A stretch of DNA of 64,000 nt from a virus (Duplodnaviria > Caudoviricetes). Under the pieces are notes generated by a model that worked only from the letters and a program-made list of their open reading frames with translations, did not search any database and was not told the origin of the DNA. Location: positions 1-64,000 of the IMG/VR virus record IMGVR_UViG_3300040801_001355. One strand, 5' to 3'. Shown here piece after piece: positions 1 to 64,000 of this stretch (the stretch's first letter is position 1; the number at the start of each line of letters is the position of its first letter). Both the position numbers and the translations under genes were made by a program.

Positions 1-33
<33 letters not shown>

Positions 34-360
34 AGTAAATACTTCTTTTGTTACCGAGTATGAAACCCAACAATAAACATAACATTCAGAATTACATTAG
101 CGAGTTGTTACTCAGAGCTTGTATGCTCATGGTAGCTAACGCAAAATACACACCAATTACTATCGTATTTGGTATGTATTTCTCTGCCTCGTATGTTCCT
201 ATAAGAGGACACGATTTTTTTAAATTTTTAGTGTTGTGTATTTTTAACACAAATTGTTTCTTATTGGGTTTTATGGAGTTAGGAGTAAAAAAAAATTTGA
301 AAGTCATACAATAAAAAAAACGGTTGCATATGCAACTAATGTAATTGTATTGATTTTTGG

Positions 361-394
361 GTTGCAAAGAAGAAGAAAAAGATTTAAGTTTGTA
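361..394 (+). promoter_or_regulatory. Bacteroidota-type sigma-70 promoter for the replication operon
   Basis: GTTG(361-364)-N20-TAAGTTTG(385-392), upstream of GGAG and the ATG at 416. Confidence 0.7.
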
Positions 395-415
395 TCACTA
401 AAATTGGAGAGGGCA

Positions 416-661
416 ATGAAATTTTTAGCACAGTATTACATATTACTGAATGGCGACGACAAAGAAACGATAAGAGAAACAAAGCAGTTTGTCTACCCAA
501 CATTAGATAAAGTTAAGATTGCTGTTATAGAAGACGTTATAGAATCAGTTAAAAATGGTTGGGTGCACACAAATGGCCCGACAACATACGGCATACCACC
601 ACACAATATAAAGGAAATTTCAGTAAGTATTGCAGAAATAGAGGAGGACGATAATGAGTAA
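416..661 (+). CDS. hypothetical protein (81 aa)
   Basis: Start moved from 254 to ATG 416 (SD ggagaggg, promoter just upstream); overlaps the next gene. Confidence 0.7.
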   Translation: MKFLAQYYILLNGDDKETIRETKQFVYPTLDKVKIAVIEDVIESVKNGWVHTNGPTTYGIPPHNIKEISVSIAEIEEDDNE

Positions 662-893
662 TGATAAGATTATAACACGAAGCATCAGGACTACGGTAGA
701 ACGCGAAGAGAATCACCAGCGTTATGCAGCTACATTTGACGGGCAGTCGTTATTAATAGCTAACCTTATATATGGTGAGCATCGCAACGAAATATCATTT
801 AACAATATAGATGATGTTACATTCATCAAGAATGCTCTGGACGATATATTGGAAGTTTATAATGATATAAAAGAGGAGGAAGTCAATGAGTAG
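654..893 (+). CDS. hypothetical protein
   Basis: SD gaggagg; coupled overlaps on both sides. Confidence 0.75.
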   Translation: MSNDKIITRSIRTTVEREENHQRYAATFDGQSLLIANLIYGEHRNEISFNNIDDVTFIKNALDDILEVYNDIKEEEVNE

Positions 894-1218
894 TAAAAGT
901 GCGAGAGCAATTGAAAAGGCACATAGGAAGGCCATGATGAGTAAAGGCGCAGCGGCAATTGAGAAGGCGCACAGAAAGGTAGAACGGATTAAAGAGAGGA
1001 TGGAAATAATTGGAGAAATATTGGCCGAGTTAAAGGACGAGAATGCAGCCGACTACCTTGTTGGGGTTGCGTTTAAGACATCCAGCTACCTTCTTTTCGA
1101 CCCGAAAGATAGACGCAGATTTATAGGGGCGGTTGAACGTGAGCTTGATGATGCGTGGCACGAGTTAAATGCAGAGTTAGATAATATAGACATTGATAAA
1201 ATTATGGAGGAAGAATGA
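886..1218 (+). CDS. hypothetical helical protein with duplicated AIEKAHRK motif
   Basis: SD gaggagg; internal 8-aa duplication; ATGA overlap with the next gene. Confidence 0.75.
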   Translation: MSSKSARAIEKAHRKAMMSKGAAAIEKAHRKVERIKERMEIIGEILAELKDENAADYLVGVAFKTSSYLLFDPKDRRRFIGAVERELDDAWHELNAELDNIDIDKIMEEE

Positions 1219-1838
1219 AGTATTTAAAGCGATGGCCTGTTGTTAGCACTTCCCACACTGAACTAAGCCCACGGCAACGGTGTGTATTGAGTGTATTGCA
1301 ATCAAACAATAATGTGACGATGCAACAGATGAGCTTGATAGCCAACATGGATATCCGTGATGTTGATACGACATTACGATGTTTATCGTCCCTTGGGTTT
1401 TTGTCTAAAAGAAGAAAAGGAACTACGGATAATATATTAGGATTGTATCGTGTTAAAGAAAAGCTTGAGCACATTGAATTAAACGGCTCGCAAGAATTGG
1501 GGGAATATGGCGACGTTTATATAGAATTGGCTCAATTATTTTACAAGAGGTTATTAAGTAGGTTTAAGTATAGAGGCGTGCAGTATAACGATTCGACGTG
1601 GCCTAATGAGATGCGTAAGATACATATCATAGATGGCCACTCAATCTCTCTTATAAGAAGCGTAATCTTCTTCACATTTGATGACGACTTTTGGCGGGAC
1701 ACCGTAATGTCGCCAGCGTCTTTAAGGCGTAACTTCAATACGATATTAGGGCAGTTAGAAAGAAAGGCATCTAAAGAAGACCAATTGCGCAAGCAACGAG
1801 CAACACAAATTGACAGTAAGATAAAAGATTTACTATAA
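1215..1838 (+). CDS. phage replication initiator (lambda O/replisome-organiser-like), N-terminal winged HTH
   Basis: C-terminal DDFWRDTVMSPASLRRNF resembles the FW..I.S..KLR motif of phage initiators; directly upstream of the helicase. Confidence 0.65.
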   Translation: MKYLKRWPVVSTSHTELSPRQRCVLSVLQSNNNVTMQQMSLIANMDIRDVDTTLRCLSSLGFLSKRRKGTTDNILGLYRVKEKLEHIELNGSQELGEYGDVYIELAQLFYKRLLSRFKYRGVQYNDSTWPNEMRKIHIIDGHSISLIRSVIFFTFDDDFWRDTVMSPASLRRNFNTILGQLERKASKEDQLRKQRATQIDSKIKDLL

Positions 1839-1845
1839 GGCTACT

Positions 1846-3261
1846 ATGAACAATATGTCTGACATAGATAACTTAAATGCGTTTCACGTGGAACACATAG
1901 AGTTAGAAACATTATATAACGTTATATCGTCTCCAACATCTTTTAATGAGCGGATGGCTTACTTAGAAGGGACTATTTCCAGATATGGCATTGATATATT
2001 TTACAGCAAGGTATCTCGTTATTTTTATGACGTTATCGCCGAATTAGGGAATGAGCATGACACTGTAGATACAATGAGAGTTGTTGAAGCAGTGCGCAGC
2101 TCCAATAAGTTTACCTTAGAATGGAAGAAGGAATTAATAGGCTCTATACAAGATGTAATGAAAAGAGGCAACCCAACGACGCCTATAGAAACCTCATGCG
2201 AGTATTTGGTTGAGTATGCCAGACAGAGGAAATTAGCTAATTTAGCTATAAATGATATTATAAACGGGCTATCAATTGGGCTTGATTCTATTGATATTGC
2301 GTCACTAATAAACAACAAATTGGACGACCCATTATTAATGGCGGAATCTGACGTGGCATCACCGATAGATGTATTAGACAACTTAATATCAGTTATAGAC
2401 GTAAGGAGGAAAGACCCCAAGGCAGTCGTAGGCGTCCCAACTGGATTGCCTTCATTAGATGAAATAACCTTGGGGTTTCAGCCAAGCGACTTAATATATA
2501 TCGCAGGTCGCCCATCAATGGGGAAGACGGCATTAGCTTTATCTATAATGCTGAATATGATACTCGAAGGCATACCCGTTGGATTCTTTTCGTTAGAGAT
2601 GACAAAAGACTCATTATACGTAAGACTACTTTCAATACTAACTAAAATACCCGTTGAAGATGTTATGCGAGGCGCAGTAACGCAAGAACAATACGATAAA
2701 TTAAAAGATGCCGCTGCTAAGTTAAAAGAGCTGCCGCTTTATATAGACGACACGCCTGGCGTGACAGCTGAGTACATACGCTCTGTGACTTATATGTGGA
2801 AGAGAATGCACGGAATCAAATGTGCTTTTGTCGATTACATTGGACTCGTCACACCGTTGAAGAAATTGGAGTCCAGAGAACGAGATGTAGCTCATGCAAG
2901 CCAATCATTCAAGTCCACGGCTAAAAAGTTTAATATACCAATGGTGATATTGTCGCAATTAAATCGCGCACTTGAGCAACGTGCAGATAGAAGGCCAATA
3001 CTCTCAGACCTACGAGAGTCTGGCTCCATTGAGCAGGACGCTGACGTAGTGATATTTGTTCATCGTGACGAAATGTATCGCAGCAAAAAAGAATCAGCGA
3101 TGCCAAATGAATGGGTTGACCCAGACACAGGGGAGTATGTAGAAAAAGATAGTGTTGACCAAAACGCAGAAGTTATAGTAGCTAAGCAACGTAATGGTAA
3201 ATTGGGTGACGTTAAGATGTACTACAAAAAAAGATACACATTATTTACAGAAAACAGATAA
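1846..3261 (+). CDS. dnaB: replicative DNA helicase DnaB
   Basis: GRPSMGKT Walker A, FFSLEM, VDYIGL, SQLNR, SDLRESGSIEQDADVV, KQRNG. Confidence 0.97.
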   Translation: MNNMSDIDNLNAFHVEHIELETLYNVISSPTSFNERMAYLEGTISRYGIDIFYSKVSRYFYDVIAELGNEHDTVDTMRVVEAVRSSNKFTLEWKKELIGSIQDVMKRGNPTTPIETSCEYLVEYARQRKLANLAINDIINGLSIGLDSIDIASLINNKLDDPLLMAESDVASPIDVLDNLISVIDVRRKDPKAVVGVPTGLPSLDEITLGFQPSDLIYIAGRPSMGKTALALSIMLNMILEGIPVGFFSLEMTKDSLYVRLLSILTKIPVEDVMRGAVTQEQYDKLKDAAAKLKELPLYIDDTPGVTAEYIRSVTYMWKRMHGIKCAFVDYIGLVTPLKKLESRERDVAHASQSFKSTAKKFNIPMVILSQLNRALEQRADRRPILSDLRESGSIEQDADVVIFVHRDEMYRSKKESAMPNEWVDPDTGEYVEKDSVDQNAEVIVAKQRNGKLGDVKMYYKKRYTLFTENR

Positions 3262-3270
3262 GGAGAGATT

Positions 3271-3423
3271 ATGAAAGAGAGGACGCTAAAAGATTTAGTC
3301 GAAGAAATTAATGTCTTAATAAAACAAGCTGATAAGTATAGTATAGATATTGACCCAGAGGTTGTAAAGGATATTCTTCGTAAATACGAGGAGCAACTGT
3401 GGCTTGAGGAGATAGAGGCATGA
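3271..3423 (+). CDS. small hypothetical protein (50 aa, not in the ORF track)
   Basis: SD aaggaga, ATG 3271, MKERTLKDLVEE...LEEIEA*, ATGA overlap with 3420. Confidence 0.7.
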   Translation: MKERTLKDLVEEINVLIKQADKYSIDIDPEVVKDILRKYEEQLWLEEIEA

Positions 3424-4079
3424 GGTGGCATTTTGACAAGATACTATACTTAGATACGGAGACAACTGGACTCGACCCAGAGAAAAACGACATCATACAA
3501 ATAGGAGGGCTAATAGAAGTAAATGGGAAGGTAGTTGACAACTTTGAAATGTATGGCAGACCACGCAGACCAGAGTTTATAACACCAGAGTCTGTAAAAG
3601 TCCATAAGATAAAAGTAGAAACCATGATGAAATTCCCGCGTCAAGAACAAATGTTCGATAAATTTTACAAGAAAATAAATAGATATACATCTGGTTTTAA
3701 CCGACAAGACAGAATACTTATTGTTGGTTATAACGTACAATTTGACATTGATTTCTTACGGAAGTTTTTTAACAGGGGGCTAGAGGAGTTGGGCCACGAT
3801 ATTAAGAAGATAAATTTTGGCAACTTCTTTTACAATGGCGGGGTAGACCCGTTGCCTGTATTGCGGTACTTAGCCGCAACTGGGCGGATGCCTATGCCTA
3901 AATCATTTAAACAAAGCACCGTTGCTAAAATGCTTGGCGTTAAATACCGCTCGCATCATGCAAGATACGATATAGAGGTGACCCGACAACTAATGAAATA
4001 TTTAGATGATGGGTTCCAAGATACTGATTTTAAACGCACACTACAGGAGAGTTACGGTGGCCAGGAGACAATACTCTGA
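3420..4079 (+). CDS. DEDDh 3'-5' exonuclease (DnaQ-like)
   Basis: ExoI LDTETTG, ExoII GYNVQFD, ExoIII HHARYD. Confidence 0.9.
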   Translation: MRWHFDKILYLDTETTGLDPEKNDIIQIGGLIEVNGKVVDNFEMYGRPRRPEFITPESVKVHKIKVETMMKFPRQEQMFDKFYKKINRYTSGFNRQDRILIVGYNVQFDIDFLRKFFNRGLEELGHDIKKINFGNFFYNGGVDPLPVLRYLAATGRMPMPKSFKQSTVAKMLGVKYRSHHARYDIEVTRQLMKYLDDGFQDTDFKRTLQESYGGQETIL

Positions 4080-4761
4080 TGAATTAAAAGCTGTCGACTT
4101 TCAGATATTAGATAGATTATATATAATTGTCTACAACAAGTTGACGGAGTTTCAATCGACAGATAGCTGGGAGAAGCGACGTAAGTCTTGGGCGCAAATA
4201 TTAGCTATGTATATTGGGGCTTATGCCATGGATATGGATGTCAATAATATGTTTCGATGGCGTATGCAAAAAAGGAGAAGCAAACTTTTCCCTAACTATC
4301 GAAGACTTGATTTGCGTAAGTGGATACGTATTCCAGTTTACCCATCTGTCTACCAACTGTTAGCACATGCGTTAAATGTATATAAGTTTCAATATGGCAG
4401 TCAAGATGTAATAAGAGCGTTCATAAAGCCTCATGTTAATATGAGGCGCGTCATGGTAGACTTAGCATCACAAATAGAATATATGTGCGAAGATTTATTA
4501 GACGACATAAATGTTTGTGGCGTAGAAACAGAGGGCAATATATTCGCGCAAATAAAAGATATGCAAACGCCAATAGAAGTGCTGGTACATTGGGGATATT
4601 TTGATAAACACCCTATTATTGTGCCACGCATTACATCATACGTAAGAACAGCGGGGTCTATTATAATGGCGAACAGAGCGAAGAAAATACCGCATATAGC
4701 ACAAAATTTAAAAAAAGTTATTACTCAAATAAGGAGGGTACATGTTGAAAGAAGGACTTGA
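4057..4761 (+). CDS. hypothetical basic protein
   Basis: Long ORF; GTG 4057 preferred because of SD aggag at 4045-4049. Confidence 0.7.
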   Translation: MARRQYSDELKAVDFQILDRLYIIVYNKLTEFQSTDSWEKRRKSWAQILAMYIGAYAMDMDVNNMFRWRMQKRRSKLFPNYRRLDLRKWIRIPVYPSVYQLLAHALNVYKFQYGSQDVIRAFIKPHVNMRRVMVDLASQIEYMCEDLLDDINVCGVETEGNIFAQIKDMQTPIEVLVHWGYFDKHPIIVPRITSYVRTAGSIIMANRAKKIPHIAQNLKKVITQIRRVHVERRT

Positions 4762-5521
4762 AATGGTACGTGAATTTCACGACAAATATGGGATAAAATT
4801 TGCAGAAGATATTACTATCCCATCGAAGAAAGAAATGGAGTTACGGCTCAATTTAATAGAAGAAGAGGTCAAAGAATTGCAAGAAGCAATCGCAAAAGAA
4901 GATGTCGACATCGTTGAAGTGTCTGATGCACTGAGTGATATTCAGTACGTACTGTTCGGCGCAGTGAACAGTTTTGGGTTACACGATATTTTTGAAGACC
5001 TATTCAAAGAAGTGCATAGGTCTAATATGACAAAGAGTAACGAGAAAAGAGAAGACGGCAAGATATTAAAAGGAGATTCTTTCGAGCAACCTAATCTTGT
5101 TGATGTTATTAAAAAAAGCAGAATGACGCCATTTGATTATAGTCGTCCAGAGAAACGGCCGCCTATTGTCGCGTTTGATTTTGATGGAGTTATAGCTAAG
5201 TATGACGGGTGGGATGGAGAAGATAATTTTGGTAGACCTAACGCAGAAATACTCAAGCTCGCATTAACATTAAATGCTATGGGCGCCAAAATAATTATTT
5301 GGACAACACGCAGAGATACAAAAAAGTTACGAGAGTATTTGGACGCAATAAGGTTCCCTTATGATTCTATTAATTGCACTAAACACAACCCACCGTATTC
5401 TTCGTCTAAGCCTATTTATGATGTGCTAATAGATGATAGAGCGATCGGATACGATATGACTGTTGGGATGCGCGCGATAGACTATAGGAGAATAGAAAAA
5501 TTAGTTGCAGAAAAAGTTTAA
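4742..5521 (+). CDS. MazG-like all-alpha NTP pyrophosphatase fused to a HAD-family phosphatase
   Basis: N-terminal EEEVKEL/DALSDIQYV/VHRSNMTK/REDGKILKG; C-terminal DFDGVI, WTTR, IDDRA. Confidence 0.85.
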   Translation: MLKEGLEMVREFHDKYGIKFAEDITIPSKKEMELRLNLIEEEVKELQEAIAKEDVDIVEVSDALSDIQYVLFGAVNSFGLHDIFEDLFKEVHRSNMTKSNEKREDGKILKGDSFEQPNLVDVIKKSRMTPFDYSRPEKRPPIVAFDFDGVIAKYDGWDGEDNFGRPNAEILKLALTLNAMGAKIIIWTTRRDTKKLREYLDAIRFPYDSINCTKHNPPYSSSKPIYDVLIDDRAIGYDMTVGMRAIDYRRIEKLVAEKV

Positions 5522-5537
5522 GTTACGTATATTTGCA
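5504..5537 (+). promoter_or_regulatory. Bacteroidota-type promoter
   Basis: GTTG(5504-5507)-N20-TATATTTGCA(5528-5537). Confidence 0.75.
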
Positions 5538-5568
5538 ACGAACAATACTTGTTGTACTCTCCACTTGC

Positions 5569-5597
5569 AGGGGCTGCGCAAGATAGCGGCCCCTTTT
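5569..5597 (+). terminator. intrinsic terminator
   Basis: aggggctgc-gcaagata-gcggcccct stem (one G:U) followed by a U-tract. Confidence 0.75.
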
Positions 5598-5619
5598 ATT
5601 AAAATATCGCGAGGTCACT

Positions 5620-5868
5620 ATGAATACAAAATTAATCCGACGCTCTCTTGAAGGCATGAATGTTGAAGTGCAAAGTGATTGCGTGGACATTTATAACGAC
5701 AACCTTAGTTTTACCATGGATTTTTCGCATAGACCATTTCCATTGAGGGGTATGACGATATTTAATATAGATGAAGCGTCCGATGAGTTTGTTTTTATCG
5801 GGGGCATTTTAGAAGATTTTGCGACTGCAATATACAATAACGAATATGGGCCATTCGTTGACGATTAA
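5620..5868 (+). CDS. hypothetical protein
   Basis: SD gagg; flanked by terminator-like hairpins. Confidence 0.65.
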   Translation: MNTKLIRRSLEGMNVEVQSDCVDIYNDNLSFTMDFSHRPFPLRGMTIFNIDEASDEFVFIGGILEDFATAIYNNEYGPFVDD

Positions 5869-5891
5869 GATTTTTCCTTGTGTTGTTTTAC

Positions 5892-5944
5892 AAACAGGGC
5901 GGCACACATCCTGCCTAAGTATATGCCAAGCCGCCTTGTTTTTT
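5892..5944 (+). terminator. long-loop hairpin, terminator-like
   Basis: 12-bp stem aaacagggcggc/gccgccttgttt, 26-nt loop, U-tract; its 3' arm contains the -33 TTG of the next promoter. Confidence 0.55.
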
Positions 5945-5968
5945 AAATAAAAAAACCTTATATTTGCA
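5935..5968 (+). promoter_or_regulatory. Bacteroidota-type promoter
   Basis: CTTG(5935-5938)-N20-TATATTTGCA(5959-5968). Confidence 0.75.
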
Positions 5969-5992
5969 TAACACTAATATTACGAGGTTAAG

Positions 5993-6202
5993 ATGGCGCG
6001 TTTAAAGAAAAAACCTACAGTCGTAGAAGGAATCCAAGCAACAGCGTCTGGGGACTACGGTACTCTCGGCACAATGAATAGCGGGGATTACTTTATCAGT
6101 ACAGCATCAGGTGACTTAATGACCTTGACAGAAGCATACGTGACTGCGAATTACTATGAAGTAGGCGACGGCACTCCGTTGCAAGGCTCAGATGTTGATT
6201 AA
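5993..6202 (+). CDS. conserved small phage protein (KKP.VVE..Q...GDY family)
   Basis: KKKPTVVEGIQ...SGDYFI...ANYYEV resembles a widespread phage family recalled from memory. Confidence 0.6.
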   Translation: MARLKKKPTVVEGIQATASGDYGTLGTMNSGDYFISTASGDLMTLTEAYVTANYYEVGDGTPLQGSDVD

Positions 6203-6677
6203 AGAAAACGATATACATAAATTTATCGTTGAGTATGCTCTTCTTAGGAGACCTAACACTGTTATACAGTCAAATTATTTGGTCGGCGCTCTTATCAATA
6301 AGAGAACTGCCGCCATGTCAAAAGCTTTGGGCTACCAGAAAGGGACACCCGATTTGTTCTTCGCATTCGCTACCGAGGACTACCACGGGCTGTATATAGA
6401 AGTGAAAACTAAAGCAGCCCGTCTTTTTACAAAAAAGAACGTCCCATACAATGAGCACGTGGCCCAACAAGTACATCAATTACGTAATTTAAATAATGAA
6501 GGATATTTAGCTGTATTCGCACGAGGCGAAAAGGAAGGGGTAGAAATCTTCGACTATTACCACTCCTTGTATAAAGGCGATAAAAACATAGAGGCGCCAA
6601 ATGTAATAACAAATTATCTTGATAATATAAAAAATGCCGACCTATCTAAATACAAAACAACTCTCACGTATTACTAA
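6192..6677 (+). CDS. VRR-NUC domain nuclease
   Basis: GYQKGTPDLF...GLYIEVKT PD-(D/E)XK signature; GY.AVFARG. Confidence 0.85.
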   Translation: MLIKENDIHKFIVEYALLRRPNTVIQSNYLVGALINKRTAAMSKALGYQKGTPDLFFAFATEDYHGLYIEVKTKAARLFTKKNVPYNEHVAQQVHQLRNLNNEGYLAVFARGEKEGVEIFDYYHSLYKGDKNIEAPNVITNYLDNIKNADLSKYKTTLTYY

Positions 6678-6717
6678 AAAAAACAAAGGTGAGAATCCCT
6701 TACAAAACTCACCCTTG
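6676..6717 (-). terminator. minus-strand terminator for the tRNA island
   Basis: caaaggtgag/ctcacccttg stem (one mismatch) followed on the minus strand by a T8 tract. Confidence 0.55.
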
Positions 6718-6831
6718 CCAAACAAATAGATTCAACTTTTAATTTAAAATACCCTTATATTTGTGAAACAAAAAAATTAAAAATACACGTTGCACGACGT
6801 GTTAATGATTTGAAAGGTCTTTAAACCTTTG

Positions 6832-6905
6832 TTGCGGGAGTAGGACTCGAACCTACAATCTTGGGCGCATGAGACCCACGTGTTAACCATTTACACCATC
6901 CCACA
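6832..6905 (-). tRNA. tRNA with CAT anticodon (Met/fMet-like or Ile2), CCA not encoded
   Basis: Cloverleaf: TGTGGGA/TCCCGCA acceptor, GTGT/ACAC D-stem, TGGGT-CTCATGC-GCCCA anticodon arm, GTAGG-TTCGAGT-CCTAC T-arm, A73. Confidence 0.92.
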
Positions 6906-6911
6906 ATTTTA

Positions 6912-7190
6912 TTATCCTACATCAAATAATTGGCCTGCTCGAAGAACGCGCCACTGCGAGTCTGATAGTGACGCAGAAGATGGTGGCCTAAAACTTATGC
7001 GATAACCTTGGTCATAAGGCAAATCAACAGGCTGCCTCTTTGTCGGTTCAACGAAAGTCACACTATACTCATCTAAATTTTCAATGAGCTTTGACAGCTC
7101 GTTAAAGAACCCCATTAATTTGGTGATTTGGACTGAATCGTAAATCTTTATTAATTTCTTTTTTGTGTTTATAGAATAATCAATATTCAT
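6912..7190 (-). CDS. hypothetical protein
   Basis: SD gagg; ends 6 nt before the tRNA 5' end. Confidence 0.65.
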   Translation of the reverse strand: MNIDYSINTKKKLIKIYDSVQITKLMGFFNELSKLIENLDEYSVTFVEPTKRQPVDLPYDQGYRISFRPPSSASLSDSQWRVLRAGQLFDVG

Positions 7191-7197
7191 TTAAGCC

Positions 7198-7536
7198 TCA
7201 GTAGTATTGTTTAACATTTTTAAAGTGCTCTATAATTTTGTTCCAGTGTGGCTGTGTTAAAATTAATTCTTCCCCATTTTCATTGGCAATGACGGTCACC
7301 TTGTCTTCACTATTGTAATACATTCGTACTATTTTTGTGAAATCTACAGCTCCCATTTCAGTGCAGTAATCCGAAGCATTTTCATTTCTTTCGATAACAG
7401 TGCCGTTGTCTGCGACCTCAAAAATCGTTATTCTCAATCTACATTCAAGAATTGGGTTTGGCTTTGGCAGAAATATCTGCTTTAATTTTTGCGATAGTGT
7501 CGTCCAGAAATTCGAGTTCCTTTTTGTTTGGGACAT
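7198..7536 (-). CDS. hypothetical protein
   Basis: SD aggaagg before ATG 7536; overlaps the upstream gene by 92 nt. Confidence 0.65.
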   Translation of the reverse strand: MSQTKRNSNFWTTLSQKLKQIFLPKPNPILECRLRITIFEVADNGTVIERNENASDYCTEMGAVDFTKIVRMYYNSEDKVTVIANENGEELILTQPHWNKIIEHFKNVKQYY

Positions 7537-8041
7537 AAAACCTTCCTATTTGTTCAGAAAATTTGTGCATATAAATAATGTGGTACTTTTTTAGGTTGCC
7601 GCGCTTTAAGCTTTTAAACTTTCTGCTGCGTGCAGTAGGTGACGCCATATCTATTAATAAACCAATATTATCTGGTGTCACTATTACGAAGTCAATTCCC
7701 TGTCCCAAGTCTAAAGCGTGCGACCTAAGTATTAGCCACTCTTTTCTGTGTTCACGCAATAAGGCGTAAAAATAATCCTCTCTAATAAAACTCGGATAAA
7801 CCCGACATAGTCTTGCGACAAGACCTGGCATCTCATCTTCTTCGATGTTAAGTTTGTTTTGTTCGATATAACCATTAACAAATTCTTCTTGCGTAGGCGG
7901 TCGCTCTGTCTTGGGGTCAACCATTAAGTCGTATGCTAAACGAAATGCAGGAAATCGTTTCTTTTCAACCTTATCTTCACGTAATTGAGAAAAGCGTAGT
8001 TCGCTCTTTTTTAAAAAATCTCTCCACTGATTTAAATCCAT
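7445..8041 (-). CDS. putative PD-(D/E)XK restriction-endonuclease-like nuclease (TaqI-family-like motifs)
   Basis: GLVARLCRVYPSFIRE...RSHALDLGQGIDFVI...IDM; has its own promoter and SD. Confidence 0.5.
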   Translation of the reverse strand: MDLNQWRDFLKKSELRFSQLREDKVEKKRFPAFRLAYDLMVDPKTERPPTQEEFVNGYIEQNKLNIEEDEMPGLVARLCRVYPSFIREDYFYALLREHRKEWLILRSHALDLGQGIDFVIVTPDNIGLLIDMASPTARSRKFKSLKRGNLKKYHIIYMHKFSEQIGRFYVPNKKELEFLDDTIAKIKADISAKAKPNS

Positions 8042-8064
8042 CTTCGTCTCCTCGTGTAACTAAA

Positions 8065-8132
8065 TGCAAATATAATCGTTATAGACTACTTGTCCAAATT
8101 TGGATTGTAAAAATTTTATGTTTATATTTGCA
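8065..8132. promoter_or_regulatory. back-to-back divergent Bacteroidota-type promoters
   Basis: TTTG-N20-TATATTTGCA on each strand (minus 8098-8065, plus 8099-8132), centred on the palindrome tccaaatttgga (8093-8104). Confidence 0.85.
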
Positions 8133-8143
8133 CGGAGGCTAAT

Positions 8144-8464
8144 ATGAGTAGATTAGATAAAGCATTAGTACAAAGTTCAAAGAAAATCGAGTCACAACTT
8201 GATGAGTTAAATGTCTTTGTGCACGACTTAGAAGATATACAACAAGCTGTCGATGCGCTATTAATTGACGGCACAAAACTCATGCACACTATAATGCGTG
8301 AAAAAGGGAATAGCAATAACGATAAGATTTCTGCGTATCGTGCGGTATTGTCATATAGCAATCACTTAGATAATAGGCGTAAAAATAATAGCGAACAACA
8401 GCAGACACTTATAATGAGTGACAATTTAAAGATTACAACCAAAGAGAAAGATGCCAAAGACTAA
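8144..8464 (+). CDS. putative terminase small subunit
   Basis: Small helical protein with SD ggagg, directly upstream of and overlapping TerL; call is positional. Confidence 0.55.
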   Translation: MSRLDKALVQSSKKIESQLDELNVFVHDLEDIQQAVDALLIDGTKLMHTIMREKGNSNNDKISAYRAVLSYSNHLDNRRKNNSEQQQTLIMSDNLKITTKEKDAKD

Positions 8465-10997
8465 AAGCATACCTTTAAACCAATACTTTGAGCTGCAACC
8501 TAAGCAGCTTGAAGCGTATCAACACGTTGGTAAAGGCGGCAGAATCTTCTTTGGCGGAGCGCGGGGTGGGGGTAAAGTCGTTTCCCGCTCTGACACTGTC
8601 TCTACGCCGTTTGGGTGGAAGAAAATCGAAGACGTAAAAGAAGGCGATTTAATACACAATCCAGATGGCAGTGTGCAAAAAATTATTAAACTGCATCCGT
8701 GGATAAATTACAATCCAACACGCGTCACTTTTAGTGACGGTACTTACATCGACGTACACGAAGACCATTTGTGGCAAGCATGGCGCGCTAATAAAATGAT
8801 AAAGAAAAACGGTAAGAGAATTGGTAGTTATGAAAGCAGAGAAGTAGTAGAAACTCGCACACTGCGCAAATGGTTAGAGGCAGGGTATAATCCACAAATA
8901 CCCGTTACGCAACCCGTTCCATATAATATAAGTACACGAGAAAAGAATAAAATTCCTCCCTACTTATTAGGGGTATTATTAGGCGACGGCTCAATTACCA
9001 AAAATGGTATAACTATAACACAGCATCAAGACGACCATGAACATCTTAAAAAATATTTACCTTATGGAGATGACGTAAGATATAAAGGCCAATCAATTTG
9101 GTTTAATGGTCATACCCGCAAATGGTTAGAAGAAAAATTAAAACTACATAAATTATTTGGGACTAAAAGCGCAACTAAATTTATACCACGTATCTATAAA
9201 TATGGCACAATAGAAGATAGATGGGAATTAGTTAGAGGGCTAATGGATACAGATGGGTATTCCGCTCCTGATAAAAATGGTTGCCAATATACAACGATAA
9301 GCAAACAATTAGCAGATGATATGGCTAAGGTACTACGTAGCTTAGGATGCGTTGTTACCATTACAGATAAAATAGGTAAATATAAAAATGAATTAGGCGA
9401 AGTCATTGAGTGCAACAAAGCGTATATGTTATACATTAAAAGCCGCGATGATTCTCAACTGTTTAATATGGAGCGCAAAAAACGAAATGCTCCCGCTAAA
9501 AAAGAAATAAGTAAACGTGTTGTTAGCGTAGAGTTGTTAGAAGATATTGAAGTAGACGGGCGATGTATAACCGTAAGCCATCCTAATTCATTATATATAA
9601 CAAACGATTTCATAGTGACACACAACAGTTGGCTCGGACGTACAGCAGCGGTGTTAAGTTGTCTACAAGTCCCTGGATTGAGAGCAATAATTATCAGAGA
9701 GACCCTCGATGAACTTATCAATAACTTTGTTACACCAATATTAAACGACCTCCCAGAAGATATATTCCAATACAGATATTACCGTAAAGATAAAAAAGCA
9801 GTTTTTGCTAATGGGTCAGAAATCTTGTTCAGGTCAGTTGATGCACCCGAAGCTGCGCGTAAAGTGCAAGGTGTCGAGTACCAGTTAATGGTTATTGATG
9901 AAGCTAATAATTTTGATGAAGATATTATACATAAGTTATCTGGCTCGTTAAGAGCGCCAACAAATAAATTTGACGGCAAATTTATCCCGACATTACTTAT
10001 GACAGGTAACCCAGGTGGTAGAGCTGACGGGTACTTTAAAAGTAGATTTGTTAACCCAGATTATAGTCGATGGAAGCCGTATGAAATAAAATACAAAGAC
10101 AGATATATTTTTATTCCAGCTAAAGTTGACGATAATAAATACGTCAACGAAGACTACGTAGACCAACTAAGGTCTTTGCCTAAAAACTTACGCGAAGCAT
10201 GGTTACATGGCAATTGGGATGTATACGAAGGGCAGTTCTTTGATGAGTGGGACCCGTATTATCATGTAGTCGGTGACTTCATTATACCAGAGCATTGGCA
10301 AAAGATAGCTGGTTTTGACTTAGGGTTTACGAAAAAGCACCCGAGCGTAGGCTTGTGGTTAGCTCAAGACCCTGCGCGTTTAGATGTATACGTATATCAC
10401 GAATACACAGGAACAGCGTCTGTTGATACTTACGCTCGTGACCTATTAGAAATAAACAAATCCGCAAAAGCAAACTTATTTTATATTGACCCATCAATGT
10501 TCTCGAATAACACACGTCGTCAGGAGGGGGATGAAAGTCCTGCTGATATGTTTTTACGTGAAGGCATACCAGCTGTTCGCGCAAATAACGACCGCATCAA
10601 TGGATGGCGAGTAGTTAAACAATGGTTAACAGTAGTAGATACATTGGAGAACGCAGCGAATCCAGAGTCGGGGAGAGTAAATAAATCCCGCTTGAAAATA
10701 ATGGATAGCTGCCAACACTTAATAGAGACCTTGCCTTTATTGAAATATGCAAGTAACTCTTTCCAAAAGAAAGAAGACGTAGATACAAAGATGGAGGACG
10801 ACGCAGCAGACGCATTACGGTATGGGTTAGTTACAGGGTTTGGATATCCGACGCATAGCGTAGAAAAAACTTACTCTGACGAAATCAAAGAAGTCTATGA
10901 ATTGAATGATGACTTTGAAGCCGTCGGATTTTATAACGACTTTTTAGACGAAAAGAACGATAAAGATTTCGTTTCATCTGCATCATATTACGGGTAA
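8451..10997 (+). CDS. terL: terminase large subunit containing an intein
   Basis: GGARGGGK|S Walker A split by the intein, VIDEA Walker B, TGNPGG, GFDLGF nuclease motif, DDAADALRY. Confidence 0.95.
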   Translation: MPKTKSIPLNQYFELQPKQLEAYQHVGKGGRIFFGGARGGGKVVSRSDTVSTPFGWKKIEDVKEGDLIHNPDGSVQKIIKLHPWINYNPTRVTFSDGTYIDVHEDHLWQAWRANKMIKKNGKRIGSYESREVVETRTLRKWLEAGYNPQIPVTQPVPYNISTREKNKIPPYLLGVLLGDGSITKNGITITQHQDDHEHLKKYLPYGDDVRYKGQSIWFNGHTRKWLEEKLKLHKLFGTKSATKFIPRIYKYGTIEDRWELVRGLMDTDGYSAPDKNGCQYTTISKQLADDMAKVLRSLGCVVTITDKIGKYKNELGEVIECNKAYMLYIKSRDDSQLFNMERKKRNAPAKKEISKRVVSVELLEDIEVDGRCITVSHPNSLYITNDFIVTHNSWLGRTAAVLSCLQVPGLRAIIIRETLDELINNFVTPILNDLPEDIFQYRYYRKDKKAVFANGSEILFRSVDAPEAARKVQGVEYQLMVIDEANNFDEDIIHKLSGSLRAPTNKFDGKFIPTLLMTGNPGGRADGYFKSRFVNPDYSRWKPYEIKYKDRYIFIPAKVDDNKYVNEDYVDQLRSLPKNLREAWLHGNWDVYEGQFFDEWDPYYHVVGDFIIPEHWQKIAGFDLGFTKKHPSVGLWLAQDPARLDVYVYHEYTGTASVDTYARDLLEINKSAKANLFYIDPSMFSNNTRRQEGDESPADMFLREGIPAVRANNDRINGWRVVKQWLTVVDTLENAANPESGRVNKSRLKIMDSCQHLIETLPLLKYASNSFQKKEDVDTKMEDDAADALRYGLVTGFGYPTHSVEKTYSDEIKEVYELNDDFEAVGFYNDFLDEKNDKDFVSSASYYG
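8577..9626 (+). mobile_element. 350-aa class 3-type intein with LAGLIDADG homing endonuclease
   Basis: Starts VVSRSDTVSTPFGW; block B HEDHLW; LLGVLLGDG and LVRGLMDTDG; block F RCITV; ends IVTHN followed by Ser+1. Confidence 0.93.
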
Positions 10998-11001
10998 AGA
11001 A

Positions 11002-13047
11002 ATGATTGAAGTATTGACCGAAGAAGAAAACGCGAGTCGATTAGGCGACTCAGCAAAACGACTTGAAGTCGTACATGGCGATTTAGAAAAAATCAGTTAC
11101 GTCTTTGAGGAAAAGCAAGTCAAAGGACGGCGTAATCAAGATTGGTATGCTTCCCGTCAATGGACAGATGATGAAAAGGAAGCGCACCATAGACAGCGCA
11201 GGCACCCGTTTGTCTTTAATGAGATACAACATAAGGTCGACCATTTAATAGGTACTCAGACACAGACACGAATGGATGCCAAAGTGATGCCGCGAGAAAA
11301 AGGAGATGAATTAGCGGCACAGCTACTCACTGCAATAGTCAAGTGGGTTGAACAAGTTAACGCAATAGAACACGTAGAAACTCAAGTCTTTACAGACGGA
11401 TTACTTAAAGGCTTTGGAGCAGCAGTAGTGCGTTGGGAGATGGAGGACTTTATACACGGTTATCCTAAAGTAGAGAAAGTTCCGATGAACCAACTCTATT
11501 GGGATTTATCCGCAAAGTCGCTTGATTTATCTGACGCAAGATGGATGGCACGAGTGCAACGATTACAACGCGGGACGCTTTACGAATTATTCCCAGACAA
11601 TATCGAGGAGATAAAAGATGCAGCAAATCACGAGGGCACGGATGGTTATCCGAGTATCTTACAAATAAAAACGAAGTTGGAAGAAGAACTTGACACACGA
11701 TACGGTTCGTCTTGGCAGTATTCTGATAGAGATTACGTTGATTTAGTTGAGCACTATGAGAAAATACGCATTAAACAATATGTAGTATTAGACGATATCA
11801 CAGGGCGCATCAACAGATTCGACGAATACACAGAGGCACAAGATTATTATAAAGGTCTGATGACCACGTATTCAGAGAACGGTGAGCCATTATACATGGC
11901 CGACGGGACAAGTCGAGTAGCTTTCGTTACTACAACTGTCGACAAAATGTTGCAAACCATAATCGTGGGTGACACGGTTATATCTTCTACATTAACTGAT
12001 TTAAGTGATTTTCCATTTGTTGTGTTTTTCGCTTATTTCAGTGACGGCGATTTCTGGGCATTCGTTGATTCCCTTATAGACCCGCAGTACCTTGTCAATC
12101 GCTTTTTCTCACAGTGGGATTATACATTAGGAGCTTCACATAAGAATATGATAACAGTGCAAGAGTCACTGTTAAAGAGAGGGTGGTCAGTAGAAAAAGT
12201 CCGCCAAGAAATCTCGCGTACAGCTCCTGTTATTCCAGTGATGAATCACGCAGCGATTGAACCGCGACCTAATAACCCCGTGAATCCCGAATTATTTCAA
12301 GGGATTATGTTTGGTATCGGACGTATGAATGATTATGCAGGAGGGCGTAATGCTCTTGGTCTGCAAGAATCTGCGGCTGAATCAGGGCGGGCGGTTATTG
12401 CACGAGCGGAACAAGGCGGATTGGCACGTTTGCCGTTATTTGACAAACTACGTAATTGGCGACAAAACTTAACCTACAGACTATTATGGTGGATAAAAGG
12501 ATATATGTCTCCTGCTCAAATGTTGCGTATTGTTGGTAAAGACGACTCAATTAAATTCACAAATATAGACGACTTAGTTCTAAGCGGCCTTAGAGAAATT
12601 AAAACAGATGTTGTTGTCGATGAGGCTACGAAGTCAGAGTCTATTAGAGAAAGACAATATCAACAGACCGTACAGTTCTTCCAGACAGTACAAGGTCTTG
12701 TGCCAGGTGACATCGTGGTAGATATGTTGTTAGAATTATCAGAGTTGCCAGAATCTAAAAAAGATGAGATGCGTTCTAAGTTAGAATTTTCTCAAGCATA
12801 TCAACAACAAAAAGAACAGCAACAAAATGAACAGAAGCTACAACAGCAAGTGGTTGACGCCCAAAAGCGTAAGAGCATCAAAGAGATGTTGGAAAGGGAT
12901 GAAGAGCTTAAAGATGCGACGGAGCAAGTACGCAAATCCCAAAAGGAGATGTCAAAAGAAGTTGATGAATTACAAAGATTACGTGAAAAGGGTGAAGAAA
13001 TAGAAGTGCCTCAGCAGTCAGCAATATCGCAGCTGTTTGGAGGATAA
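11002..13047 (+). CDS. portal protein, P22-like, with Q/E-rich C-terminal coiled-coil barrel
   Basis: WYASRQW...P.VFNEIQHKVD.LIG...R.DAKVMPRE; position after TerL. Confidence 0.9.
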   Translation: MIEVLTEEENASRLGDSAKRLEVVHGDLEKISYVFEEKQVKGRRNQDWYASRQWTDDEKEAHHRQRRHPFVFNEIQHKVDHLIGTQTQTRMDAKVMPREKGDELAAQLLTAIVKWVEQVNAIEHVETQVFTDGLLKGFGAAVVRWEMEDFIHGYPKVEKVPMNQLYWDLSAKSLDLSDARWMARVQRLQRGTLYELFPDNIEEIKDAANHEGTDGYPSILQIKTKLEEELDTRYGSSWQYSDRDYVDLVEHYEKIRIKQYVVLDDITGRINRFDEYTEAQDYYKGLMTTYSENGEPLYMADGTSRVAFVTTTVDKMLQTIIVGDTVISSTLTDLSDFPFVVFFAYFSDGDFWAFVDSLIDPQYLVNRFFSQWDYTLGASHKNMITVQESLLKRGWSVEKVRQEISRTAPVIPVMNHAAIEPRPNNPVNPELFQGIMFGIGRMNDYAGGRNALGLQESAAESGRAVIARAEQGGLARLPLFDKLRNWRQNLTYRLLWWIKGYMSPAQMLRIVGKDDSIKFTNIDDLVLSGLREIKTDVVVDEATKSESIRERQYQQTVQFFQTVQGLVPGDIVVDMLLELSELPESKKDEMRSKLEFSQAYQQQKEQQQNEQKLQQQVVDAQKRKSIKEMLERDEELKDATEQVRKSQKEMSKEVDELQRLREKGEEIEVPQQSAISQLFGG

Positions 13048-13077
13048 GGACACAAGTCCCGTTTTATAAAAACTTTA

Positions 13078-13110
13078 CTTGACTTATAGAACTTAATTAA
13101 ATATTTTTGT
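13078..13110 (+). promoter_or_regulatory. Bacteroidota-type promoter for head genes
   Basis: CTTG(13078-13081)-N20-TATTTTTG(13102-13109). Confidence 0.75.
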
Positions 13111-13130
13111 ATAAAAAGCGAGGAGCTAAT

Positions 13131-14108
13131 ATGGCGATGGATTTAAGTGTGCTTGATGAAGGCGCAGAAGCAACGACAGAAGAACGCCAAGAAGAGGTGG
13201 CAGAAGATGTCCAAGAAGTTGACGCAAACGAACCATACGAAGGACAAGCCATCGACGACAGAGAAGATGGTGACGGTGATGACGTACAGAGTGAAAGTGA
13301 AGAGGAAGGTGGAGAAGCCGCCGAAACTCTTACAGCGTTAGAAAGATGGCGACAAGAACGTGCGAAGTCTAAGCAGCAAAAAGAGCCGCAACAAAATCTG
13401 GACGACCCAGAAATTAAAAGCGCATTGGAATTTGCAAAGTTTGCTAAGACAGACCAGTTCACACGTAACATCGCTGCATGGAGAAAGCAAGGTTATAGTG
13501 AAGACCAAATCGCACTATACCTTGCGCAACAATACGCAGCAAACGCACAACCTAATGAGCAAAACACCGATAACTATGGCGCCAATAATAACACAACAGA
13601 TATTGACGCAGCTTCCATTGAAGCGCGAGTCAATGAATTGCTGGATTCAAAGTTGGGGGAATATACGCAGCAGCAACAAAAGCAACAGCAGTTGCAGTTG
13701 CAGCAATCGCAGATAAATAACAACAACGAAGTTGTATTCTCCACAGCGTTAAGCTCAGCTGGGCTTAAAGAAAGCGACATTACAGATGAAGACGCGACAG
13801 CATTAAGAGATGCGGTTGATATGTTATACCAAAACATAGACCCTCGTCAATATGCTTTTACACAACAACAAGCTGATATGATAGTACGTACAGCTTTTGA
13901 AGATAAGTTAAAAAATAACAAAGCTAAAAGGAGTACAAACATGGCACAGAATGCTCAAAACGCACCACGTGTACTTGGAGCACAGCCAGGAGAAGCGTCC
14001 CAAGCCCCAGACAAAAGTCGAGGTAAAGACCCATACGCTCCTTTAAAAGCTCGACAAGGCATCACAAAAGGTGAGCGCGTTAAAAATTACTTTAAACTTT
14101 TTTCTTAA
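13131..14108 (+). CDS. capsid scaffolding protein
   Basis: Acidic N-terminus, Q-rich helical middle, basic C-terminus; between portal and capsid; SD aggag before ATG 13131. Confidence 0.7.
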   Translation: MAMDLSVLDEGAEATTEERQEEVAEDVQEVDANEPYEGQAIDDREDGDGDDVQSESEEEGGEAAETLTALERWRQERAKSKQQKEPQQNLDDPEIKSALEFAKFAKTDQFTRNIAAWRKQGYSEDQIALYLAQQYAANAQPNEQNTDNYGANNNTTDIDAASIEARVNELLDSKLGEYTQQQQKQQQLQLQQSQINNNNEVVFSTALSSAGLKESDITDEDATALRDAVDMLYQNIDPRQYAFTQQQADMIVRTAFEDKLKNNKAKRSTNMAQNAQNAPRVLGAQPGEASQAPDKSRGKDPYAPLKARQGITKGERVKNYFKLFS

Positions 14109-14139
14109 ACAACTTTACTAAAAGTAAAAGGAGTGCATT

Positions 14140-15459
14140 ATGAAATATGACAATAGAGCGGTAACAGATGGCGTCAGAAGTTCGACGTCAGTATTGCCTA
14201 AAAAGATTGTCGATGACATTGACTGGCAGATAAGAACACTTGAGCCAGAAGCAACTCCTCTTTACACATTAGGTCAGGTGTTAGGTACGGGACCAAAGCC
14301 CACTAATCACAAAGTCCAAGTAACGCAATATCACGCGTTCGACCATTACGACTACTGTTCTAACGTGTATTTGGGAGCTGATGTAGCAAGCGGCGGCTGG
14401 GAACGATTCGCACGCTTAACTCTTGACCAACCATCAAGACCATCAACAGGGAGCACAAACATGTTCTACCAACCTCGCGATAAATTTTATATCGCGTCAA
14501 CAGGTCAGGTAGTCGAGGTAGTCGTAACCCCAAGAAGCAATTACGATGCGCACGGGACAGCAATGGTAGTACCAACGGTATTGGCTGGAACAGGTGCATC
14601 AGATACGGTAACAACTGGCACGTCCACAGCGGGCACAGTGGTTGTTAGAAACCTTACGCCAGACCCTATCGCACCATTCTCTCAATCTGACGTTATTTAT
14701 CTTGGTAACGCAATTTCTGAGTCCCAAGATATTTTAGCTGAACCATCTCAACGTGACATCTTGTTTGACTGTAACTACGTGGAACACCACGAGAAAGTTA
14801 TTACGATGACAGAAGACCAATATAAGTGGGTGCAAACTCATGGGTCTGTTCCTGAGTGGAGCTTCCAACAAAGAGAAGCAATGAAAGAGATGAAGAAAGA
14901 TATAGATTACCTTGCATTCTTTGGCGAAAGAGCAGTCAACTTTGATGTTGAGAATAGGCCAGCACGTCACATGAGAGGGTTGTTAAACTCAATCCAAACT
15001 AACGTGGCTTATTATAACCCTGCTTCCACGGTTGATTTTGAATTAATGTTTGCGAATTTCTTGCATAACCAAGCTTTCCGTTATAACCCTAACGGCAAAA
15101 ATAAGATTGGTATTTGTGGGCCAGACTTCTTGTTCAACTTTAACATGGCGTTCAGAGAATTTAGAAGAACAACTGATATTGACGTAAAAGCTAAAAAAGC
15201 TGGTCTTGATATTGATACATATAAAATGCCGTCGGGCTACACTATATCACTTACTTCTTCTGAGGTATTCCGCAGAGGAACTGCGATGAGTAATTGGTGT
15301 TTCATTATCGACCCAATGGAAGCTGAATGGAGAATAGTAAAAGACTTCTCTACTCGTCCGTATCAATTAGCTACTCAACGTGACATTAAGTTAATGATGG
15401 AATGGCAAGGCACAATTGCTTGGCATTTAGAACAATCACACGCACTTTTAAGAACTTAA
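14140..15459 (+). CDS. major capsid protein (SU10/DUF5309-like HK97 fold)
   Basis: TLEPEATPLYTL N-terminus, NYVEHHEK.ITMT, DIDYLAFFG, RHMRGL, EWQGTIAW..EQSHA. Confidence 0.85.
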   Translation: MKYDNRAVTDGVRSSTSVLPKKIVDDIDWQIRTLEPEATPLYTLGQVLGTGPKPTNHKVQVTQYHAFDHYDYCSNVYLGADVASGGWERFARLTLDQPSRPSTGSTNMFYQPRDKFYIASTGQVVEVVVTPRSNYDAHGTAMVVPTVLAGTGASDTVTTGTSTAGTVVVRNLTPDPIAPFSQSDVIYLGNAISESQDILAEPSQRDILFDCNYVEHHEKVITMTEDQYKWVQTHGSVPEWSFQQREAMKEMKKDIDYLAFFGERAVNFDVENRPARHMRGLLNSIQTNVAYYNPASTVDFELMFANFLHNQAFRYNPNGKNKIGICGPDFLFNFNMAFREFRRTTDIDVKAKKAGLDIDTYKMPSGYTISLTSSEVFRRGTAMSNWCFIIDPMEAEWRIVKDFSTRPYQLATQRDIKLMMEWQGTIAWHLEQSHALLRT

Positions 15460-15472
15460 TAGGAGATAGACA

Positions 15473-16141
15473 ATGAGATATATAAGTCCATACGCAAATT
15501 TAAAATTGTATCGTAAAGATGGCACAATAGCACATGAGTTCGTAAACGGCGTACTGGTTGTTGGTGACCAAACTACTACGAATGGCACAGACCTAACGAC
15601 TAATACATTGGGCTATGTTGTTGACGCATTTGAATATAGCGGCACACCTGAAACCGAAGTTTTCCAAATTTATTCTACTACCTTAGATGGTGGCGCAGAT
15701 GACAGATGGGAACTTGCAGGACAAGGCTCGTTAAATGGCGTTGATAATAACGGCGATGCGCTGACTAACCTAGAAGATGGTTATAGAGGCTTCTTCTTTG
15801 AAGCACCTAAACTATCTGGAGCAGATGGCGCGTCAGCTACAGAAGGTGTCTGGTATGAAGTGTTAGAAGGCTCTGTAACATATGGTGGTACTGAGTACAC
15901 GATAGGCCAATTCTTTGAAACAGACGGCGATGCGACAGTAGTAACTGGTGACGGTTATTATGCGTTAGCTTTGCCTGAGTCCTTGCGTAATAAATGCAAG
16001 TGCTTCTGTGCAGAAGAGTTTAAAATAAAGCACCTACAATATGGAGATGAGCCATTGAGCTACTTCTTCTTTGGGGAGGGATTTAAGCCGCGTAACAGTA
16101 TGACAACTACAGACGCAGACTTCTACGGATGGATACGTTAA
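15473..16141 (+). CDS. putative capsid decoration/auxiliary virion protein
   Basis: Beta-rich G/T/D-rich sequence right after the capsid gene and before a terminator. Confidence 0.5.
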   Translation: MRYISPYANLKLYRKDGTIAHEFVNGVLVVGDQTTTNGTDLTTNTLGYVVDAFEYSGTPETEVFQIYSTTLDGGADDRWELAGQGSLNGVDNNGDALTNLEDGYRGFFFEAPKLSGADGASATEGVWYEVLEGSVTYGGTEYTIGQFFETDGDATVVTGDGYYALALPESLRNKCKCFCAEEFKIKHLQYGDEPLSYFFFGEGFKPRNSMTTTDADFYGWIR

Positions 16142-16158
16142 ATAGATTTTAAATATAT

Positions 16159-16212
16159 GGTGGCGGGCTTTAGTTAGCCTCCTCGCTCTCTCTTGCTCGT
16201 CACCTTTTTTTT
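16159..16212 (+). terminator. long-loop terminator after the capsid genes
   Basis: 10-bp stem ggtggcgggc/gctcgtcacc (two G:U), 26-nt loop, T8. Confidence 0.65.
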
Positions 16213-16238
16213 ACAAATATTTTTGAGGAAGCGAGACT

Positions 16239-16658
16239 ATGGCAGCAACAAAAAATTCAAATACGGCAGGCACTGTCACTAAAGTTGAAGAAAAAGATTC
16301 GTCTACTGGAAGGGTAGTCGAAAAAATTATTTTGCAAGAGGCAGCAAAACCAGATTACCTAAGATATGAAGCACGTCACATTCTGAACGATAGTAAAAAC
16401 AACGCGAAGAATATCAAGACGTTCTTATCACCTAAGAAAAGCTTGTCTTTATTTGGCAAGAGTTATGACAACAAAGGTTTTGTGATTACATTCAAAGCCT
16501 CTACCTTTGAAACGGATGACCCAGATTTAATTGAATTTCTACAAAATCATCCGCAATATGAGGTTGCATTCTTTGAAGGCAAATATCCAAAAAGCGTGTT
16601 AGACCAAATTGAGAGAGACCACAAAATGTTAACGCGTGACCCAGACGAATATAAATAA
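16239..16658 (+). CDS. hypothetical virion-module protein
   Basis: SD gagg; operon position. Confidence 0.7.
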   Translation: MAATKNSNTAGTVTKVEEKDSSTGRVVEKIILQEAAKPDYLRYEARHILNDSKNNAKNIKTFLSPKKSLSLFGKSYDNKGFVITFKASTFETDDPDLIEFLQNHPQYEVAFFEGKYPKSVLDQIERDHKMLTRDPDEYK

Positions 16659-16670
16659 TAGGAGTTCAAG

Positions 16671-17060
16671 ATGAAAGATTCAAAAAATAAAAGTGATTAC
16701 AGCTATGGTCAACCTAAAAAGAAAAAGCGCGATAAGATGGTAAAAGATACAGAGGCGTTTTCATTAGGGCGCATCACAGCAATGCAACAACAGAAAGACA
16801 AAGAACTCGCAATGGGCGCGTTCCAAAATATGTTAATGATGCAACAAGCTCAAATGGTGAAGAATGAGGTCACGAATCTTTTATCTGAATTACGTATGCA
16901 AATGAACGAAGCGCAGTCAATGATGTCAGCCCCACCAATTCCAGGGATGATGCCTAACGACCCAATGATGATGGGCGGCGGCATGCCTCCTGAGATGGGC
17001 ATGGCCCCAGAAATGGGCGGCGGTATGCCACCAGAAATGGGAGCACCACCTATGGTGTAA
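16671..17060 (+). CDS. hypothetical protein with M/P/G-rich C-terminal repeats (GGGMPPEMG)
   Basis: SD aggag; coiled coil then low-complexity tail. Confidence 0.7.
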   Translation: MKDSKNKSDYSYGQPKKKKRDKMVKDTEAFSLGRITAMQQQKDKELAMGAFQNMLMMQQAQMVKNEVTNLLSELRMQMNEAQSMMSAPPIPGMMPNDPMMMGGGMPPEMGMAPEMGGGMPPEMGAPPMV

Positions 17061-17069
17061 GGAGATATT

Positions 17070-17738
17070 ATGACTGGTCAACAACTCATAGATTTAATGC
17101 GTCAGAATCTTCGCGATACTGGCGCATTTTCTCCTGATAGTGCGCTACAAGGTCAATTTTGGAGCGACTATGAACTATTATTGTTCCTCAATATGGCGCA
17201 AGACACAGTGCTCGATAATGCCTTAGTGTATAATAACGAGTACATCTTATCGCATTTACATGCAGCGACAACCCAACAAGGATTAGGCGACACAGACCCC
17301 GTCGATTTACCCAATGATTATATGCACTATCAATCAGCAGTTGTTGAATGGGACGAAAGTTATTTATCTATGGCTAAGTTATACATGGGAGGTGAAGGCG
17401 AGTACTACAGAGATACCCAGCAACATATGGCATGGATAGATAGAGATGTAGTAAAATTTTATAGTAACGGGGTTCCTGTGCGTGGCATATTATATTATTA
17501 TAAATATCCAGCTGAAATTACGATAGGCGACTTTAACGAGACTTTTGGCATAGATGTGTATAACAATTTAATCGTTAAACAAGCCCTTGTGTTTGCTGGA
17601 CTTAAAGAACCGCAAACTCAGCGAGAGTTTAAAAATTACATTGATGCAAGAAATACTTCTTTGATAATTGACCCAAAATTATTTAATTACATTGAGCACA
17701 GAGAATTGTCTGACAAAATATTACAAGGTGCACAATGA
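17070..17738 (+). CDS. tail ring/head-tail adaptor protein 1
   Basis: N-terminal helix MTGQQLIDLMRQNLRD, beta middle ending YYKYP, C-terminal helices; P22 gp4/T7 gp11-like layout. Confidence 0.6.
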   Translation: MTGQQLIDLMRQNLRDTGAFSPDSALQGQFWSDYELLLFLNMAQDTVLDNALVYNNEYILSHLHAATTQQGLGDTDPVDLPNDYMHYQSAVVEWDESYLSMAKLYMGGEGEYYRDTQQHMAWIDRDVVKFYSNGVPVRGILYYYKYPAEITIGDFNETFGIDVYNNLIVKQALVFAGLKEPQTQREFKNYIDARNTSLIIDPKLFNYIEHRELSDKILQGAQ

Positions 17739-18493
17739 CAGCGTTACAAACAATAAATATAATACGCTCACTACTTGACGATGGCTTAGATTGGTTTCCG
17801 ACTTTGCAGCAAACTATTGATGCAATTAACGAAGCTCAACGCAGAGTTGTGCATGAAGCCGTCAGAAGAAGAGACCAACGTATATTACGTCCATTAATCT
17901 ATGAAGACAGAGTTGTCACAGAAGAAAATAATGCGGTAACCGCGGAGATGCGAACTGTGGATAGTAGCGGCAATATAAGGTACGCTATGTTTCCTGTTTC
18001 ATGCCGCATCACTGAGTATACTACTAACGCAAAGTTAAGTAGACCAGGGGCGAAAACGTTTGTAGCACGCTGGATGCCGTACAATACTTTTATGAATTAC
18101 TATGGGCAAGCTCCTGTGCGACGTCCAAGTTACACAACAGGCTTACAATACCCAAGAGATGCTATCTATACTTTTAATACCTTTTATACAGGTGAGCCAA
18201 TATTCGGGCCACGAGTATCAACGACAGTGAAATTTAATTATAACGACATTGACTTTGATTATGCGGACGTTAAATTTATAGCGTATCCAATTGACTTTGT
18301 GTATGATGATGCTAATTGGTCTAATAATGTCGGCCTGGAATTACCCAAAGAAGTTCATCCGAAAATAATATCAATGGCGGCAGAGCTATTGAACACAACC
18401 GACGTCAATGAGTTACAGCGAGGCCGCGCTGTTAGCACGCAGCAAAATAGAGTTACATTAGATAAGTCAGAGGTAAGCCATGATAACTCCTAA
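17735..18493 (+). CDS. tail ring/adaptor protein 2
   Basis: MTALQTINIIRSLLDD...INEAQ...AYP...LELPKEVHPKIISMA. Confidence 0.6.
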   Translation: MTALQTINIIRSLLDDGLDWFPTLQQTIDAINEAQRRVVHEAVRRRDQRILRPLIYEDRVVTEENNAVTAEMRTVDSSGNIRYAMFPVSCRITEYTTNAKLSRPGAKTFVARWMPYNTFMNYYGQAPVRRPSYTTGLQYPRDAIYTFNTFYTGEPIFGPRVSTTVKFNYNDIDFDYADVKFIAYPIDFVYDDANWSNNVGLELPKEVHPKIISMAAELLNTTDVNELQRGRAVSTQQNRVTLDKSEVSHDNS

Positions 18494-19244
18494 TCAATAC
18501 CCAATAGTACAAGATGTATGGGAAGAAACCCTCATACGTGTGGAAGGCTTGCGCGAAGGAGAGAACATGGATTTGGGTACGTTTATGCGCCAACTCAATT
18601 GGGCGGTGCGCGAAGTTTACCTTGATACACTGGGCTATAAAGGATGGACGTATAAAGAGAGCGCTACTAATCTACGCAATGGCGACAGAATAGACAGAAG
18701 ATTTTTAGAATCAATAAGAGTATTAGTGAGTGAAAGCGGTGAAGACGGCTCGTTCTTTGAAGCTCGTTATGCTGACCCAAGAGAATTTTTTACTGTGACA
18801 TCAACGCTTGATTACCCGCAGATTTGGGGACGAGGCAGAAGTTTATCTCCTATCTACACTTTATGGGGGAATAGAGATTATATCACAGCGATAGGACAGC
18901 CGCAACTATTTATTTATTTTCAACCTGATACATTGATAGGGATGATGGACGCATATATGGCGCCACCAGAAGTCAATTCTTTTGTAGACGTTGTTCCTAT
19001 ACCTAACGATTTTATTGAATATTTTATGCAGAATGTTATTGTGCGTATTTTGACAGTGATAGGGCGAGTTAGCGAAGCACAAGATATAGTAGAAAACATT
19101 AATCAAACCCGCGCTTCGTTTAAAAGCAAACATCAAGAAAGACAGACGTTGCAGAAAAGAAAGCTCGAGAGTTTTGTGCAACCAATTCATCCGATTGTAC
19201 CACCAAAAGAGGAGCCAGGCGAAGTGCCTAATAAATTAGTATGA
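18480..19244 (+). CDS. tail ring/adaptor protein 3
   Basis: QLNWAVREV...MAPP...VPIPNDFIEYF; same layout as neighbours. Confidence 0.55.
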   Translation: MITPNQYPIVQDVWEETLIRVEGLREGENMDLGTFMRQLNWAVREVYLDTLGYKGWTYKESATNLRNGDRIDRRFLESIRVLVSESGEDGSFFEARYADPREFFTVTSTLDYPQIWGRGRSLSPIYTLWGNRDYITAIGQPQLFIYFQPDTLIGMMDAYMAPPEVNSFVDVVPIPNDFIEYFMQNVIVRILTVIGRVSEAQDIVENINQTRASFKSKHQERQTLQKRKLESFVQPIHPIVPPKEEPGEVPNKLV

Positions 19245-20062
19245 AACTATGGGAATACATATCGGAAATAAAATTACGTATGCACCGCTTGAATGTGTTA
19301 AACAATTTAAGCGACATACAATTAGCAACCTATATGAACATGGCTCGTAAGCAAGCGCAACGCTTAGCTGTTGATTTAGTGCCGCATAGGTTTGCGCGCA
19401 TAGTGCGATTAAATATAAGTAGCGTATCAGAGCAATACTCCAATACTGCTAATAACTTTTATGGGCAACAAAGAGTATTATTGCACCGAGTCATATTGCC
19501 AAGAGATTTTATAGACGCCTACAGCGTTAGATTATCTTTTGTATTAAATGGCCAAGATAGATTGTATGAAGCTCGTAAATATAGTATGGAAGAAATGTTT
19601 ACGATTAATGCACATACTTGGAATAAACCTTTGCCAACGTCTCCAGTATACGCATTAAGTGTAGAGGATATAGTCGGTAATACTCGTAACGATAAGAACT
19701 GGGTAATGTATCTCGGAGGCTTGACAATCGATACTAATTTAACTCTTTTCGACACAGTAGACGATGGGACTGTGCCAGAGGTTGAAGTTTGGTATACAGC
19801 AATATTGCCCGACTTAGAGTTAGACGCAGAAGATATATACAACGCAGGCGACGCAGAAGACGACTTAACGATGCCTCCAGATATAGAGGAGTTCGCAATC
19901 AATATGGCTACGTTCTATGCGTTACAATATATTGGGGCGCAACAACAAGCTCAGATAGTTAACGCAGAAATCAATAGATTGCGTCAACTAATCACAGAAA
20001 ATTATTTTACAGCAGAACAAAAAGCATCATCACTATTGCCGTCACAGGAGGGGCTTGAATAA
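19241..20062 (+). CDS. tail ring/adaptor protein 4
   Basis: MKLWEYISEIK...YMNMARKQ...WYTAILP...LTMPPDIEEFAINMA. Confidence 0.6.
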   Translation: MKLWEYISEIKLRMHRLNVLNNLSDIQLATYMNMARKQAQRLAVDLVPHRFARIVRLNISSVSEQYSNTANNFYGQQRVLLHRVILPRDFIDAYSVRLSFVLNGQDRLYEARKYSMEEMFTINAHTWNKPLPTSPVYALSVEDIVGNTRNDKNWVMYLGGLTIDTNLTLFDTVDDGTVPEVEVWYTAILPDLELDAEDIYNAGDAEDDLTMPPDIEEFAINMATFYALQYIGAQQQAQIVNAEINRLRQLITENYFTAEQKASSLLPSQEGLE

Positions 20063-20829
20063 TGGCATCAACTTTTGCAGAATTATACTCGGATTATCAA
20101 GACGCAGTTAAAGCGTACACAGAAAAACTTGACGTCAACCCCGTATCTTTTATGAGGCAGATAACCCGTGGGATGCAGCTATTCCAAAGAGAAACGGAAT
20201 ACGTCGAAAGAGTTGTTACTCTCAATAAAAACATTGATGGCTTTTGGATAGTCCCTGCTGATATGTTAAGGATAGTAGAATTACGCGAATATATTGGCGA
20301 CGAAACTCGACCGATAATCCTTAATGAATATACACAGCAATCACGTAATATGGAAACCGAAAGGTCACGACATTCAGATGTGCCGCATGATTGGGACTTG
20401 CGCGGTACTAATCAAGCAGGGCGCGGCGGATGGACAGATAAAAGTAAAATTGCGTCATTATATGGCAGAGAGCTTTATATGTACCCGACATACGACGGTG
20501 ATGATATAGACTTATATTATATTCCAGACATCCTTGCGTTTACATCGCCATCGGCTGCACCGTCGCCATCTGACCAATGGCAAGACTGGTTTCCGCTTGA
20601 AACAAACTTTAACAATTTATTTACTACTGCAAGAATTACGCCGTCATTAGCACCGTATGAAGCAGCGTTTTTAGATTATGCAATTTCACTCTTTATTAAA
20701 AGCAAAGGGAGTGCGAATTACTTAGTATATGAACGGAGGTTTTATAACGATATACAAAGAGCTAAAGATAATAAGCCTTCTTATTATAGTCAAGGCAGCG
20801 CTGATTATTACCTTGCACCTTGGAGTTGA
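20062..20829 (+). CDS. tail ring/adaptor protein 5
   Basis: MASTFAELY...ITRGMQLF...LYYIPD...APYEAAFLDYA. Confidence 0.55.
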   Translation: MASTFAELYSDYQDAVKAYTEKLDVNPVSFMRQITRGMQLFQRETEYVERVVTLNKNIDGFWIVPADMLRIVELREYIGDETRPIILNEYTQQSRNMETERSRHSDVPHDWDLRGTNQAGRGGWTDKSKIASLYGRELYMYPTYDGDDIDLYYIPDILAFTSPSAAPSPSDQWQDWFPLETNFNNLFTTARITPSLAPYEAAFLDYAISLFIKSKGSANYLVYERRFYNDIQRAKDNKPSYYSQGSADYYLAPWS

Positions 20830-20830
20830 C

Positions 20831-21583
20831 ATGGCAAAAAAAGCACCAAAACGTAACCCTGATTATCAAAGCCACACAGAAAGAATGGCAGAAGTAAAAC
20901 GCCGTGAACGCGAGAAGCGCAATCAAGAAATGGCGTTAACTAAATTTGATAAGAGAGCACAGTATGTTTATAATAAATATAAAGATACAATAGAAGATGC
21001 CGCGGCGAAATACTCTATTGACCCATGGTTAATGGCTGTGCAAATTACTAAAGAATCTTACGGCAACCCTCAAGCTAAATCCGACGCAGGGGCGATGGGG
21101 CTGTCGCAATTTATGCCAGGCACAGCAAAGGATATTGGGTTAAAAAATCCATACGACCCAATCGAAAGTATCTATGCACAAGCTAAATATCTTAGAAGAT
21201 TAGCTGACATGGAGTATATTGATAATGATATGACGTTAGCTTTAGCAGCGTATAACGCAGGACCAGGTAACGTTCAAAAATATAGCGGCGTGCCCAAATT
21301 TAAAGAAACATTAAACTATGTCGACGTCATTCCTAAGTCGCTTGAAAGAATACGTTACAATCAAAAGTTAACCCAAGAAATGTCAGGCATACAAGAAGAG
21401 GCAAACGCGGCGTTAGAAAGCGCGCAAGAGCTGCCCGATAATATATTTAAAACACAACAACCAAGCTCTGTTGATGTAAATAAAAATTACGCACGAGAAT
21501 ACGAGAGCAAAGTGCCGCATGAAAACAGTAAGAGAAGGCAGTTAAACAGGCCAAATTTATTCCAAAGATTACTGGAGTTATAA
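20831..21583 (+). CDS. soluble lytic transglycosylase (virion-associated)
   Basis: KES.GNPQAKS.AGAMGLSQFMPGTA, ALAAYNAGPG, ETLNYV. Confidence 0.92.
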   Translation: MAKKAPKRNPDYQSHTERMAEVKRREREKRNQEMALTKFDKRAQYVYNKYKDTIEDAAAKYSIDPWLMAVQITKESYGNPQAKSDAGAMGLSQFMPGTAKDIGLKNPYDPIESIYAQAKYLRRLADMEYIDNDMTLALAAYNAGPGNVQKYSGVPKFKETLNYVDVIPKSLERIRYNQKLTQEMSGIQEEANAALESAQELPDNIFKTQQPSSVDVNKNYAREYESKVPHENSKRRQLNRPNLFQRLLEL

Positions 21584-21584
21584 G

Positions 21585-22697
21585 ATGTCAGACGGGGAAA
21601 AGAAACGACAAGGCGGCGAAGCTGCGATAGGCGCAGATTTCGATGATAACAGACCATGGAACGATGGTGTTATACATAATATAATGTATAATGAGATGGG
21701 CGTGTCTCCTGCGATACCATACGAGGGAGAGCCGCCGAGAAAGTTGCCAATTTTAAATCCAGAGAACCCTGTGTTTCGTACTAATAAAGATTTGCCTATT
21801 ACTTATACGAACAGCAAAACAGGCATCCAGTTTAGCGAACCAATTGGGACGAGGTTATACCGCAATACTGGTTCACTGTCCCCTGAGTTAAGCCCTACAG
21901 ATGAAATGGTTGATATGCCTATATGGAATACAGAGGAACAATATAAAAAAAATATAAAAAAATATCGTGAGAAGTTTAATCTAAATGAAAACAATATGCC
22001 TAAGCCGCCGCCTGGTTCACGTGGAATCTTTGGGGTAAAGGATGAGCGCGACCCGTACGACCCAAAGTATAGGTATCCGTCGCCATTTATTGATGACATT
22101 AAGTTAGACTATATTCTCAACACACATGTCAGCGACAATGATTATGGGCGGGATATGTATGAAGCATCAGCTAATGCTGCATGGCGATATGACGGAGACC
22201 CGTATGGTTTGATTCGCGAACATTTTTATAATAATTATGTTAAACAAGGCAAAGTTACTTTAACAGGAGATTACGATAAAGATACGTGGCGAGAGTATCT
22301 GCCGACAGCAGACGAAATTTATATGGTAAGAGAATATTACAATAGTCAGTTTGATGCGCCAACCCAAGCAACCAATCGAGTGGCACAGCATTATCCAACG
22401 GCGTATATGGCAGAACACAAAGGTAACTCAAACCGCATTGGGGCTACGTATATTGAAGCGCTGGAGAAGAAAGCGAAAGAAGAGTACGAAGCATGGGAGC
22501 AAGAAAAAAAAGACAGAGCATGGCGTCGCGCTCAAGCAGCTGGTGCGGCTAACACAATGCGAGAAGGTGCGCACGACAGAATGTATCAACGACAACCTAT
22601 TGAATACAGGAGAGAAGATTGGATAGATGAGGCACCCCTAATAATCAAACCTCCTAAAAAGAACAGAGATACCTTAAACAAGTTATTTGGGCAATAA
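21585..22697 (+). CDS. hypothetical protein, probably virion-associated
   Basis: 370-aa ORF tightly coupled between the transglycosylase and the large tail gene. Confidence 0.65.
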   Translation: MSDGEKKRQGGEAAIGADFDDNRPWNDGVIHNIMYNEMGVSPAIPYEGEPPRKLPILNPENPVFRTNKDLPITYTNSKTGIQFSEPIGTRLYRNTGSLSPELSPTDEMVDMPIWNTEEQYKKNIKKYREKFNLNENNMPKPPPGSRGIFGVKDERDPYDPKYRYPSPFIDDIKLDYILNTHVSDNDYGRDMYEASANAAWRYDGDPYGLIREHFYNNYVKQGKVTLTGDYDKDTWREYLPTADEIYMVREYYNSQFDAPTQATNRVAQHYPTAYMAEHKGNSNRIGATYIEALEKKAKEEYEAWEQEKKDRAWRRAQAAGAANTMREGAHDRMYQRQPIEYRREDWIDEAPLIIKPPKKNRDTLNKLFGQ

Positions 22698-22698
22698 T

Positions 22699-25600
22699 AT
22701 GAATGACTATAAACCGCAAATAGTAACGCAATTTACAGGATTAAATTCCGCAGTCGCCCCAGAGTTAATTAACGATGGAGACGCTCGTGATATATTAAAT
22801 TTTCGTATGGAGAAAGACGGCAAGCTGGTAAGCCGCAACGGCGTATATACTGGGCTACATAGCTTTGTGTGCGAAGATAACGATGCAGACCCAGCAATCA
22901 CTTGTGCTACTAACGAAGAAAATATAATGCGCAGGAAAAGCTATCTTCATAGTAGAGGTATACTTGGTATTGGTGAAATTGTATTAGATGGCTACCACAG
23001 CGGGCTAGATAGCGATAGATGTATGATTTATGCAATGCGTTCAGAACCATCAAAATTTTATACTGGCGATAGAAGATGGCAAACGACATATTTATTTGTA
23101 CCTTCTAAAGGGAGTTACACAAACACATTTATGCCAACGCGCACAGAAGACCCATACGATGCGGCTGATTGGGCTGATTTAAACGCTAACCCTGGCGTAC
23201 ACTTTTCGCATAAATACGACAAAGACCCTAACGGCATAGATTTTGTAGGCTCACAATTTTTAGACGCTCCTGATAGATGGGTAGCAGAAGAAGATGATAT
23301 TGATGAGATAACCGACCTATATAAGAATGACGACTGGATAAAACAGTACGTTGACTTTGAGCAATATAGACACAAGGTTTTAGTAGCTGATAGAATTAAT
23401 GGCGACTTAATGATAGAAGACGAATGGGATAGAGGTCATCGTGATGAGAATAATCACAACGCCCATGCGTTAAGACTACGTCCTAATACTCTGCAAAAAT
23501 TTAATATAGAAGATATTTATTTCGACCTATCTTTTAATAGTAATGGATATAACGATAAAGATAGCGGCGTCGAAACAGGAATGGGTTTATATAAGTTTGA
23601 GTTAGAAACAGATGTGACGGTAGCCACGAGAGACAATTTTGATGGGAGATTAACTGATACTAATTATCTTGGAGTTGACGCAGAAGAAATGAAAGGTGGG
23701 TGGGGCGCATATTTACGAGCAAGCTACTTAGTATCTGCTGGTGCGGTCTCAACTTTATTGAGTTTAGTTGAGCAGGCTTTGCCAAACTCCTCCGATGGCG
23801 GGATGGATATATGGAGTTATTGGTCAGTTAACAATGAATTGAAATACACATTTACAAATGAAAACACTAATGCCGAGTACGTCAACTTATTGTCACAGCC
23901 CAAAATAAAAGAACACAAATACTTTGACGAAACAACATCGGAAGAAATTAAAGAGTATCCCGCAGACTTTTATAAGTGGGACGATTTCTCTCTTGCTTAC
24001 TACCCAACTCTTGGCAGACGAGAAGATTATGAGTACTCTGGCACAGAGTCTAATGATGAATTTTTACTAAGAGATTATGACAGAGAGTTCACGCAAACCT
24101 CATCTACATCTCCTAAGATATACCCTTTAGATGAAAAGGAAGACCCCGCGAACCAAGTGCCATTAGGCGTATGGCGATATAGATTTGTATGGGATTTTGG
24201 CGATGGGATTTATTCAGCGCCGTCAGTCGATGTGCCTGCTCCAGATATTATGTGGTCACCATTGCGCGACAGCGGTTGCGTAGATAGCGGCAATTTATAT
24301 GATAGGCCAGAAAGATTTGGCAATAGTAAAAATGATTTAACATCACAATTCCTACAGCAATACACAGAACAAAGTGGGACATATAGCGGCAGTGATTACT
24401 CGCCATTTATAGATGTACCTCATATCTTTGACGCATCTGGGGATTTAACGCAATTCGGCCAACTCTTTTACGATATTAAAAATGAATTATACAGTGACGT
24501 ACAAAGCAAATACGGTACGCCGCCAAGCGGGGCGTCTAATATGTGGTCGCATAATGAGAAGGGAGATTTTTCTACTTTAATAACAACAGACTTTGGCGAT
24601 GGGATGTTGAAGTTAAATGGATTAGTTTGGGAAGGGTTTGGCACTACAAGGTCAATAGCTGATAACAATTATGTCGCGTCATTAAAAGTCTGGGACTTTG
24701 TTGATTTATCTTATCGGACGATAGGTGTGTCAAGTGTACGCGATAGTTTCTTGAATAATGGCGGCTTAATTGTCCCAATTTTTCAAGATAGCGGTAGGCC
24801 TGAAACGCAGAATTCTTTATTTGATGACGAAGGCAAATTGCGATTAGGGTGGAAGAGGGGGACGCCGACATCGGCGCCAACATTAGGTACGCAAGATTTA
24901 TTTGCACAACTAATTGTTCCTGGATTTTGCTTAACAGCAGGTCGCACGGAAACAAATAGCCCAAGTCAAGATATGTCTGACACATTCTTCTCAGATATCT
25001 TGATTCCAGAGTATGCAACACGCGCTGACTCATCAGATATATTTATAAATTTTGTATGCCAGGATGAAGTTACAGTAAACAATGACGACAAAAACAATGA
25101 GAATGATGGCACATTAGATTTAATTAGGCCCAACACATTGTTGCGCGCGACTAAAAGCAACGCAGATAGATTGGTGGTGACAAACCCACAGATACCAACA
25201 GAGGTTTTAGACAGACTTATTATCCAAGGGATAGTGCCATTGCATTTAATACAAAATGGCGATTATGTTGCAGCGCAAAGTCGATATAACGTTATGACAG
25301 GAGGAGGCGCCCCAAGTTCTTTTGCGAGGAGCGTGCCACGTACAGCATATGGCTTTAAAACGTCGCCAACACAGTATAGGCATGCTGATGATAAGGCTGC
25401 TACACGTATTAGTAATGGCGATACTTTTGTTGACAACTTAGATGTGCGCATTTATGGAGAAGGTGAACGCTTGATGATACCTGAACAACTCAGCTCAATC
25501 TTCCCAAGTTCGCTACTCTTTGAAGCACCGCGTATCGCGATACGCATTAACGAAGACAAAGTGCCTAAGAGAGCTAAGAGGTTGTTAATATTTAGAACGG

Positions 25601-27825
25601 TCGCATCGCACAGAAATGATTACGACCCCAATTCATTTGGGTTAGTAGATGAAGTTGATGTGCCATGGAATGGGGCGTCAGTTCAAACATCATTAAAAGA
25701 CGGCAAATTGGCGTATGATGGTTCATTCAATAATAGAGAAACCAATACAGTAGAGGGCATATATTTCTTCGATGACGTACAAGATGACGCGTTAGATTTT
25801 AGTGAGGATATTTCAAAGTATGACGGGTTGACTGAACCAATCAAGTCCCGCTTTAACATGGCGCTTAATGAAAGGGTTTACTACTCTAACTTTGAAGAAA
25901 GCTATCAGCCACATCAGCACAAATCTTATGTGCGTGGCGTTGGCCCATCACAACCCATTGACCAATTGCAACCCAAATATAAGAAAATTACAAGTCCTAA
26001 GGGCGATATTTGGATGACGAACCAAGCACATTATGTATTCGCCTATGAAGATATAAATGGGGTTGTATCTCCATCAACACAAATAGTTACTATTTATACA
26101 ACCTCAGATAAAGCAAATGTCTTTTATAACTTAGGCTTTGCTTATGACTCTTCTATTAAACAACTGAACGTGTATCGCTCTACGAATAGTTTACCGAAAA
26201 CTCTCAATGAAGTTGCGAGGAGTTATGAGATAGGCGAAACAATTGATGGCGTTAACTTTTATAAGATAGGTGAGTTAGAATATGATAACGAAGGGATATT
26301 TTTAGATGATAATCTACCCAATGGCTCGCTGGCTCCCGAGGTGGTGAAAGTAGGAGATAACGATATAAGGCCAAACTTCAAGCCATCCACTTATAATTAT
26401 GAAAGTGCTTTACGTTGGTCAGAGCCATATCTTCCTGATAAAATTAAGAGCGACAGTTTTTCTGAGTATCGAGCAGGAGACGGCGACCAAATTACAGGCG
26501 TGGAATCTCAATATGGCAACTTGGTAATATTCAAAGAGAACTCAATCCATAGGGTTGCAGTACAAGCAGCGGACCCGCCATTGTCACGTACTGATGAGAT
26601 TACTCCTGAATACGGGTGTATCGCACCTAATACTCTTATTAACGTGGATAACACTCTTTACTTCTTATCGTGGAAAGGGTTGATAATGTATGATAACAAT
26701 AAGCTGCAAAAGATTGACGGCAAATTTGACGAAGAGCTACAGTTAGTTATCAAGGAAGCGGGCGACCACATACGTGATGCAGCGTGTGGGTACAACCCAT
26801 ACTTTAATGAATTATATTTGAACGTACCAATGTTAAACAGCACCTCAGCAGTGCAGCCTGACGATGGCGGTGGTGGCGACATTGTTAATGGTGGTGACTT
26901 TAGCCCAGCATCTATAGACTTCCCTAACCCATATACTCAACGACAAAACATAGGTTATTATGGTAAGAAGAATCTATATGGTTATGATAGAGAAATCTTA
27001 GGCCACGTATACGTTATACATCTTGGCGGGAACTATGTGACTAAATTTAGTTATATACCACAGATTTATGTGGACGACGTAACATATTTATCTCGTATAC
27101 ACCAATCACAATTACTGCGTAAATACTATACCAACTCTCTCGGAGAAATGAGAAGCGCTGATATACACCCATCTCGATATGGATGGCAAGATGATAAGCT
27201 CAAGCACGCAGGCTTTTACATAGAGACCCCATACAACAAAGATGGACGCAGCACATTTATAGATGAAGACGAATTGTTGGATGCGCGACAATACTCAGGT
27301 GAATATACAGATGCAGTGGACTGGGAGTTAGATTTAAACCAACGAATTACATACCCATTCTTAGAAGAGTTCCGAAGCAAATTCTTCACAGGTGGCAGTG
27401 AGTCTGTTATTAAAAGAGTCCGCCAAACCCATAGCAATATGTTCTCTAAAGGATATATAACTATGAGGGGTATATCAATACCTAATGATTCAATAGACGA
27501 TAGGATAGATAACTTACACAATGTCACGCGTGATGTCGAAAAGATATTTACACGTAGAGACCAAACATTCGAGTATAATCCTACGATAGATTACGCAACA
27601 AACGACTATCATCCATTACATACTAATGACTATATTAGTGGAACGCAAACGAATCTACTACGTTTTATTAATAAGGCAGACTCCTTCGTAGACAACAAAG
27701 AATATGGGTGGAATGATTTAACAGGCAAGCCAATACGTTACGGGATAGATATTATCGCGTCTAAAAGAACGCAAATAAATCAGATAGGATTTTATTGGAG
27801 AGCTATACATAGTTATCTTGGATAA
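22699..27825 (+). CDS. large tail nozzle/muzzle (P22 gp10/T7 gp12-like) protein
   Basis: N-terminal FTGLN...DARDILNFR..KDGKL..RNG; C-terminal GDQITG...LVIFKENSI...GCIAP...LYFLS; follows the ring genes. Confidence 0.7.
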   Translation: MNDYKPQIVTQFTGLNSAVAPELINDGDARDILNFRMEKDGKLVSRNGVYTGLHSFVCEDNDADPAITCATNEENIMRRKSYLHSRGILGIGEIVLDGYHSGLDSDRCMIYAMRSEPSKFYTGDRRWQTTYLFVPSKGSYTNTFMPTRTEDPYDAADWADLNANPGVHFSHKYDKDPNGIDFVGSQFLDAPDRWVAEEDDIDEITDLYKNDDWIKQYVDFEQYRHKVLVADRINGDLMIEDEWDRGHRDENNHNAHALRLRPNTLQKFNIEDIYFDLSFNSNGYNDKDSGVETGMGLYKFELETDVTVATRDNFDGRLTDTNYLGVDAEEMKGGWGAYLRASYLVSAGAVSTLLSLVEQALPNSSDGGMDIWSYWSVNNELKYTFTNENTNAEYVNLLSQPKIKEHKYFDETTSEEIKEYPADFYKWDDFSLAYYPTLGRREDYEYSGTESNDEFLLRDYDREFTQTSSTSPKIYPLDEKEDPANQVPLGVWRYRFVWDFGDGIYSAPSVDVPAPDIMWSPLRDSGCVDSGNLYDRPERFGNSKNDLTSQFLQQYTEQSGTYSGSDYSPFIDVPHIFDASGDLTQFGQLFYDIKNELYSDVQSKYGTPPSGASNMWSHNEKGDFSTLITTDFGDGMLKLNGLVWEGFGTTRSIADNNYVASLKVWDFVDLSYRTIGVSSVRDSFLNNGGLIVPIFQDSGRPETQNSLFDDEGKLRLGWKRGTPTSAPTLGTQDLFAQLIVPGFCLTAGRTETNSPSQDMSDTFFSDILIPEYATRADSSDIFINFVCQDEVTVNNDDKNNENDGTLDLIRPNTLLRATKSNADRLVVTNPQIPTEVLDRLIIQGIVPLHLIQNGDYVAAQSRYNVMTGGGAPSSFARSVPRTAYGFKTSPTQYRHADDKAATRISNGDTFVDNLDVRIYGEGERLMIPEQLSSIFPSSLLFEAPRIAIRINEDKVPKRAKRLLIFRTVASHRNDYDPNSFGLVDEVDVPWNGASVQTSLKDGKLAYDGSFNNRETNTVEGIYFFDDVQDDALDFSEDISKYDGLTEPIKSRFNMALNERVYYSNFEESYQPHQHKSYVRGVGPSQPIDQLQPKYKKITSPKGDIWMTNQAHYVFAYEDINGVVSPSTQIVTIYTTSDKANVFYNLGFAYDSSIKQLNVYRSTNSLPKTLNEVARSYEIGETIDGVNFYKIGELEYDNEGIFLDDNLPNGSLAPEVVKVGDNDIRPNFKPSTYNYESALRWSEPYLPDKIKSDSFSEYRAGDGDQITGVESQYGNLVIFKENSIHRVAVQAADPPLSRTDEITPEYGCIAPNTLINVDNTLYFLSWKGLIMYDNNKLQKIDGKFDEELQLVIKEAGDHIRDAACGYNPYFNELYLNVPMLNSTSAVQPDDGGGGDIVNGGDFSPASIDFPNPYTQRQNIGYYGKKNLYGYDREILGHVYVIHLGGNYVTKFSYIPQIYVDDVTYLSRIHQSQLLRKYYTNSLGEMRSADIHPSRYGWQDDKLKHAGFYIETPYNKDGRSTFIDEDELLDARQYSGEYTDAVDWELDLNQRITYPFLEEFRSKFFTGGSESVIKRVRQTHSNMFSKGYITMRGISIPNDSIDDRIDNLHNVTRDVEKIFTRRDQTFEYNPTIDYATNDYHPLHTNDYISGTQTNLLRFINKADSFVDNKEYGWNDLTGKPIRYGIDIIASKRTQINQIGFYWRAIHSYLG

Positions 27826-27850
27826 GATAGAAAAATTAATTATATTTGCA
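27817..27850 (+). promoter_or_regulatory. Bacteroidota-type promoter for the short-fibre module
   Basis: CTTG(27817-27820)-N20-TATATTTGCA(27841-27850). Confidence 0.8.
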
Positions 27851-27869
27851 CAAAAAGTGTGGAGTAATA

Positions 27870-28946
27870 ATGGCCATAAAAACATATAGAATTTTACGTG
27901 AACGTCAAGCTCACTTACTTAACGCAACAATACAGCGGCTAAAGATGCCATTGTTAGCGGGAGGGGGTGTAGTTAGCGTAGACGCTGACGGCAACTTCAT
28001 TAACAGCGCGAGTGTCCCTGGCGCTCCTGGAGTTGATTTAACTTGGGGTTCGATAACAGGCACGTTGTCAGACCAGACGGATTTGAATAGTGCTTTAAGT
28101 GATAAGTTAGAAGCCTCTGACATTGCCAATAAAGTCGATAACACTACAACGGTAAATAGTCAAGCATTAAGTTCAAATGTAACATTGGATGCGGACGATA
28201 TTTCTGACGCTTCAACTACGAAAAAGTTTGTCACCGATACAGAAAAAAGCACGTGGAACGGGAAGCCCGATAATAAAGCCGATATTGGTTTAGGGAGTGT
28301 TCCTAACTTAGACACAACTAATGCGGTTAATAACGCACATACTCACGCAAATAAAGCTACATTAGACGCTACGCAAGAATCATTTACTACAACTTTAAAA
28401 AACAAACTTGATGGTGTTGATACAGGAGCTAACAATTACACACATCCTGCAACACATCCACCTTCAATCATAACGCAAGATGCAAGTAATCGGTTTGTTA
28501 CCGATGCAGAAAAAAGCACGTGGAATAGTAAACTTGATTCAGTACCTTCAAATACAGACGCTGCAAAAATAGCTAATGGGACGGTATCAAATACAGAGTT
28601 TCAATATTTGAACGGTGTTACAAGTGCAATTCAAACGCAAATAAATAGTAAAACTCCCAAGATTACAAGAACCACACAATCAAATTTAACGTGTAATTTT
28701 GCTTCAACAAATTACATTGTAGCAACTGTAACAGGGAATCAATCCTTCTCATTATCAAATGTTCCAACAGATGAAATAGTTACAGTCTTAATTATCAATA
28801 CTGGTGGTGGCGATATTACTTTACCAAATACAGCCGATTACTTTTCAGCAGCAACATTTACACACGCTGCGGGTGGTGTTCGGGAATATTCAATATTTTA
28901 TGATGGCACTAATCGTTATTGGCAAGTATCTGAGGAATTGACATGA
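27870..28946 (+). CDS. tail fibre protein
   Basis: WGSITGTLSDQTDL; duplicated FVTD.EKSTWN.K; YLNGVTSAIQTQIN fibre motifs; beta-rich tip. Confidence 0.75.
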   Translation: MAIKTYRILRERQAHLLNATIQRLKMPLLAGGGVVSVDADGNFINSASVPGAPGVDLTWGSITGTLSDQTDLNSALSDKLEASDIANKVDNTTTVNSQALSSNVTLDADDISDASTTKKFVTDTEKSTWNGKPDNKADIGLGSVPNLDTTNAVNNAHTHANKATLDATQESFTTTLKNKLDGVDTGANNYTHPATHPPSIITQDASNRFVTDAEKSTWNSKLDSVPSNTDAAKIANGTVSNTEFQYLNGVTSAIQTQINSKTPKITRTTQSNLTCNFASTNYIVATVTGNQSFSLSNVPTDEIVTVLIINTGGGDITLPNTADYFSAATFTHAAGGVREYSIFYDGTNRYWQVSEELT

Positions 28947-29659
28947 TAAGAAGACGTGTCATAAAAGGTAGGAGTAAAAGTGGTGGTGGAGTTGGCAGAT
29001 TGTATCATTGCGATGGAGATTCTGACAAAATCTATGAATTAGATGTAGATACAATGTTAGACATTTCGAGTGGCGGTGTTGCAAGTCCGTCAACAAATCC
29101 AACTGGCGTAGGTGGAATAAGTGACAGATTATATCATTGTAATTTAAATAGTGACAAACTCTACGAAATAGACATAGACACAAGGTTAGATATAAGTTCG
29201 GGCGGTGTTTCAACACCAGCGTCGTCTCCTTACGGCGTAGGTGGAATAAGTGATAGATTATATCATTGCGATTCAAATAGTGACAAACTCTACGAAATAG
29301 ACATAGACACAAGATTAGATATAAGTTCGGGCGGTGTTTCAACACCAGCGTCGTTTCCTTTTGGCGTAGGTGGAATAAGTGATAGATTATATCATTGCGG
29401 TTATATAGCTCGCAAAATCTATGAATTAGATGTGGGTACTTTATTAGATATAAGTTCGGGCGGCGTAGCAAGTCCGTCGACAGGAGCCATGGGTGTTGGT
29501 GGAATAAGTGACAGATTATACCATTGTGATGAAATTGCTGACAAAATCTATAAATTGGACGTGGACACGAGGTTAGACATAAGTAGCGGTGGTGTATCAA
29601 GCCCGAGTGCACGCCCATACGGTATTGGTGGAATAAAAGTAGTTGAAGAAGCAGTTTAA
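28943..29659 (+). CDS. repeat protein, probable 5-bladed beta-propeller receptor-binding tip
   Basis: Five 43-aa units RLYHC...KIYE.D.DT.LDISSGGV..P...P.G.GG. Confidence 0.7.
   Translation: MIRRRVIKGRSKSGGGVGRLYHCDGDSDKIYELDVDTMLDISSGGVASPSTNPTGVGGISDRLYHCNLNSDKLYEIDIDTRLDISSGGVSTPASSPYGVGGISDRLYHCDSNSDKLYEIDIDTRLDISSGGVSTPASFPFGVGGISDRLYHCGYIARKIYELDVGTLLDISSGGVASPSTGAMGVGGISDRLYHCDEIADKIYKLDVDTRLDISSGGVSSPSARPYGIGGIKVVEEAV
28997..29641 (+). repeat. 5 x 129-bp coding tandem repeat
   Basis: Units start at 28997, 29126, 29255, 29384 and 29513; units 2 and 3 are nearly identical in DNA. Confidence 0.95.
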
Positions 29660-29677
29660 TAAATTAAAGGAGATAAA

Positions 29678-29998
29678 ATGGAATATTTAAGAATCGAATT
29701 AAAACAAGGCACTCCGTTAGATGCCTTTTATCCAAGAATAAAAAACAAATTCAATTGGACTGCATTCGGAACAAGCGTCCAAGCAATTCAATTAGATACT
29801 AACGTAATCACAGGCACTAAAGAAGAAGACGGTGATTATATTTACGTGTTACCGATAGCGGATAAGACACAAGCATTAAAAGCACAAAAGCATTTATTGA
29901 CTTTTAAAGTTGTGAAAACGGTAACAATCTTAACAGAAGAACAGGCAATTGAAGAAAAGCGTATCATAACAGAATTTAAAAAATCTCAAAAGGTGTAA
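29678..29998 (+). CDS. hypothetical protein (fibre module)
   Basis: SD aaggag. Confidence 0.7.
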   Translation: MEYLRIELKQGTPLDAFYPRIKNKFNWTAFGTSVQAIQLDTNVITGTKEEDGDYIYVLPIADKTQALKAQKHLLTFKVVKTVTILTEEQAIEEKRIITEFKKSQKV

Positions 29999-29999
29999 T

Positions 30000-30578
30000 G
30001 TGTATTATTACATTATAAACGATAAAATAAAAGGTTATGAAAAGCAATTTGATTCTGCTTTATATTCATATCCTGAATTAACAGAAGGCCAAAAAACCTT
30101 TTACGAAAGTAATCCTGATGCAACTTTACAAGAAGTGTTAAATGAAGCATTGACAGTAAAGACAGCAGAGGAATTGCTAAATGATGCAATTGAAAGTAAG
30201 CTCTCTGACTTTAATCAATGGTTAAGAGAGCAACAAGATACACCGATTACGGTTAATTTGCCAAGTGGTGCAGTTGCAGAGCTTAAACCTAACGAGCAAG
30301 TAGAAAGTAATCTAACTAAACAATCAAATGGTTTAGATAAGATGTTTGCTCTGCATACAAAAACAGGTGGTCAAGCAGGATTAGATGAAAGCACAATTGT
30401 TATTGACATATTAAATTATGACTTAACAACTACATCGGTTAGTTACACAGAGTATCTAATGGTACTCGGAACTATGTTTGACAAATTTAACGAGCTATAT
30501 ATAAAGAGCAAAGGAATACCCGCACAGATAAATGCGTGTACCACAATAGAAGAAGTCAATGCGATAGCATGGGAGTAA
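30000..30578 (+). CDS. DUF4376-like tail-fibre-associated protein/chaperone
   Basis: C-terminal INACTTIEEVNAIAWE is typical of that family; GTG start. Confidence 0.6.
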   Translation: MYYYIINDKIKGYEKQFDSALYSYPELTEGQKTFYESNPDATLQEVLNEALTVKTAEELLNDAIESKLSDFNQWLREQQDTPITVNLPSGAVAELKPNEQVESNLTKQSNGLDKMFALHTKTGGQAGLDESTIVIDILNYDLTTTSVSYTEYLMVLGTMFDKFNELYIKSKGIPAQINACTTIEEVNAIAWE

Positions 30579-30581
30579 TAT

Positions 30582-30689
30582 ATGACAACAGCAGAAATTA
30601 TAATGTTAAGTATTATCGTAGTAGGCGGCGTCGGCCTTATCGCAGGCGCAGTTTATATGAAGCGTTGGTTTGATAACCTGAGGCCATAA
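30582..30689 (+). CDS. 35-aa single-TM membrane peptide (not in the ORF track)
   Basis: MTTAEIIMLSIIVVGGVGLIAGAVYMKRWFDNLRP; SD ggag; TAATG coupling to the next gene. Confidence 0.6.
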   Translation: MTTAEIIMLSIIVVGGVGLIAGAVYMKRWFDNLRP

Positions 30690-31174
30690 TGCCATACAAA
30701 CCTCAATATATCGAGGTTCATTTTAGACGCGGCTTAGGATACAGCGTGCCAGATACAGTTGTGTCTATTGCAACGTTATCTTTACATAGCCACGCTGAAC
30801 TATATATAGATGGCTGGTCGTATTCCGCAACAATGAAAGAGGGAGTACGCAAAGTAAAAGGCAAAAGGCTTAACGATGGTACGTGGGATGTATATCGCAT
30901 TAGAGTAACGTCAGTACAGAAAAGGCAGATGCTGCAATTTTTCGAGGCGACTAAAGGTCTGCCGTATGATTATCTTGGCGTCATCTTTTTCATATGGATG
31001 CCATTTAGTATACAATGCCCTAAGAAATACTATTGTTTCGAGTGGGTGTTTGGCGCGTTACGAGCTGGCTTCAAAGAATTAGTGCCACCGTTTTTACCAA
31101 ATGTTTCTGGTCACGCATTACGTCGAATAGTAAAAGATTTAGAAAAGAAAAACGCGAAGTATTATGGAAGATAA
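30689..31174 (+). CDS. permuted papain-like (NlpC/P60, YiiX-type) enzyme
   Basis: His before Cys: HSHAELY...GLPYDYLG...KYYCFEW. Confidence 0.7.
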   Translation: MPYKPQYIEVHFRRGLGYSVPDTVVSIATLSLHSHAELYIDGWSYSATMKEGVRKVKGKRLNDGTWDVYRIRVTSVQKRQMLQFFEATKGLPYDYLGVIFFIWMPFSIQCPKKYYCFEWVFGALRAGFKELVPPFLPNVSGHALRRIVKDLEKKNAKYYGR

Positions 31175-31493
31175 CATACAAAATAACGCAGGATTTATAT
31201 TAAAGTATATTGAGATAATAGTGCCTATTCTTATCGCTGGTGTGGTAGGAATCATAGCGATTGTGGGGTTCTTTTTAAAAAGACTTATCACATCTATCGA
31301 CAATATGCAAGTAGCCTTTGCGGACTTTGCAGGAGAAATGAGAGTGCAAACAGAAATAAATAGTAACATCAAGGAGGACGTGGCTGACTTAAAAAAGTTA
31401 GTAAGCGATACGACTTTAGATGTAAAAAATCTGGATGTACGTTTAACAACTCTGGAGGTTGCCCACGACCATTTCCATAATAAAAAGAGTTAA
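31164..31493 (+). CDS. membrane protein, N-terminal TM plus coiled coil (holin-like)
   Basis: IIVPILIAGVVGIIAIVGFFL followed by a heptad-patterned region. Confidence 0.6.
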   Translation: MEDNIQNNAGFILKYIEIIVPILIAGVVGIIAIVGFFLKRLITSIDNMQVAFADFAGEMRVQTEINSNIKEDVADLKKLVSDTTLDVKNLDVRLTTLEVAHDHFHNKKS

Positions 31494-31498
31494 AGATA

Positions 31499-34400
31499 AT
31501 GTCTAAAAGAAGACTGCCAAATAACGCCCCTTACCTACGCCCCATGGACAACAAGGAGCGAGATGCCACTCGCCGTAATAAAGGTATTCCTCCTAAGCAA
31601 ACAGCCTTATCTGTTCAAGACGTAAGAGACTACTCGACCCCCGAAGGGGCTGCACAAGCCAATGAGGAGATGAGAAGATTGCGCCTTGGTATAGACGAGG
31701 TGACCGCGCGTCTCCAAGGATTAGGCGGCGGTGATGCTGACACCTCAAGTATTAGAAATATTATTGGTGATGGTGATGGCGGTAGCGGCGGTGGATGGCG
31801 CAGTCCTCAATCAGGCTTTACTGTGCTGCATACTGACGCATACAAGCGTTCTGGCGCCCCCGTAGATTTCCCAAAAAGAATAGATGTATTAGACATTAAA
31901 GATTGGCCGCTGGTCTTTAATGAGCCCCCAATCCCCGTAGCAATTGAGTGGACTATATCAGGAAACCCCGACAACCTCATATACAACACATTGGATAATG
32001 GCGATGGATACACAGCGCATATCACCGCATCTGGGTACGTATTAACATCTCATATACGTGATGTGGTTGAAGAGTATCTTAGCGGCTATAGCGGCACCAT
32101 GGTGCAATCTGGGTTCACCGTAGAGCACGACCCTTATTTCGGCAGCGACCAAATAGTCAGTCTTCCTAAACAAATTGACATGCTTTCTTTTAAAGACTAC
32201 TCTCTTGCATATACGCGAGAACCTTTGCATGTTTTTACGCAGTGGACTTTATCGGGGGCACAAGACTCAGATGTAGAGCATGGCGATTATAACACTTTAG
32301 TGAATGACGCAGGGCATACAGCGTTTATCAGTGTATCAGGCATGATACCTTATGGCGACATAACAAGCTACCTTTCGGGTTGGACATCAGGGATGATTGT
32401 CGATATTAGTACATCGGGCGTCGTAGCTGGAGAAAGTGGGTATTCTGGGTACAGTGGTTACAGTGGTTACTCTGGATATAGTGGTCAGGATGGGGCGCCT
32501 GGCCCACAATCAGGCTTTACCGTCAGGCACAGAGTTGGCCCGTATAACAATGTGGCTGCGACAATCGACGCCGACAGAGTCAAAGCAGTTGATACATTAT
32601 TATTCGATGATGATGATATAGCTTTTACTATTCCGCCTTTACGCACCTATATATCGTGGTATATATCTGGTGACGCAGACGACTCAGGCTACAACACATT
32701 AGCGGACAACAGCGGGCACCAAGTCACTATCGCTGCATCTGGGCTGATACAGTATGGAGAGCTGACTGAATATATCAGCGGCTTTGTAAGTGGTATGATT
32801 AGCGGCTCGCCAAGCGCATCAGGGTACAGCGGTTACTCGGGCATTAGTGGGTACAGCGGTTACTCTGGTACGTCAGGTTACTCTGGCCAAGATGGCGCAA
32901 GTGGCTATAGCGGAGCAAGCGGAACGTCGGGATATTCAGGAATCAGTGGGCAAGATGGGGCGTCAGGCTACTCAGGATACAGCGGCTACTCAGGTCTCAG
33001 TGGATATAGTGGTGAGCCAGGTGATAGTGGCTACTCAGGATACTCGGGCTTGAGTGGTTATTCAGGTCAGGATGGTGAAAGTGGCTATAGCGGGGCGAGC
33101 GGAACGTCAGGATACAGTGGTTACTCGGGCATTAGTGGGTACAGTGGTGAACCTGGACGACTGTCAGGCTTTACTGTGCAGCATCATCCTTGGCTATCTG
33201 CAACGACCGTAGCGGACTTACCAAAGAAAATCGACGTCTTACAATTTAAAGATTTTTACTTAGCATCACAAGTGCCGCATCTTAACGTATATACGGAATG
33301 GTCCATTTCAGGATTAGATGATACCAGCGCTGGCAATACGGCTTATAATACATTGCTTAATAACGATGGGCATACGGCTGTAATATCAGTATCTGGTTTT
33401 GTTGCTTATGCCGAGCTGACAGAGTATATTTCTGGTTGGACGTCAGGCATGATAGTAGATATTGGCACGTCAGGCATTAACGAAGGCACATCAGGTTATA
33501 GCGGATATTCAGGATACTCGGGTTACAGTGGTTACTCTGGGTATAGTGGTCAGGACGGCACGATAGGAGAGGATGGCGCAAGTGGTTATAGCGGATATTC
33601 TGGCACGTCAGGTTACTCAGGTGAGCAAGGTGCATCAGGATATAGCGGTTACTCAGGACAAAATGGCGCATCAGGGTATAGTGGTTATAGCGGACAAGAC
33701 GGGGCAAGTGGATTTAGTGGCTACTCAGGCGAAGTAGGCGCATCAGGGTTTAGTGGTTACTCAGGTCAAGACGGAGTAAGTGGTTACAGCGGCTACTCAG
33801 GTCAAGACGGTGCGTCAGGATATAGTGGGGCAAGTGGTGCGTCAGGATATAGCGGCCAACCTGGACGACTATCAGGCTTTACTGTGCATGCTTACCATAA
33901 TATTTTTGGCACGTACGCTGTAGCTGATTCACCAAAGAAAATTGACGTCTTACAATTAAATAGCAGAGCGGTTGCTTTTAACAACCCTCCTCTTGAAGTG
34001 TTTAATCAATGGATTGTCTCAGGCGGCCCAGACGTTGACGACCCAGAAACATCTGGATATAACACATTGGTAGACGAGAGCGGACATACAGCATACGTCA
34101 GTATGTCAGGGTATATACCTCGCAATGTTATCGAAAGCTATTTATCAGGGTGGGTGTCAGGGATGATTGTTGACGTAGGTACATCAGGCATCCAAACAGG
34201 GGCGTCAGGATATAGTGGGTATAGCGGCTATTCGGGGTATAGTGGCGTTAGTGGCTTTAGTGGTTTTAGTGGAGCAAGTGGCACGGGGCCGAGTGGGTAT
34301 AGCGGCACGAGTGGTTATTCAGGTTATAGTGGTTACTCAGGAGAGCAAGGCACATCAGGCTATAGTGGTTACTCAGGTATCAGCGGACAAGACGGCACGT

Positions 34401-37400
34401 CGGGGTACTCAGGGCACAGCGGTCTAAGCGGATATAGTGGTTACTCAGGACAAGACGGTGTGTCAGGGTATAGTGGACAAGATGGACAAAGCGGTTATTC
34501 AGGAGTTAGCGGTTATAGTGGGTATAGCGGCATAAGCGGCCAGGACGGTGCGTCAGGTTATTCGGGCTACAGTGGCCAAGATGGCGTGAGCGGGTACTCT
34601 GGCATTAGTGGATACTCAGGATATAGTGGCACATCAGGATATTCGGGGTACTCAGGTCAAAATGGCATTAGTGGATATTCAGGACAAGATGGCGCGTCAG
34701 GTTATTCGGGATATTCAGGACAAGACGGAGCAAGCGGGTACTCAGGGTATAGTGGTCAGGATGGTCTTAGTGGATACAGCGGATACAGTGGTTACAGCGG
34801 CCAAGACGGGGCAAGTGGCTATAGCGGATACAGTGGTCAAGACGGAGCATCAGGCTACTCAGGATATTCAGGTCAAGACGGAGCATCAGGCTACTCAGGA
34901 TATAGTGGTGAACCTGGACGACTGTCAGGGTTTACTGTGCAACACCGCACATCATCAATAGATATCACGGATATAGATTTACCTAAGAAAATAGACGTGC
35001 TCCAATTCCAAGATTACAGTCCTGTTGGGACTACGGGGGCGTTGTGGTTCGGCAATGTATGGTCAATATCTGGGCAACTTGACGAGGCAGGATACAATAC
35101 ACTTACAGATAACAGTGGGCATACGGCATACATATCGTCATCTGGCTATGTATTTTATGATGACTTAACGGATTTTATCAGTGGCTTTGTGTCTGGCTCC
35201 ATAGAAGATTACGTAGAAAATTATGAAGGCATTAGTGGCCAAAGCGGCTATTCGGGGTACAGTGGATACTCAGGATATAGCGGCTCTAAAGGAGATAGCG
35301 GATACTCAGGGCAAGCTGGTTCGGACGGTCAATTCGGCGGCTTCTCGACAACGTTTATATTTAATGACGACACTACAGGCAGTGACCTTTCATCATTTAG
35401 AAGCGGCATATTACGATTTAACGATTCATTTATGGTGCCAAATATTGGCGTCTCAGAAATCACTGTGTCAAAAGATTATAGTGAAGAGGGATTGGCTGAT
35501 ATAGGAGATTGGCTCGCCAACTCAATACCAAGCAACGATGCGTATATACGTGTAAGCAACTTAAACAATCCTAATAAATTTGGTCTATTAAAAATAAATG
35601 ACGTGTCAGGATTTACGTATACAGTTAAATTGTATGTTGATGAAATCTTAGGTTACCCAGGAACTACAGCTAATCGTTCATGGGGTGCGTCAACAGATGG
35701 CGACCAAGTTTTATTATCAGTAACAACCATAGCCCAGTCAGGTTACAGCGGATATAGCGGCTACTCAGGTGAGCAAGGCGCGTCAGGTTACTCGGGTTAC
35801 TCAGGACAAGATGGGGCGATAGGTGCATCAGGCTACAGCGGCTACTCAGGACAAGACGGCGCGTCAGGATATAGCGGCTACTCAGGTCAAGATGGGGCGA
35901 TAGGAACAGACGGAAGATTTGGGGGCTTCTCAACTAACTTTATATTTAGCGGCGACTTAACAGGTGCAGATGTTATCGCAGATAGAAGTGGCGTTATTAA
36001 ATTCAATCAGTTGTATAGCACCAATACGACGGAAGTCACTTTTTCTAAAGACTATTCTACAGAAGGCCTCGGTAATATTCTTAATTGGTTAAGCGGGACA
36101 TTAACTAATAATAATGGGTACATTAGAATAGCAAACATTGACACACCGAGCCGTTATGTTCATTATAAAATTAATGATATATCAGGCTTTACGTACACTG
36201 TTAAAGCATACGTTGATTTAGTTGTGGGATACCCAGACAGCATCATTAATAGAATATGGGGTAGCATTGCAAATGGCAACGAAGTCTTTGTTAGCTTAAC
36301 GGATAACGGAGAACCAGGTGCGTCAGGATACAGTGGTTACTCAGGCTACTCTGGGTATAGTGGTCAAGACGGAGCAAGTGGCTACTCTGGGTATAGTGGT
36401 CAAGACGGAGCAAGTGGCTACTCTGGGTATTCAGGCCAAGATGGGCAAAGTGGGTATAGTGGTCAGGATGGAGCGTCAGGGTATTCAGGATATTCAGGTC
36501 AGGATGGAGCGTCAGGGTATAGCGGATACTCAGGACAAGATGGAGCGTCAGGATACTCAGGATACAGTGGGCAAGACGGCCCACAAGGCGCGTCAGGATA
36601 TAGTGGGTTCAGCGGTTACAGCGGTCAAAACGGCGATAGCACTACATACGGGACTCTTCCTAACAATAGTGATGCCGCAATTACGCCAACATACGAAGGA
36701 GTGCCTACAGGCGATACTCGTGGCAGTGGTTCAGTTGATTTACAAATGGCGCGTGGCTCTGCATCGCAAGTAACACATGGGGCTCATTCTTTTGCAGTTG
36801 GCGGGCATAGCACGTCTTATGGTATATATAACGCTGCGATAGGTTACGACCACTTTATATCTGGCGATTATAATATTGCTGCTGGGCGTGGGCACACAAT
36901 TGCTGAGGACAGGTCTATTGCTGTAGGATATGCCAATACTATTTCAGGTAACGATAACGCAGTTTTCGGCGGGGCAAACAGAGCGTATAGCGGTAGTCGC
37001 AACAATTTAATAGGCGGCGAAGGCATACAGTTAATCAACTCATTCGCAAACTTATTAGGTGGTGGAGCGCATCTTCTTACAAATAGTCATTTTAATATTG
37101 TTGCAGGCTCAGGACATAATGTTTATGGAAGCGGTAACGCTGCATTTGGGTGGGACACTTATATCAGCGGCGACTATAATGTAGGCGGTGGCCATAAGGC
37201 GTCCATACTTGGTAACGATAGTTTAGTTGGCGGATATTTGTCTTATGTAAGTGGTGATAGCTCTATAGCGTTTGGTAACACTGTATCTGTTACTGGAAAT
37301 TTTAGTACTGCTTTAGGCACGCAACACACAGTAATTGGCGGAGCTTCTGTAGCATTGGGTAGCACGCACGCCATAACAGAATCCTACAATGTCGCAGGCG

Positions 37401-38254
37401 GATATGGCCACGATATTTTTGGTAGTTATAATATTGCAATGGGCGATAGGCATCTTATATCAGGCACCCATAATGATGTTGATGGTCGCACTAATGTTGT
37501 ATCAGGCGATTACAATAGCGTCCATGGCCAAAACCACAATATGTCAGGCGACCATAATATAATAGCAAATTACCAAAATACTGTATTAGGTGACCACCAC
37601 ACTGTCTTATCAGATGGAAGTGTAGTTTATGGTCTTGGTAATACCGTTATTGGTGGCCACGACGTATATGTAAGTGGCATCGATTCAACGGCTATTGGGG
37701 CAACAAGTTTATGCGAAGTTAGAGGTAACTATAGTTTTCTTACGGGTTTTGACAATCATGCGGAAGAAAACCACGTAGCAGTCTTTGGTGCAAATGCGCT
37801 GGCATCACACCATAATGAATTTACAATAGGTGGGCCGATTGGCGGCGGCATTAATCGTCATGCCCAAACTGGTTCCGTTAGATACGTTGGACAAAGACCG
37901 TCGAATGGATTAAGCGAATTATATCTACGATACAATGATACGAAAAGATTTATTATCCCAGATTACACGTCATATCAATGTACCTTGCAGTATATTGGCA
38001 TGAAATTAGATGGGACAAAAATTAAGTCAGGCGAGCGCAAATTTTTAATACATCGTCGTAGCGGGGCGGGGACAGTCGTTTTAACTGGGCTTGAAACAAT
38101 AGGTTCTGACCATGAGTATGGCACGCCATCTTGCTTTATTGTGGTAACTGCTGACACAACAAATGGCTCGCTTAAAATACAAACGACTAATGGTGAATCA
38201 GCTACATATGATTGGGTCGCTACCTTATATTATACTCAAATCAGCACACAATAA
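31499..38254 (+). CDS. giant (2251 aa) collagen-like tail fibre/adhesin
   Basis: Gly-X-Ser tracts (GYS/GQD/GAS); six copies of a ~100-aa SGFTV..PK.ID.L..W.ISG..YNTL domain; two copies of a second domain; C-terminal ~14-aa YadA-head-like repeats. Confidence 0.85.
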   Translation: MSKRRLPNNAPYLRPMDNKERDATRRNKGIPPKQTALSVQDVRDYSTPEGAAQANEEMRRLRLGIDEVTARLQGLGGGDADTSSIRNIIGDGDGGSGGGWRSPQSGFTVLHTDAYKRSGAPVDFPKRIDVLDIKDWPLVFNEPPIPVAIEWTISGNPDNLIYNTLDNGDGYTAHITASGYVLTSHIRDVVEEYLSGYSGTMVQSGFTVEHDPYFGSDQIVSLPKQIDMLSFKDYSLAYTREPLHVFTQWTLSGAQDSDVEHGDYNTLVNDAGHTAFISVSGMIPYGDITSYLSGWTSGMIVDISTSGVVAGESGYSGYSGYSGYSGYSGQDGAPGPQSGFTVRHRVGPYNNVAATIDADRVKAVDTLLFDDDDIAFTIPPLRTYISWYISGDADDSGYNTLADNSGHQVTIAASGLIQYGELTEYISGFVSGMISGSPSASGYSGYSGISGYSGYSGTSGYSGQDGASGYSGASGTSGYSGISGQDGASGYSGYSGYSGLSGYSGEPGDSGYSGYSGLSGYSGQDGESGYSGASGTSGYSGYSGISGYSGEPGRLSGFTVQHHPWLSATTVADLPKKIDVLQFKDFYLASQVPHLNVYTEWSISGLDDTSAGNTAYNTLLNNDGHTAVISVSGFVAYAELTEYISGWTSGMIVDIGTSGINEGTSGYSGYSGYSGYSGYSGYSGQDGTIGEDGASGYSGYSGTSGYSGEQGASGYSGYSGQNGASGYSGYSGQDGASGFSGYSGEVGASGFSGYSGQDGVSGYSGYSGQDGASGYSGASGASGYSGQPGRLSGFTVHAYHNIFGTYAVADSPKKIDVLQLNSRAVAFNNPPLEVFNQWIVSGGPDVDDPETSGYNTLVDESGHTAYVSMSGYIPRNVIESYLSGWVSGMIVDVGTSGIQTGASGYSGYSGYSGYSGVSGFSGFSGASGTGPSGYSGTSGYSGYSGYSGEQGTSGYSGYSGISGQDGTSGYSGHSGLSGYSGYSGQDGVSGYSGQDGQSGYSGVSGYSGYSGISGQDGASGYSGYSGQDGVSGYSGISGYSGYSGTSGYSGYSGQNGISGYSGQDGASGYSGYSGQDGASGYSGYSGQDGLSGYSGYSGYSGQDGASGYSGYSGQDGASGYSGYSGQDGASGYSGYSGEPGRLSGFTVQHRTSSIDITDIDLPKKIDVLQFQDYSPVGTTGALWFGNVWSISGQLDEAGYNTLTDNSGHTAYISSSGYVFYDDLTDFISGFVSGSIEDYVENYEGISGQSGYSGYSGYSGYSGSKGDSGYSGQAGSDGQFGGFSTTFIFNDDTTGSDLSSFRSGILRFNDSFMVPNIGVSEITVSKDYSEEGLADIGDWLANSIPSNDAYIRVSNLNNPNKFGLLKINDVSGFTYTVKLYVDEILGYPGTTANRSWGASTDGDQVLLSVTTIAQSGYSGYSGYSGEQGASGYSGYSGQDGAIGASGYSGYSGQDGASGYSGYSGQDGAIGTDGRFGGFSTNFIFSGDLTGADVIADRSGVIKFNQLYSTNTTEVTFSKDYSTEGLGNILNWLSGTLTNNNGYIRIANIDTPSRYVHYKINDISGFTYTVKAYVDLVVGYPDSIINRIWGSIANGNEVFVSLTDNGEPGASGYSGYSGYSGYSGQDGASGYSGYSGQDGASGYSGYSGQDGQSGYSGQDGASGYSGYSGQDGASGYSGYSGQDGASGYSGYSGQDGPQGASGYSGFSGYSGQNGDSTTYGTLPNNSDAAITPTYEGVPTGDTRGSGSVDLQMARGSASQVTHGAHSFAVGGHSTSYGIYNAAIGYDHFISGDYNIAAGRGHTIAEDRSIAVGYANTISGNDNAVFGGANRAYSGSRNNLIGGEGIQLINSFANLLGGGAHLLTNSHFNIVAGSGHNVYGSGNAAFGWDTYISGDYNVGGGHKASILGNDSLVGGYLSYVSGDSSIAFGNTVSVTGNFSTALGTQHTVIGGASVALGSTHAITESYNVAGGYGHDIFGSYNIAMGDRHLISGTHNDVDGRTNVVSGDYNSVHGQNHNMSGDHNIIANYQNTVLGDHHTVLSDGSVVYGLGNTVIGGHDVYVSGIDSTAIGATSLCEVRGNYSFLTGFDNHAEENHVAVFGANALASHHNEFTIGGPIGGGINRHAQTGSVRYVGQRPSNGLSELYLRYNDTKRFIIPDYTSYQCTLQYIGMKLDGTKIKSGERKFLIHRRSGAGTVVLTGLETIGSDHEYGTPSCFIVVTADTTNGSLKIQTTNGESATYDWVATLYYTQISTQ
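32431..36635 (+). repeat. interrupted Gly-X-Y triplet coding repeats (SGY/SGQDGA)
   Basis: Seven tracts, the longest about 34199-34918; exact 36-bp tandem copies at 34835/34871 and about 36345-36430. Confidence 0.9.
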
Positions 38255-38259
38255 AAACC

Positions 38260-38297
38260 GTGACTTGCGTCACATTTAATAATTCATTATATTCGCA
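38260..38297 (+). promoter_or_regulatory. promoter with overlapping inverted repeat
   Basis: CTTG(38264-38267)-N20-TATATTCGCA(38288-38297); GTGAC-ttgc-GTCAC (38260-38273) spans the -33 box. Confidence 0.7.
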
Positions 38298-38327
38298 ACT
38301 TATCATTACACACAGCGAGGAGAATTA

Positions 38328-40082
38328 ATGACTGAACTACAAGAGAAGTACGGCAACCATTGGGAGAGGGCTGTCCGACATGACGGTGAGTCCATGCACA
38401 ATTTAGAAAAAGGCCGATACGATTGGGCGGCGCTATTTGTATTGGAGCATCTCCAGAGAAATCCAGAGGTCAATATTACTGAGATAGCCTCATCTAATGG
38501 ATACGGCATCAACTATATTTTAAATATAGTAAAGGGATACGTGCCAAATGCTAAAGTCAACGTTACTTGTTACGACTACGACGACAAGGTTTTAAAGCTT
38601 GGCAAGAAAATGTTTGGCAAGAAAGCAAACTCGTGGAGTTACCACCAAAAAGATTTACGCAAAGAAAAGGATGTCCAATCTATTATAGACAACAATAAAG
38701 CTGACATCACGCTATTCTTTGAAGTGTTAGAGCACGTTGAAAATGGCAAAGAACTTGCTGTTGAGTTAGCTGAACAAACATCTGGCATCTTTTTAGCGAG
38801 CACCCCATACAATGAAACGCCTGGATTCTGGGGGCCGCATCACGTCTTGCACAATATAAAGCCCGAAGACTTTAAAGAAGGTGTGTTTGATTGGATGTAT
38901 ATAACTCCGTCTGGTGCGCACGGCTGGAACCCAGTCGCTACAAAACCTGACAACTTATTGATAGGTTCATCAAAAGATGGGGAGGCATGGAATCTCGATT
39001 TTTTACAGAAGCCTACTGTAACCGCTACAGTCTCGACCAAAGGAAGGTACGATACAACCTTGCCATTGACTTTAATGGGGATCGCAACACAAGCGTTATT
39101 GCCTGATGAAGTGATAGTATACGATGATAACGCGCAAGAAGATAGGGTTGACTTTAACAAGCACCCAATATTATCACACATTATTAATCTTTTCGCGATT
39201 AAAAAAGTGCGGTTCAACGTCATCTACGCACCTGGTCAAGGACAAGTACCTAACCATCAGCACGCATTAGATAATTGCACAACTAAATATCTGTGGAGAA
39301 TAGATGATGACAACTTTACAGAAGGCGATGTCTTAGCCAAATTACTAAAGCGCATTGAACAGAGCGATGAGATTGGTGCAGTAGGTGGAAATGTATTCTT
39401 TACAACAAGAAACTTTGTTGCGCCAAAACCAGATTATGTCAAAGCGAACACATCGTATCATCTATACGAAGGGTGTACAAATATGTGGTTTGCACGTACA
39501 GATGAAGAAGAAGTTGACCACTTATATTCTACATTTCTTTATAGAGTAGAAGCGGCTCGTAAAGGTGGCGGGTATCAAGACGACCTTTCTCCTGTTGGGC
39601 ATGGCGAAGAAACGGTGTTTACAGCACGCATTAAAGAGGCTGGGTACAAGTTAATCACTATGCCAAATACAACGACATGGCACATGCAAGAAATGAAGGG
39701 CGGCATCCGCAGTTACTCACATAAATTTATGTGGGACCATGACGAAAAAAGAAAGCGTGAAGCTCTTGATAAATTGGGGTGGGACCCTGAGCCACACGGA
39801 GAAAAGACAATTCTTCTTGAACACGGCTTAGGCGACGTTATTGCATTCAGAGAAGTCTTGGATGAAACTTTAGCTGAGGCAGATGACGATACTAAAATCA
39901 TTATCTTCACAGGATACCAAGAGGTCTTTGAAGATTATTTAGATGACCCACGTGTTGAGTTGTTGTTACCTTCGCAGTTCGTTAAGACAGCAGAACATGG
40001 CACAACATCTGTTTATAAATGGATGAATGAGAATAATTTCAGTGGGCATATTACTGACGCATATAGGAGGATGCACAAATGA
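38328..40082 (+). CDS. SAM-dependent methyltransferase + GT2 glycosyltransferase + N-terminal GT-B (GT9-like) fragment fusion
   Basis: EIASSNGYG/FEVLEHV/STPY; VSTKGRY...DEVIVYDDN, WRIDDD, GEET; C-terminal EHGLGDVIA. Confidence 0.85.
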   Translation: MTELQEKYGNHWERAVRHDGESMHNLEKGRYDWAALFVLEHLQRNPEVNITEIASSNGYGINYILNIVKGYVPNAKVNVTCYDYDDKVLKLGKKMFGKKANSWSYHQKDLRKEKDVQSIIDNNKADITLFFEVLEHVENGKELAVELAEQTSGIFLASTPYNETPGFWGPHHVLHNIKPEDFKEGVFDWMYITPSGAHGWNPVATKPDNLLIGSSKDGEAWNLDFLQKPTVTATVSTKGRYDTTLPLTLMGIATQALLPDEVIVYDDNAQEDRVDFNKHPILSHIINLFAIKKVRFNVIYAPGQGQVPNHQHALDNCTTKYLWRIDDDNFTEGDVLAKLLKRIEQSDEIGAVGGNVFFTTRNFVAPKPDYVKANTSYHLYEGCTNMWFARTDEEEVDHLYSTFLYRVEAARKGGGYQDDLSPVGHGEETVFTARIKEAGYKLITMPNTTTWHMQEMKGGIRSYSHKFMWDHDEKRKREALDKLGWDPEPHGEKTILLEHGLGDVIAFREVLDETLAEADDDTKIIIFTGYQEVFEDYLDDPRVELLLPSQFVKTAEHGTTSVYKWMNENNFSGHITDAYRRMHK

Positions 40083-40555
40083 TTGTATTAATATCACCTT
40101 TTAGCAAGAAGACAATGAATGGCGACCCATCGCCTAAAGACTATCCATACTGGAATGATGTAATTGACATTTTAAAACGTAAATTAAAGGACGATATATA
40201 TATAGTGCAGATTGGCGTTCATGGTGAGGAGAGGCTCAACGGCGTTGATAAGGTTTCCAACAATCTATCGTTCAAAGGTTTAAAAAAAGTTATCAGTGAA
40301 ATAGACGGGTGGGTAGCAGTAGACAATTTCTTTCACCACTTTGTACACGCATATACTCCAGAGGTAAAGGGCGCAGTGTTGTGGGGGCCATCAAGCCCAC
40401 AGCACTTTGGGTATGAAGAACAGCTTAACTTAGTAAAAGACCCTAAGTATTTTAGGCCAGACCAATTTGGTGTATGGCATGATGTAGAGCCAAACCCAGA
40501 CGCTTTCTTAGACCCTGGCACAGTAGCCGATATACTCATCAAAGAATTTGGGTAA
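40079..40555 (+). CDS. GT9/heptosyltransferase-like C-terminal domain
   Basis: ISPFS...KDYPYW, IVQIG, VAVDNFFHH, VLWGPSSP..FGY; ATGA overlap with the upstream gene. Confidence 0.8.
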   Translation: MIVLISPFSKKTMNGDPSPKDYPYWNDVIDILKRKLKDDIYIVQIGVHGEERLNGVDKVSNNLSFKGLKKVISEIDGWVAVDNFFHHFVHAYTPEVKGAVLWGPSSPQHFGYEEQLNLVKDPKYFRPDQFGVWHDVEPNPDAFLDPGTVADILIKEFG

Positions 40556-40580
40556 GTTATTTTTTTTAATTATATTTGCA
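40547..40580 (+). promoter_or_regulatory. Bacteroidota-type promoter for lysis and ejection genes
   Basis: TTTG(40547-40550)-N20-TATATTTGCA(40571-40580). Confidence 0.8.
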
Positions 40581-40592
40581 AGGAGTTCTACG

Positions 40593-40892
40593 ATGGATAA
40601 GAATTTACGTAAAGACGACGATAGAGAGTTTTTAAAGTCGAAAGAGTTATGGGTAGTAGGTGCTGTTGCATTGGCGTTATTTTTACTGACATACTTTTTT
40701 GCCCAAGAGTTTTCAAGTTTTACAGCGGGAATCTTACGCTCGACAATTGTTGTCTTATTCTTAGTCGCAGTAGATAAATTTTTACTCAAAGACATAAGCA
40801 CGATAAATGAAATCAAAAATAACAATATTGCTTTTGGGCTGCTTCTTATGGCTATCGCTATCATCATACACGCAGGATTCGCAGCGGTGTGA
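40593..40892 (+). CDS. putative holin (3 TM)
   Basis: Three hydrophobic segments; SD aaggag; precedes the endolysin. Confidence 0.6.
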   Translation: MDKNLRKDDDREFLKSKELWVVGAVALALFLLTYFFAQEFSSFTAGILRSTIVVLFLVAVDKFLLKDISTINEIKNNNIAFGLLLMAIAIIIHAGFAAV

Positions 40893-41445
40893 CGTAGTAT
40901 GCGAGGCGGAGCAGGAATTGGGCGTCAATAAAAAAGACGACCAAGAACGCATATTGGATTATTTAGAAAGCGTGAATATTACGCGGTACGCTAATTGGTG
41001 TGCCGCGTTTGTACGTTTTATCTTGGATGAGGCTAACGCAAAGTACCCAACAAAAAGGTCTGGAGTTGCACAGCACTATAAATTTAAAGATTCATGGGAC
41101 GCACGAGATGTGTTGAATAAAAAAGTAACAGTACCTCGTGGCTCGATAGTAGTGTGGGCACGACGCAATTCATGGACTGGACATATCGGATTCACCACAA
41201 AAGATTGGAGTGGTAAACGGGGAAATACAATCGAAGGTAATACGACTACATTAATCAAGGGCGGTGGCGAGCAAGAGAGAGCGGGAGGTTACGTTGCAGA
41301 AAAGCGCCGTGCAATTGAACCGTATAACTATTGGCGCATTGTTGCATTTACACGAGTAGAATACAATGAAGAGATGGCTCAAAACAATCATCGCCCTAAT
41401 TGCGATAAGTCTCATCATGTTAGGTTGCTGTCCAAAGATAACTGA
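40807..41445 (+). CDS. CHAP-domain endolysin with N-terminal signal-like segment
   Basis: NWCAAFV, GHIGF, IEGNT; N-terminus MKSKITILLLGCFLWLSLSS. Confidence 0.85.
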   Translation: MKSKITILLLGCFLWLSLSSYTQDSQRCDVVCEAEQELGVNKKDDQERILDYLESVNITRYANWCAAFVRFILDEANAKYPTKRSGVAQHYKFKDSWDARDVLNKKVTVPRGSIVVWARRNSWTGHIGFTTKDWSGKRGNTIEGNTTTLIKGGGEQERAGGYVAEKRRAIEPYNYWRIVAFTRVEYNEEMAQNNHRPNCDKSHHVRLLSKDN

Positions 41446-41818
41446 GACAGGGACCAAAACAGTTGAGGTTATCGACTACATTAACAAGCCAGACGTCGAG
41501 TTTCAAGCTCGGCCTATTACCTATTATAGTGCAGACACATTGCACACTTTAGGCCTTATGAGATTTACTCTTGATACAGTAGTCAAAGTATTCCGCTCTA
41601 ATAAGTGGGTGCATGACACCGTGTCGTTAGAGTATAATGCGGACAGTAATATATTGGACTTCAATATATCAGCAGAAGTTGATACAACTTTTTACAAAGA
41701 AACTACTATTACAAACACAGTCGTTGAACCTACGTCACTTGAAGATAAAGCGTTCTATATTGCCATAGGATTATTTGGCGGCATACTTATAGCAATATTA
41801 TTAAGGAGGGTGGTATGA
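41366..41818 (+). CDS. putative unimolecular spanin
   Basis: Lipoprotein signal ...IMLG|C, beta-rich middle, C-terminal TM AFYIAIGLFGGILIAILL. Confidence 0.7.
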   Translation: MKRWLKTIIALIAISLIMLGCCPKITETGTKTVEVIDYINKPDVEFQARPITYYSADTLHTLGLMRFTLDTVVKVFRSNKWVHDTVSLEYNADSNILDFNISAEVDTTFYKETTITNTVVEPTSLEDKAFYIAIGLFGGILIAILLRRVV

Positions 41819-42789
41819 GTTTATTTGGTCAACTCTTAGGTGCTGGAGGTATGGCATTAGGAGGAGGAGCTGTCGGCACGGCAGGGAATCTTCTTGGCAA
41901 AATAGTACAGAACACAGGTGTAGGACAGTCCTTATCAGAATCTTTTGGCGACAGTCAAGGGTACGAAGGGATGGACGAGGCATTAGGCTTAGCGGCTAAA
42001 CACGCCAACTCACTTCTTATCAATACTAACTCAGCAGGACAACGTGGAGATGCAGCTCGTACGGGGTTCAATATAGCCCAACAAGGCTTTACCCCCGAAG
42101 CAGCAACAACTTCTGCGTACAATAGGGCTTTGTCGCAAGGCGACCAACTTGGTCAAGCAGGAAGACAACAAGCTATGGCGATGGCAAGAGCTGGACAAAT
42201 GGGGGCTGGTCAAGCTGTCGACTCGGCACAAGAAACTGTCAGAGCAATGGGCGGCCCAATGTCCGCGGTGACGGCGGCAGCTCGTGCAGCAGGACAAGGC
42301 GCGTCACAAGCTAACCTTCAAGCACTTGGTCAAGGAAGCCAAGCAATACAACAAGGCTTACAAGGCGCAGCTCAGTTAGGACAAACTGCATCACAAAATA
42401 GAAACGCAGCGTTAGCTCAGCAATACGAAAGAGACGTCAAGCCGTACTGGAATAGAGAAACATCTATGCAAGGTTTAGGTTCATCGTTAGGTAGCACTGG
42501 AGCAAATATAGGCGGGGGCATAGATAGCCGCAACGAAACGATATTTAATTCACCACTTGACACATTAAGTCGTGGCATGAATTACATGGGCGGTGGAATG
42601 TTTGGCAATGCACTTAACAATATGATGAGCGAAGGCAAGACTCCAGAGCAACAAGCCCAAGAACACCCAGTCGGTCAATACGATTTAACAGCAGGTGGCA
42701 ATACACCACCATCATCATTTGGCTGGAATGGCGCTGGGTTATTCCCACCACCACGACGTGGCAATTGGTTAACAAACTTGTTTAATTGA
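41815..42789 (+). CDS. G/A/Q-rich internal virion (ejection/pilot) protein
   Basis: N-terminal LLGAGGMALGGGAVG hydrophobic Gly-rich segment and low-complexity helices. Confidence 0.65.
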   Translation: MSLFGQLLGAGGMALGGGAVGTAGNLLGKIVQNTGVGQSLSESFGDSQGYEGMDEALGLAAKHANSLLINTNSAGQRGDAARTGFNIAQQGFTPEAATTSAYNRALSQGDQLGQAGRQQAMAMARAGQMGAGQAVDSAQETVRAMGGPMSAVTAAARAAGQGASQANLQALGQGSQAIQQGLQGAAQLGQTASQNRNAALAQQYERDVKPYWNRETSMQGLGSSLGSTGANIGGGIDSRNETIFNSPLDTLSRGMNYMGGGMFGNALNNMMSEGKTPEQQAQEHPVGQYDLTAGGNTPPSSFGWNGAGLFPPPRRGNWLTNLFN

Positions 42790-42799
42790 GGAAAATATT

Positions 42800-43342
42800 A
42801 TGGCAACAAAATTAGATAATAGCAGAGGATTTGGTGAAGGCGTCAGTGCTTGGGACAAAATCGCAGATAGACGACATCAGCGCGGGGTAGAATATAACAG
42901 ACAGTTGAATACTGCGATGACGAATCAAGCCCAAGCTTACGAGAAAGCAGAGTCTGATGCAGCTAAGATGGTGGCGACTGGCCACTTAGATGCAAGTCAA
43001 ATTGACAGTTATATGAATCGACGCAACAAAGTTATTCGTCAGCAGTACGACCCAATAGTGCAACAGTACCAAGTACAAGGTATAACCACGAATCCAATGG
43101 GTGATATAGGGGCGCAATTTAACACCACAAGAAGAGGTGTCGAATTTATAAAGCCGTGGCAACTTGGCCAATGGAGACGTAAGCAAGCTATACGCAAAGC
43201 GCTGCACCAAGAGTACGGTAAAGACTATATGATAAATCGTGCGTATGGCGATAATTATTATACAGGTCTAACAGGCAATAAGGTGTCCGCACAATTAGAT
43301 TTAAACAAAATTTTAGGACTACCTACGGCTGAGCCGTGGTAA
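42800..43342 (+). CDS. putative internal virion protein
   Basis: Position within the ejection cluster. Confidence 0.5.
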   Translation: MATKLDNSRGFGEGVSAWDKIADRRHQRGVEYNRQLNTAMTNQAQAYEKAESDAAKMVATGHLDASQIDSYMNRRNKVIRQQYDPIVQQYQVQGITTNPMGDIGAQFNTTRRGVEFIKPWQLGQWRRKQAIRKALHQEYGKDYMINRAYGDNYYTGLTGNKVSAQLDLNKILGLPTAEPW

Positions 43343-43354
43343 TAAGGAGGAGCT

Positions 43355-44935
43355 ATGCCGCAAAACAATAACACATGGATTACAGACCGCGTATTAAGAC
43401 AAGCGGCCGCAGCGATACAAGACCCGCTGGAGTACGGCGACGTTCAGAACCCCGATGGCATTAGTTCGCCTATGGATTTACAGCCTCACCTACCCAAGGA
43501 CGGGGGGTCACTTGGCACGAGCGTGTATACGCCAGAGTCTATTGAAATGTGGAACATCTTGAACAAAGGCCGCACAAACGAAATTCTTCAATTGATGAAT
43601 GATTATAAAACCTCCGTAACGGAACAAAGCCAGAAAATGCAGGACGAAAAATTTCGTATTGCGAATGACCTTGTGCCCCCAAAAGACCAATCAGCTTTTG
43701 CTAAGAGACAACGTCAGAACATAGGTGAGTATGGTGGCGGCGCTTACAGAGAAAGTGTCGATGCGATGCACACCTCATTTGCTCCTCCGTCTTTCGTGGC
43801 TCCCGTTAGAAAGCCTGAGTTGCCAAAGAAAATTGACCCACCAAAACCAACGAGGATGAATGCAAGCCAAAGCGCACCAAGTGGGGCGTCAATTTCAGCG
43901 CGAATGACACAACTTAGATTGCCACGTATATCTACAAACCCACAAGACCAAAGCGTCTTGCACGAAAGAATCGAAGCTAATAAGCATGACCCGATTATCG
44001 ACGGTACGACTGCATTTGAATTTGCGGCTAATGTCGACCAAATAGATGTAGCTGAAACCTATCTGGTAAACTCAGATAACCTTGCCTTAGCGAGTAATCC
44101 ATGGTATCAAAATGGTGCGCTTGTATTTGCAAAAGATGAAGGCGGCAATGCAATCGCTAATGTTGATGAGGCTTTATTACAACAAGCTATCATTGATACA
44201 AAAGCCGACAAGTTTTTTAATGCCAACACGCAGCGCACAGCACTACAAACTATGCACGCTATGTTAGCGACGGAGCTGCGATATGCTGAGTTACAGCAAG
44301 AGAAATATCTGCAAACAGGCTTGGAAAAGGATAGGCCGAGAATTGACGCAGACACTTTGAGTATGTTTAATATCCAAGTCCCACAAAACGATGGCGCGCC
44401 AAGCTTTATATCGTCTATTAATGGTGAGAAGATTATCGAAAAAACAAGTGGCGGCGAGTTGCTTCTTAGCGTAAAAGTTGGGTATGATACTGGTGGGGTT
44501 TTAGGCTCAACCACGCGCAAAGAAAGAGTTATAACAATCCCCGTCGCAGATATTCGAGAAGTTAATAGGTATATCACCGAGCCAGAACTTTTATCAAATC
44601 ATCCGTCAGTTACCAAACTTGCTAACTCGTCTGTTGAAAGCGTTCAGCCTAAACTCGATAAAAAAACCACCACTAAGTTAGCTAATGTATTTAGAAAAGT
44701 CTTGAGAAAATCATATAACTCTGGTAACAATAAAAGTATTATTGCAAAGGACAACGTACAAAGACCTGGACAAAATGGGACGTGGCGTAATGATGCCGAC
44801 GATGTAAAAAACTATACATACGAAAAGCTAATGCAAGATACATTCGGTTCTTACGCAATTGAAATACTACTACAATCAATCACAACAGACCGTAACGCCA
44901 TCCACTCTGGAGGCTTAGGGGTATCTTCTCCATAA
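43355..44935 (+). CDS. putative internal virion protein
   Basis: SD aggagg; 526 aa; position. Confidence 0.55.
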   Translation: MPQNNNTWITDRVLRQAAAAIQDPLEYGDVQNPDGISSPMDLQPHLPKDGGSLGTSVYTPESIEMWNILNKGRTNEILQLMNDYKTSVTEQSQKMQDEKFRIANDLVPPKDQSAFAKRQRQNIGEYGGGAYRESVDAMHTSFAPPSFVAPVRKPELPKKIDPPKPTRMNASQSAPSGASISARMTQLRLPRISTNPQDQSVLHERIEANKHDPIIDGTTAFEFAANVDQIDVAETYLVNSDNLALASNPWYQNGALVFAKDEGGNAIANVDEALLQQAIIDTKADKFFNANTQRTALQTMHAMLATELRYAELQQEKYLQTGLEKDRPRIDADTLSMFNIQVPQNDGAPSFISSINGEKIIEKTSGGELLLSVKVGYDTGGVLGSTTRKERVITIPVADIREVNRYITEPELLSNHPSVTKLANSSVESVQPKLDKKTTTKLANVFRKVLRKSYNSGNNKSIIAKDNVQRPGQNGTWRNDADDVKNYTYEKLMQDTFGSYAIEILLQSITTDRNAIHSGGLGVSSP

Positions 44936-44947
44936 TACGAGGCAATA

Positions 44948-47900
44948 ATGAGTATCAATAGCAACTATCAAGCTTTACAGCCAACATCTTGGTTAGAGGA
45001 AGAGCGCGAAAAAGAAAAGAAACGTCGCGACTCAATACGTCAAACAGAAGAATATCGATCAATATATGGTGGCGACTCGCTTGCCGCGCCGCCTACCCCG
45101 TCTATGGATTTAACAGGAGGGGCGGACGAAGGCCCATCGTGGCTAAACCCTCGTCCTCAAGACCAAGTCAGACAACGCAGGGCTTCTGTTTTTGACATCA
45201 TTAAAAACACTCAATCCGTATTTAACCCTGACGCCAAGCCATTAGGCTATGGTACGGAGTCTGTTGAGATGAATAATATCAGAAGGTTAGCTGCCGATGG
45301 ACAGATAACCATAACAGATAACGGTGATATATTTAGAAATTATTTAGATGACGACGGCAATGTTCAACGCGAAACAATACCAACTCATTATGTGGATACT
45401 AACGAGGGCAAGGTTAAACCTTACTCTTATACTGATGAAGATAAGAAAGAGTGGTGGGAACTTGCACCTAAATTGATTACTCATACCAACCCATTGACTG
45501 CGCCAATTGCGATGGGGTTAGACGCTATTACTAAAAGTACGACAGGACAAATTGATGCAGAGCAATTTGAAACCAAAGCTCGTCAAGAAACTCCTAAGCA
45601 ATTAGACGATGAAGCTTCTCTCAACACAGCGGTCGAACACTTTATGGTGAATCCCGTTGAGAAAGTAGCTGACGCCTTTATGAGTATCGGTACAACTGGG
45701 CGACAACAGGGGGACGTAGATTTATTTAAGAGTGGAGAAGGCAGTAAATATAATACGTACCAAGCAGTAGGGGCTATAGCTAATGATGTGACAACCGCGT
45801 TGACGGCAGGGGTAGTCGCGACAGTTGCGACAGGCGGCGTAGCAACAACTGCGTTAGCTTCTGCTATACCGTCAATACGCGCAACATGGCATGATGTAGC
45901 AAGCGGCAAGATGACTACAACAGGTGGGGTTGAGCAAACCCTTATAGATGTAACAACGTCATGGGGTGGCTTGAAAGTAGCAAAAGCTCTTGGTCCAGCG
46001 TCACGAGCAGGACGACAAGCTATTACTAAAGCAGCAGAAGCAGGATACAACCCGTTTTTAACAGCGTATAAAAATGGAATGCGATATGTTATAGCGCCTA
46101 ACGCTATCAACTTTGGGGTTGATGCAGCGGGGGGTGCAGCTACTGCGGCTATAAATATATCCCAAACACAAGACGTAAACCTACAAGATGCTGAGCAACA
46201 AAAAGCCATAGCTTTACAAGCACTATTGGAAGGTGGGCTGGGGTTATCTCTTGGCATTATTATGGACGCGGTTGATGTTGGCAAGATAAGTAGAAGTATT
46301 AAAAATAATAAAGCCAACACACCTCCCGTTCCAGAAGACCGCAGTGTTAAAGAGAAGTTAGACGATTTAAGACGACAGCAAAATGCAGATAAAGATGATG
46401 GTAATTTAGACGCCAATATAAGAGACGCTGTTGCCCAGCGTTTAATATGGGAGCCTAATTTAACATACGACCCAGATGCTATAGCTACCTCTCTTATTAA
46501 CGACTTTAATATACAACCATCAAAGCACGGGTTATTAGTCGAGCACGTAACTCATGCGATGGAAGCACAGAAATTACTTGCAAATATTAAAAGTTCAGCA
46601 GACGCTAAGTTAGGCTTAGCTGACGAACCTATCGCACAATATGTAACCGATGAAGTGGTCGCGACTGCTTCGGCTATTAAACCAAATAGCAAGGTGTTAA
46701 AAAATTCTGACTTTGTGGCAACGGAGCAGTTGTTAAGCGGCAAAGAGCCAACGGAGGAGTTGCAACGACAATCATTCCGTGAGCTAAATAACATGAGTAA
46801 CCTCATGTATGGGCGAGGTATCGCGGCAGACAATGCAGGTGATTTGCTGTCTGATATGGATAGCTTTAGTAAAGGTGCCGTGCCTTCTAATTATATCCCG
46901 CCGTCTAACTCTTACTATGGCCAAGCATTCGACCAATTAAATACGGTTGAAGGACTGGACGAAACAGTCAGCCAAGGAGCGTTAGAACTTATGGCTCGTG
47001 GCGAAGTATCACAATTACTTAATCAACAATTTGATGTGCTGCAAGAAATAGGTTTATCAGCAGAAGACGCAGGCGATATATTAAAGCATGCGTATCTTGG
47101 GTTAGATAAAGACATGCCTAACTCAGCAGACTTCTTTGACACAATAAATAAGGCAATACAAAAAGACGGTGAGCTTCGTACGCTTGTTGATATAGACAAT
47201 AAACTATCAGACCACATTGACGATAACCATGAGCTGTATGATATATACGGCGATAATTTATTAAGAATTGTGCAGAGGGAACCAGGGTTAAGTTTCGTAC
47301 AGACTCCTGACCCAGCAACGGAAGCAGCTATACAAGTCGAGCCGACTCCCGCAGAAAGCCAGGTACTTGACGAGGCCACCACTAAAATTGTTAACGATAA
47401 TGTTGACGCCATGTCACCCGAAGCTAAAGAAGATGTCGCAACTAATCTAAAGAACTTAGAGAGCGACAAAGTGGGCGGGGAAGATGCGGCAAAAGAAACA
47501 ACTGACTTCCTTAGTGGTAGCCCAAAGCGTGAAGAAAACGTAGCTAAATATGAAGCAGCTCAAAATGACGCATCTAATCAAGCGGAGGAAACTACTAATC
47601 GTCACAATTTAACTCAGAACCGCGATAATAAAATGATGCAGCTGTGGAATGATTGGGTTAATAAACGTCGGACAAAGAAGTTTTGGGGTGCATTTGGCAA
47701 AGACTTAGAGATAGATGATGATTCAGAAGGCGCGTGGGATTATACGTTTGGGCGCGATATAACAGGAGTCTTCGAGCCAACGGCCAATTGGCCTTATGGG
47801 CTTGTGGCTATACGCACAAAAAACGCATCTAATATTAAGTTTCCAACGTTAACTGATGCGGGCATCAGCTCTCCTCCGTTAACTATAGGCAATGAAACCC

Positions 47901-50900
47901 GACAAGTTAGTTTACACGAGGGTATCCACGCAACCTTTCATCAACAGGTTATAGGAGACCCAAGGTTTTCGCTCGATATGGGTGAGGACGCGTTTCTAAA
48001 ATTGCGCGCACAAAAACATAATGAGTGGAAAGATAGTTTTTTATATGACACTAAATACCCACAAATCTTAGACGACGCTCAACAACAACTCTCAATTGCG
48101 CAAAGCCAAAACGCCATGGGGCTTGAGAACCAGGCTGAAATTGATAGACTTAAATATATTAATAAGTGGCTTAATTACTCCAAGTCGCAGGGCGGGGATA
48201 TTGAGGAATTATTTACGGTATCTTTTAGTGACCCCGTTATAACGCAGTGGCTAAAAGGCAATGGGCATTACGCAGGAATAGAGGATTGGTGGCGTAATAA
48301 TATTAACGAATTATTGCCACAAGAGATGGCCAACGAGGCTCTTGGCCGTCGTGTCTTTATGTCAGGCGATTATCTTATGGTAGCCGCAGCCTTAGGACTT
48401 GGCTTAGACCCAGAAGATGAGCATGGCAATGACGTTGGATGGTTGCAAGTTGCTTTATTAGGCGCCGCATTTGGTGGTCGTTTACCTAAAGTTTTAAAGC
48501 AAAGGTTTAAGAACGCGTTTAAAAATAACTATGTTCCCGTAGAGATGGAGTCTAATAATTCTGACGCGCTTAGACGCTTACGCTTAAAAGAAAATTATAC
48601 TGAACTACCAACAGATGAACAGGCAAAATTAAACAACGAGTTACACAAGTCAGTTCAAAAAGATATTCAGACCGTCAATTCGTGGATGGATGCGGATAGC
48701 TGGAATCCATTGGCTCGTTTATACTCATCAAAGATGGAGAGCGTCCTGACAAAATCAGGCGTGCAAGATGGGCGGCACACACTGACGGGACAAGAAAAGC
48801 CAATTGGCCCCACGGAATTAGCTATGCGTCGAGAAGAAGGTAGGCAAGCAGCGTATCAAATGCAAGGCAAAGTTACTGAGGCAGATTTGGAGTGGCGTAA
48901 TTTTACCACTGATAAAAAGATGCGTGGCGCTGTAATAGATGCCTCGTATAATATACATGGTCGCTTAGTTGAAAAAGAGTTACAAGGAGACTGGGACTTT
49001 AATGATTTAACTGCCGACCAACAAATGCAAGTTGACTTAATAATTGCCGACGAACTTAATAAAGCAGCGAACAAGCACGGCGTTAATAATATAGCTGAAC
49101 TACAAACCTCTTATGATTTATATCGTAAGTATCAAGATGTGTTGACTGAGTTTGAAGCTAATGCTGCGACGATGAAAAATTACGGTCAAAGCTACGAAGA
49201 CTTTAAGACGGAGACTATCGGTGAAACCGCGCCGAATAATATACTTATTGAACAGCAGCAAACAGCAATTAAGTTGAAGCGCGATGAATTACGTGCTAAA
49301 GAAAAAGATTTAGCTAACGTAAAAACTCAAAAAAAGGCGGCTGATAAATTAGTTGAAGAGCACGCTAAAAACCCTGCTGACTACACGCCTCAACAAAAGT
49401 TACAGGCAAAGCGTATACAATTGGCCGCTGATAAATGGCTTGAAGAAGTGAAAGAAGAAGTTAAGATTGCACGCGCCCAATTAAATGCGTTGCGCCGAGA
49501 CCCTGTATATGGTATCGCAAAAGAAAAAAGAAAGTTTGCTAAGATTTTATTTAATACGGTAGAAAAACGTTCGCCTAATACACAGTATATTGATAGGCAT
49601 ACAGCGTCACGCCGTAAGAAGCCATACACAATAGTAATATCTGAGATAGACCCTGAAACAGGTAAGCTTGTTAAGCCAAGTGAGTCTCGTATCAAATTGA
49701 TTGAAACATTTGGCACACAAAATCAACAGACAAATTACGAAACTGACGCAATTGTAGATGGCAAACTACGCTACATTACGCTACCTGATGGGACAAGAGG
49801 TCGCGAATACAATGTTGATGGTGAATGGGTTCCAGTGAAGTGGGACCCATTTAACGCAACTGAACGTAGGCGCTCAACCCAACAAGCTATCAACGTATCT
49901 ATCCAACAAGTGTTACGCAACTTAGGGATGGTAGATGGTTCGTTAACTTCAAAAGATATGGCGGCGCTACATAAGAGCTTATCGACGCTTAGTAATAATA
50001 TACAAAAGTCCTATGCTCATGGTCTTGATGTTGAGGAATCTGACATAGCCGCACAAGCAGCTGCGTTAGAAGAGTTACTTGGCCCAGTGTTAGAAACTGG
50101 CGTGTTAAATAACTCTGAGTCTATCAACAATATCTTTTATATATTAAACCATATTCAAAAATCTACGTTAGGCCGCTCAGTTAAGAGTAAGAATTATCAA
50201 ACCAAATCTATAGTAGATGGGTACACTGCGAACGATTGGTACAAGTGGCATCAAGAGACTTCTGACATTAAGATGAATGTATATGCTAACGACATGATAG
50301 ATGGCGCTTATGAAGCTGAACTCATGCGACAAATGAATGCACTCGGTGATAACGGGTTGACCCGCACGCCTTATTTTGATTGGTTGTTTAGAGAGTATAG
50401 TGATGCAAAGTACATAATGTCGCCAACAGCAAACGATAACGCATGGTATAAAAATGCCCTGCACAACGGCGTCTCTCTTTTAACAGGAGCAACGCTTGCT
50501 TTATCTCCTGGCTCTGCTATACGCAATACTTACCAAGGTATCGTCGGAGATATTATGTCGCCTACAGCAGAGGCACGGTCGCGTTGGATAGATGGCTTAG
50601 TAAATGAAGCGTCTATGAGAGTGAAGTCAGCTAAGCATACCTTCGATATTTATCGCAAGAAAGCAACGGGCAATGTTAGCCAAGCAGAATTAGACCAAGC
50701 CTATGAAGACGCAGTAAAAGCAGCGACTTCTACCGACGCTCTATTTACTGACCCACAATTCCATGACGCAGTTGATGAAGCAGTACTACGTAGAATTATG
50801 CAAGTAGGCATAGCGGACGACGACCCGTCGTCTCACTTGCTTGGTTCAAAGACTGTGCGAGAAGGCGTGCAAGGTGTGCTCATCTTAACACGTATAACTG

Positions 50901-52513
50901 ATTACGCAAACCGTATGTCTGCTGCGATGATAGGAGCAAGACACTGGATGGTTAGCAACCCGTACGACCCGAAGCTACATGGTTCTGTTCAAGATTATAT
51001 TGAAACCGCGGCTACAATCGGAGGGTTAAAAGCTAACACGGTCAACGGCCGTTATGGAATTAACGATATGTCTCCTGCTATTAGACCTTTCGCTCGTCAT
51101 TGGTTACTACGTAATACTCTGACAATGTGGAAGCCCGCTATCAAAGCAATGGAAAACTGGAATCGTGCTATCATTAATATCAAACCATTCGCAAAGAGCC
51201 GACCACATTTAGGCAAAGCCTTTGCCACGTTAGCCGCCGCACAAGCAGCCGCGTTATTATTTGGCGGTGTCAAAGCAGCGTACTTATATGGCGATATTAA
51301 AAATATATTAGATAACTTTGACGAGTTAGCCGACAACATAGCGAATGAAGCGGGGGAAATCAAGGAAGGTTTTTCTGAGAAATTGTGGAACGAGATATAT
51401 GCCGCGGCTAAAAAGCACGGCATCTCTAAAGATTATGTAGACGCAGCTCGCTTAACGTTTGAATACGGCGCACTATCAGCGTGGTTTAATGTCAACTTAG
51501 CAGCTGACGAAACCTTGGGTGGATATGCAGAGCCGTTTAATTTAAGTAAAATGGTGCGCATTATAGACGCTGCATGGGAGGGCATCGACAAGAGTGAAGA
51601 GAACGCAATTTTAAACGGGCTATTTAAAGCTGGGCTGGAAGCAGCAGGTGGTCGCGTTAAAGGTTTTTATAATGGTATAGTCCAAATACAAGATGGTTAT
51701 CATCAAACTAAAAATGGCGACAGAATTACAGAGGCTTTCTTGACTGAGGACGGCAAGGTAGAGGCAAGATACGTACCATATACCATGCAAGACTTGCTCG
51801 CAGAAGTTTTCTTTGGCAATCAACTGAAAGAAACAGACGCCAATATGCGTAGTTACTTAGACGAAAACCCATTATATACTTTGGAACAGAAGGTTGCATA
51901 CGCAAATAAAATACTTAATGCGTCGGGTATCAAGATGGCTGGTTCATCAGACACAGAATTGAAGCGTGAGTTTATTAAGAAGAGTGGTATCATCCACCAC
52001 ATAGAAGACGTACGCGCCAAAATCTTAGATAAATTTGAAGAGGCCGCGCCTAAGATTAAAGCGTCACGCATCAAACTCAGCGAGTGGTTCGATAGCGAGG
52101 AGGGCCGCGCAACACTCATGGGTCAGAACGACCAGATGGGGCCAGCGACTAACAGAGAAATGCAGCAAATCAAAAGCGCCTTATACAACGACGTCAACGC
52201 CTTTTACATTGACAAGATAGTAGCCGACGCGTTGAATGAAGTGGTACAGGAAAATGGATTACGCGAAAAATTTACAAATAGAATAAATGTACCTAAAGGT
52301 CAACCGCTATTTACTTATTTGTTTACAAGCAATCAATTGGCTATTTCAGAAACAGCGTTTTATGACGAGATAAAAAGTGGTGGCGGAGATATTAAGAAAA
52401 CATTAGAAAAATATTATCAGTCAGAATATGGTGGCTTTGATTACGTCGTTGCTAAAACAAAAGCAAAGCTAAAACAAAAGCAATATAAAATAGAACGATT
52501 AGGAATAGATTAA
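44948..52513 (+). CDS. giant (2521 aa) ejection/polyvalent protein with a zincin-like HExxH motif
   Basis: Ala/Gly-rich TM-like stretches; SLHEGIHA at about aa 990 and a downstream IEELF; long helical regions. Confidence 0.75.
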   Translation: MSINSNYQALQPTSWLEEEREKEKKRRDSIRQTEEYRSIYGGDSLAAPPTPSMDLTGGADEGPSWLNPRPQDQVRQRRASVFDIIKNTQSVFNPDAKPLGYGTESVEMNNIRRLAADGQITITDNGDIFRNYLDDDGNVQRETIPTHYVDTNEGKVKPYSYTDEDKKEWWELAPKLITHTNPLTAPIAMGLDAITKSTTGQIDAEQFETKARQETPKQLDDEASLNTAVEHFMVNPVEKVADAFMSIGTTGRQQGDVDLFKSGEGSKYNTYQAVGAIANDVTTALTAGVVATVATGGVATTALASAIPSIRATWHDVASGKMTTTGGVEQTLIDVTTSWGGLKVAKALGPASRAGRQAITKAAEAGYNPFLTAYKNGMRYVIAPNAINFGVDAAGGAATAAINISQTQDVNLQDAEQQKAIALQALLEGGLGLSLGIIMDAVDVGKISRSIKNNKANTPPVPEDRSVKEKLDDLRRQQNADKDDGNLDANIRDAVAQRLIWEPNLTYDPDAIATSLINDFNIQPSKHGLLVEHVTHAMEAQKLLANIKSSADAKLGLADEPIAQYVTDEVVATASAIKPNSKVLKNSDFVATEQLLSGKEPTEELQRQSFRELNNMSNLMYGRGIAADNAGDLLSDMDSFSKGAVPSNYIPPSNSYYGQAFDQLNTVEGLDETVSQGALELMARGEVSQLLNQQFDVLQEIGLSAEDAGDILKHAYLGLDKDMPNSADFFDTINKAIQKDGELRTLVDIDNKLSDHIDDNHELYDIYGDNLLRIVQREPGLSFVQTPDPATEAAIQVEPTPAESQVLDEATTKIVNDNVDAMSPEAKEDVATNLKNLESDKVGGEDAAKETTDFLSGSPKREENVAKYEAAQNDASNQAEETTNRHNLTQNRDNKMMQLWNDWVNKRRTKKFWGAFGKDLEIDDDSEGAWDYTFGRDITGVFEPTANWPYGLVAIRTKNASNIKFPTLTDAGISSPPLTIGNETRQVSLHEGIHATFHQQVIGDPRFSLDMGEDAFLKLRAQKHNEWKDSFLYDTKYPQILDDAQQQLSIAQSQNAMGLENQAEIDRLKYINKWLNYSKSQGGDIEELFTVSFSDPVITQWLKGNGHYAGIEDWWRNNINELLPQEMANEALGRRVFMSGDYLMVAAALGLGLDPEDEHGNDVGWLQVALLGAAFGGRLPKVLKQRFKNAFKNNYVPVEMESNNSDALRRLRLKENYTELPTDEQAKLNNELHKSVQKDIQTVNSWMDADSWNPLARLYSSKMESVLTKSGVQDGRHTLTGQEKPIGPTELAMRREEGRQAAYQMQGKVTEADLEWRNFTTDKKMRGAVIDASYNIHGRLVEKELQGDWDFNDLTADQQMQVDLIIADELNKAANKHGVNNIAELQTSYDLYRKYQDVLTEFEANAATMKNYGQSYEDFKTETIGETAPNNILIEQQQTAIKLKRDELRAKEKDLANVKTQKKAADKLVEEHAKNPADYTPQQKLQAKRIQLAADKWLEEVKEEVKIARAQLNALRRDPVYGIAKEKRKFAKILFNTVEKRSPNTQYIDRHTASRRKKPYTIVISEIDPETGKLVKPSESRIKLIETFGTQNQQTNYETDAIVDGKLRYITLPDGTRGREYNVDGEWVPVKWDPFNATERRRSTQQAINVSIQQVLRNLGMVDGSLTSKDMAALHKSLSTLSNNIQKSYAHGLDVEESDIAAQAAALEELLGPVLETGVLNNSESINNIFYILNHIQKSTLGRSVKSKNYQTKSIVDGYTANDWYKWHQETSDIKMNVYANDMIDGAYEAELMRQMNALGDNGLTRTPYFDWLFREYSDAKYIMSPTANDNAWYKNALHNGVSLLTGATLALSPGSAIRNTYQGIVGDIMSPTAEARSRWIDGLVNEASMRVKSAKHTFDIYRKKATGNVSQAELDQAYEDAVKAATSTDALFTDPQFHDAVDEAVLRRIMQVGIADDDPSSHLLGSKTVREGVQGVLILTRITDYANRMSAAMIGARHWMVSNPYDPKLHGSVQDYIETAATIGGLKANTVNGRYGINDMSPAIRPFARHWLLRNTLTMWKPAIKAMENWNRAIINIKPFAKSRPHLGKAFATLAAAQAAALLFGGVKAAYLYGDIKNILDNFDELADNIANEAGEIKEGFSEKLWNEIYAAAKKHGISKDYVDAARLTFEYGALSAWFNVNLAADETLGGYAEPFNLSKMVRIIDAAWEGIDKSEENAILNGLFKAGLEAAGGRVKGFYNGIVQIQDGYHQTKNGDRITEAFLTEDGKVEARYVPYTMQDLLAEVFFGNQLKETDANMRSYLDENPLYTLEQKVAYANKILNASGIKMAGSSDTELKREFIKKSGIIHHIEDVRAKILDKFEEAAPKIKASRIKLSEWFDSEEGRATLMGQNDQMGPATNREMQQIKSALYNDVNAFYIDKIVADALNEVVQENGLREKFTNRINVPKGQPLFTYLFTSNQLAISETAFYDEIKSGGGDIKKTLEKYYQSEYGGFDYVVAKTKAKLKQKQYKIERLGID

Positions 52514-52707
52514 TGCAGTGGTACACATATAAAGTTGTAGAAAATAGCGAGGGTTCTACGCTTTTATATTGTGAAAAAGGCGAGCACTTTATGCGCATCA
52601 ATTTTTGTTTAGATGCGTCACAAGAATACACGCAGGAAGACATCGAGAAAAAAAGGAGGCTATATGAAAACGGGTGCCGACAAGACGAGCAAGGATTTAG
52701 AGAGTGA
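52513..52707 (+). CDS. small hypothetical protein
   Basis: TAATG coupling to the giant gene. Confidence 0.5.
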   Translation: MQWYTYKVVENSEGSTLLYCEKGEHFMRINFCLDASQEYTQEDIEKKRRLYENGCRQDEQGFRE

Positions 52708-53431
52708 ACTATTATCTTTACACTCATTAAAAAAAGACAAGGCTGTCGACGAGCTGCTACAATATCTTCGCATTGGGGAGACGCTGGGCAACTCACGCAT
52801 GAGAGCTACATATAAAGAGTTAGCTCAGAAGTATAAGATAAGCGCATTCATATTAAAGAGAGCGCAGACAGTAGCTAAAGAGTACAACGGCAAGTGGCAT
52901 GAGGCTATACAACACTTCCAAGCATCAAGGTTTCACGACCCAAGCCAATGGCTTATATCTAACTACGATAAAATCATAGAGCGTGATGGGCGCAATCGTT
53001 ATGCCAGGCCTGAACGTAAAGCTGGCCAGGATATAAAGAGGAACAGCGAAGTTATCAGAGCTTCTTTAATTAAGATGGGTCATATGTCACGTGAAGACGG
53101 CGACGAAGGAGCAAGGCGCAAAGCAAGAAGCGTTTTGTATGATGCGTCAAGATTAATATCGAGATACATACCGCCAAGGATACAAACTCAAGAAGAGCGT
53201 GACCTTATTAAGTACATGCCGTGTAGTTCATGCGGCAATCCTGACCCGCCTCAAGATGGTTTTAAGTTGTTTAAGGTTAAGGGTTATATGCCGTATGGTG
53301 TATGTGATGAGTGTTTAGAAAAAAGCGAGGGCACAACAGAAGATATGATTGACTGGTCAATATTGGCTAACAACTACTATGTATACGCGCGTCAATTGGA
53401 GCACGACATTAATCTTATACCAGGGTTGTAA
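52664..53431 (+). CDS. hypothetical protein with C-terminal CxxC...CxxC zinc finger (weakly NinG-like)
   Basis: SD ggagg before ATG 52664; MPCSSCG...VCDEC. Confidence 0.6.
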   Translation: MKTGADKTSKDLESELLSLHSLKKDKAVDELLQYLRIGETLGNSRMRATYKELAQKYKISAFILKRAQTVAKEYNGKWHEAIQHFQASRFHDPSQWLISNYDKIIERDGRNRYARPERKAGQDIKRNSEVIRASLIKMGHMSREDGDEGARRKARSVLYDASRLISRYIPPRIQTQEERDLIKYMPCSSCGNPDPPQDGFKLFKVKGYMPYGVCDECLEKSEGTTEDMIDWSILANNYYVYARQLEHDINLIPGL

Positions 53432-53859
53432 TGGTTACGCAAGATACAGAGATAGCTGTTAGTTTAAATACTATACAAAAGTTACGCTACATTGCTACAT
53501 TATTAGAAGATGTGTTAGGCGTAGCTTTAGATGAAGTGCAAACGCTGGGCTACCTCGTGCATAATATTAACTTCTTAACTATACCGCATGGCTTTCAAGA
53601 GCTGGTATATGCTACTGAGTTATCGGATTACCTTGCTAATAGACGCACAAGTAAAGAGCAGAAATTCACGGGATTAGTTAAGTTAAATCTTACGTCTAAT
53701 ATATATAATAAAATGACAATCAAAACGCGCGAGCTTGACCCGAATACTACGTATACGCATTCAATGATGGCAGGGATATGGGCAGCTTATGGCAAGCCAG
53801 TTGTCGAAAGGATACATCGTAAGTATATAGCGCAGGAGAAATTTAATAATGGAAATTAA
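53431..53859 (+). CDS. hypothetical protein
   Basis: TAATG coupling. Confidence 0.65.
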   Translation: MVTQDTEIAVSLNTIQKLRYIATLLEDVLGVALDEVQTLGYLVHNINFLTIPHGFQELVYATELSDYLANRRTSKEQKFTGLVKLNLTSNIYNKMTIKTRELDPNTTYTHSMMAGIWAAYGKPVVERIHRKYIAQEKFNNGN

Positions 53860-54100
53860 TATCAAGTTAATAGTGTCGCCGCCATTTATGAATATAACAA
53901 TTCAATCACCTGGTCGCACTATTACGTTAAGCAATGCAGAAGATAAGCCGTTTGAAAGGACGGTTAAAATATTACAAGACTTAATCTATACATCGTGCAG
54001 ACGCGCAACACCGCACGCCCGCAACAGACTGTATGTACGCACCATCAATGAATTAAAATCAATGGAATCCTATCGTAAGAGGCGATGGCGGAACAAATAA
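53849..54100 (+). CDS. hypothetical basic protein
   Basis: SD aggag; 3' end overlaps the convergent HTH gene by 42 nt. Confidence 0.6.
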   Translation: MEINIKLIVSPPFMNITIQSPGRTITLSNAEDKPFERTVKILQDLIYTSCRRATPHARNRLYVRTINELKSMESYRKRRWRNK

Positions 54101-54367
54101 ATTATACTCAGCCTCTATTAATTTAATAATAAACCTACGTGCTTTAACGTAGGCTTTGCCGCCTTTGTCCATTATTAATAAGTCCCAATAGACTTCAGGT
54201 ATTGATAAGTGTTGTAGTATTTTTTCTTTATCGAACGGCATTATATTTGTACGCCCATTCTCTAAGTTTCTGTATCTATGTGGACTCATATGTATTTTAT
54301 GAGCCATATCTTGCGGCGTCAAATTACATTGACGTCGTAAATATTGTAAAATCTCTGACTCTTTCAT
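54059..54367 (-). CDS. XRE/Cro-like HTH transcriptional regulator
   Basis: LRRQCNLTPQDMAHKIHMSPHRYRNLENGRTN. Confidence 0.85.
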   Translation of the reverse strand: MKESEILQYLRRQCNLTPQDMAHKIHMSPHRYRNLENGRTNIMPFDKEKILQHLSIPEVYWDLLIMDKGGKAYVKARRFIIKLIEAEYNLFVPPSPLTIGFH

Positions 54368-54437
54368 TTCAATCTCCTGTTTAAGTTTCGTGTAACCACC
54401 AGATAAACAAAATACTACGTTATTGCATCAAGCAAGC

Positions 54438-55076
54438 CTACTTGCTTGGGTCGTTTTGTCTTTGTATTCCCATAGCCGTTTCAAGTATCGTTCTGCCAGC
54501 TTCGTAATCAACCAAGTTTCGAGCGATTTTATCCGTTCTTTGATTGCCTTTGTATTTGTAAAAATCAAATTCGTGAAATGCACACCACTTACTTACTTCA
54601 TCTTTGCCCCCCATTATTGGGGATTTACGCTCATTCAAATTAGTAGGTAAATTAAAATTAGTCCAATACAGGTGTCTGCCTCGCTTTGTAGCAGGTATTA
54701 ATGGCTCGTAATAGGGCGTTACATTCTCAACCACATATTTGCCATCAAACCACTTATCCAAGAATATAATTTCTTGATAAAGTTTCATATCAGGATACGT
54801 ACTTTCTGTTGTATTTCTTCTTGCAAATCTCGCTCGGCTATGTGTCGAGCAAGGTGGAGAACTCCATATAAAATCAAAGTCTTTATAATTATCCAATAGG
54901 TATTGGTGTGCATCAGCAACTATTACCGTATCATTAGGAAATCGCTCTTGGTATAATTTTGCCAGCTCTGTATCAAGTTCAACGGCTATTACTTCAATGT
55001 TATCCGCAACTTCATCCCACTTGTAACGGTTCCCGCCCAAGCAAGCATAAAGATTTAATATTCTGTATTTCTTCAT
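54438..55076 (-). CDS. DNA cytosine-C5 methyltransferase (compact phage type)
   Basis: Motif I-like LNLYACLGGN, motif IV SSPPC, motif VI VVENV. Confidence 0.8.
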   Translation of the reverse strand: MKKYRILNLYACLGGNRYKWDEVADNIEVIAVELDTELAKLYQERFPNDTVIVADAHQYLLDNYKDFDFIWSSPPCSTHSRARFARRNTTESTYPDMKLYQEIIFLDKWFDGKYVVENVTPYYEPLIPATKRGRHLYWTNFNLPTNLNERKSPIMGGKDEVSKWCAFHEFDFYKYKGNQRTDKIARNLVDYEAGRTILETAMGIQRQNDPSK

Positions 55077-55117
55077 AGGCAACTTCTTCAAGTTCTTTGT
55101 CAAATGTTAGCTTCATA

Positions 55118-55423
55118 TCAATCACGTACCTCCCAGACGCCGCTATGATACCAATGCCATAAAGGCTCTCCGCCAAAGGTAGCGACTAATCTTTTGCCGT
55201 AAGGTGGCGTACCATCTTCTTCGTCGTTAGCTTCTTCTATTATATCTCTTACGTCGTCCGATACCATTAACACGTACCTCTCCCAATTCTCGTCTATATC
55301 ATTAAGATTTTTCTCTGGTTCAGCAGCTGATTTAATAAACGCCCTCTCGTCTAATGCTACGTACACCTCGTGTTTATCTGGGTGTGTATATCTTTTATCT
55401 TTTTGACGTGTCTTTAATTTCAT
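55118..55423 (-). CDS. hypothetical protein
   Basis: SD aggaggag. Confidence 0.7.
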   Translation of the reverse strand: MKLKTRQKDKRYTHPDKHEVYVALDERAFIKSAAEPEKNLNDIDENWERYVLMVSDDVRDIIEEANDEEDGTPPYGKRLVATFGGEPLWHWYHSGVWEVRD

Positions 55424-55442
55424 CGCTCAATCTCCTCCTAAT

Positions 55443-55467
55443 AAAAAGCCACGCTGTTAACGTGGCT
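55443..55467 (-). terminator. intrinsic terminator
   Basis: agccacg-N7-cgtggct stem followed by a T-tract on the minus strand. Confidence 0.65.
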
Positions 55468-55476
55468 ATATTTTTT

Positions 55477-56034
55477 TTAATCTGTTTCTTTGACGCGTTG
55501 CCAAATGTCTTCGGTCAACGTCCAGCTTAACAGATAAATGTAAGTGAGTATCTTATAGACAATCTCATCTATCATTTTCTCTGTCAAGTTTCTTGTGTTA
55601 AACTCTTTATCGTGCTTTAAATACTCAAGTATAGAGGCGCTGTGCTTACTCATGTTGCCTTGCATCGCATCTAACGGAGTGGTCGCCCCGCCGCTTTGTG
55701 ATGCCTGTAACCAGAAGTTGTTAAATCTATCGCCGCCATCTTGCGTGTACTCTTTTGCTTTACCCATAGTTCTGTCGTTGATTAGCTGCAATACTTTATC
55801 AAAGACAACCGCAAAAGCCTCTTGCGTCATAGTCACGCCTTCTGTTTCAAAGTCTGCGAGAGCGCGTTTACTTGTTACAAGTGGAGTCACTTCGTTAATG
55901 AGCATGAGTATGTCGCCTATGTTCTCGCTATTATACTCGCCCTCTATCATCTGCGTTAACTTTAAGTAAGGTTTATTACGCGATGGTGCTAACGCTTCGT
56001 TAGCTTCACGCTTTTCACTATTCTTATCTGACAT
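55477..56034 (-). CDS. all-alpha MazG/nucleotide-modification-associated-like protein
   Basis: KAKEY...DRFNNF...GNMSKH...EKMIDEIVY pattern recalled from phage families. Confidence 0.45.
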   Translation of the reverse strand: MSDKNSEKREANEALAPSRNKPYLKLTQMIEGEYNSENIGDILMLINEVTPLVTSKRALADFETEGVTMTQEAFAVVFDKVLQLINDRTMGKAKEYTQDGGDRFNNFWLQASQSGGATTPLDAMQGNMSKHSASILEYLKHDKEFNTRNLTEKMIDEIVYKILTYIYLLSWTLTEDIWQRVKETD

Positions 56035-56047
56035 TTATCCTCCGTAA

Positions 56048-56458
56048 TTAAAATGGTACATCATCATCTTCTGTTGCCTGTGCTGACGCATCAGGCGCGG
56101 CTTTAGCATAAGAGTCGTCGTTGTTTTCTTGCCTACTTACGAACTGTATTTCATTAGCCTTGAGATATTTATATCTCTGCTTATTGCCATCGTCATCTGT
56201 GTACTCGTAACTTTCGTCTGGTCCAGCAACATATACCATGTCGCCTTTATTTATCTTCTCTACTTTACCGACCAACGGGCCAAAGACTGTGACGTTGTGC
56301 CATGTTACTTGTTCTACCCATTCGTCATTCTTATCTTTGTAGTATCTGTTAGTTGCCACAGTTAACTTCGCTTTCTGTGTGTCATTTTTACCGACTGTAA
56401 TCTCGGGTTGCATCCCTACGTTGCCAAGTATTTCTTTGCGGTTAATATTAATAGCCAT
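56048..56458 (-). CDS. ssb: single-stranded DNA-binding protein
   Basis: ILGNVG..PE, LTVATN, TWHNVTVFG, KGDMVYV.G, acidic DDDVPF tail. Confidence 0.95.
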   Translation of the reverse strand: MAININRKEILGNVGMQPEITVGKNDTQKAKLTVATNRYYKDKNDEWVEQVTWHNVTVFGPLVGKVEKINKGDMVYVAGPDESYEYTDDDGNKQRYKYLKANEIQFVSRQENNDDSYAKAAPDASAQATEDDDVPF

Positions 56459-56473
56459 TATAAACTCCTAAAA

Positions 56474-57553
56474 TTACTTAAATAAATTGCGCTTGATTCT
56501 AAACGACCTTGCGCCTGGTTCTTCTACTAAATACTTGCGATATAACTCTGCATTTTCAGCTTTAAAGCTATCCGCGTTAAACTTAAATTTGTTCTTGTTG
56601 TTTTTCAGTGTTGCATATACCGTGCCATCGTATGTCAATTCCTCTGCGTCTTCTAAATATATCTTTACGTCATCTTTTAATGCCGCTATCATACCACCTA
56701 TATCTTTAGCTTCCTGCTGCAAGTCGGCTGTAGCGTCGAGTATCTGTTGTTCAACCTCTTTTTGTTTATCTTCTAACTTTACGATAGCTTCGATTGGGTT
56801 TTGTGTTAACTCAGCTAAGTAATCCTGAGCTACTGTCAATGCGTCAGAATAAAAATCACTCAGGTCACGCTGCTTCTTAGGAACGGCAACAGAGTATCGT
56901 TGCTTCCATTCGTTAAGGTCATTAACGGGCGGTGGCTCTTCGGGTATTACATGACGATTCCAAAAGTCCTCCGCTAATTCTAACAGCAATTCAAATTTTT
57001 CTCTGTCAAATTGTACGGGGAATATTTTTAAATCATTATCTAATAACGCACATAGATGTGACTCTTCGTCAACCGCTATATCATCACCAAATAGCTTGTT
57101 GTATTGTTCAACGTAATCAATATATATACCCGTGTTCCACATTAATTGTGTAACGTACATATCAGGTGGCCCATCCTTCCACATATTTTGAACAGCATAG
57201 CCAACTGAGTTCTTATGTTCAACAACCCTGTGTTTGCCATCACTCAACACAACGATATTATCAGGCGTAGTGTGTGCCCAACTGTATCTTGGGTGCTTGA
57301 TAACTACGTCTTCTGACATATATAAATCGCAACCCATTTCTTCTGCGTATAACTGTGCGATAAAAGACTCGATGAACGAGCCTCTTCGCATAGCTATCGT
57401 CGGAGTAGTCTTAGTGCCATTCACTTTTCTATCCCACAATTCATAAGGCGTTTGATAGTGGTTCTCCCCTGTCAATATGCCAATCTCACTACCACCTATT
57501 GATGCGGCACGTGCCTTTAAAAACTTCTCTTCTTCTTCCCTTGTGCGTATCAT
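56474..57553 (-). CDS. YqaJ/lambda-exonuclease-like viral recombinase
   Basis: SIGGSEI, TPYELW, MRRG..IE, TTPD, VVEHKN, Y.TQL.W. Confidence 0.9.
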   Translation of the reverse strand: MIRTREEEEKFLKARAASIGGSEIGILTGENHYQTPYELWDRKVNGTKTTPTIAMRRGSFIESFIAQLYAEEMGCDLYMSEDVVIKHPRYSWAHTTPDNIVVLSDGKHRVVEHKNSVGYAVQNMWKDGPPDMYVTQLMWNTGIYIDYVEQYNKLFGDDIAVDEESHLCALLDNDLKIFPVQFDREKFELLLELAEDFWNRHVIPEEPPPVNDLNEWKQRYSVAVPKKQRDLSDFYSDALTVAQDYLAELTQNPIEAIVKLEDKQKEVEQQILDATADLQQEAKDIGGMIAALKDDVKIYLEDAEELTYDGTVYATLKNNKNKFKFNADSFKAENAELYRKYLVEEPGARSFRIKRNLFK

Positions 57554-58276
57554 TTAATTACCCCCTGTTGCAATCGATTGAATTTCCTTTAAGATTTTAT
57601 CGTAATTACTTTTATCAACTTCTTTCAATGAAGTCAACCCGTTGTTACCCAATATAGTTAATACACCTTCTTGCGATAAGCCAACCTTCTGCGCCTCAGC
57701 CCATAACGTTGCCCCGAGTGACGCAGTTTTCTTTGCTTGCGCTGTACTTGGGGGGTTCTTAGGAGTAGACTTAGGGGCCGCTTGGGGGGTAGACTTAGGG
57801 GTCTTACGCTTTACAATCTCCTTCTTCCCATCTACATTATCGTCTAAATTATTATTGTCAGGCTCTTCGTTAGGGTTATAATATGGTATGTCAAATATCA
57901 TGCCATATACATAACGTTTTACATAAGTAGACGTCGCGCCAAATCTTTGTACTAAATTTCTTTGTTGCGTGTCTGATGAGATATTGTTAAATACGTAGCT
58001 TAACTGGTCTTCTGGATTATCTGTGCTATAAAATACAACAGTCACATCATAGTCGTCTACAACTCCGTCGCTATTTTTATTACCCTTCATAGAGAAGTGT
58101 GACCATAAGCCATTCTCTACTAATAGTGGATTGAGAGCTTGTTGTATGTCACGTAGCTCTGCATAATTGTATTTTTGGTGTGGGTTTTTACCGTGTTTTT
58201 GCACCCATAACCCATCTTTAACGGCGTTTAATTTTTGATAAATGTTTTCGCCGCTTATTACTTTTTTCGCTGGCAT
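57554..58276 (-). CDS. ERF-family ssDNA annealing protein
   Basis: KYNYAEL..I...LNPLL..NGL, QRFGATSTYVKRY. Confidence 0.85.
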   Translation of the reverse strand: MPAKKVISGENIYQKLNAVKDGLWVQKHGKNPHQKYNYAELRDIQQALNPLLVENGLWSHFSMKGNKNSDGVVDDYDVTVVFYSTDNPEDQLSYVFNNISSDTQQRNLVQRFGATSTYVKRYVYGMIFDIPYYNPNEEPDNNNLDDNVDGKKEIVKRKTPKSTPQAAPKSTPKNPPSTAQAKKTASLGATLWAEAQKVGLSQEGVLTILGNNGLTSLKEVDKSNYDKILKEIQSIATGGN

Positions 58277-58554
58277 AAGTCCTCCGATATAATAAAAAAT
58301 TCAACATCGCCTATAGTTAAAGGCGTGTCGGTTAAATGTTTAAAGTATAACTTTCTTTTAATGCGTGTCGGGATTGTAGCTTCCCAAGCTGTTTGATTCT
58401 TTTGTACGTACGTACCTATCGTATTGAATATAGTGTCGCCCTTCCTTTTGCCAAGGCGTTTGCACTTAATATTGTTACTATCTAAAAAGCGTGATAGTTT
58501 TTTACCGTTTACTATTTGATATTTTGGCGTGTCAATTTTTATTGATGGTTGCAT
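58258..58554 (-). CDS. hypothetical protein
   Basis: ORF tiled into the early operon. Confidence 0.55.
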   Translation of the reverse strand: MQPSIKIDTPKYQIVNGKKLSRFLDSNNIKCKRLGKRKGDTIFNTIGTYVQKNQTAWEATIPTRIKRKLYFKHLTDTPLTIGDVEFFIISEDLCQRKK

Positions 58555-58918
58555 TTCTTCGCTTTATCTCCTTTAAGTGTTTCTCGTGTAAGATGTTTAT
58601 TGCATACGTGATACACGCAACAATACTATATATTATTGTATCCCCATCTAAAAAATAATAGATAAATACCGCGCTAATAAGCGTTGTTGTAACATATAAT
58701 ATCGTAGAGTACCCCAAAAATGTAGCGTATAATAATGACATCATCCATGTAATTGCTACGACGTACTGTATATCAACTGTTATAAAGCTGAATATAACGA
58801 GTGCAAGTAACGAGAAGATTTGGATTGCTCTGTGCCATATACTTTCCGTATCTACATTTAAAGTTAGTGCAAATAGTGGTGGTAAAACTATGGTTAAGAA
58901 TAAGATTTTTATGTCCAT
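58532..58918 (-). CDS. multi-pass membrane protein
   Basis: Four to five hydrophobic segments, basic C-terminus. Confidence 0.65.
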   Translation of the reverse strand: MDIKILFLTIVLPPLFALTLNVDTESIWHRAIQIFSLLALVIFSFITVDIQYVVAITWMMSLLYATFLGYSTILYVTTTLISAVFIYYFLDGDTIIYSIVACITYAINILHEKHLKEIKRRNATINKN

Positions 58919-59541
58919 AATTTACCCTTTAATTTTGCTCGTGCGTTATTTAGTTTCTTTCGTAGTTGCGTCGTGTGTGCGTTCGTGTCAACCAGCAAGA
59001 TGCTAATCAACCTCAATTCTTCCGCCGTTAATTTTACCTCCGCTGTCGGCGCGTCCTTTTTAATTTTTAAAAAATCTTGGTTATTATACGCTGCCTTATA
59101 CGCTAAGGCGTACGATGAGTATGGTTTTATAATCCCGTCAGGTCTTACCGTAACATATATACGTGTTTTGTTGTCTTCTAAATCTTTGTAATATATTTTA
59201 ATATGGTTAAGCTGCTCCTTATACTTATACCCATTAAGTCTATCGTTAACAAATTTATCTGCGTCTGCCACTTTGTCTATATCTATCAGCTCGCTGAGTA
59301 TCATACGGTACTTATCGGGATACAGATACGGATTAATTTGGACGGTCTTATTATCCGAGGAGGACTTCAATAACCCGTATCGTATACCCGCAGCAACAGC
59401 TTGATTTGTAACGCCTAAGTCTTTAGCCAACTGTTCGGGCGGCACAAACGTATCGGTGTTACGTTTACGCTTAGGCGTAGCGCTATGCAATATGAGCCCC
59501 TCATTATTTTTCATCGGATATTTCGTATTGTTCTGCCACAA
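58909..59541 (-). CDS. hypothetical protein, possible DNA-binding
   Basis: LAKDLGVTNQAVAAGIRYG is HTH-like; start uncertain. Confidence 0.5.
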   Translation of the reverse strand: MWQNNTKYPMKNNEGLILHSATPKRKRNTDTFVPPEQLAKDLGVTNQAVAAGIRYGLLKSSSDNKTVQINPYLYPDKYRMILSELIDIDKVADADKFVNDRLNGYKYKEQLNHIKIYYKDLEDNKTRIYVTVRPDGIIKPYSSYALAYKAAYNNQDFLKIKKDAPTAEVKLTAEELRLISILLVDTNAHTTQLRKKLNNARAKLKGKLWT

Positions 59542-60862
59542 TTTCCGCTTCCAACGTAAACAAGTCTTCGACAGTTACAAGGGGTTCGCCACAATCTTCG
59601 CAATACAACAATACTTTCTCCATATCTATGTCGGATATATCGTTATCCTTTTTATCCAATGTGTCAGAGTATAAATCATATGCAAAGTCACGTATCTCAT
59701 ACTTGTTGTATTCAGTATCACAGTGCTTACAGAAGTAAGCGTCGTCGAAGTTTTCGTTTAAAGTTGGTGGTAAAAAACTGTCAACCGCTGCGTCATCTTT
59801 AAATGGAGGCTCATCAAATTGATAGTAATCACCGTAATCATTGTACGAATATATCCCTTCCCACATCTTACCCTTGCCACGATAAGAGTATCGTGGTGCA
59901 GGTTCGCGTTCTACCAATAAATTTTTCCAATTCAATTGAAGCAGAGCGTTAATAAGTGTCGTCATAAACAATATATCTTGCGACTCATTGCGTGAGTGCT
60001 GGTCAAAGTAACCGACACTAATATTTGTGCACTCAGCTATATACGGAGCAAACTCACGTGAGTCTGTGTATACACCTGTTGGGTCAGGCGACATAAAGAC
60101 ACCATACTTTGCAAGTTCATCACTGAGTGACAGAGCGAACGCGTCTGATGCAGTTGTGTAACCCGCTTGTTGCGTGACTATAGAGTCATACCCACGTCTA
60201 TCAAACGATATAACTATATTTATATCCCGCAGTGGGTGGTCGCTGCTATTACCTGTATATGTAGGATACTTAGGGGGCGTGATGGAAAACTCCGTGGACT
60301 CAACCTCTTTATAAACGTACTTATATTTAGGCCACTTATCTTTCTTGCTTTTATCTTCAACACGTACGCTCTCCATTTTGGTGGTAGTTTTTTGTTCACC
60401 GTATTGCGAAGGGTTGCCGCTATATAAATCCAATACGTTCCTATCAAAATCTGTAGCTGATGCGGTCGAACCTTGACACCCACATTCTTCGTCTACAAAA
60501 AATGCGTATATTCCAGGCACATTATTCTTCATCATAAAATCCATTATTGTTATGCCGCTTTTGTCGTCAGCTCCCAACACTTCGCCATGTGTAGCTCGTA
60601 CATATCTGCCATCTGAATCGTGTATGACCTGACGATAATGAGCCGACACATCATCCATGTGTGCAGCGAACATAACGTTGGGCTTGTATCCTATGACACA
60701 ATAAATGTTGCCGCTCTTATCAAAATATTGCTTGGCATCGTAACGTGGTATTTTGTCGTAAAATCTATAGCTCTCTCCCGACGGGATGTTATACTCAGTA
60801 TATTTCAAAAACGTCTTACGTACTTGCGTTGGCGTTACTTTATAAGTTTCCATTTTCTTCAT
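59504..60862 (-). CDS. M28/M20-clan zinc metallopeptidase with C-terminal CxxC pair
   Basis: AHMDDV, GADDKSG, DEECG, SFDRRG, YTDS, NISVGYFDQH; FCKHC and YCEDC. Confidence 0.85.
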   Translation of the reverse strand: MKKMETYKVTPTQVRKTFLKYTEYNIPSGESYRFYDKIPRYDAKQYFDKSGNIYCVIGYKPNVMFAAHMDDVSAHYRQVIHDSDGRYVRATHGEVLGADDKSGITIMDFMMKNNVPGIYAFFVDEECGCQGSTASATDFDRNVLDLYSGNPSQYGEQKTTTKMESVRVEDKSKKDKWPKYKYVYKEVESTEFSITPPKYPTYTGNSSDHPLRDINIVISFDRRGYDSIVTQQAGYTTASDAFALSLSDELAKYGVFMSPDPTGVYTDSREFAPYIAECTNISVGYFDQHSRNESQDILFMTTLINALLQLNWKNLLVEREPAPRYSYRGKGKMWEGIYSYNDYGDYYQFDEPPFKDDAAVDSFLPPTLNENFDDAYFCKHCDTEYNKYEIRDFAYDLYSDTLDKKDNDISDIDMEKVLLYCEDCGEPLVTVEDLFTLEAEIVAEQYEISDEK

Positions 60863-60881
60863 TTAAGACTCCTAAAATTTA

Positions 60882-62561
60882 TTAAAAAGGTATTGGTTCT
60901 GCAGGCTCTTCTGTCGTCTGCTTTACTTCGGGGCGCTGTTTGATAACGTCTTGTATTCTCTTTACAAACTCTGACATTGAAATATCGCGTGTATGTCCTA
61001 TGACTGACACCCTACGAATAATGTCGTTACTTATCTTTACGTCATCGGGGTTTGGGATTTTTATCATAGCTCTCTTGTGATTGTCGTCCCACCCAAAAGC
61101 ATAAGACGGTACGTAAATAAATGGAAATATATTAGATAGTGCATGACGCATAACATAAGCCCACTTTTCTGTCGGCATAAAAGGACGGTGTCTATTCGAT
61201 AAGACGAATACGTCTGTTGTCATAACGTTCTTTCTACCAAGTGTTATATGCCAACCAGCATCACCGTAGCGTTCTAACACTATTGTTGTGTTGTCTAACA
61301 TAACCGCGCTCTCATACCTGATGTCAGATAGTGGGATTGAACAACCAAGATTATCTGTTGACCTATTTTCAGTTGACCCTTGTATCCAGCATAACGCCTT
61401 ATTGGGTTCGCGTTCTAATAATTCCCCTGCTTTTTTCAGCGACAAAATATTGACGTAATTTTTTTGTTGTTCCATTGCGTTATCAATTTGGATTCTTGGC
61501 ATTGCGTTACGCACGTTATCCATATAAGGGAAGTAACCCGTACGTGACACAATATGATAATGGCTATCGTCTGTTAACGGCAGACTGTCACACTCAGCCC
61601 ACTCAACCCACGTAGAACCATAAGTTTTGTCTAAGTATTTCTTAACAACTTGCGTAAGACTCCTTTTGAAAGACTCCTCGTTCTGCGTAGAGTATACTCG
61701 TGGCACATGGTAATGTTTAGCGTCGTGATTAACGTATATTATACCACGTGACACTATTTTATCGCGCACTTTATAGTAACCTATGAATACATTGTCGTGT
61801 AATTTGGAAGAGTAAGCATAACAATCATTTAATATGTTAAGCGGGTTAGGCGATAAGCATGAGTACGGTCCAGGTGAAGCCTCATCATTTGCGTATACTT
61901 CTTCAACGATAGACTTGTAAGTATCAGGATAATTTGACTCATCACACGCTGGCTGAATGACGATTTTGTCAGTTTGCACGAATGTTTCTGCTGCCTTAGT
62001 CGCCACAACTTCTAACGTTGCGCCAGCTACTACATTATACAGTGACTTTAGATATTTAGTCGTAGCTTTGGATTCTATAATTGCATCCGCATCTTTTGTA
62101 TCGCACATCGCATGCCCCCGACTTTTAGTCGTCACATAATTTTGCAACCTTATATTGTCGCTATCTAAATCGGCCTCATTTTCAACGTGTAAGCGTAGAA
62201 TTGGACATATTATTGTATACGTTACGCCACCAATTACAGCCTTATATAAACGCATTTTCTTTAACTCAGTCTTGAGATAGGTTTTAGCGAGACTCCAACT
62301 CTTTCCGTTGTCGTGGGATATATAGACGCCTCTTTCATATAACCCCCATAACGCATCGTTATCAAAAGGTAACTCTATAATGGTAGTAGAAGCGTCTAAT
62401 TTAACATAGTGGTTTTCGTAAACCCTTTCTGTCTCTAATGCAACGTTTGTTGTCAACGCGCTTGTTGTCAACGCATTTATTGCTACGTCTGCTGGGTCTG
62501 TAGAAAGCGACGTAAAATTTTCGCGTTTTATATTTACTGTGTTTAAATCAGTTAATCGCAT
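60882..62561 (-). CDS. unknown enzyme-like protein, SC(L)-RG-PYMD family, with Asp-box
   Basis: GPYSCLS...NVFIGY...IVSRG...FPYMD; YISHDNGKSW; SD ggagg before ATG 62561. Confidence 0.7.
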   Translation of the reverse strand: MRLTDLNTVNIKRENFTSLSTDPADVAINALTTSALTTNVALETERVYENHYVKLDASTTIIELPFDNDALWGLYERGVYISHDNGKSWSLAKTYLKTELKKMRLYKAVIGGVTYTIICPILRLHVENEADLDSDNIRLQNYVTTKSRGHAMCDTKDADAIIESKATTKYLKSLYNVVAGATLEVVATKAAETFVQTDKIVIQPACDESNYPDTYKSIVEEVYANDEASPGPYSCLSPNPLNILNDCYAYSSKLHDNVFIGYYKVRDKIVSRGIIYVNHDAKHYHVPRVYSTQNEESFKRSLTQVVKKYLDKTYGSTWVEWAECDSLPLTDDSHYHIVSRTGYFPYMDNVRNAMPRIQIDNAMEQQKNYVNILSLKKAGELLEREPNKALCWIQGSTENRSTDNLGCSIPLSDIRYESAVMLDNTTIVLERYGDAGWHITLGRKNVMTTDVFVLSNRHRPFMPTEKWAYVMRHALSNIFPFIYVPSYAFGWDDNHKRAMIKIPNPDDVKISNDIIRRVSVIGHTRDISMSEFVKRIQDVIKQRPEVKQTTEEPAEPIPF

Positions 62562-63697
62562 TCTTCCTCCCAGCCCCACGTGCCATCAGCCTGCGGCTCC
62601 CAAGTCGCATAGTTTGCTGAAACGTAGTCTCCGTTTATTGTAATAACGTCAAAATCTTTACTGCCATATAACGCGGTTAATCCATGTGAATCTGTATCTG
62701 TATATGCCTCAGTATCGTATATCAACTCTTTACTCCCGCCTAACACTAAGCAGCTTGATGCTTCTTCAATACGTGCAAATCCGTCGATATAAGGGACGAT
62801 GTATTCTCCGCAACAACCAGGATTAGGGGCGACTTTAACGCTTATTGTTTTCTCGTAATCTTCATTAAAAGTGTGCACGCTTACTACTGCGTCAGCATCT
62901 ACAAAATATTCTTTAAGTTTATTCATCGCTAACTTTCTAAATATGTTGTTGTTTACTTGTGCATATGTGTCATTCAAAACAACTACTTTTTCATCGTCAG
63001 TTATAAATGCTAAGCCTCTCGCAACAATGGTATCGCTGCTATTAACTGCGTAAACTATAAACACATTGCCCTTTTCTTTAGAAGAATGTGCATAAAACGT
63101 ATTCAATACGTTACTTATGTTGTTCGACATACATGAACGCGGCCCCTCTTTATACACTTGTTCTATGATGGTTTCGTGTAAATTTGTCGTTGGTTCTGCG
63201 TGTGCAGGTTCAATGTAAATGTCCCAATCCATTTGACGTTTAATTTCATCTTTAATAGCGCCAAATATATCAGCGTATATTTCAAACCACTGTTGTTTGT
63301 TTAAAGTAACGTTGTCATAATATTTTACTGACCTTTTTGCGAGTTCACGCAAGGTTTTACGTAAAGCCTCACCTCCAATCAAAACTAACTTACCGTTTTC
63401 ATAGGCCATCGTCATAGCGCCAATGCGTGAGTATACGTAGTGACTTTTACGTAACATACGTCTGACACTGTATTTAGAGTTAGTTACTACGTGTTCTTCA
63501 TCAATTCTATTCCCTAAAGAATCTACTTGTATTATTGCGTCTTTTAGAATTACGTATGCTCTATGAAACGCGTGGTATATAGGTGACTTATTAGTGTAGG
63601 GTATTTGAATGTTGTATGTTGTATCGTCATGTGGAATGTTCACATGAAATGTACCTATCTCTACTTCGCGTGTTTCTGTCGAGTTATGCCGCGGCAT
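62552..63697 (-). CDS. unknown enzyme-like protein, paralog of the adjacent gene
   Basis: GPRSCMS...NVFIVY...IVARG...VPYID. Confidence 0.7.
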   Translation of the reverse strand: MPRHNSTETREVEIGTFHVNIPHDDTTYNIQIPYTNKSPIYHAFHRAYVILKDAIIQVDSLGNRIDEEHVVTNSKYSVRRMLRKSHYVYSRIGAMTMAYENGKLVLIGGEALRKTLRELAKRSVKYYDNVTLNKQQWFEIYADIFGAIKDEIKRQMDWDIYIEPAHAEPTTNLHETIIEQVYKEGPRSCMSNNISNVLNTFYAHSSKEKGNVFIVYAVNSSDTIVARGLAFITDDEKVVVLNDTYAQVNNNIFRKLAMNKLKEYFVDADAVVSVHTFNEDYEKTISVKVAPNPGCCGEYIVPYIDGFARIEEASSCLVLGGSKELIYDTEAYTDTDSHGLTALYGSKDFDVITINGDYVSANYATWEPQADGTWGWEEECD

Positions 63698-63983
63698 TAT
63701 TGACCTCCATTAAATTTAGTTGTCCTTGTGCGTTAGTTTTTGTGTATCCTTTTACAAAATACTTTATATCGTCGTGTATTATTTCGCCCCAATCGTATTT
63801 AACTCCGCTTTTGTGTCCTAATTCAAAGTGCTCCATGAAAGAACCGTCTATTAAAGAGTGAAGCGGGACAAATTTAACGACTTCAAATATCCTGTCGTCA
63901 TCGTATGCCAGGGCTTTAATAGGCACGTCAAGCGTTAAAAATTCTGACTGTGTAAAACCCCAAGGTTCAGAGGGCTTACGCAC
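63684..63983 (-). CDS. hypothetical protein (start near the window edge, uncertain)
   Basis: SD ggagg for the next gene lies in its 3' end; GTG start. Confidence 0.55.
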   Translation of the reverse strand: MRKPSEPWGFTQSEFLTLDVPIKALAYDDDRIFEVVKFVPLHSLIDGSFMEHFELGHKSGVKYDWGEIIHDDIKYFVKGYTKTNAQGQLNLMEVNNAAA

Positions 63984-64000
63984 TAAGCATAATTTGCCAC

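Follow-up and report, generated by a model that had tools for sequence, protein, structure and literature searches.

The locus at positions 31,499–40,555 of the window, by which we mean the whole 64,000-nucleotide stretch analysed (positions 1 to 64,000 of IMG/VR record IMGVR_UViG_3300040801_001355), raises the question of what is glycosylated by enzymes encoded directly next to a collagen-like fibre. Three genes, P0001, P0002, and P0003, are concerned, and all three ORFs are present on the + strand as the original prediction described them. They probably constitute a late, co-transcribed cassette for glycosylation of the virion fibre, in which sugars would be O-linked, probably to Ser.

The fibre gene P0001 (31499..38254, + strand) encodes 2251 aa. 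The protein consists of an N-terminal region of ~100 aa, six globular "SGFTV" modules of ~100 aa each (residues 105, 204, 338, 556, 792, and 1143), two "FGGFST" modules (residues 1279 and 1474), a C-terminal region of 537 aa, and eight collagen-like runs, which are seen in the span 32429..36640 (+) and in which GYS, GAS, and GQD predominate. The runs contain 9, 38, 43, 10, 70, 13, 21, and 37 Gly-X-Y triplets, 241 in total, a repeat content far beyond chance. GYS is the commonest triplet (111), followed by GAS (30) and GQD (29). The Y position is Ser in 181 of the 241 triplets (75%) and the X position is Tyr in 111, while Pro is seen at 8 of the 482 X and Y positions (1.7%). These counts agree with the Ser-rich collagen fibre that had been proposed. 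The Pfam model Collagen (PF01391) matches P0001 in 14 stretches with E 5e-95, the longest uninterrupted run being 70 triplets, and by its Gly-X-Y repeats the predicted product can be placed among the collagen triple-helix repeat proteins. PHROG tail-fibre families also match P0001, up to E 1e-92, because of the collagen repeats. The C-terminal non-collagen part (36641..38254, +) contains beta-roll or beta-helix repeats and a distal domain of ~190 aa; the Pfam beta-roll model LbR_Ice_bind matches it in 5 stretches with E 1.9e-18, best at residues 1967–2045. This part is presumed to be the receptor-binding end. The Ser residues of the eight collagen-like runs are proposed as candidate acceptor sites.

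The gap between the fibre gene and P0002 is 73 bp (38255..38327, +). It contains a small hairpin, GTGAC-TTGC-GTCAC, and a good ribosome-binding site, GAGGAG. The enzyme genes had been suggested to have their own promoter, a suggestion that finds no support: 8 promoter-like sites were found in the region versus 8.8 expected in shuffles, which is no enrichment. The locus is surrounded by genes of virion or late type (terminase, portal, capsid, SU10-adaptor-like, SLT, and CHAP or tail-lysozyme-like), in keeping with the predicted placement of the enzymes among virion genes.

P0002 (38328..40082, +; 584 aa) is composed of three parts. Residues 1–215 (38328..38972, +) form a divergent class I SAM-methyltransferase-like domain. 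Its AlphaFold (AF2) model is a Rossmann fold, and the family profile of this region matches UbiG- and WbdD-type methyltransferases in PDB. Its score against Methyltransf_11 (PF08241), 18.7 bits with E 0.0029, is below the Pfam cut-off of 21.2 bits. Motif I is E-I-A-S-S-N-G-Y-G, with Ala for the first Gly, while the relatives contain E-I-G-C-S-S-G-Y-G (alignment A1). The domain is optional in the family and is missing from about three quarters of the modules. On these grounds, the methylation of the glycan that had been predicted is unsupported for the phage of the window.

Residues 230–480 of P0002 (39015..39767, +) form a GT2 (GT-A) domain, which matches PF00535 with E 1.6e-9 and 38.3 bits, above the Pfam cut-off of 23.3. 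It retains all family-invariant residues, including R324-x-D326-D327-D328 (A1), and the acidic DxD-type motif and the PF00535 score together place it in GT2. The AF2 model shows a GT-A fold with pLDDT mostly >85. The best Foldseek matches are polypeptide GalNAc-transferases, K4CP, and TarP, with E about 1e-10. Residues 490–584 (39795..40079, +) form an alpha/beta lobe of ~95 aa, in which the first strand is followed by an invariant G-L-G-D whose Asp is D503. Its structural look-alikes (Atlas) are GT9, the Kdo-transferase N-domain, and UDP-GlcNAc 2-epimerase, with TM 0.61–0.68.

The start codon of P0003 (40079..40555, +; 158 aa) and the stop codon of P0002 share a 4-base overlap, ATGA. P0003 is the nucleotide-sugar-binding, donor-side C-lobe of a GT-B enzyme resembling GT9. 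The family profile A2 matches residues 180–294 of WaaC with E 2.4e-5. K20 of the P0003 family aligns with K192 of WaaC, V-D-x-F-x-x-H aligns with S-V-D-T-G-L-S-H (D261), and G-x-S-D-P aligns with G-P-T-D-P. The alignment points to a Rossmann lobe with ADP-heptose-binding motifs, as expected for a GT9 C-lobe. P0003 itself gives no PF01075 match at E <= 0.1 and no Pfam match of its own; PF01075 is matched by 17 of 20 relatives, with the best E of 1.8e-9. With the AF2 model of P0003 (pLDDT 96.5), the top seven Foldseek matches are all GT9 (TMq 0.54–0.73). In both P0002 and P0003, all invariant residues of the respective family are conserved. In the PHROGs search, no family was found for either protein, and NCBIfam gives weak generic GT2 matches only. 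The domain calls made originally, a methyltransferase-like/GT2/GT-B N-lobe fusion with a GT9-like partner, hold in profiles, AF2 models, and Foldseek.

GT9 enzymes are expected as one polypeptide of ~320 aa whose N-terminal acceptor lobe can be recognised, and here the enzyme is split over two genes. In about 74 of 80 viral loci, the gene that immediately follows the GT2-lobe gene encodes a P0003 homologue. Natural single chains join the lobe and the C-lobe, as in P0146 (252 aa, lobe plus P3), P0136, P0028 (940 aa), and others. Since such fusions exist and the genes adjoin in most loci, the P0002 lobe and P0003 can be considered as one split GT9-like GT-B enzyme. The P0003-family fusion proteins were found by an exhaustive profile search; a word-based search for longer P0003-related proteins found none. 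Among the P3-family members with extra C-terminal sequence, no enzyme-collagen fusions were seen, and the extra sequence is further GT2 domains. The lobe profile A3 has no meaningful match to PDB sequences; therefore, its assignment as the N-lobe (acceptor side) rests on the fusions and the structural look-alikes, which make it the likely counterpart of P0003. A similar division is seen in Alg13/Alg14, a GT-B UDP-GlcNAc transferase split at the inter-lobe linker into acceptor-side and donor-side polypeptides, although that enzyme belongs to a MurG-like GT family, is membrane-anchored, and acts on dolichol-linked sugars. To our knowledge, no split GT9 has been reported.

By both sequence and structure, P0003 is closest to WaaC and WaaF (PDB 2GT1, 2H1H, 1PSW), and the donor-lobe motifs are kept. 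The original prediction counted clustering of the glycosyltransferases with LPS enzymes as evidence against itself, and this applies in part: these nearest solved relatives are LPS heptosyltransferases, but the identity is only 15–17%, and protein-Ser heptosyltransferases such as TibC have the same fold. WaaC is a single chain of ~325 aa with an acceptor lobe of ~170 aa binding Kdo2-lipid A, whereas in the phage enzyme the acceptor lobe comprises ~95 aa, shows no relationship to it in sequence, and belongs to a second polypeptide. TibC attaches heptose to the Ser but not the Thr residues of a repetitive protein, and its N-lobe is unusually small (PMC4358343). It is one of the bacterial autotransporter heptosyltransferases (BAHT; TibC/TibA and Aah/AIDA-I of E. 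coli; PDB 4RB4), which are likewise soluble and share the GT-B fold of heptosyltransferase type. The surface protein that they hyper-glycosylate is long and repetitive, is encoded by an adjacent gene, and is modified at numerous Ser but not at Thr, which echoes the Ser-not-Thr genomic pattern described below. The resemblance has limits. TibC is only at rank 37 in the Foldseek results for P0003 (TMq 0.59), below the LPS enzymes. The BAHT model TIGR04414 is not matched by the phage enzyme: in NCBIfam, P0003 has no match at E <= 0.01, and the model is not seen among the best 25 of 26 families for P0028. The phage enzyme is split across two genes, fused to GT2, and phage-encoded, and the Cys4 iron finger and the dodecamer of BAHT are not evident in it. 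The substrate of BAHT is a beta-helix, whereas the putative substrate here is a collagen-like helix.

The module, defined as the GT2-lobe gene plus the C-lobe (P3) gene, is virus-restricted: it is seen in 213 IMG/VR contigs versus 3 MAG contigs (among 185,579 species genomes). The family comprises 309 clusters at 50% identity (E <= 1e-30), and some contigs that carry the module have been assigned to archaeal bins. Among 50,697 phage genomes, megablast with the enzyme region gave no match, and only with tblastn was one seen, the cultured Methylophilaceae phage P19250A, a siphovirus, at 30% identity. The gene order of P19250A is the same: collagen (mis-annotated as tape measure), methyltransferase, GT2, and small protein. 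A contig of a Nitrosotalea MAG also contains collagen followed by methyltransferase, GT2, and small protein. P19250A and Methylophilaceae IMCC19250 are a cultured phage-host pair. No paper linking the GT2-lobe/C-lobe module to collagen fibres, nor anything on the module, was found in the literature.

The co-occurrence survey across genomes that had been proposed with the prediction was strongly positive and specific to Ser-type collagens. The letters WSN of the nucleotide pattern match the Thr codons ACN too (43 of 43 Thr-collagen records); therefore, collagens were typed as Ser or Thr at the protein level. The pattern thus retrieved both Gly-Tyr-Ser and Gly-Tyr-Thr collagens, which served as an internal control. 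A Ser-type collagen ORF lies at <=10 kb from the module in 38 loci, including the window and P19250A. It is within 100 bp in 17 of them and within 1.5 kb in 25, and is on the strand of the module in 35, either upstream or downstream. All collagens found beside the module contain Ser as the dominant residue at Y. When whole records were searched, the module (P3 gene) was seen in 22 of 46 Ser-type collagen contigs (26 of 50 if four set-aside contigs, already known as module carriers, are counted) and in 0 of 61 Thr-type contigs, including those with Gly-Tyr-Thr. The difference gives a Fisher p of about 2e-10, a value that overstates independence because the contigs share ancestry and habitat and are phylogenetically non-independent. 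Given the absence from Thr-type contigs including Gly-Tyr-Thr, the correlate of the module is Ser, neither Tyr nor collagen as such.

A Ser-type collagen is present on the contig in 20 of the 23 module loci that span 18 kb or more. The GT2 domain forms 12 clusters at 55% identity, and 11 of them include a Ser-collagen contig; the enzyme of the window is a singleton lineage. The link with Ser-type collagens thus survives deep divergence of the enzymes. About half of the Ser-collagen contigs, most of them fragments, are without the module, which is therefore not obligatory. With a stricter seven-triplet pattern, no Ser-type collagen was found on some fairly complete module contigs (G085, 77% complete), but this pattern is insensitive and missed the collagen already seen in L032/L081, and its result of 1 of 10 is not taken as evidence of absence. 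Because the module travels with Ser-type and never with Thr-type collagen fibres, it probably sugar-coats the fibre.

Three other acceptors have to be weighed against the fibre. The enzymes might glycosylate other virion proteins, such as the capsid, the tail tube, or the globular modules of the fibre, and the tie to Ser-type collagen would then come from common descent or from joint transfer of a "fibre plus accessory" block, and not from an enzyme acting on its substrate. The location of the cassette among head genes of T4-like myophages, between gp21 and gp20 (prohead protease and portal), fits this idea, as do the Ser-collagen contigs without the module. The link to Ser-type collagen nevertheless holds at a distance there, with such a collagen elsewhere on the contig in 4 of the 5 T4-like records tested. 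Mycobacteriophages, according to the accounts cited in PMC12619734, carry glycans on capsid and tail tube. This explanation leaves out the 17 abutting Ser-type loci, which cover either gene order and different phage types, as well as the 11 of 12 deep clusters and the 61 Thr-type contigs without a single module, and we regard it as unlikely. Only marginally less probable is a role in the envelope of the infected host, where the module would remodel the LPS core or O-antigen, or the capsule, for superinfection block or progeny release. Glycosyltransferases of aquatic phages are routinely read as LPS- or DNA-modifying, and the pelagimyophage and actinophage papers interpret them in the former sense (PMC7029224, PMC10202952). 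The kinship of P0003 with WaaC and WaaF agrees with it, but the acceptor lobe does not resemble the WaaC N-domain in sequence. P0002 and P0003 are, moreover, predicted to be soluble, with no membrane segment (highest 19-aa hydropathy 1.21 and 0.71, respectively). Also against it are the restriction of the family to viruses, the module on archaea-binned contigs, and the position of the genes within late structural operons with a specific coupling to Ser-type collagen genes.

Glycosylation of hypermodified phage DNA for restriction evasion is the least probable of the three and very improbable in itself. Glycosylation of DNA is a known activity of phage enzymes of both GT-A and GT-B type (Pyle et al. 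2024, as cited in PMC12619734), and the window contains a C5-cytosine methylase-like ORF (54438–55103). A hydroxymethylase or base-hypermodification gene was sought in the window and none was found, the cassette is in a structural operon, not in a replication module, and DNA as the acceptor would give no reason for the dependence on Ser versus Thr collagens.

Precedents for the fibre as the acceptor are seen in collagen-like proteins of spores. The BclA glycan of Bacillus anthracis ends in a methylated sugar (anthrose). In Clostridioides difficile, the GT2-type SgtA, encoded beside bclA3, puts O-GlcNAc on collagen-repeat residues (PMC7157674). As collagen-like surface fibres with an adjoining GT2-type gene and O-glycosylated Gly-X-Y repeats, both BclA3 and BclA parallel what is proposed for the present fibre. 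In contrast, they are Gly-Pro-Thr or Thr-rich and located on spores, and SgtA contains TPR repeats and has no GT9 partner; the phage fibre contains Ser at Y, Tyr, Ile, Phe, or Trp at X, and almost no Pro. In mycobacteriophages, phage-encoded glycosyltransferases add sugars to structural proteins of the virion itself (Freeman et al. 2023, Cell Host Microbe, as cited in PMC12619734 and PMC12801897). These sugars sit at the C-termini of capsid and tail-tube subunits; the enzymes belong to other families, and the substrates include nothing collagen-like. Glycosylation of mycobacteriophage virions has been shown experimentally, whereas that of the present fibre is a prediction.

The gene anatomy, the domain folds and families, the division of one enzyme over two chains, and the specific coupling of the genes to Ser-type collagens are established directly, and a scheme for fibre glycosylation can be proposed from them. 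The fibre protein would be made in the cytoplasm, where two soluble glycosyltransferase activities would add a short O-linked glycan to it, most probably at the Ser in Y of Gly-X-Ser triplets. Tyr was considered as the main acceptor and rejected, because X varies (Tyr, Ile, Phe, Trp, Val, or Ala) and Gly-Tyr-Thr collagens never occur with the module. One activity could be the GT2 (GT-A) domain of P0002, and the other the GT9-like GT-B enzyme composed of the C-terminal lobe of P0002 and P0003. Either of them may start the glycan on the protein, and the other would extend it. The methyltransferase-like domain of P0002, where active, might cap or methylate the sugar. Since a sugar-nucleotide pathway is absent from the window, the donors would have to be nucleotide sugars of the host. 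UDP-hexose or UDP-HexNAc would serve the GT-A enzyme, and possibly ADP-heptose the GT9-like enzyme. The product would be a glycan-coated, proline-free collagen stalk with globular modules and a beta-roll tip. Such a coat may influence stability, shielding, or host range. It can be speculated that Ser-linked sugar stabilises the triple helix; the precedent of glycosylated collagen in vent worms concerns Thr.

If the fibre is indeed the acceptor, virion protein glycosylation, so far shown in mycobacteriophages, would be a feature of many lineages of environmental phages as well. Proline-free Gly-X-Ser collagens would be a new class of substrate, and the architecture of the enzyme, a GT-B protein of GT9 type that is divided between two genes and joined to a GT2, would be new too. 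Being compact and soluble, the enzyme set could also be used for site-repetitive Ser glycosylation of designed collagen-like materials. A broader view can be offered tentatively, and we hold it to be doubtful at present: the virus-only family might be a dedicated, Ser-specific collagen O-glycosylation machine, the glycan might replace Pro/Hyp as the stabiliser or solubiliser of Gly-aromatic-Ser helices, and the fibres of many aquatic phages might be glycan-coated. If so, glycan-coated fibres in aquatic myo-, sipho-, and jumbo phages would affect host recognition and particle survival.

The fibre P0001 (31499–38254, 2251 aa) matches the Pfam Collagen family with an E-value of 5e-95. By script count it holds 241 Gly-X-Y triplets, spread over eight runs that are 9 to 70 triplets long. 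The commonest triplets are GYS (111), GAS (30), and GQD (29). Ser occupies 181 of the 241 Y positions, Tyr occupies 111 of the 241 X positions, and Pro is seen in only 8 of the 482 X/Y positions. The original prediction of a Ser-rich, Pro-poor collagen was accurate in this respect. The runs are spaced by six modules of about 100 aa starting with SGFTV and two starting with FGGFST. A non-collagen region of 537 aa follows the runs and modules, and Pfam places a match to the beta-roll family LbR_Ice_bind close to the C-terminus (E 1.9e-18). Two genes upstream of the fibre, a 161-aa ORF without Pfam family (30689–31174, plus strand) matches phrog_1128 (E 7e-26), annotated as "enoyl-CoA hydratase/carnithine racemase-like".

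The enzyme genes are present downstream as predicted. P0002 (38328–40082, 584 aa) starts 73 bp past the fibre stop codon, and P0003 (40079–40555, 158 aa) overlaps it by ATGA. Both lie inside the late structural operon, and membrane segments are absent from both proteins. A promoter of their own, as proposed originally, was not borne out: promoter-like sites were not in excess in a scan, and the gap contains nothing but a hairpin and a ribosome-binding site. In the AlphaFold model of P0002 (pLDDT 84), three domains are predicted: a Rossmann methyltransferase (residues 1–215), GT-A (230–480), and a small alpha/beta lobe (490–584). Of the proposed methyltransferase-GT2 fusion, the GT2 part exceeds the Pfam threshold, and the methyltransferase part falls below it (18.7 vs 21.2 bits). 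All 30 residues invariant in the alignment of P0002 with 19 relatives are kept in P0002, including R-x-D-D-D. In methyltransferase motif I, P0002 has Ala where the relatives show the first Gly. Methyl transfer in this phage is uncertain. The best PDB matches of the model in Foldseek are polypeptide GalNAc-transferases, chondroitin polymerase, and TarP (E ~1e-10). These matches show a GT-A fold and nothing further; the protein O-glycosyltransferases heading the list are only a lead.

P0003 alone has no match in Pfam or PHROG, and the BAHT model TIGR04414 gave no match in an NCBIfam scan. PF01075 is matched by 17 of 20 P0003-family members, and a profile of these 20 matches residues 180–294 of E. 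coli WaaC (E 2.4e-5), pairing the donor-binding Lys, the V-D-x-x-x-x-H motif, and G-x-S/T-D-P. The seven best PDB matches of the P0003 model (pLDDT 96.5) in Foldseek are all GT9 enzymes (TMq 0.54–0.73); TibC ranks 37th.

A P0003 homologue lies directly downstream of the GT2-lobe gene in about 74 of 80 viral loci. An exhaustive profile search found 309 clusters of the P0003 family (hereafter P3) at 50% identity (E <= 1e-30), and roughly one in four of the top 150 clusters is a longer protein. Among them are several GT2-lobe-P3 chains and P0146, whose 252 aa consist of just the lobe and P3. The single chain of P0028 (940 aa) runs from GT2 through methyltransferase, a second GT2, and lobe to P3. 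These natural fusions show that the lobe and P0003 are a split enzyme. In the lobe, G-L-G-D is invariant past the first strand, and the lobe profile has no match among PDB sequences. Its Atlas structural neighbours (TM 0.61–0.68) are GT9 proteins, the Kdo-transferase N-domain, and UDP-GlcNAc 2-epimerase, and these serve as a lead only. On this evidence, the lobe is taken to supply the acceptor side of a GT9-like GT-B enzyme divided between two genes; the homology of the lobe is inferred.

Among 50,697 deposited phage genomes, the sole match is the Methylophilaceae phage P19250A (30% identity). This distant siphovirus repeats the gene order of the window. Its gene 0023 (P19250A_0023; KX815270.1, 8306–11911) carries the annotation of a tail length tape-measure protein, but its 1201-aa product is collagen-like, with Gly-(Tyr/Phe/Trp/Ile)-Ser triplets. 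The three genes behind it, all annotated "hypothetical", encode a methyltransferase, then a GT2-lobe protein, then the P0003 homologue (split GT9 C-lobe). In IMG/VR, 213 contigs contain a relative, and 80 of them were fetched. In 37 of the 80, an ORF with 10 or more Gly-X-Y triplets is found no further than 10 kb from the GT2-lobe plus P3 module; in essentially all of these, Y is mostly Ser and X mostly Tyr, Ile, Phe, or Trp. With the window and P19250A counted in, 38 loci have a Ser-type collagen ORF within 10 kb, upstream of the module in some and downstream in others. In 17 of these loci no more than 100 bp separate the nearest collagen ORF from the module, in 25 no more than 1.5 kb, and in 35 the two share a strand. 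Among the 23 module loci of at least 18 kb, Ser-type collagen is within 10 kb in 16 and on the contig in 20. When GT2 domains are clustered, 30 of 40 clusters at 70% identity and 11 of 12 at 55% include a Ser-collagen contig; the enzyme of the window is a singleton.

T4-like myophages are a large group of module loci without nearby collagen. Their cassette of an extra GT2, GT2-lobe, P3, and a 294-aa ORF is located between the prohead protease and portal. Whole-record searches found Ser-type collagen elsewhere on four of five T4-like records, with Ser at 80–100% of Y at the protein level and zero matches to a reversed-pattern control. In one such locus (IMGVR_UViG_3300025357_000908, 8922–12400), the four genes lie on the opposite strand between gp21 prohead protease and gp20 portal, the 294-aa ORF has no Pfam family, and the Ser-collagen gene is more than 20 kb distant.

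In 185,579 species-representative genomes, the module family is seen in only three MAG contigs, one of which carries collagen, methyltransferase, GT2, and P3 in the gene order of the window. Two of the three, L330 (JAHEYD010000010.1, Nitrosotalea sp. MAG) and L331 (Nitrososphaeria MAG, P3 match split into two separate pieces), belong to bins of ammonia-oxidising archaea, and may be mis-binned viral contigs or archaeal viruses.

The survey was also done from the collagen side. Codon patterns for Gly-Tyr-(Ser/Thr) repeats and for Gly-X-Thr yielded at least 120 viral stretches and at least 120 further ones, respectively. The collagens were typed at the protein level, and whole records were searched with the P3 profile. 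Ser-type contigs contain P3 in 6 of 20 (a batch leaving out four contigs known to carry the module) and 16 of 26 (one a weak partial match). Thr-type contigs contain it in 0 of 12, 0 of 6, and 0 of 43; their sole matches to the profile are two, weak and partial, to other GT9-like ORFs. The predicted co-occurrence was thus found, at 22/46 for Ser-type versus 0/61 for Thr-type; because contigs are non-independent samples, Fisher p ~2e-10 is only indicative. The direction of the difference is unambiguous. The Gly-Tyr-Thr class has Tyr without the module, and therefore the correlate of the module is serine.

Collagens with Gly-Tyr-Thr repeats, also poor in proline, form a second class that is widespread in viruses; they are seen in IMG/VR (L101, L108, L118, L120, L131, L135, and others) and on giant-virus MAG contigs (GVMAG loci L106, L110, L127). 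The distant GT9-like ORFs on Thr-type records are of 906 aa (G050, 104668–104931; E 6.6e-14) and 308 aa (G078, 7656–7898; E 1e-6). These records may have glycosylation enzymes of their own.

The window is phage DNA, with genes for a DnaB-type helicase (1846–3261), large terminase (8451–10997), portal (11002–13047), capsid-like protein (14140–15459), SU10-adaptor-like protein (17070–17738), SLT transglycosylase (20729–21583), CHAP/tail-lysozyme-like protein (40807–41445), and an ERF/YqaJ recombination pair on the minus strand. No nucleotide-sugar synthesis genes were found within the 64 kb. Two giant plus-strand ORFs in the structural region, 44948–52513 (2521 aa) and 22687–27825 (1712 aa), have zero matches in Pfam or PHROG and could encode ejection, internal virion, or tape-measure-like proteins. 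A MazG/PRA-PH-type pyrophosphohydrolase (4742–5521, plus strand) and a short C5-cytosine DNA methylase-like ORF (54438–55103, minus strand, 221 aa), covering only the first third of its family model, are also encoded.

Papers on aquatic phages ascribe phage glycosyltransferases to LPS or DNA modification (PMC7029224, PMC10202952), and a full-text literature search found none connecting them with collagen-like fibres. The host envelope, DNA, and other virion proteins are all possible substrates of the module, although each would leave both the Ser-specific coupling and the abutment of the genes unexplained. The most economical reading is that the module O-glycosylates Y-position serines of the fibre in the cytoplasm. 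The conserved core comprises two transferase activities; the extra GT2 is optional, and so is the methyltransferase, seen in about a quarter of modules. Both enzymes together would build a short glycan, which would be methylated wherever the methyltransferase is active. We infer everything about the acceptor and its site, the sugars, the order in which the enzymes act, and the biological effect. Stabilisation of vent-worm collagen depends on Thr, and the originally suggested helix stabilisation through a Ser-linked sugar is not supported.

Two precedents from the literature fit this reading. TibC, an enzyme of the heptosyltransferase fold whose N-lobe is unusually small, acts on Ser and not on Thr of a repetitive protein (PMC4358343). 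SgtA, a GT2-type enzyme whose gene lies next to bclA3, attaches O-GlcNAc in the collagen repeats (PMC7157674). The proposed fibre glycosylation is partly supported, and strongly on comparative grounds. The known kinds to which it would belong are virion glycosylation, glycosylated collagen-like surface fibres, and Ser-directed heptosyltransferase-fold enzymes.
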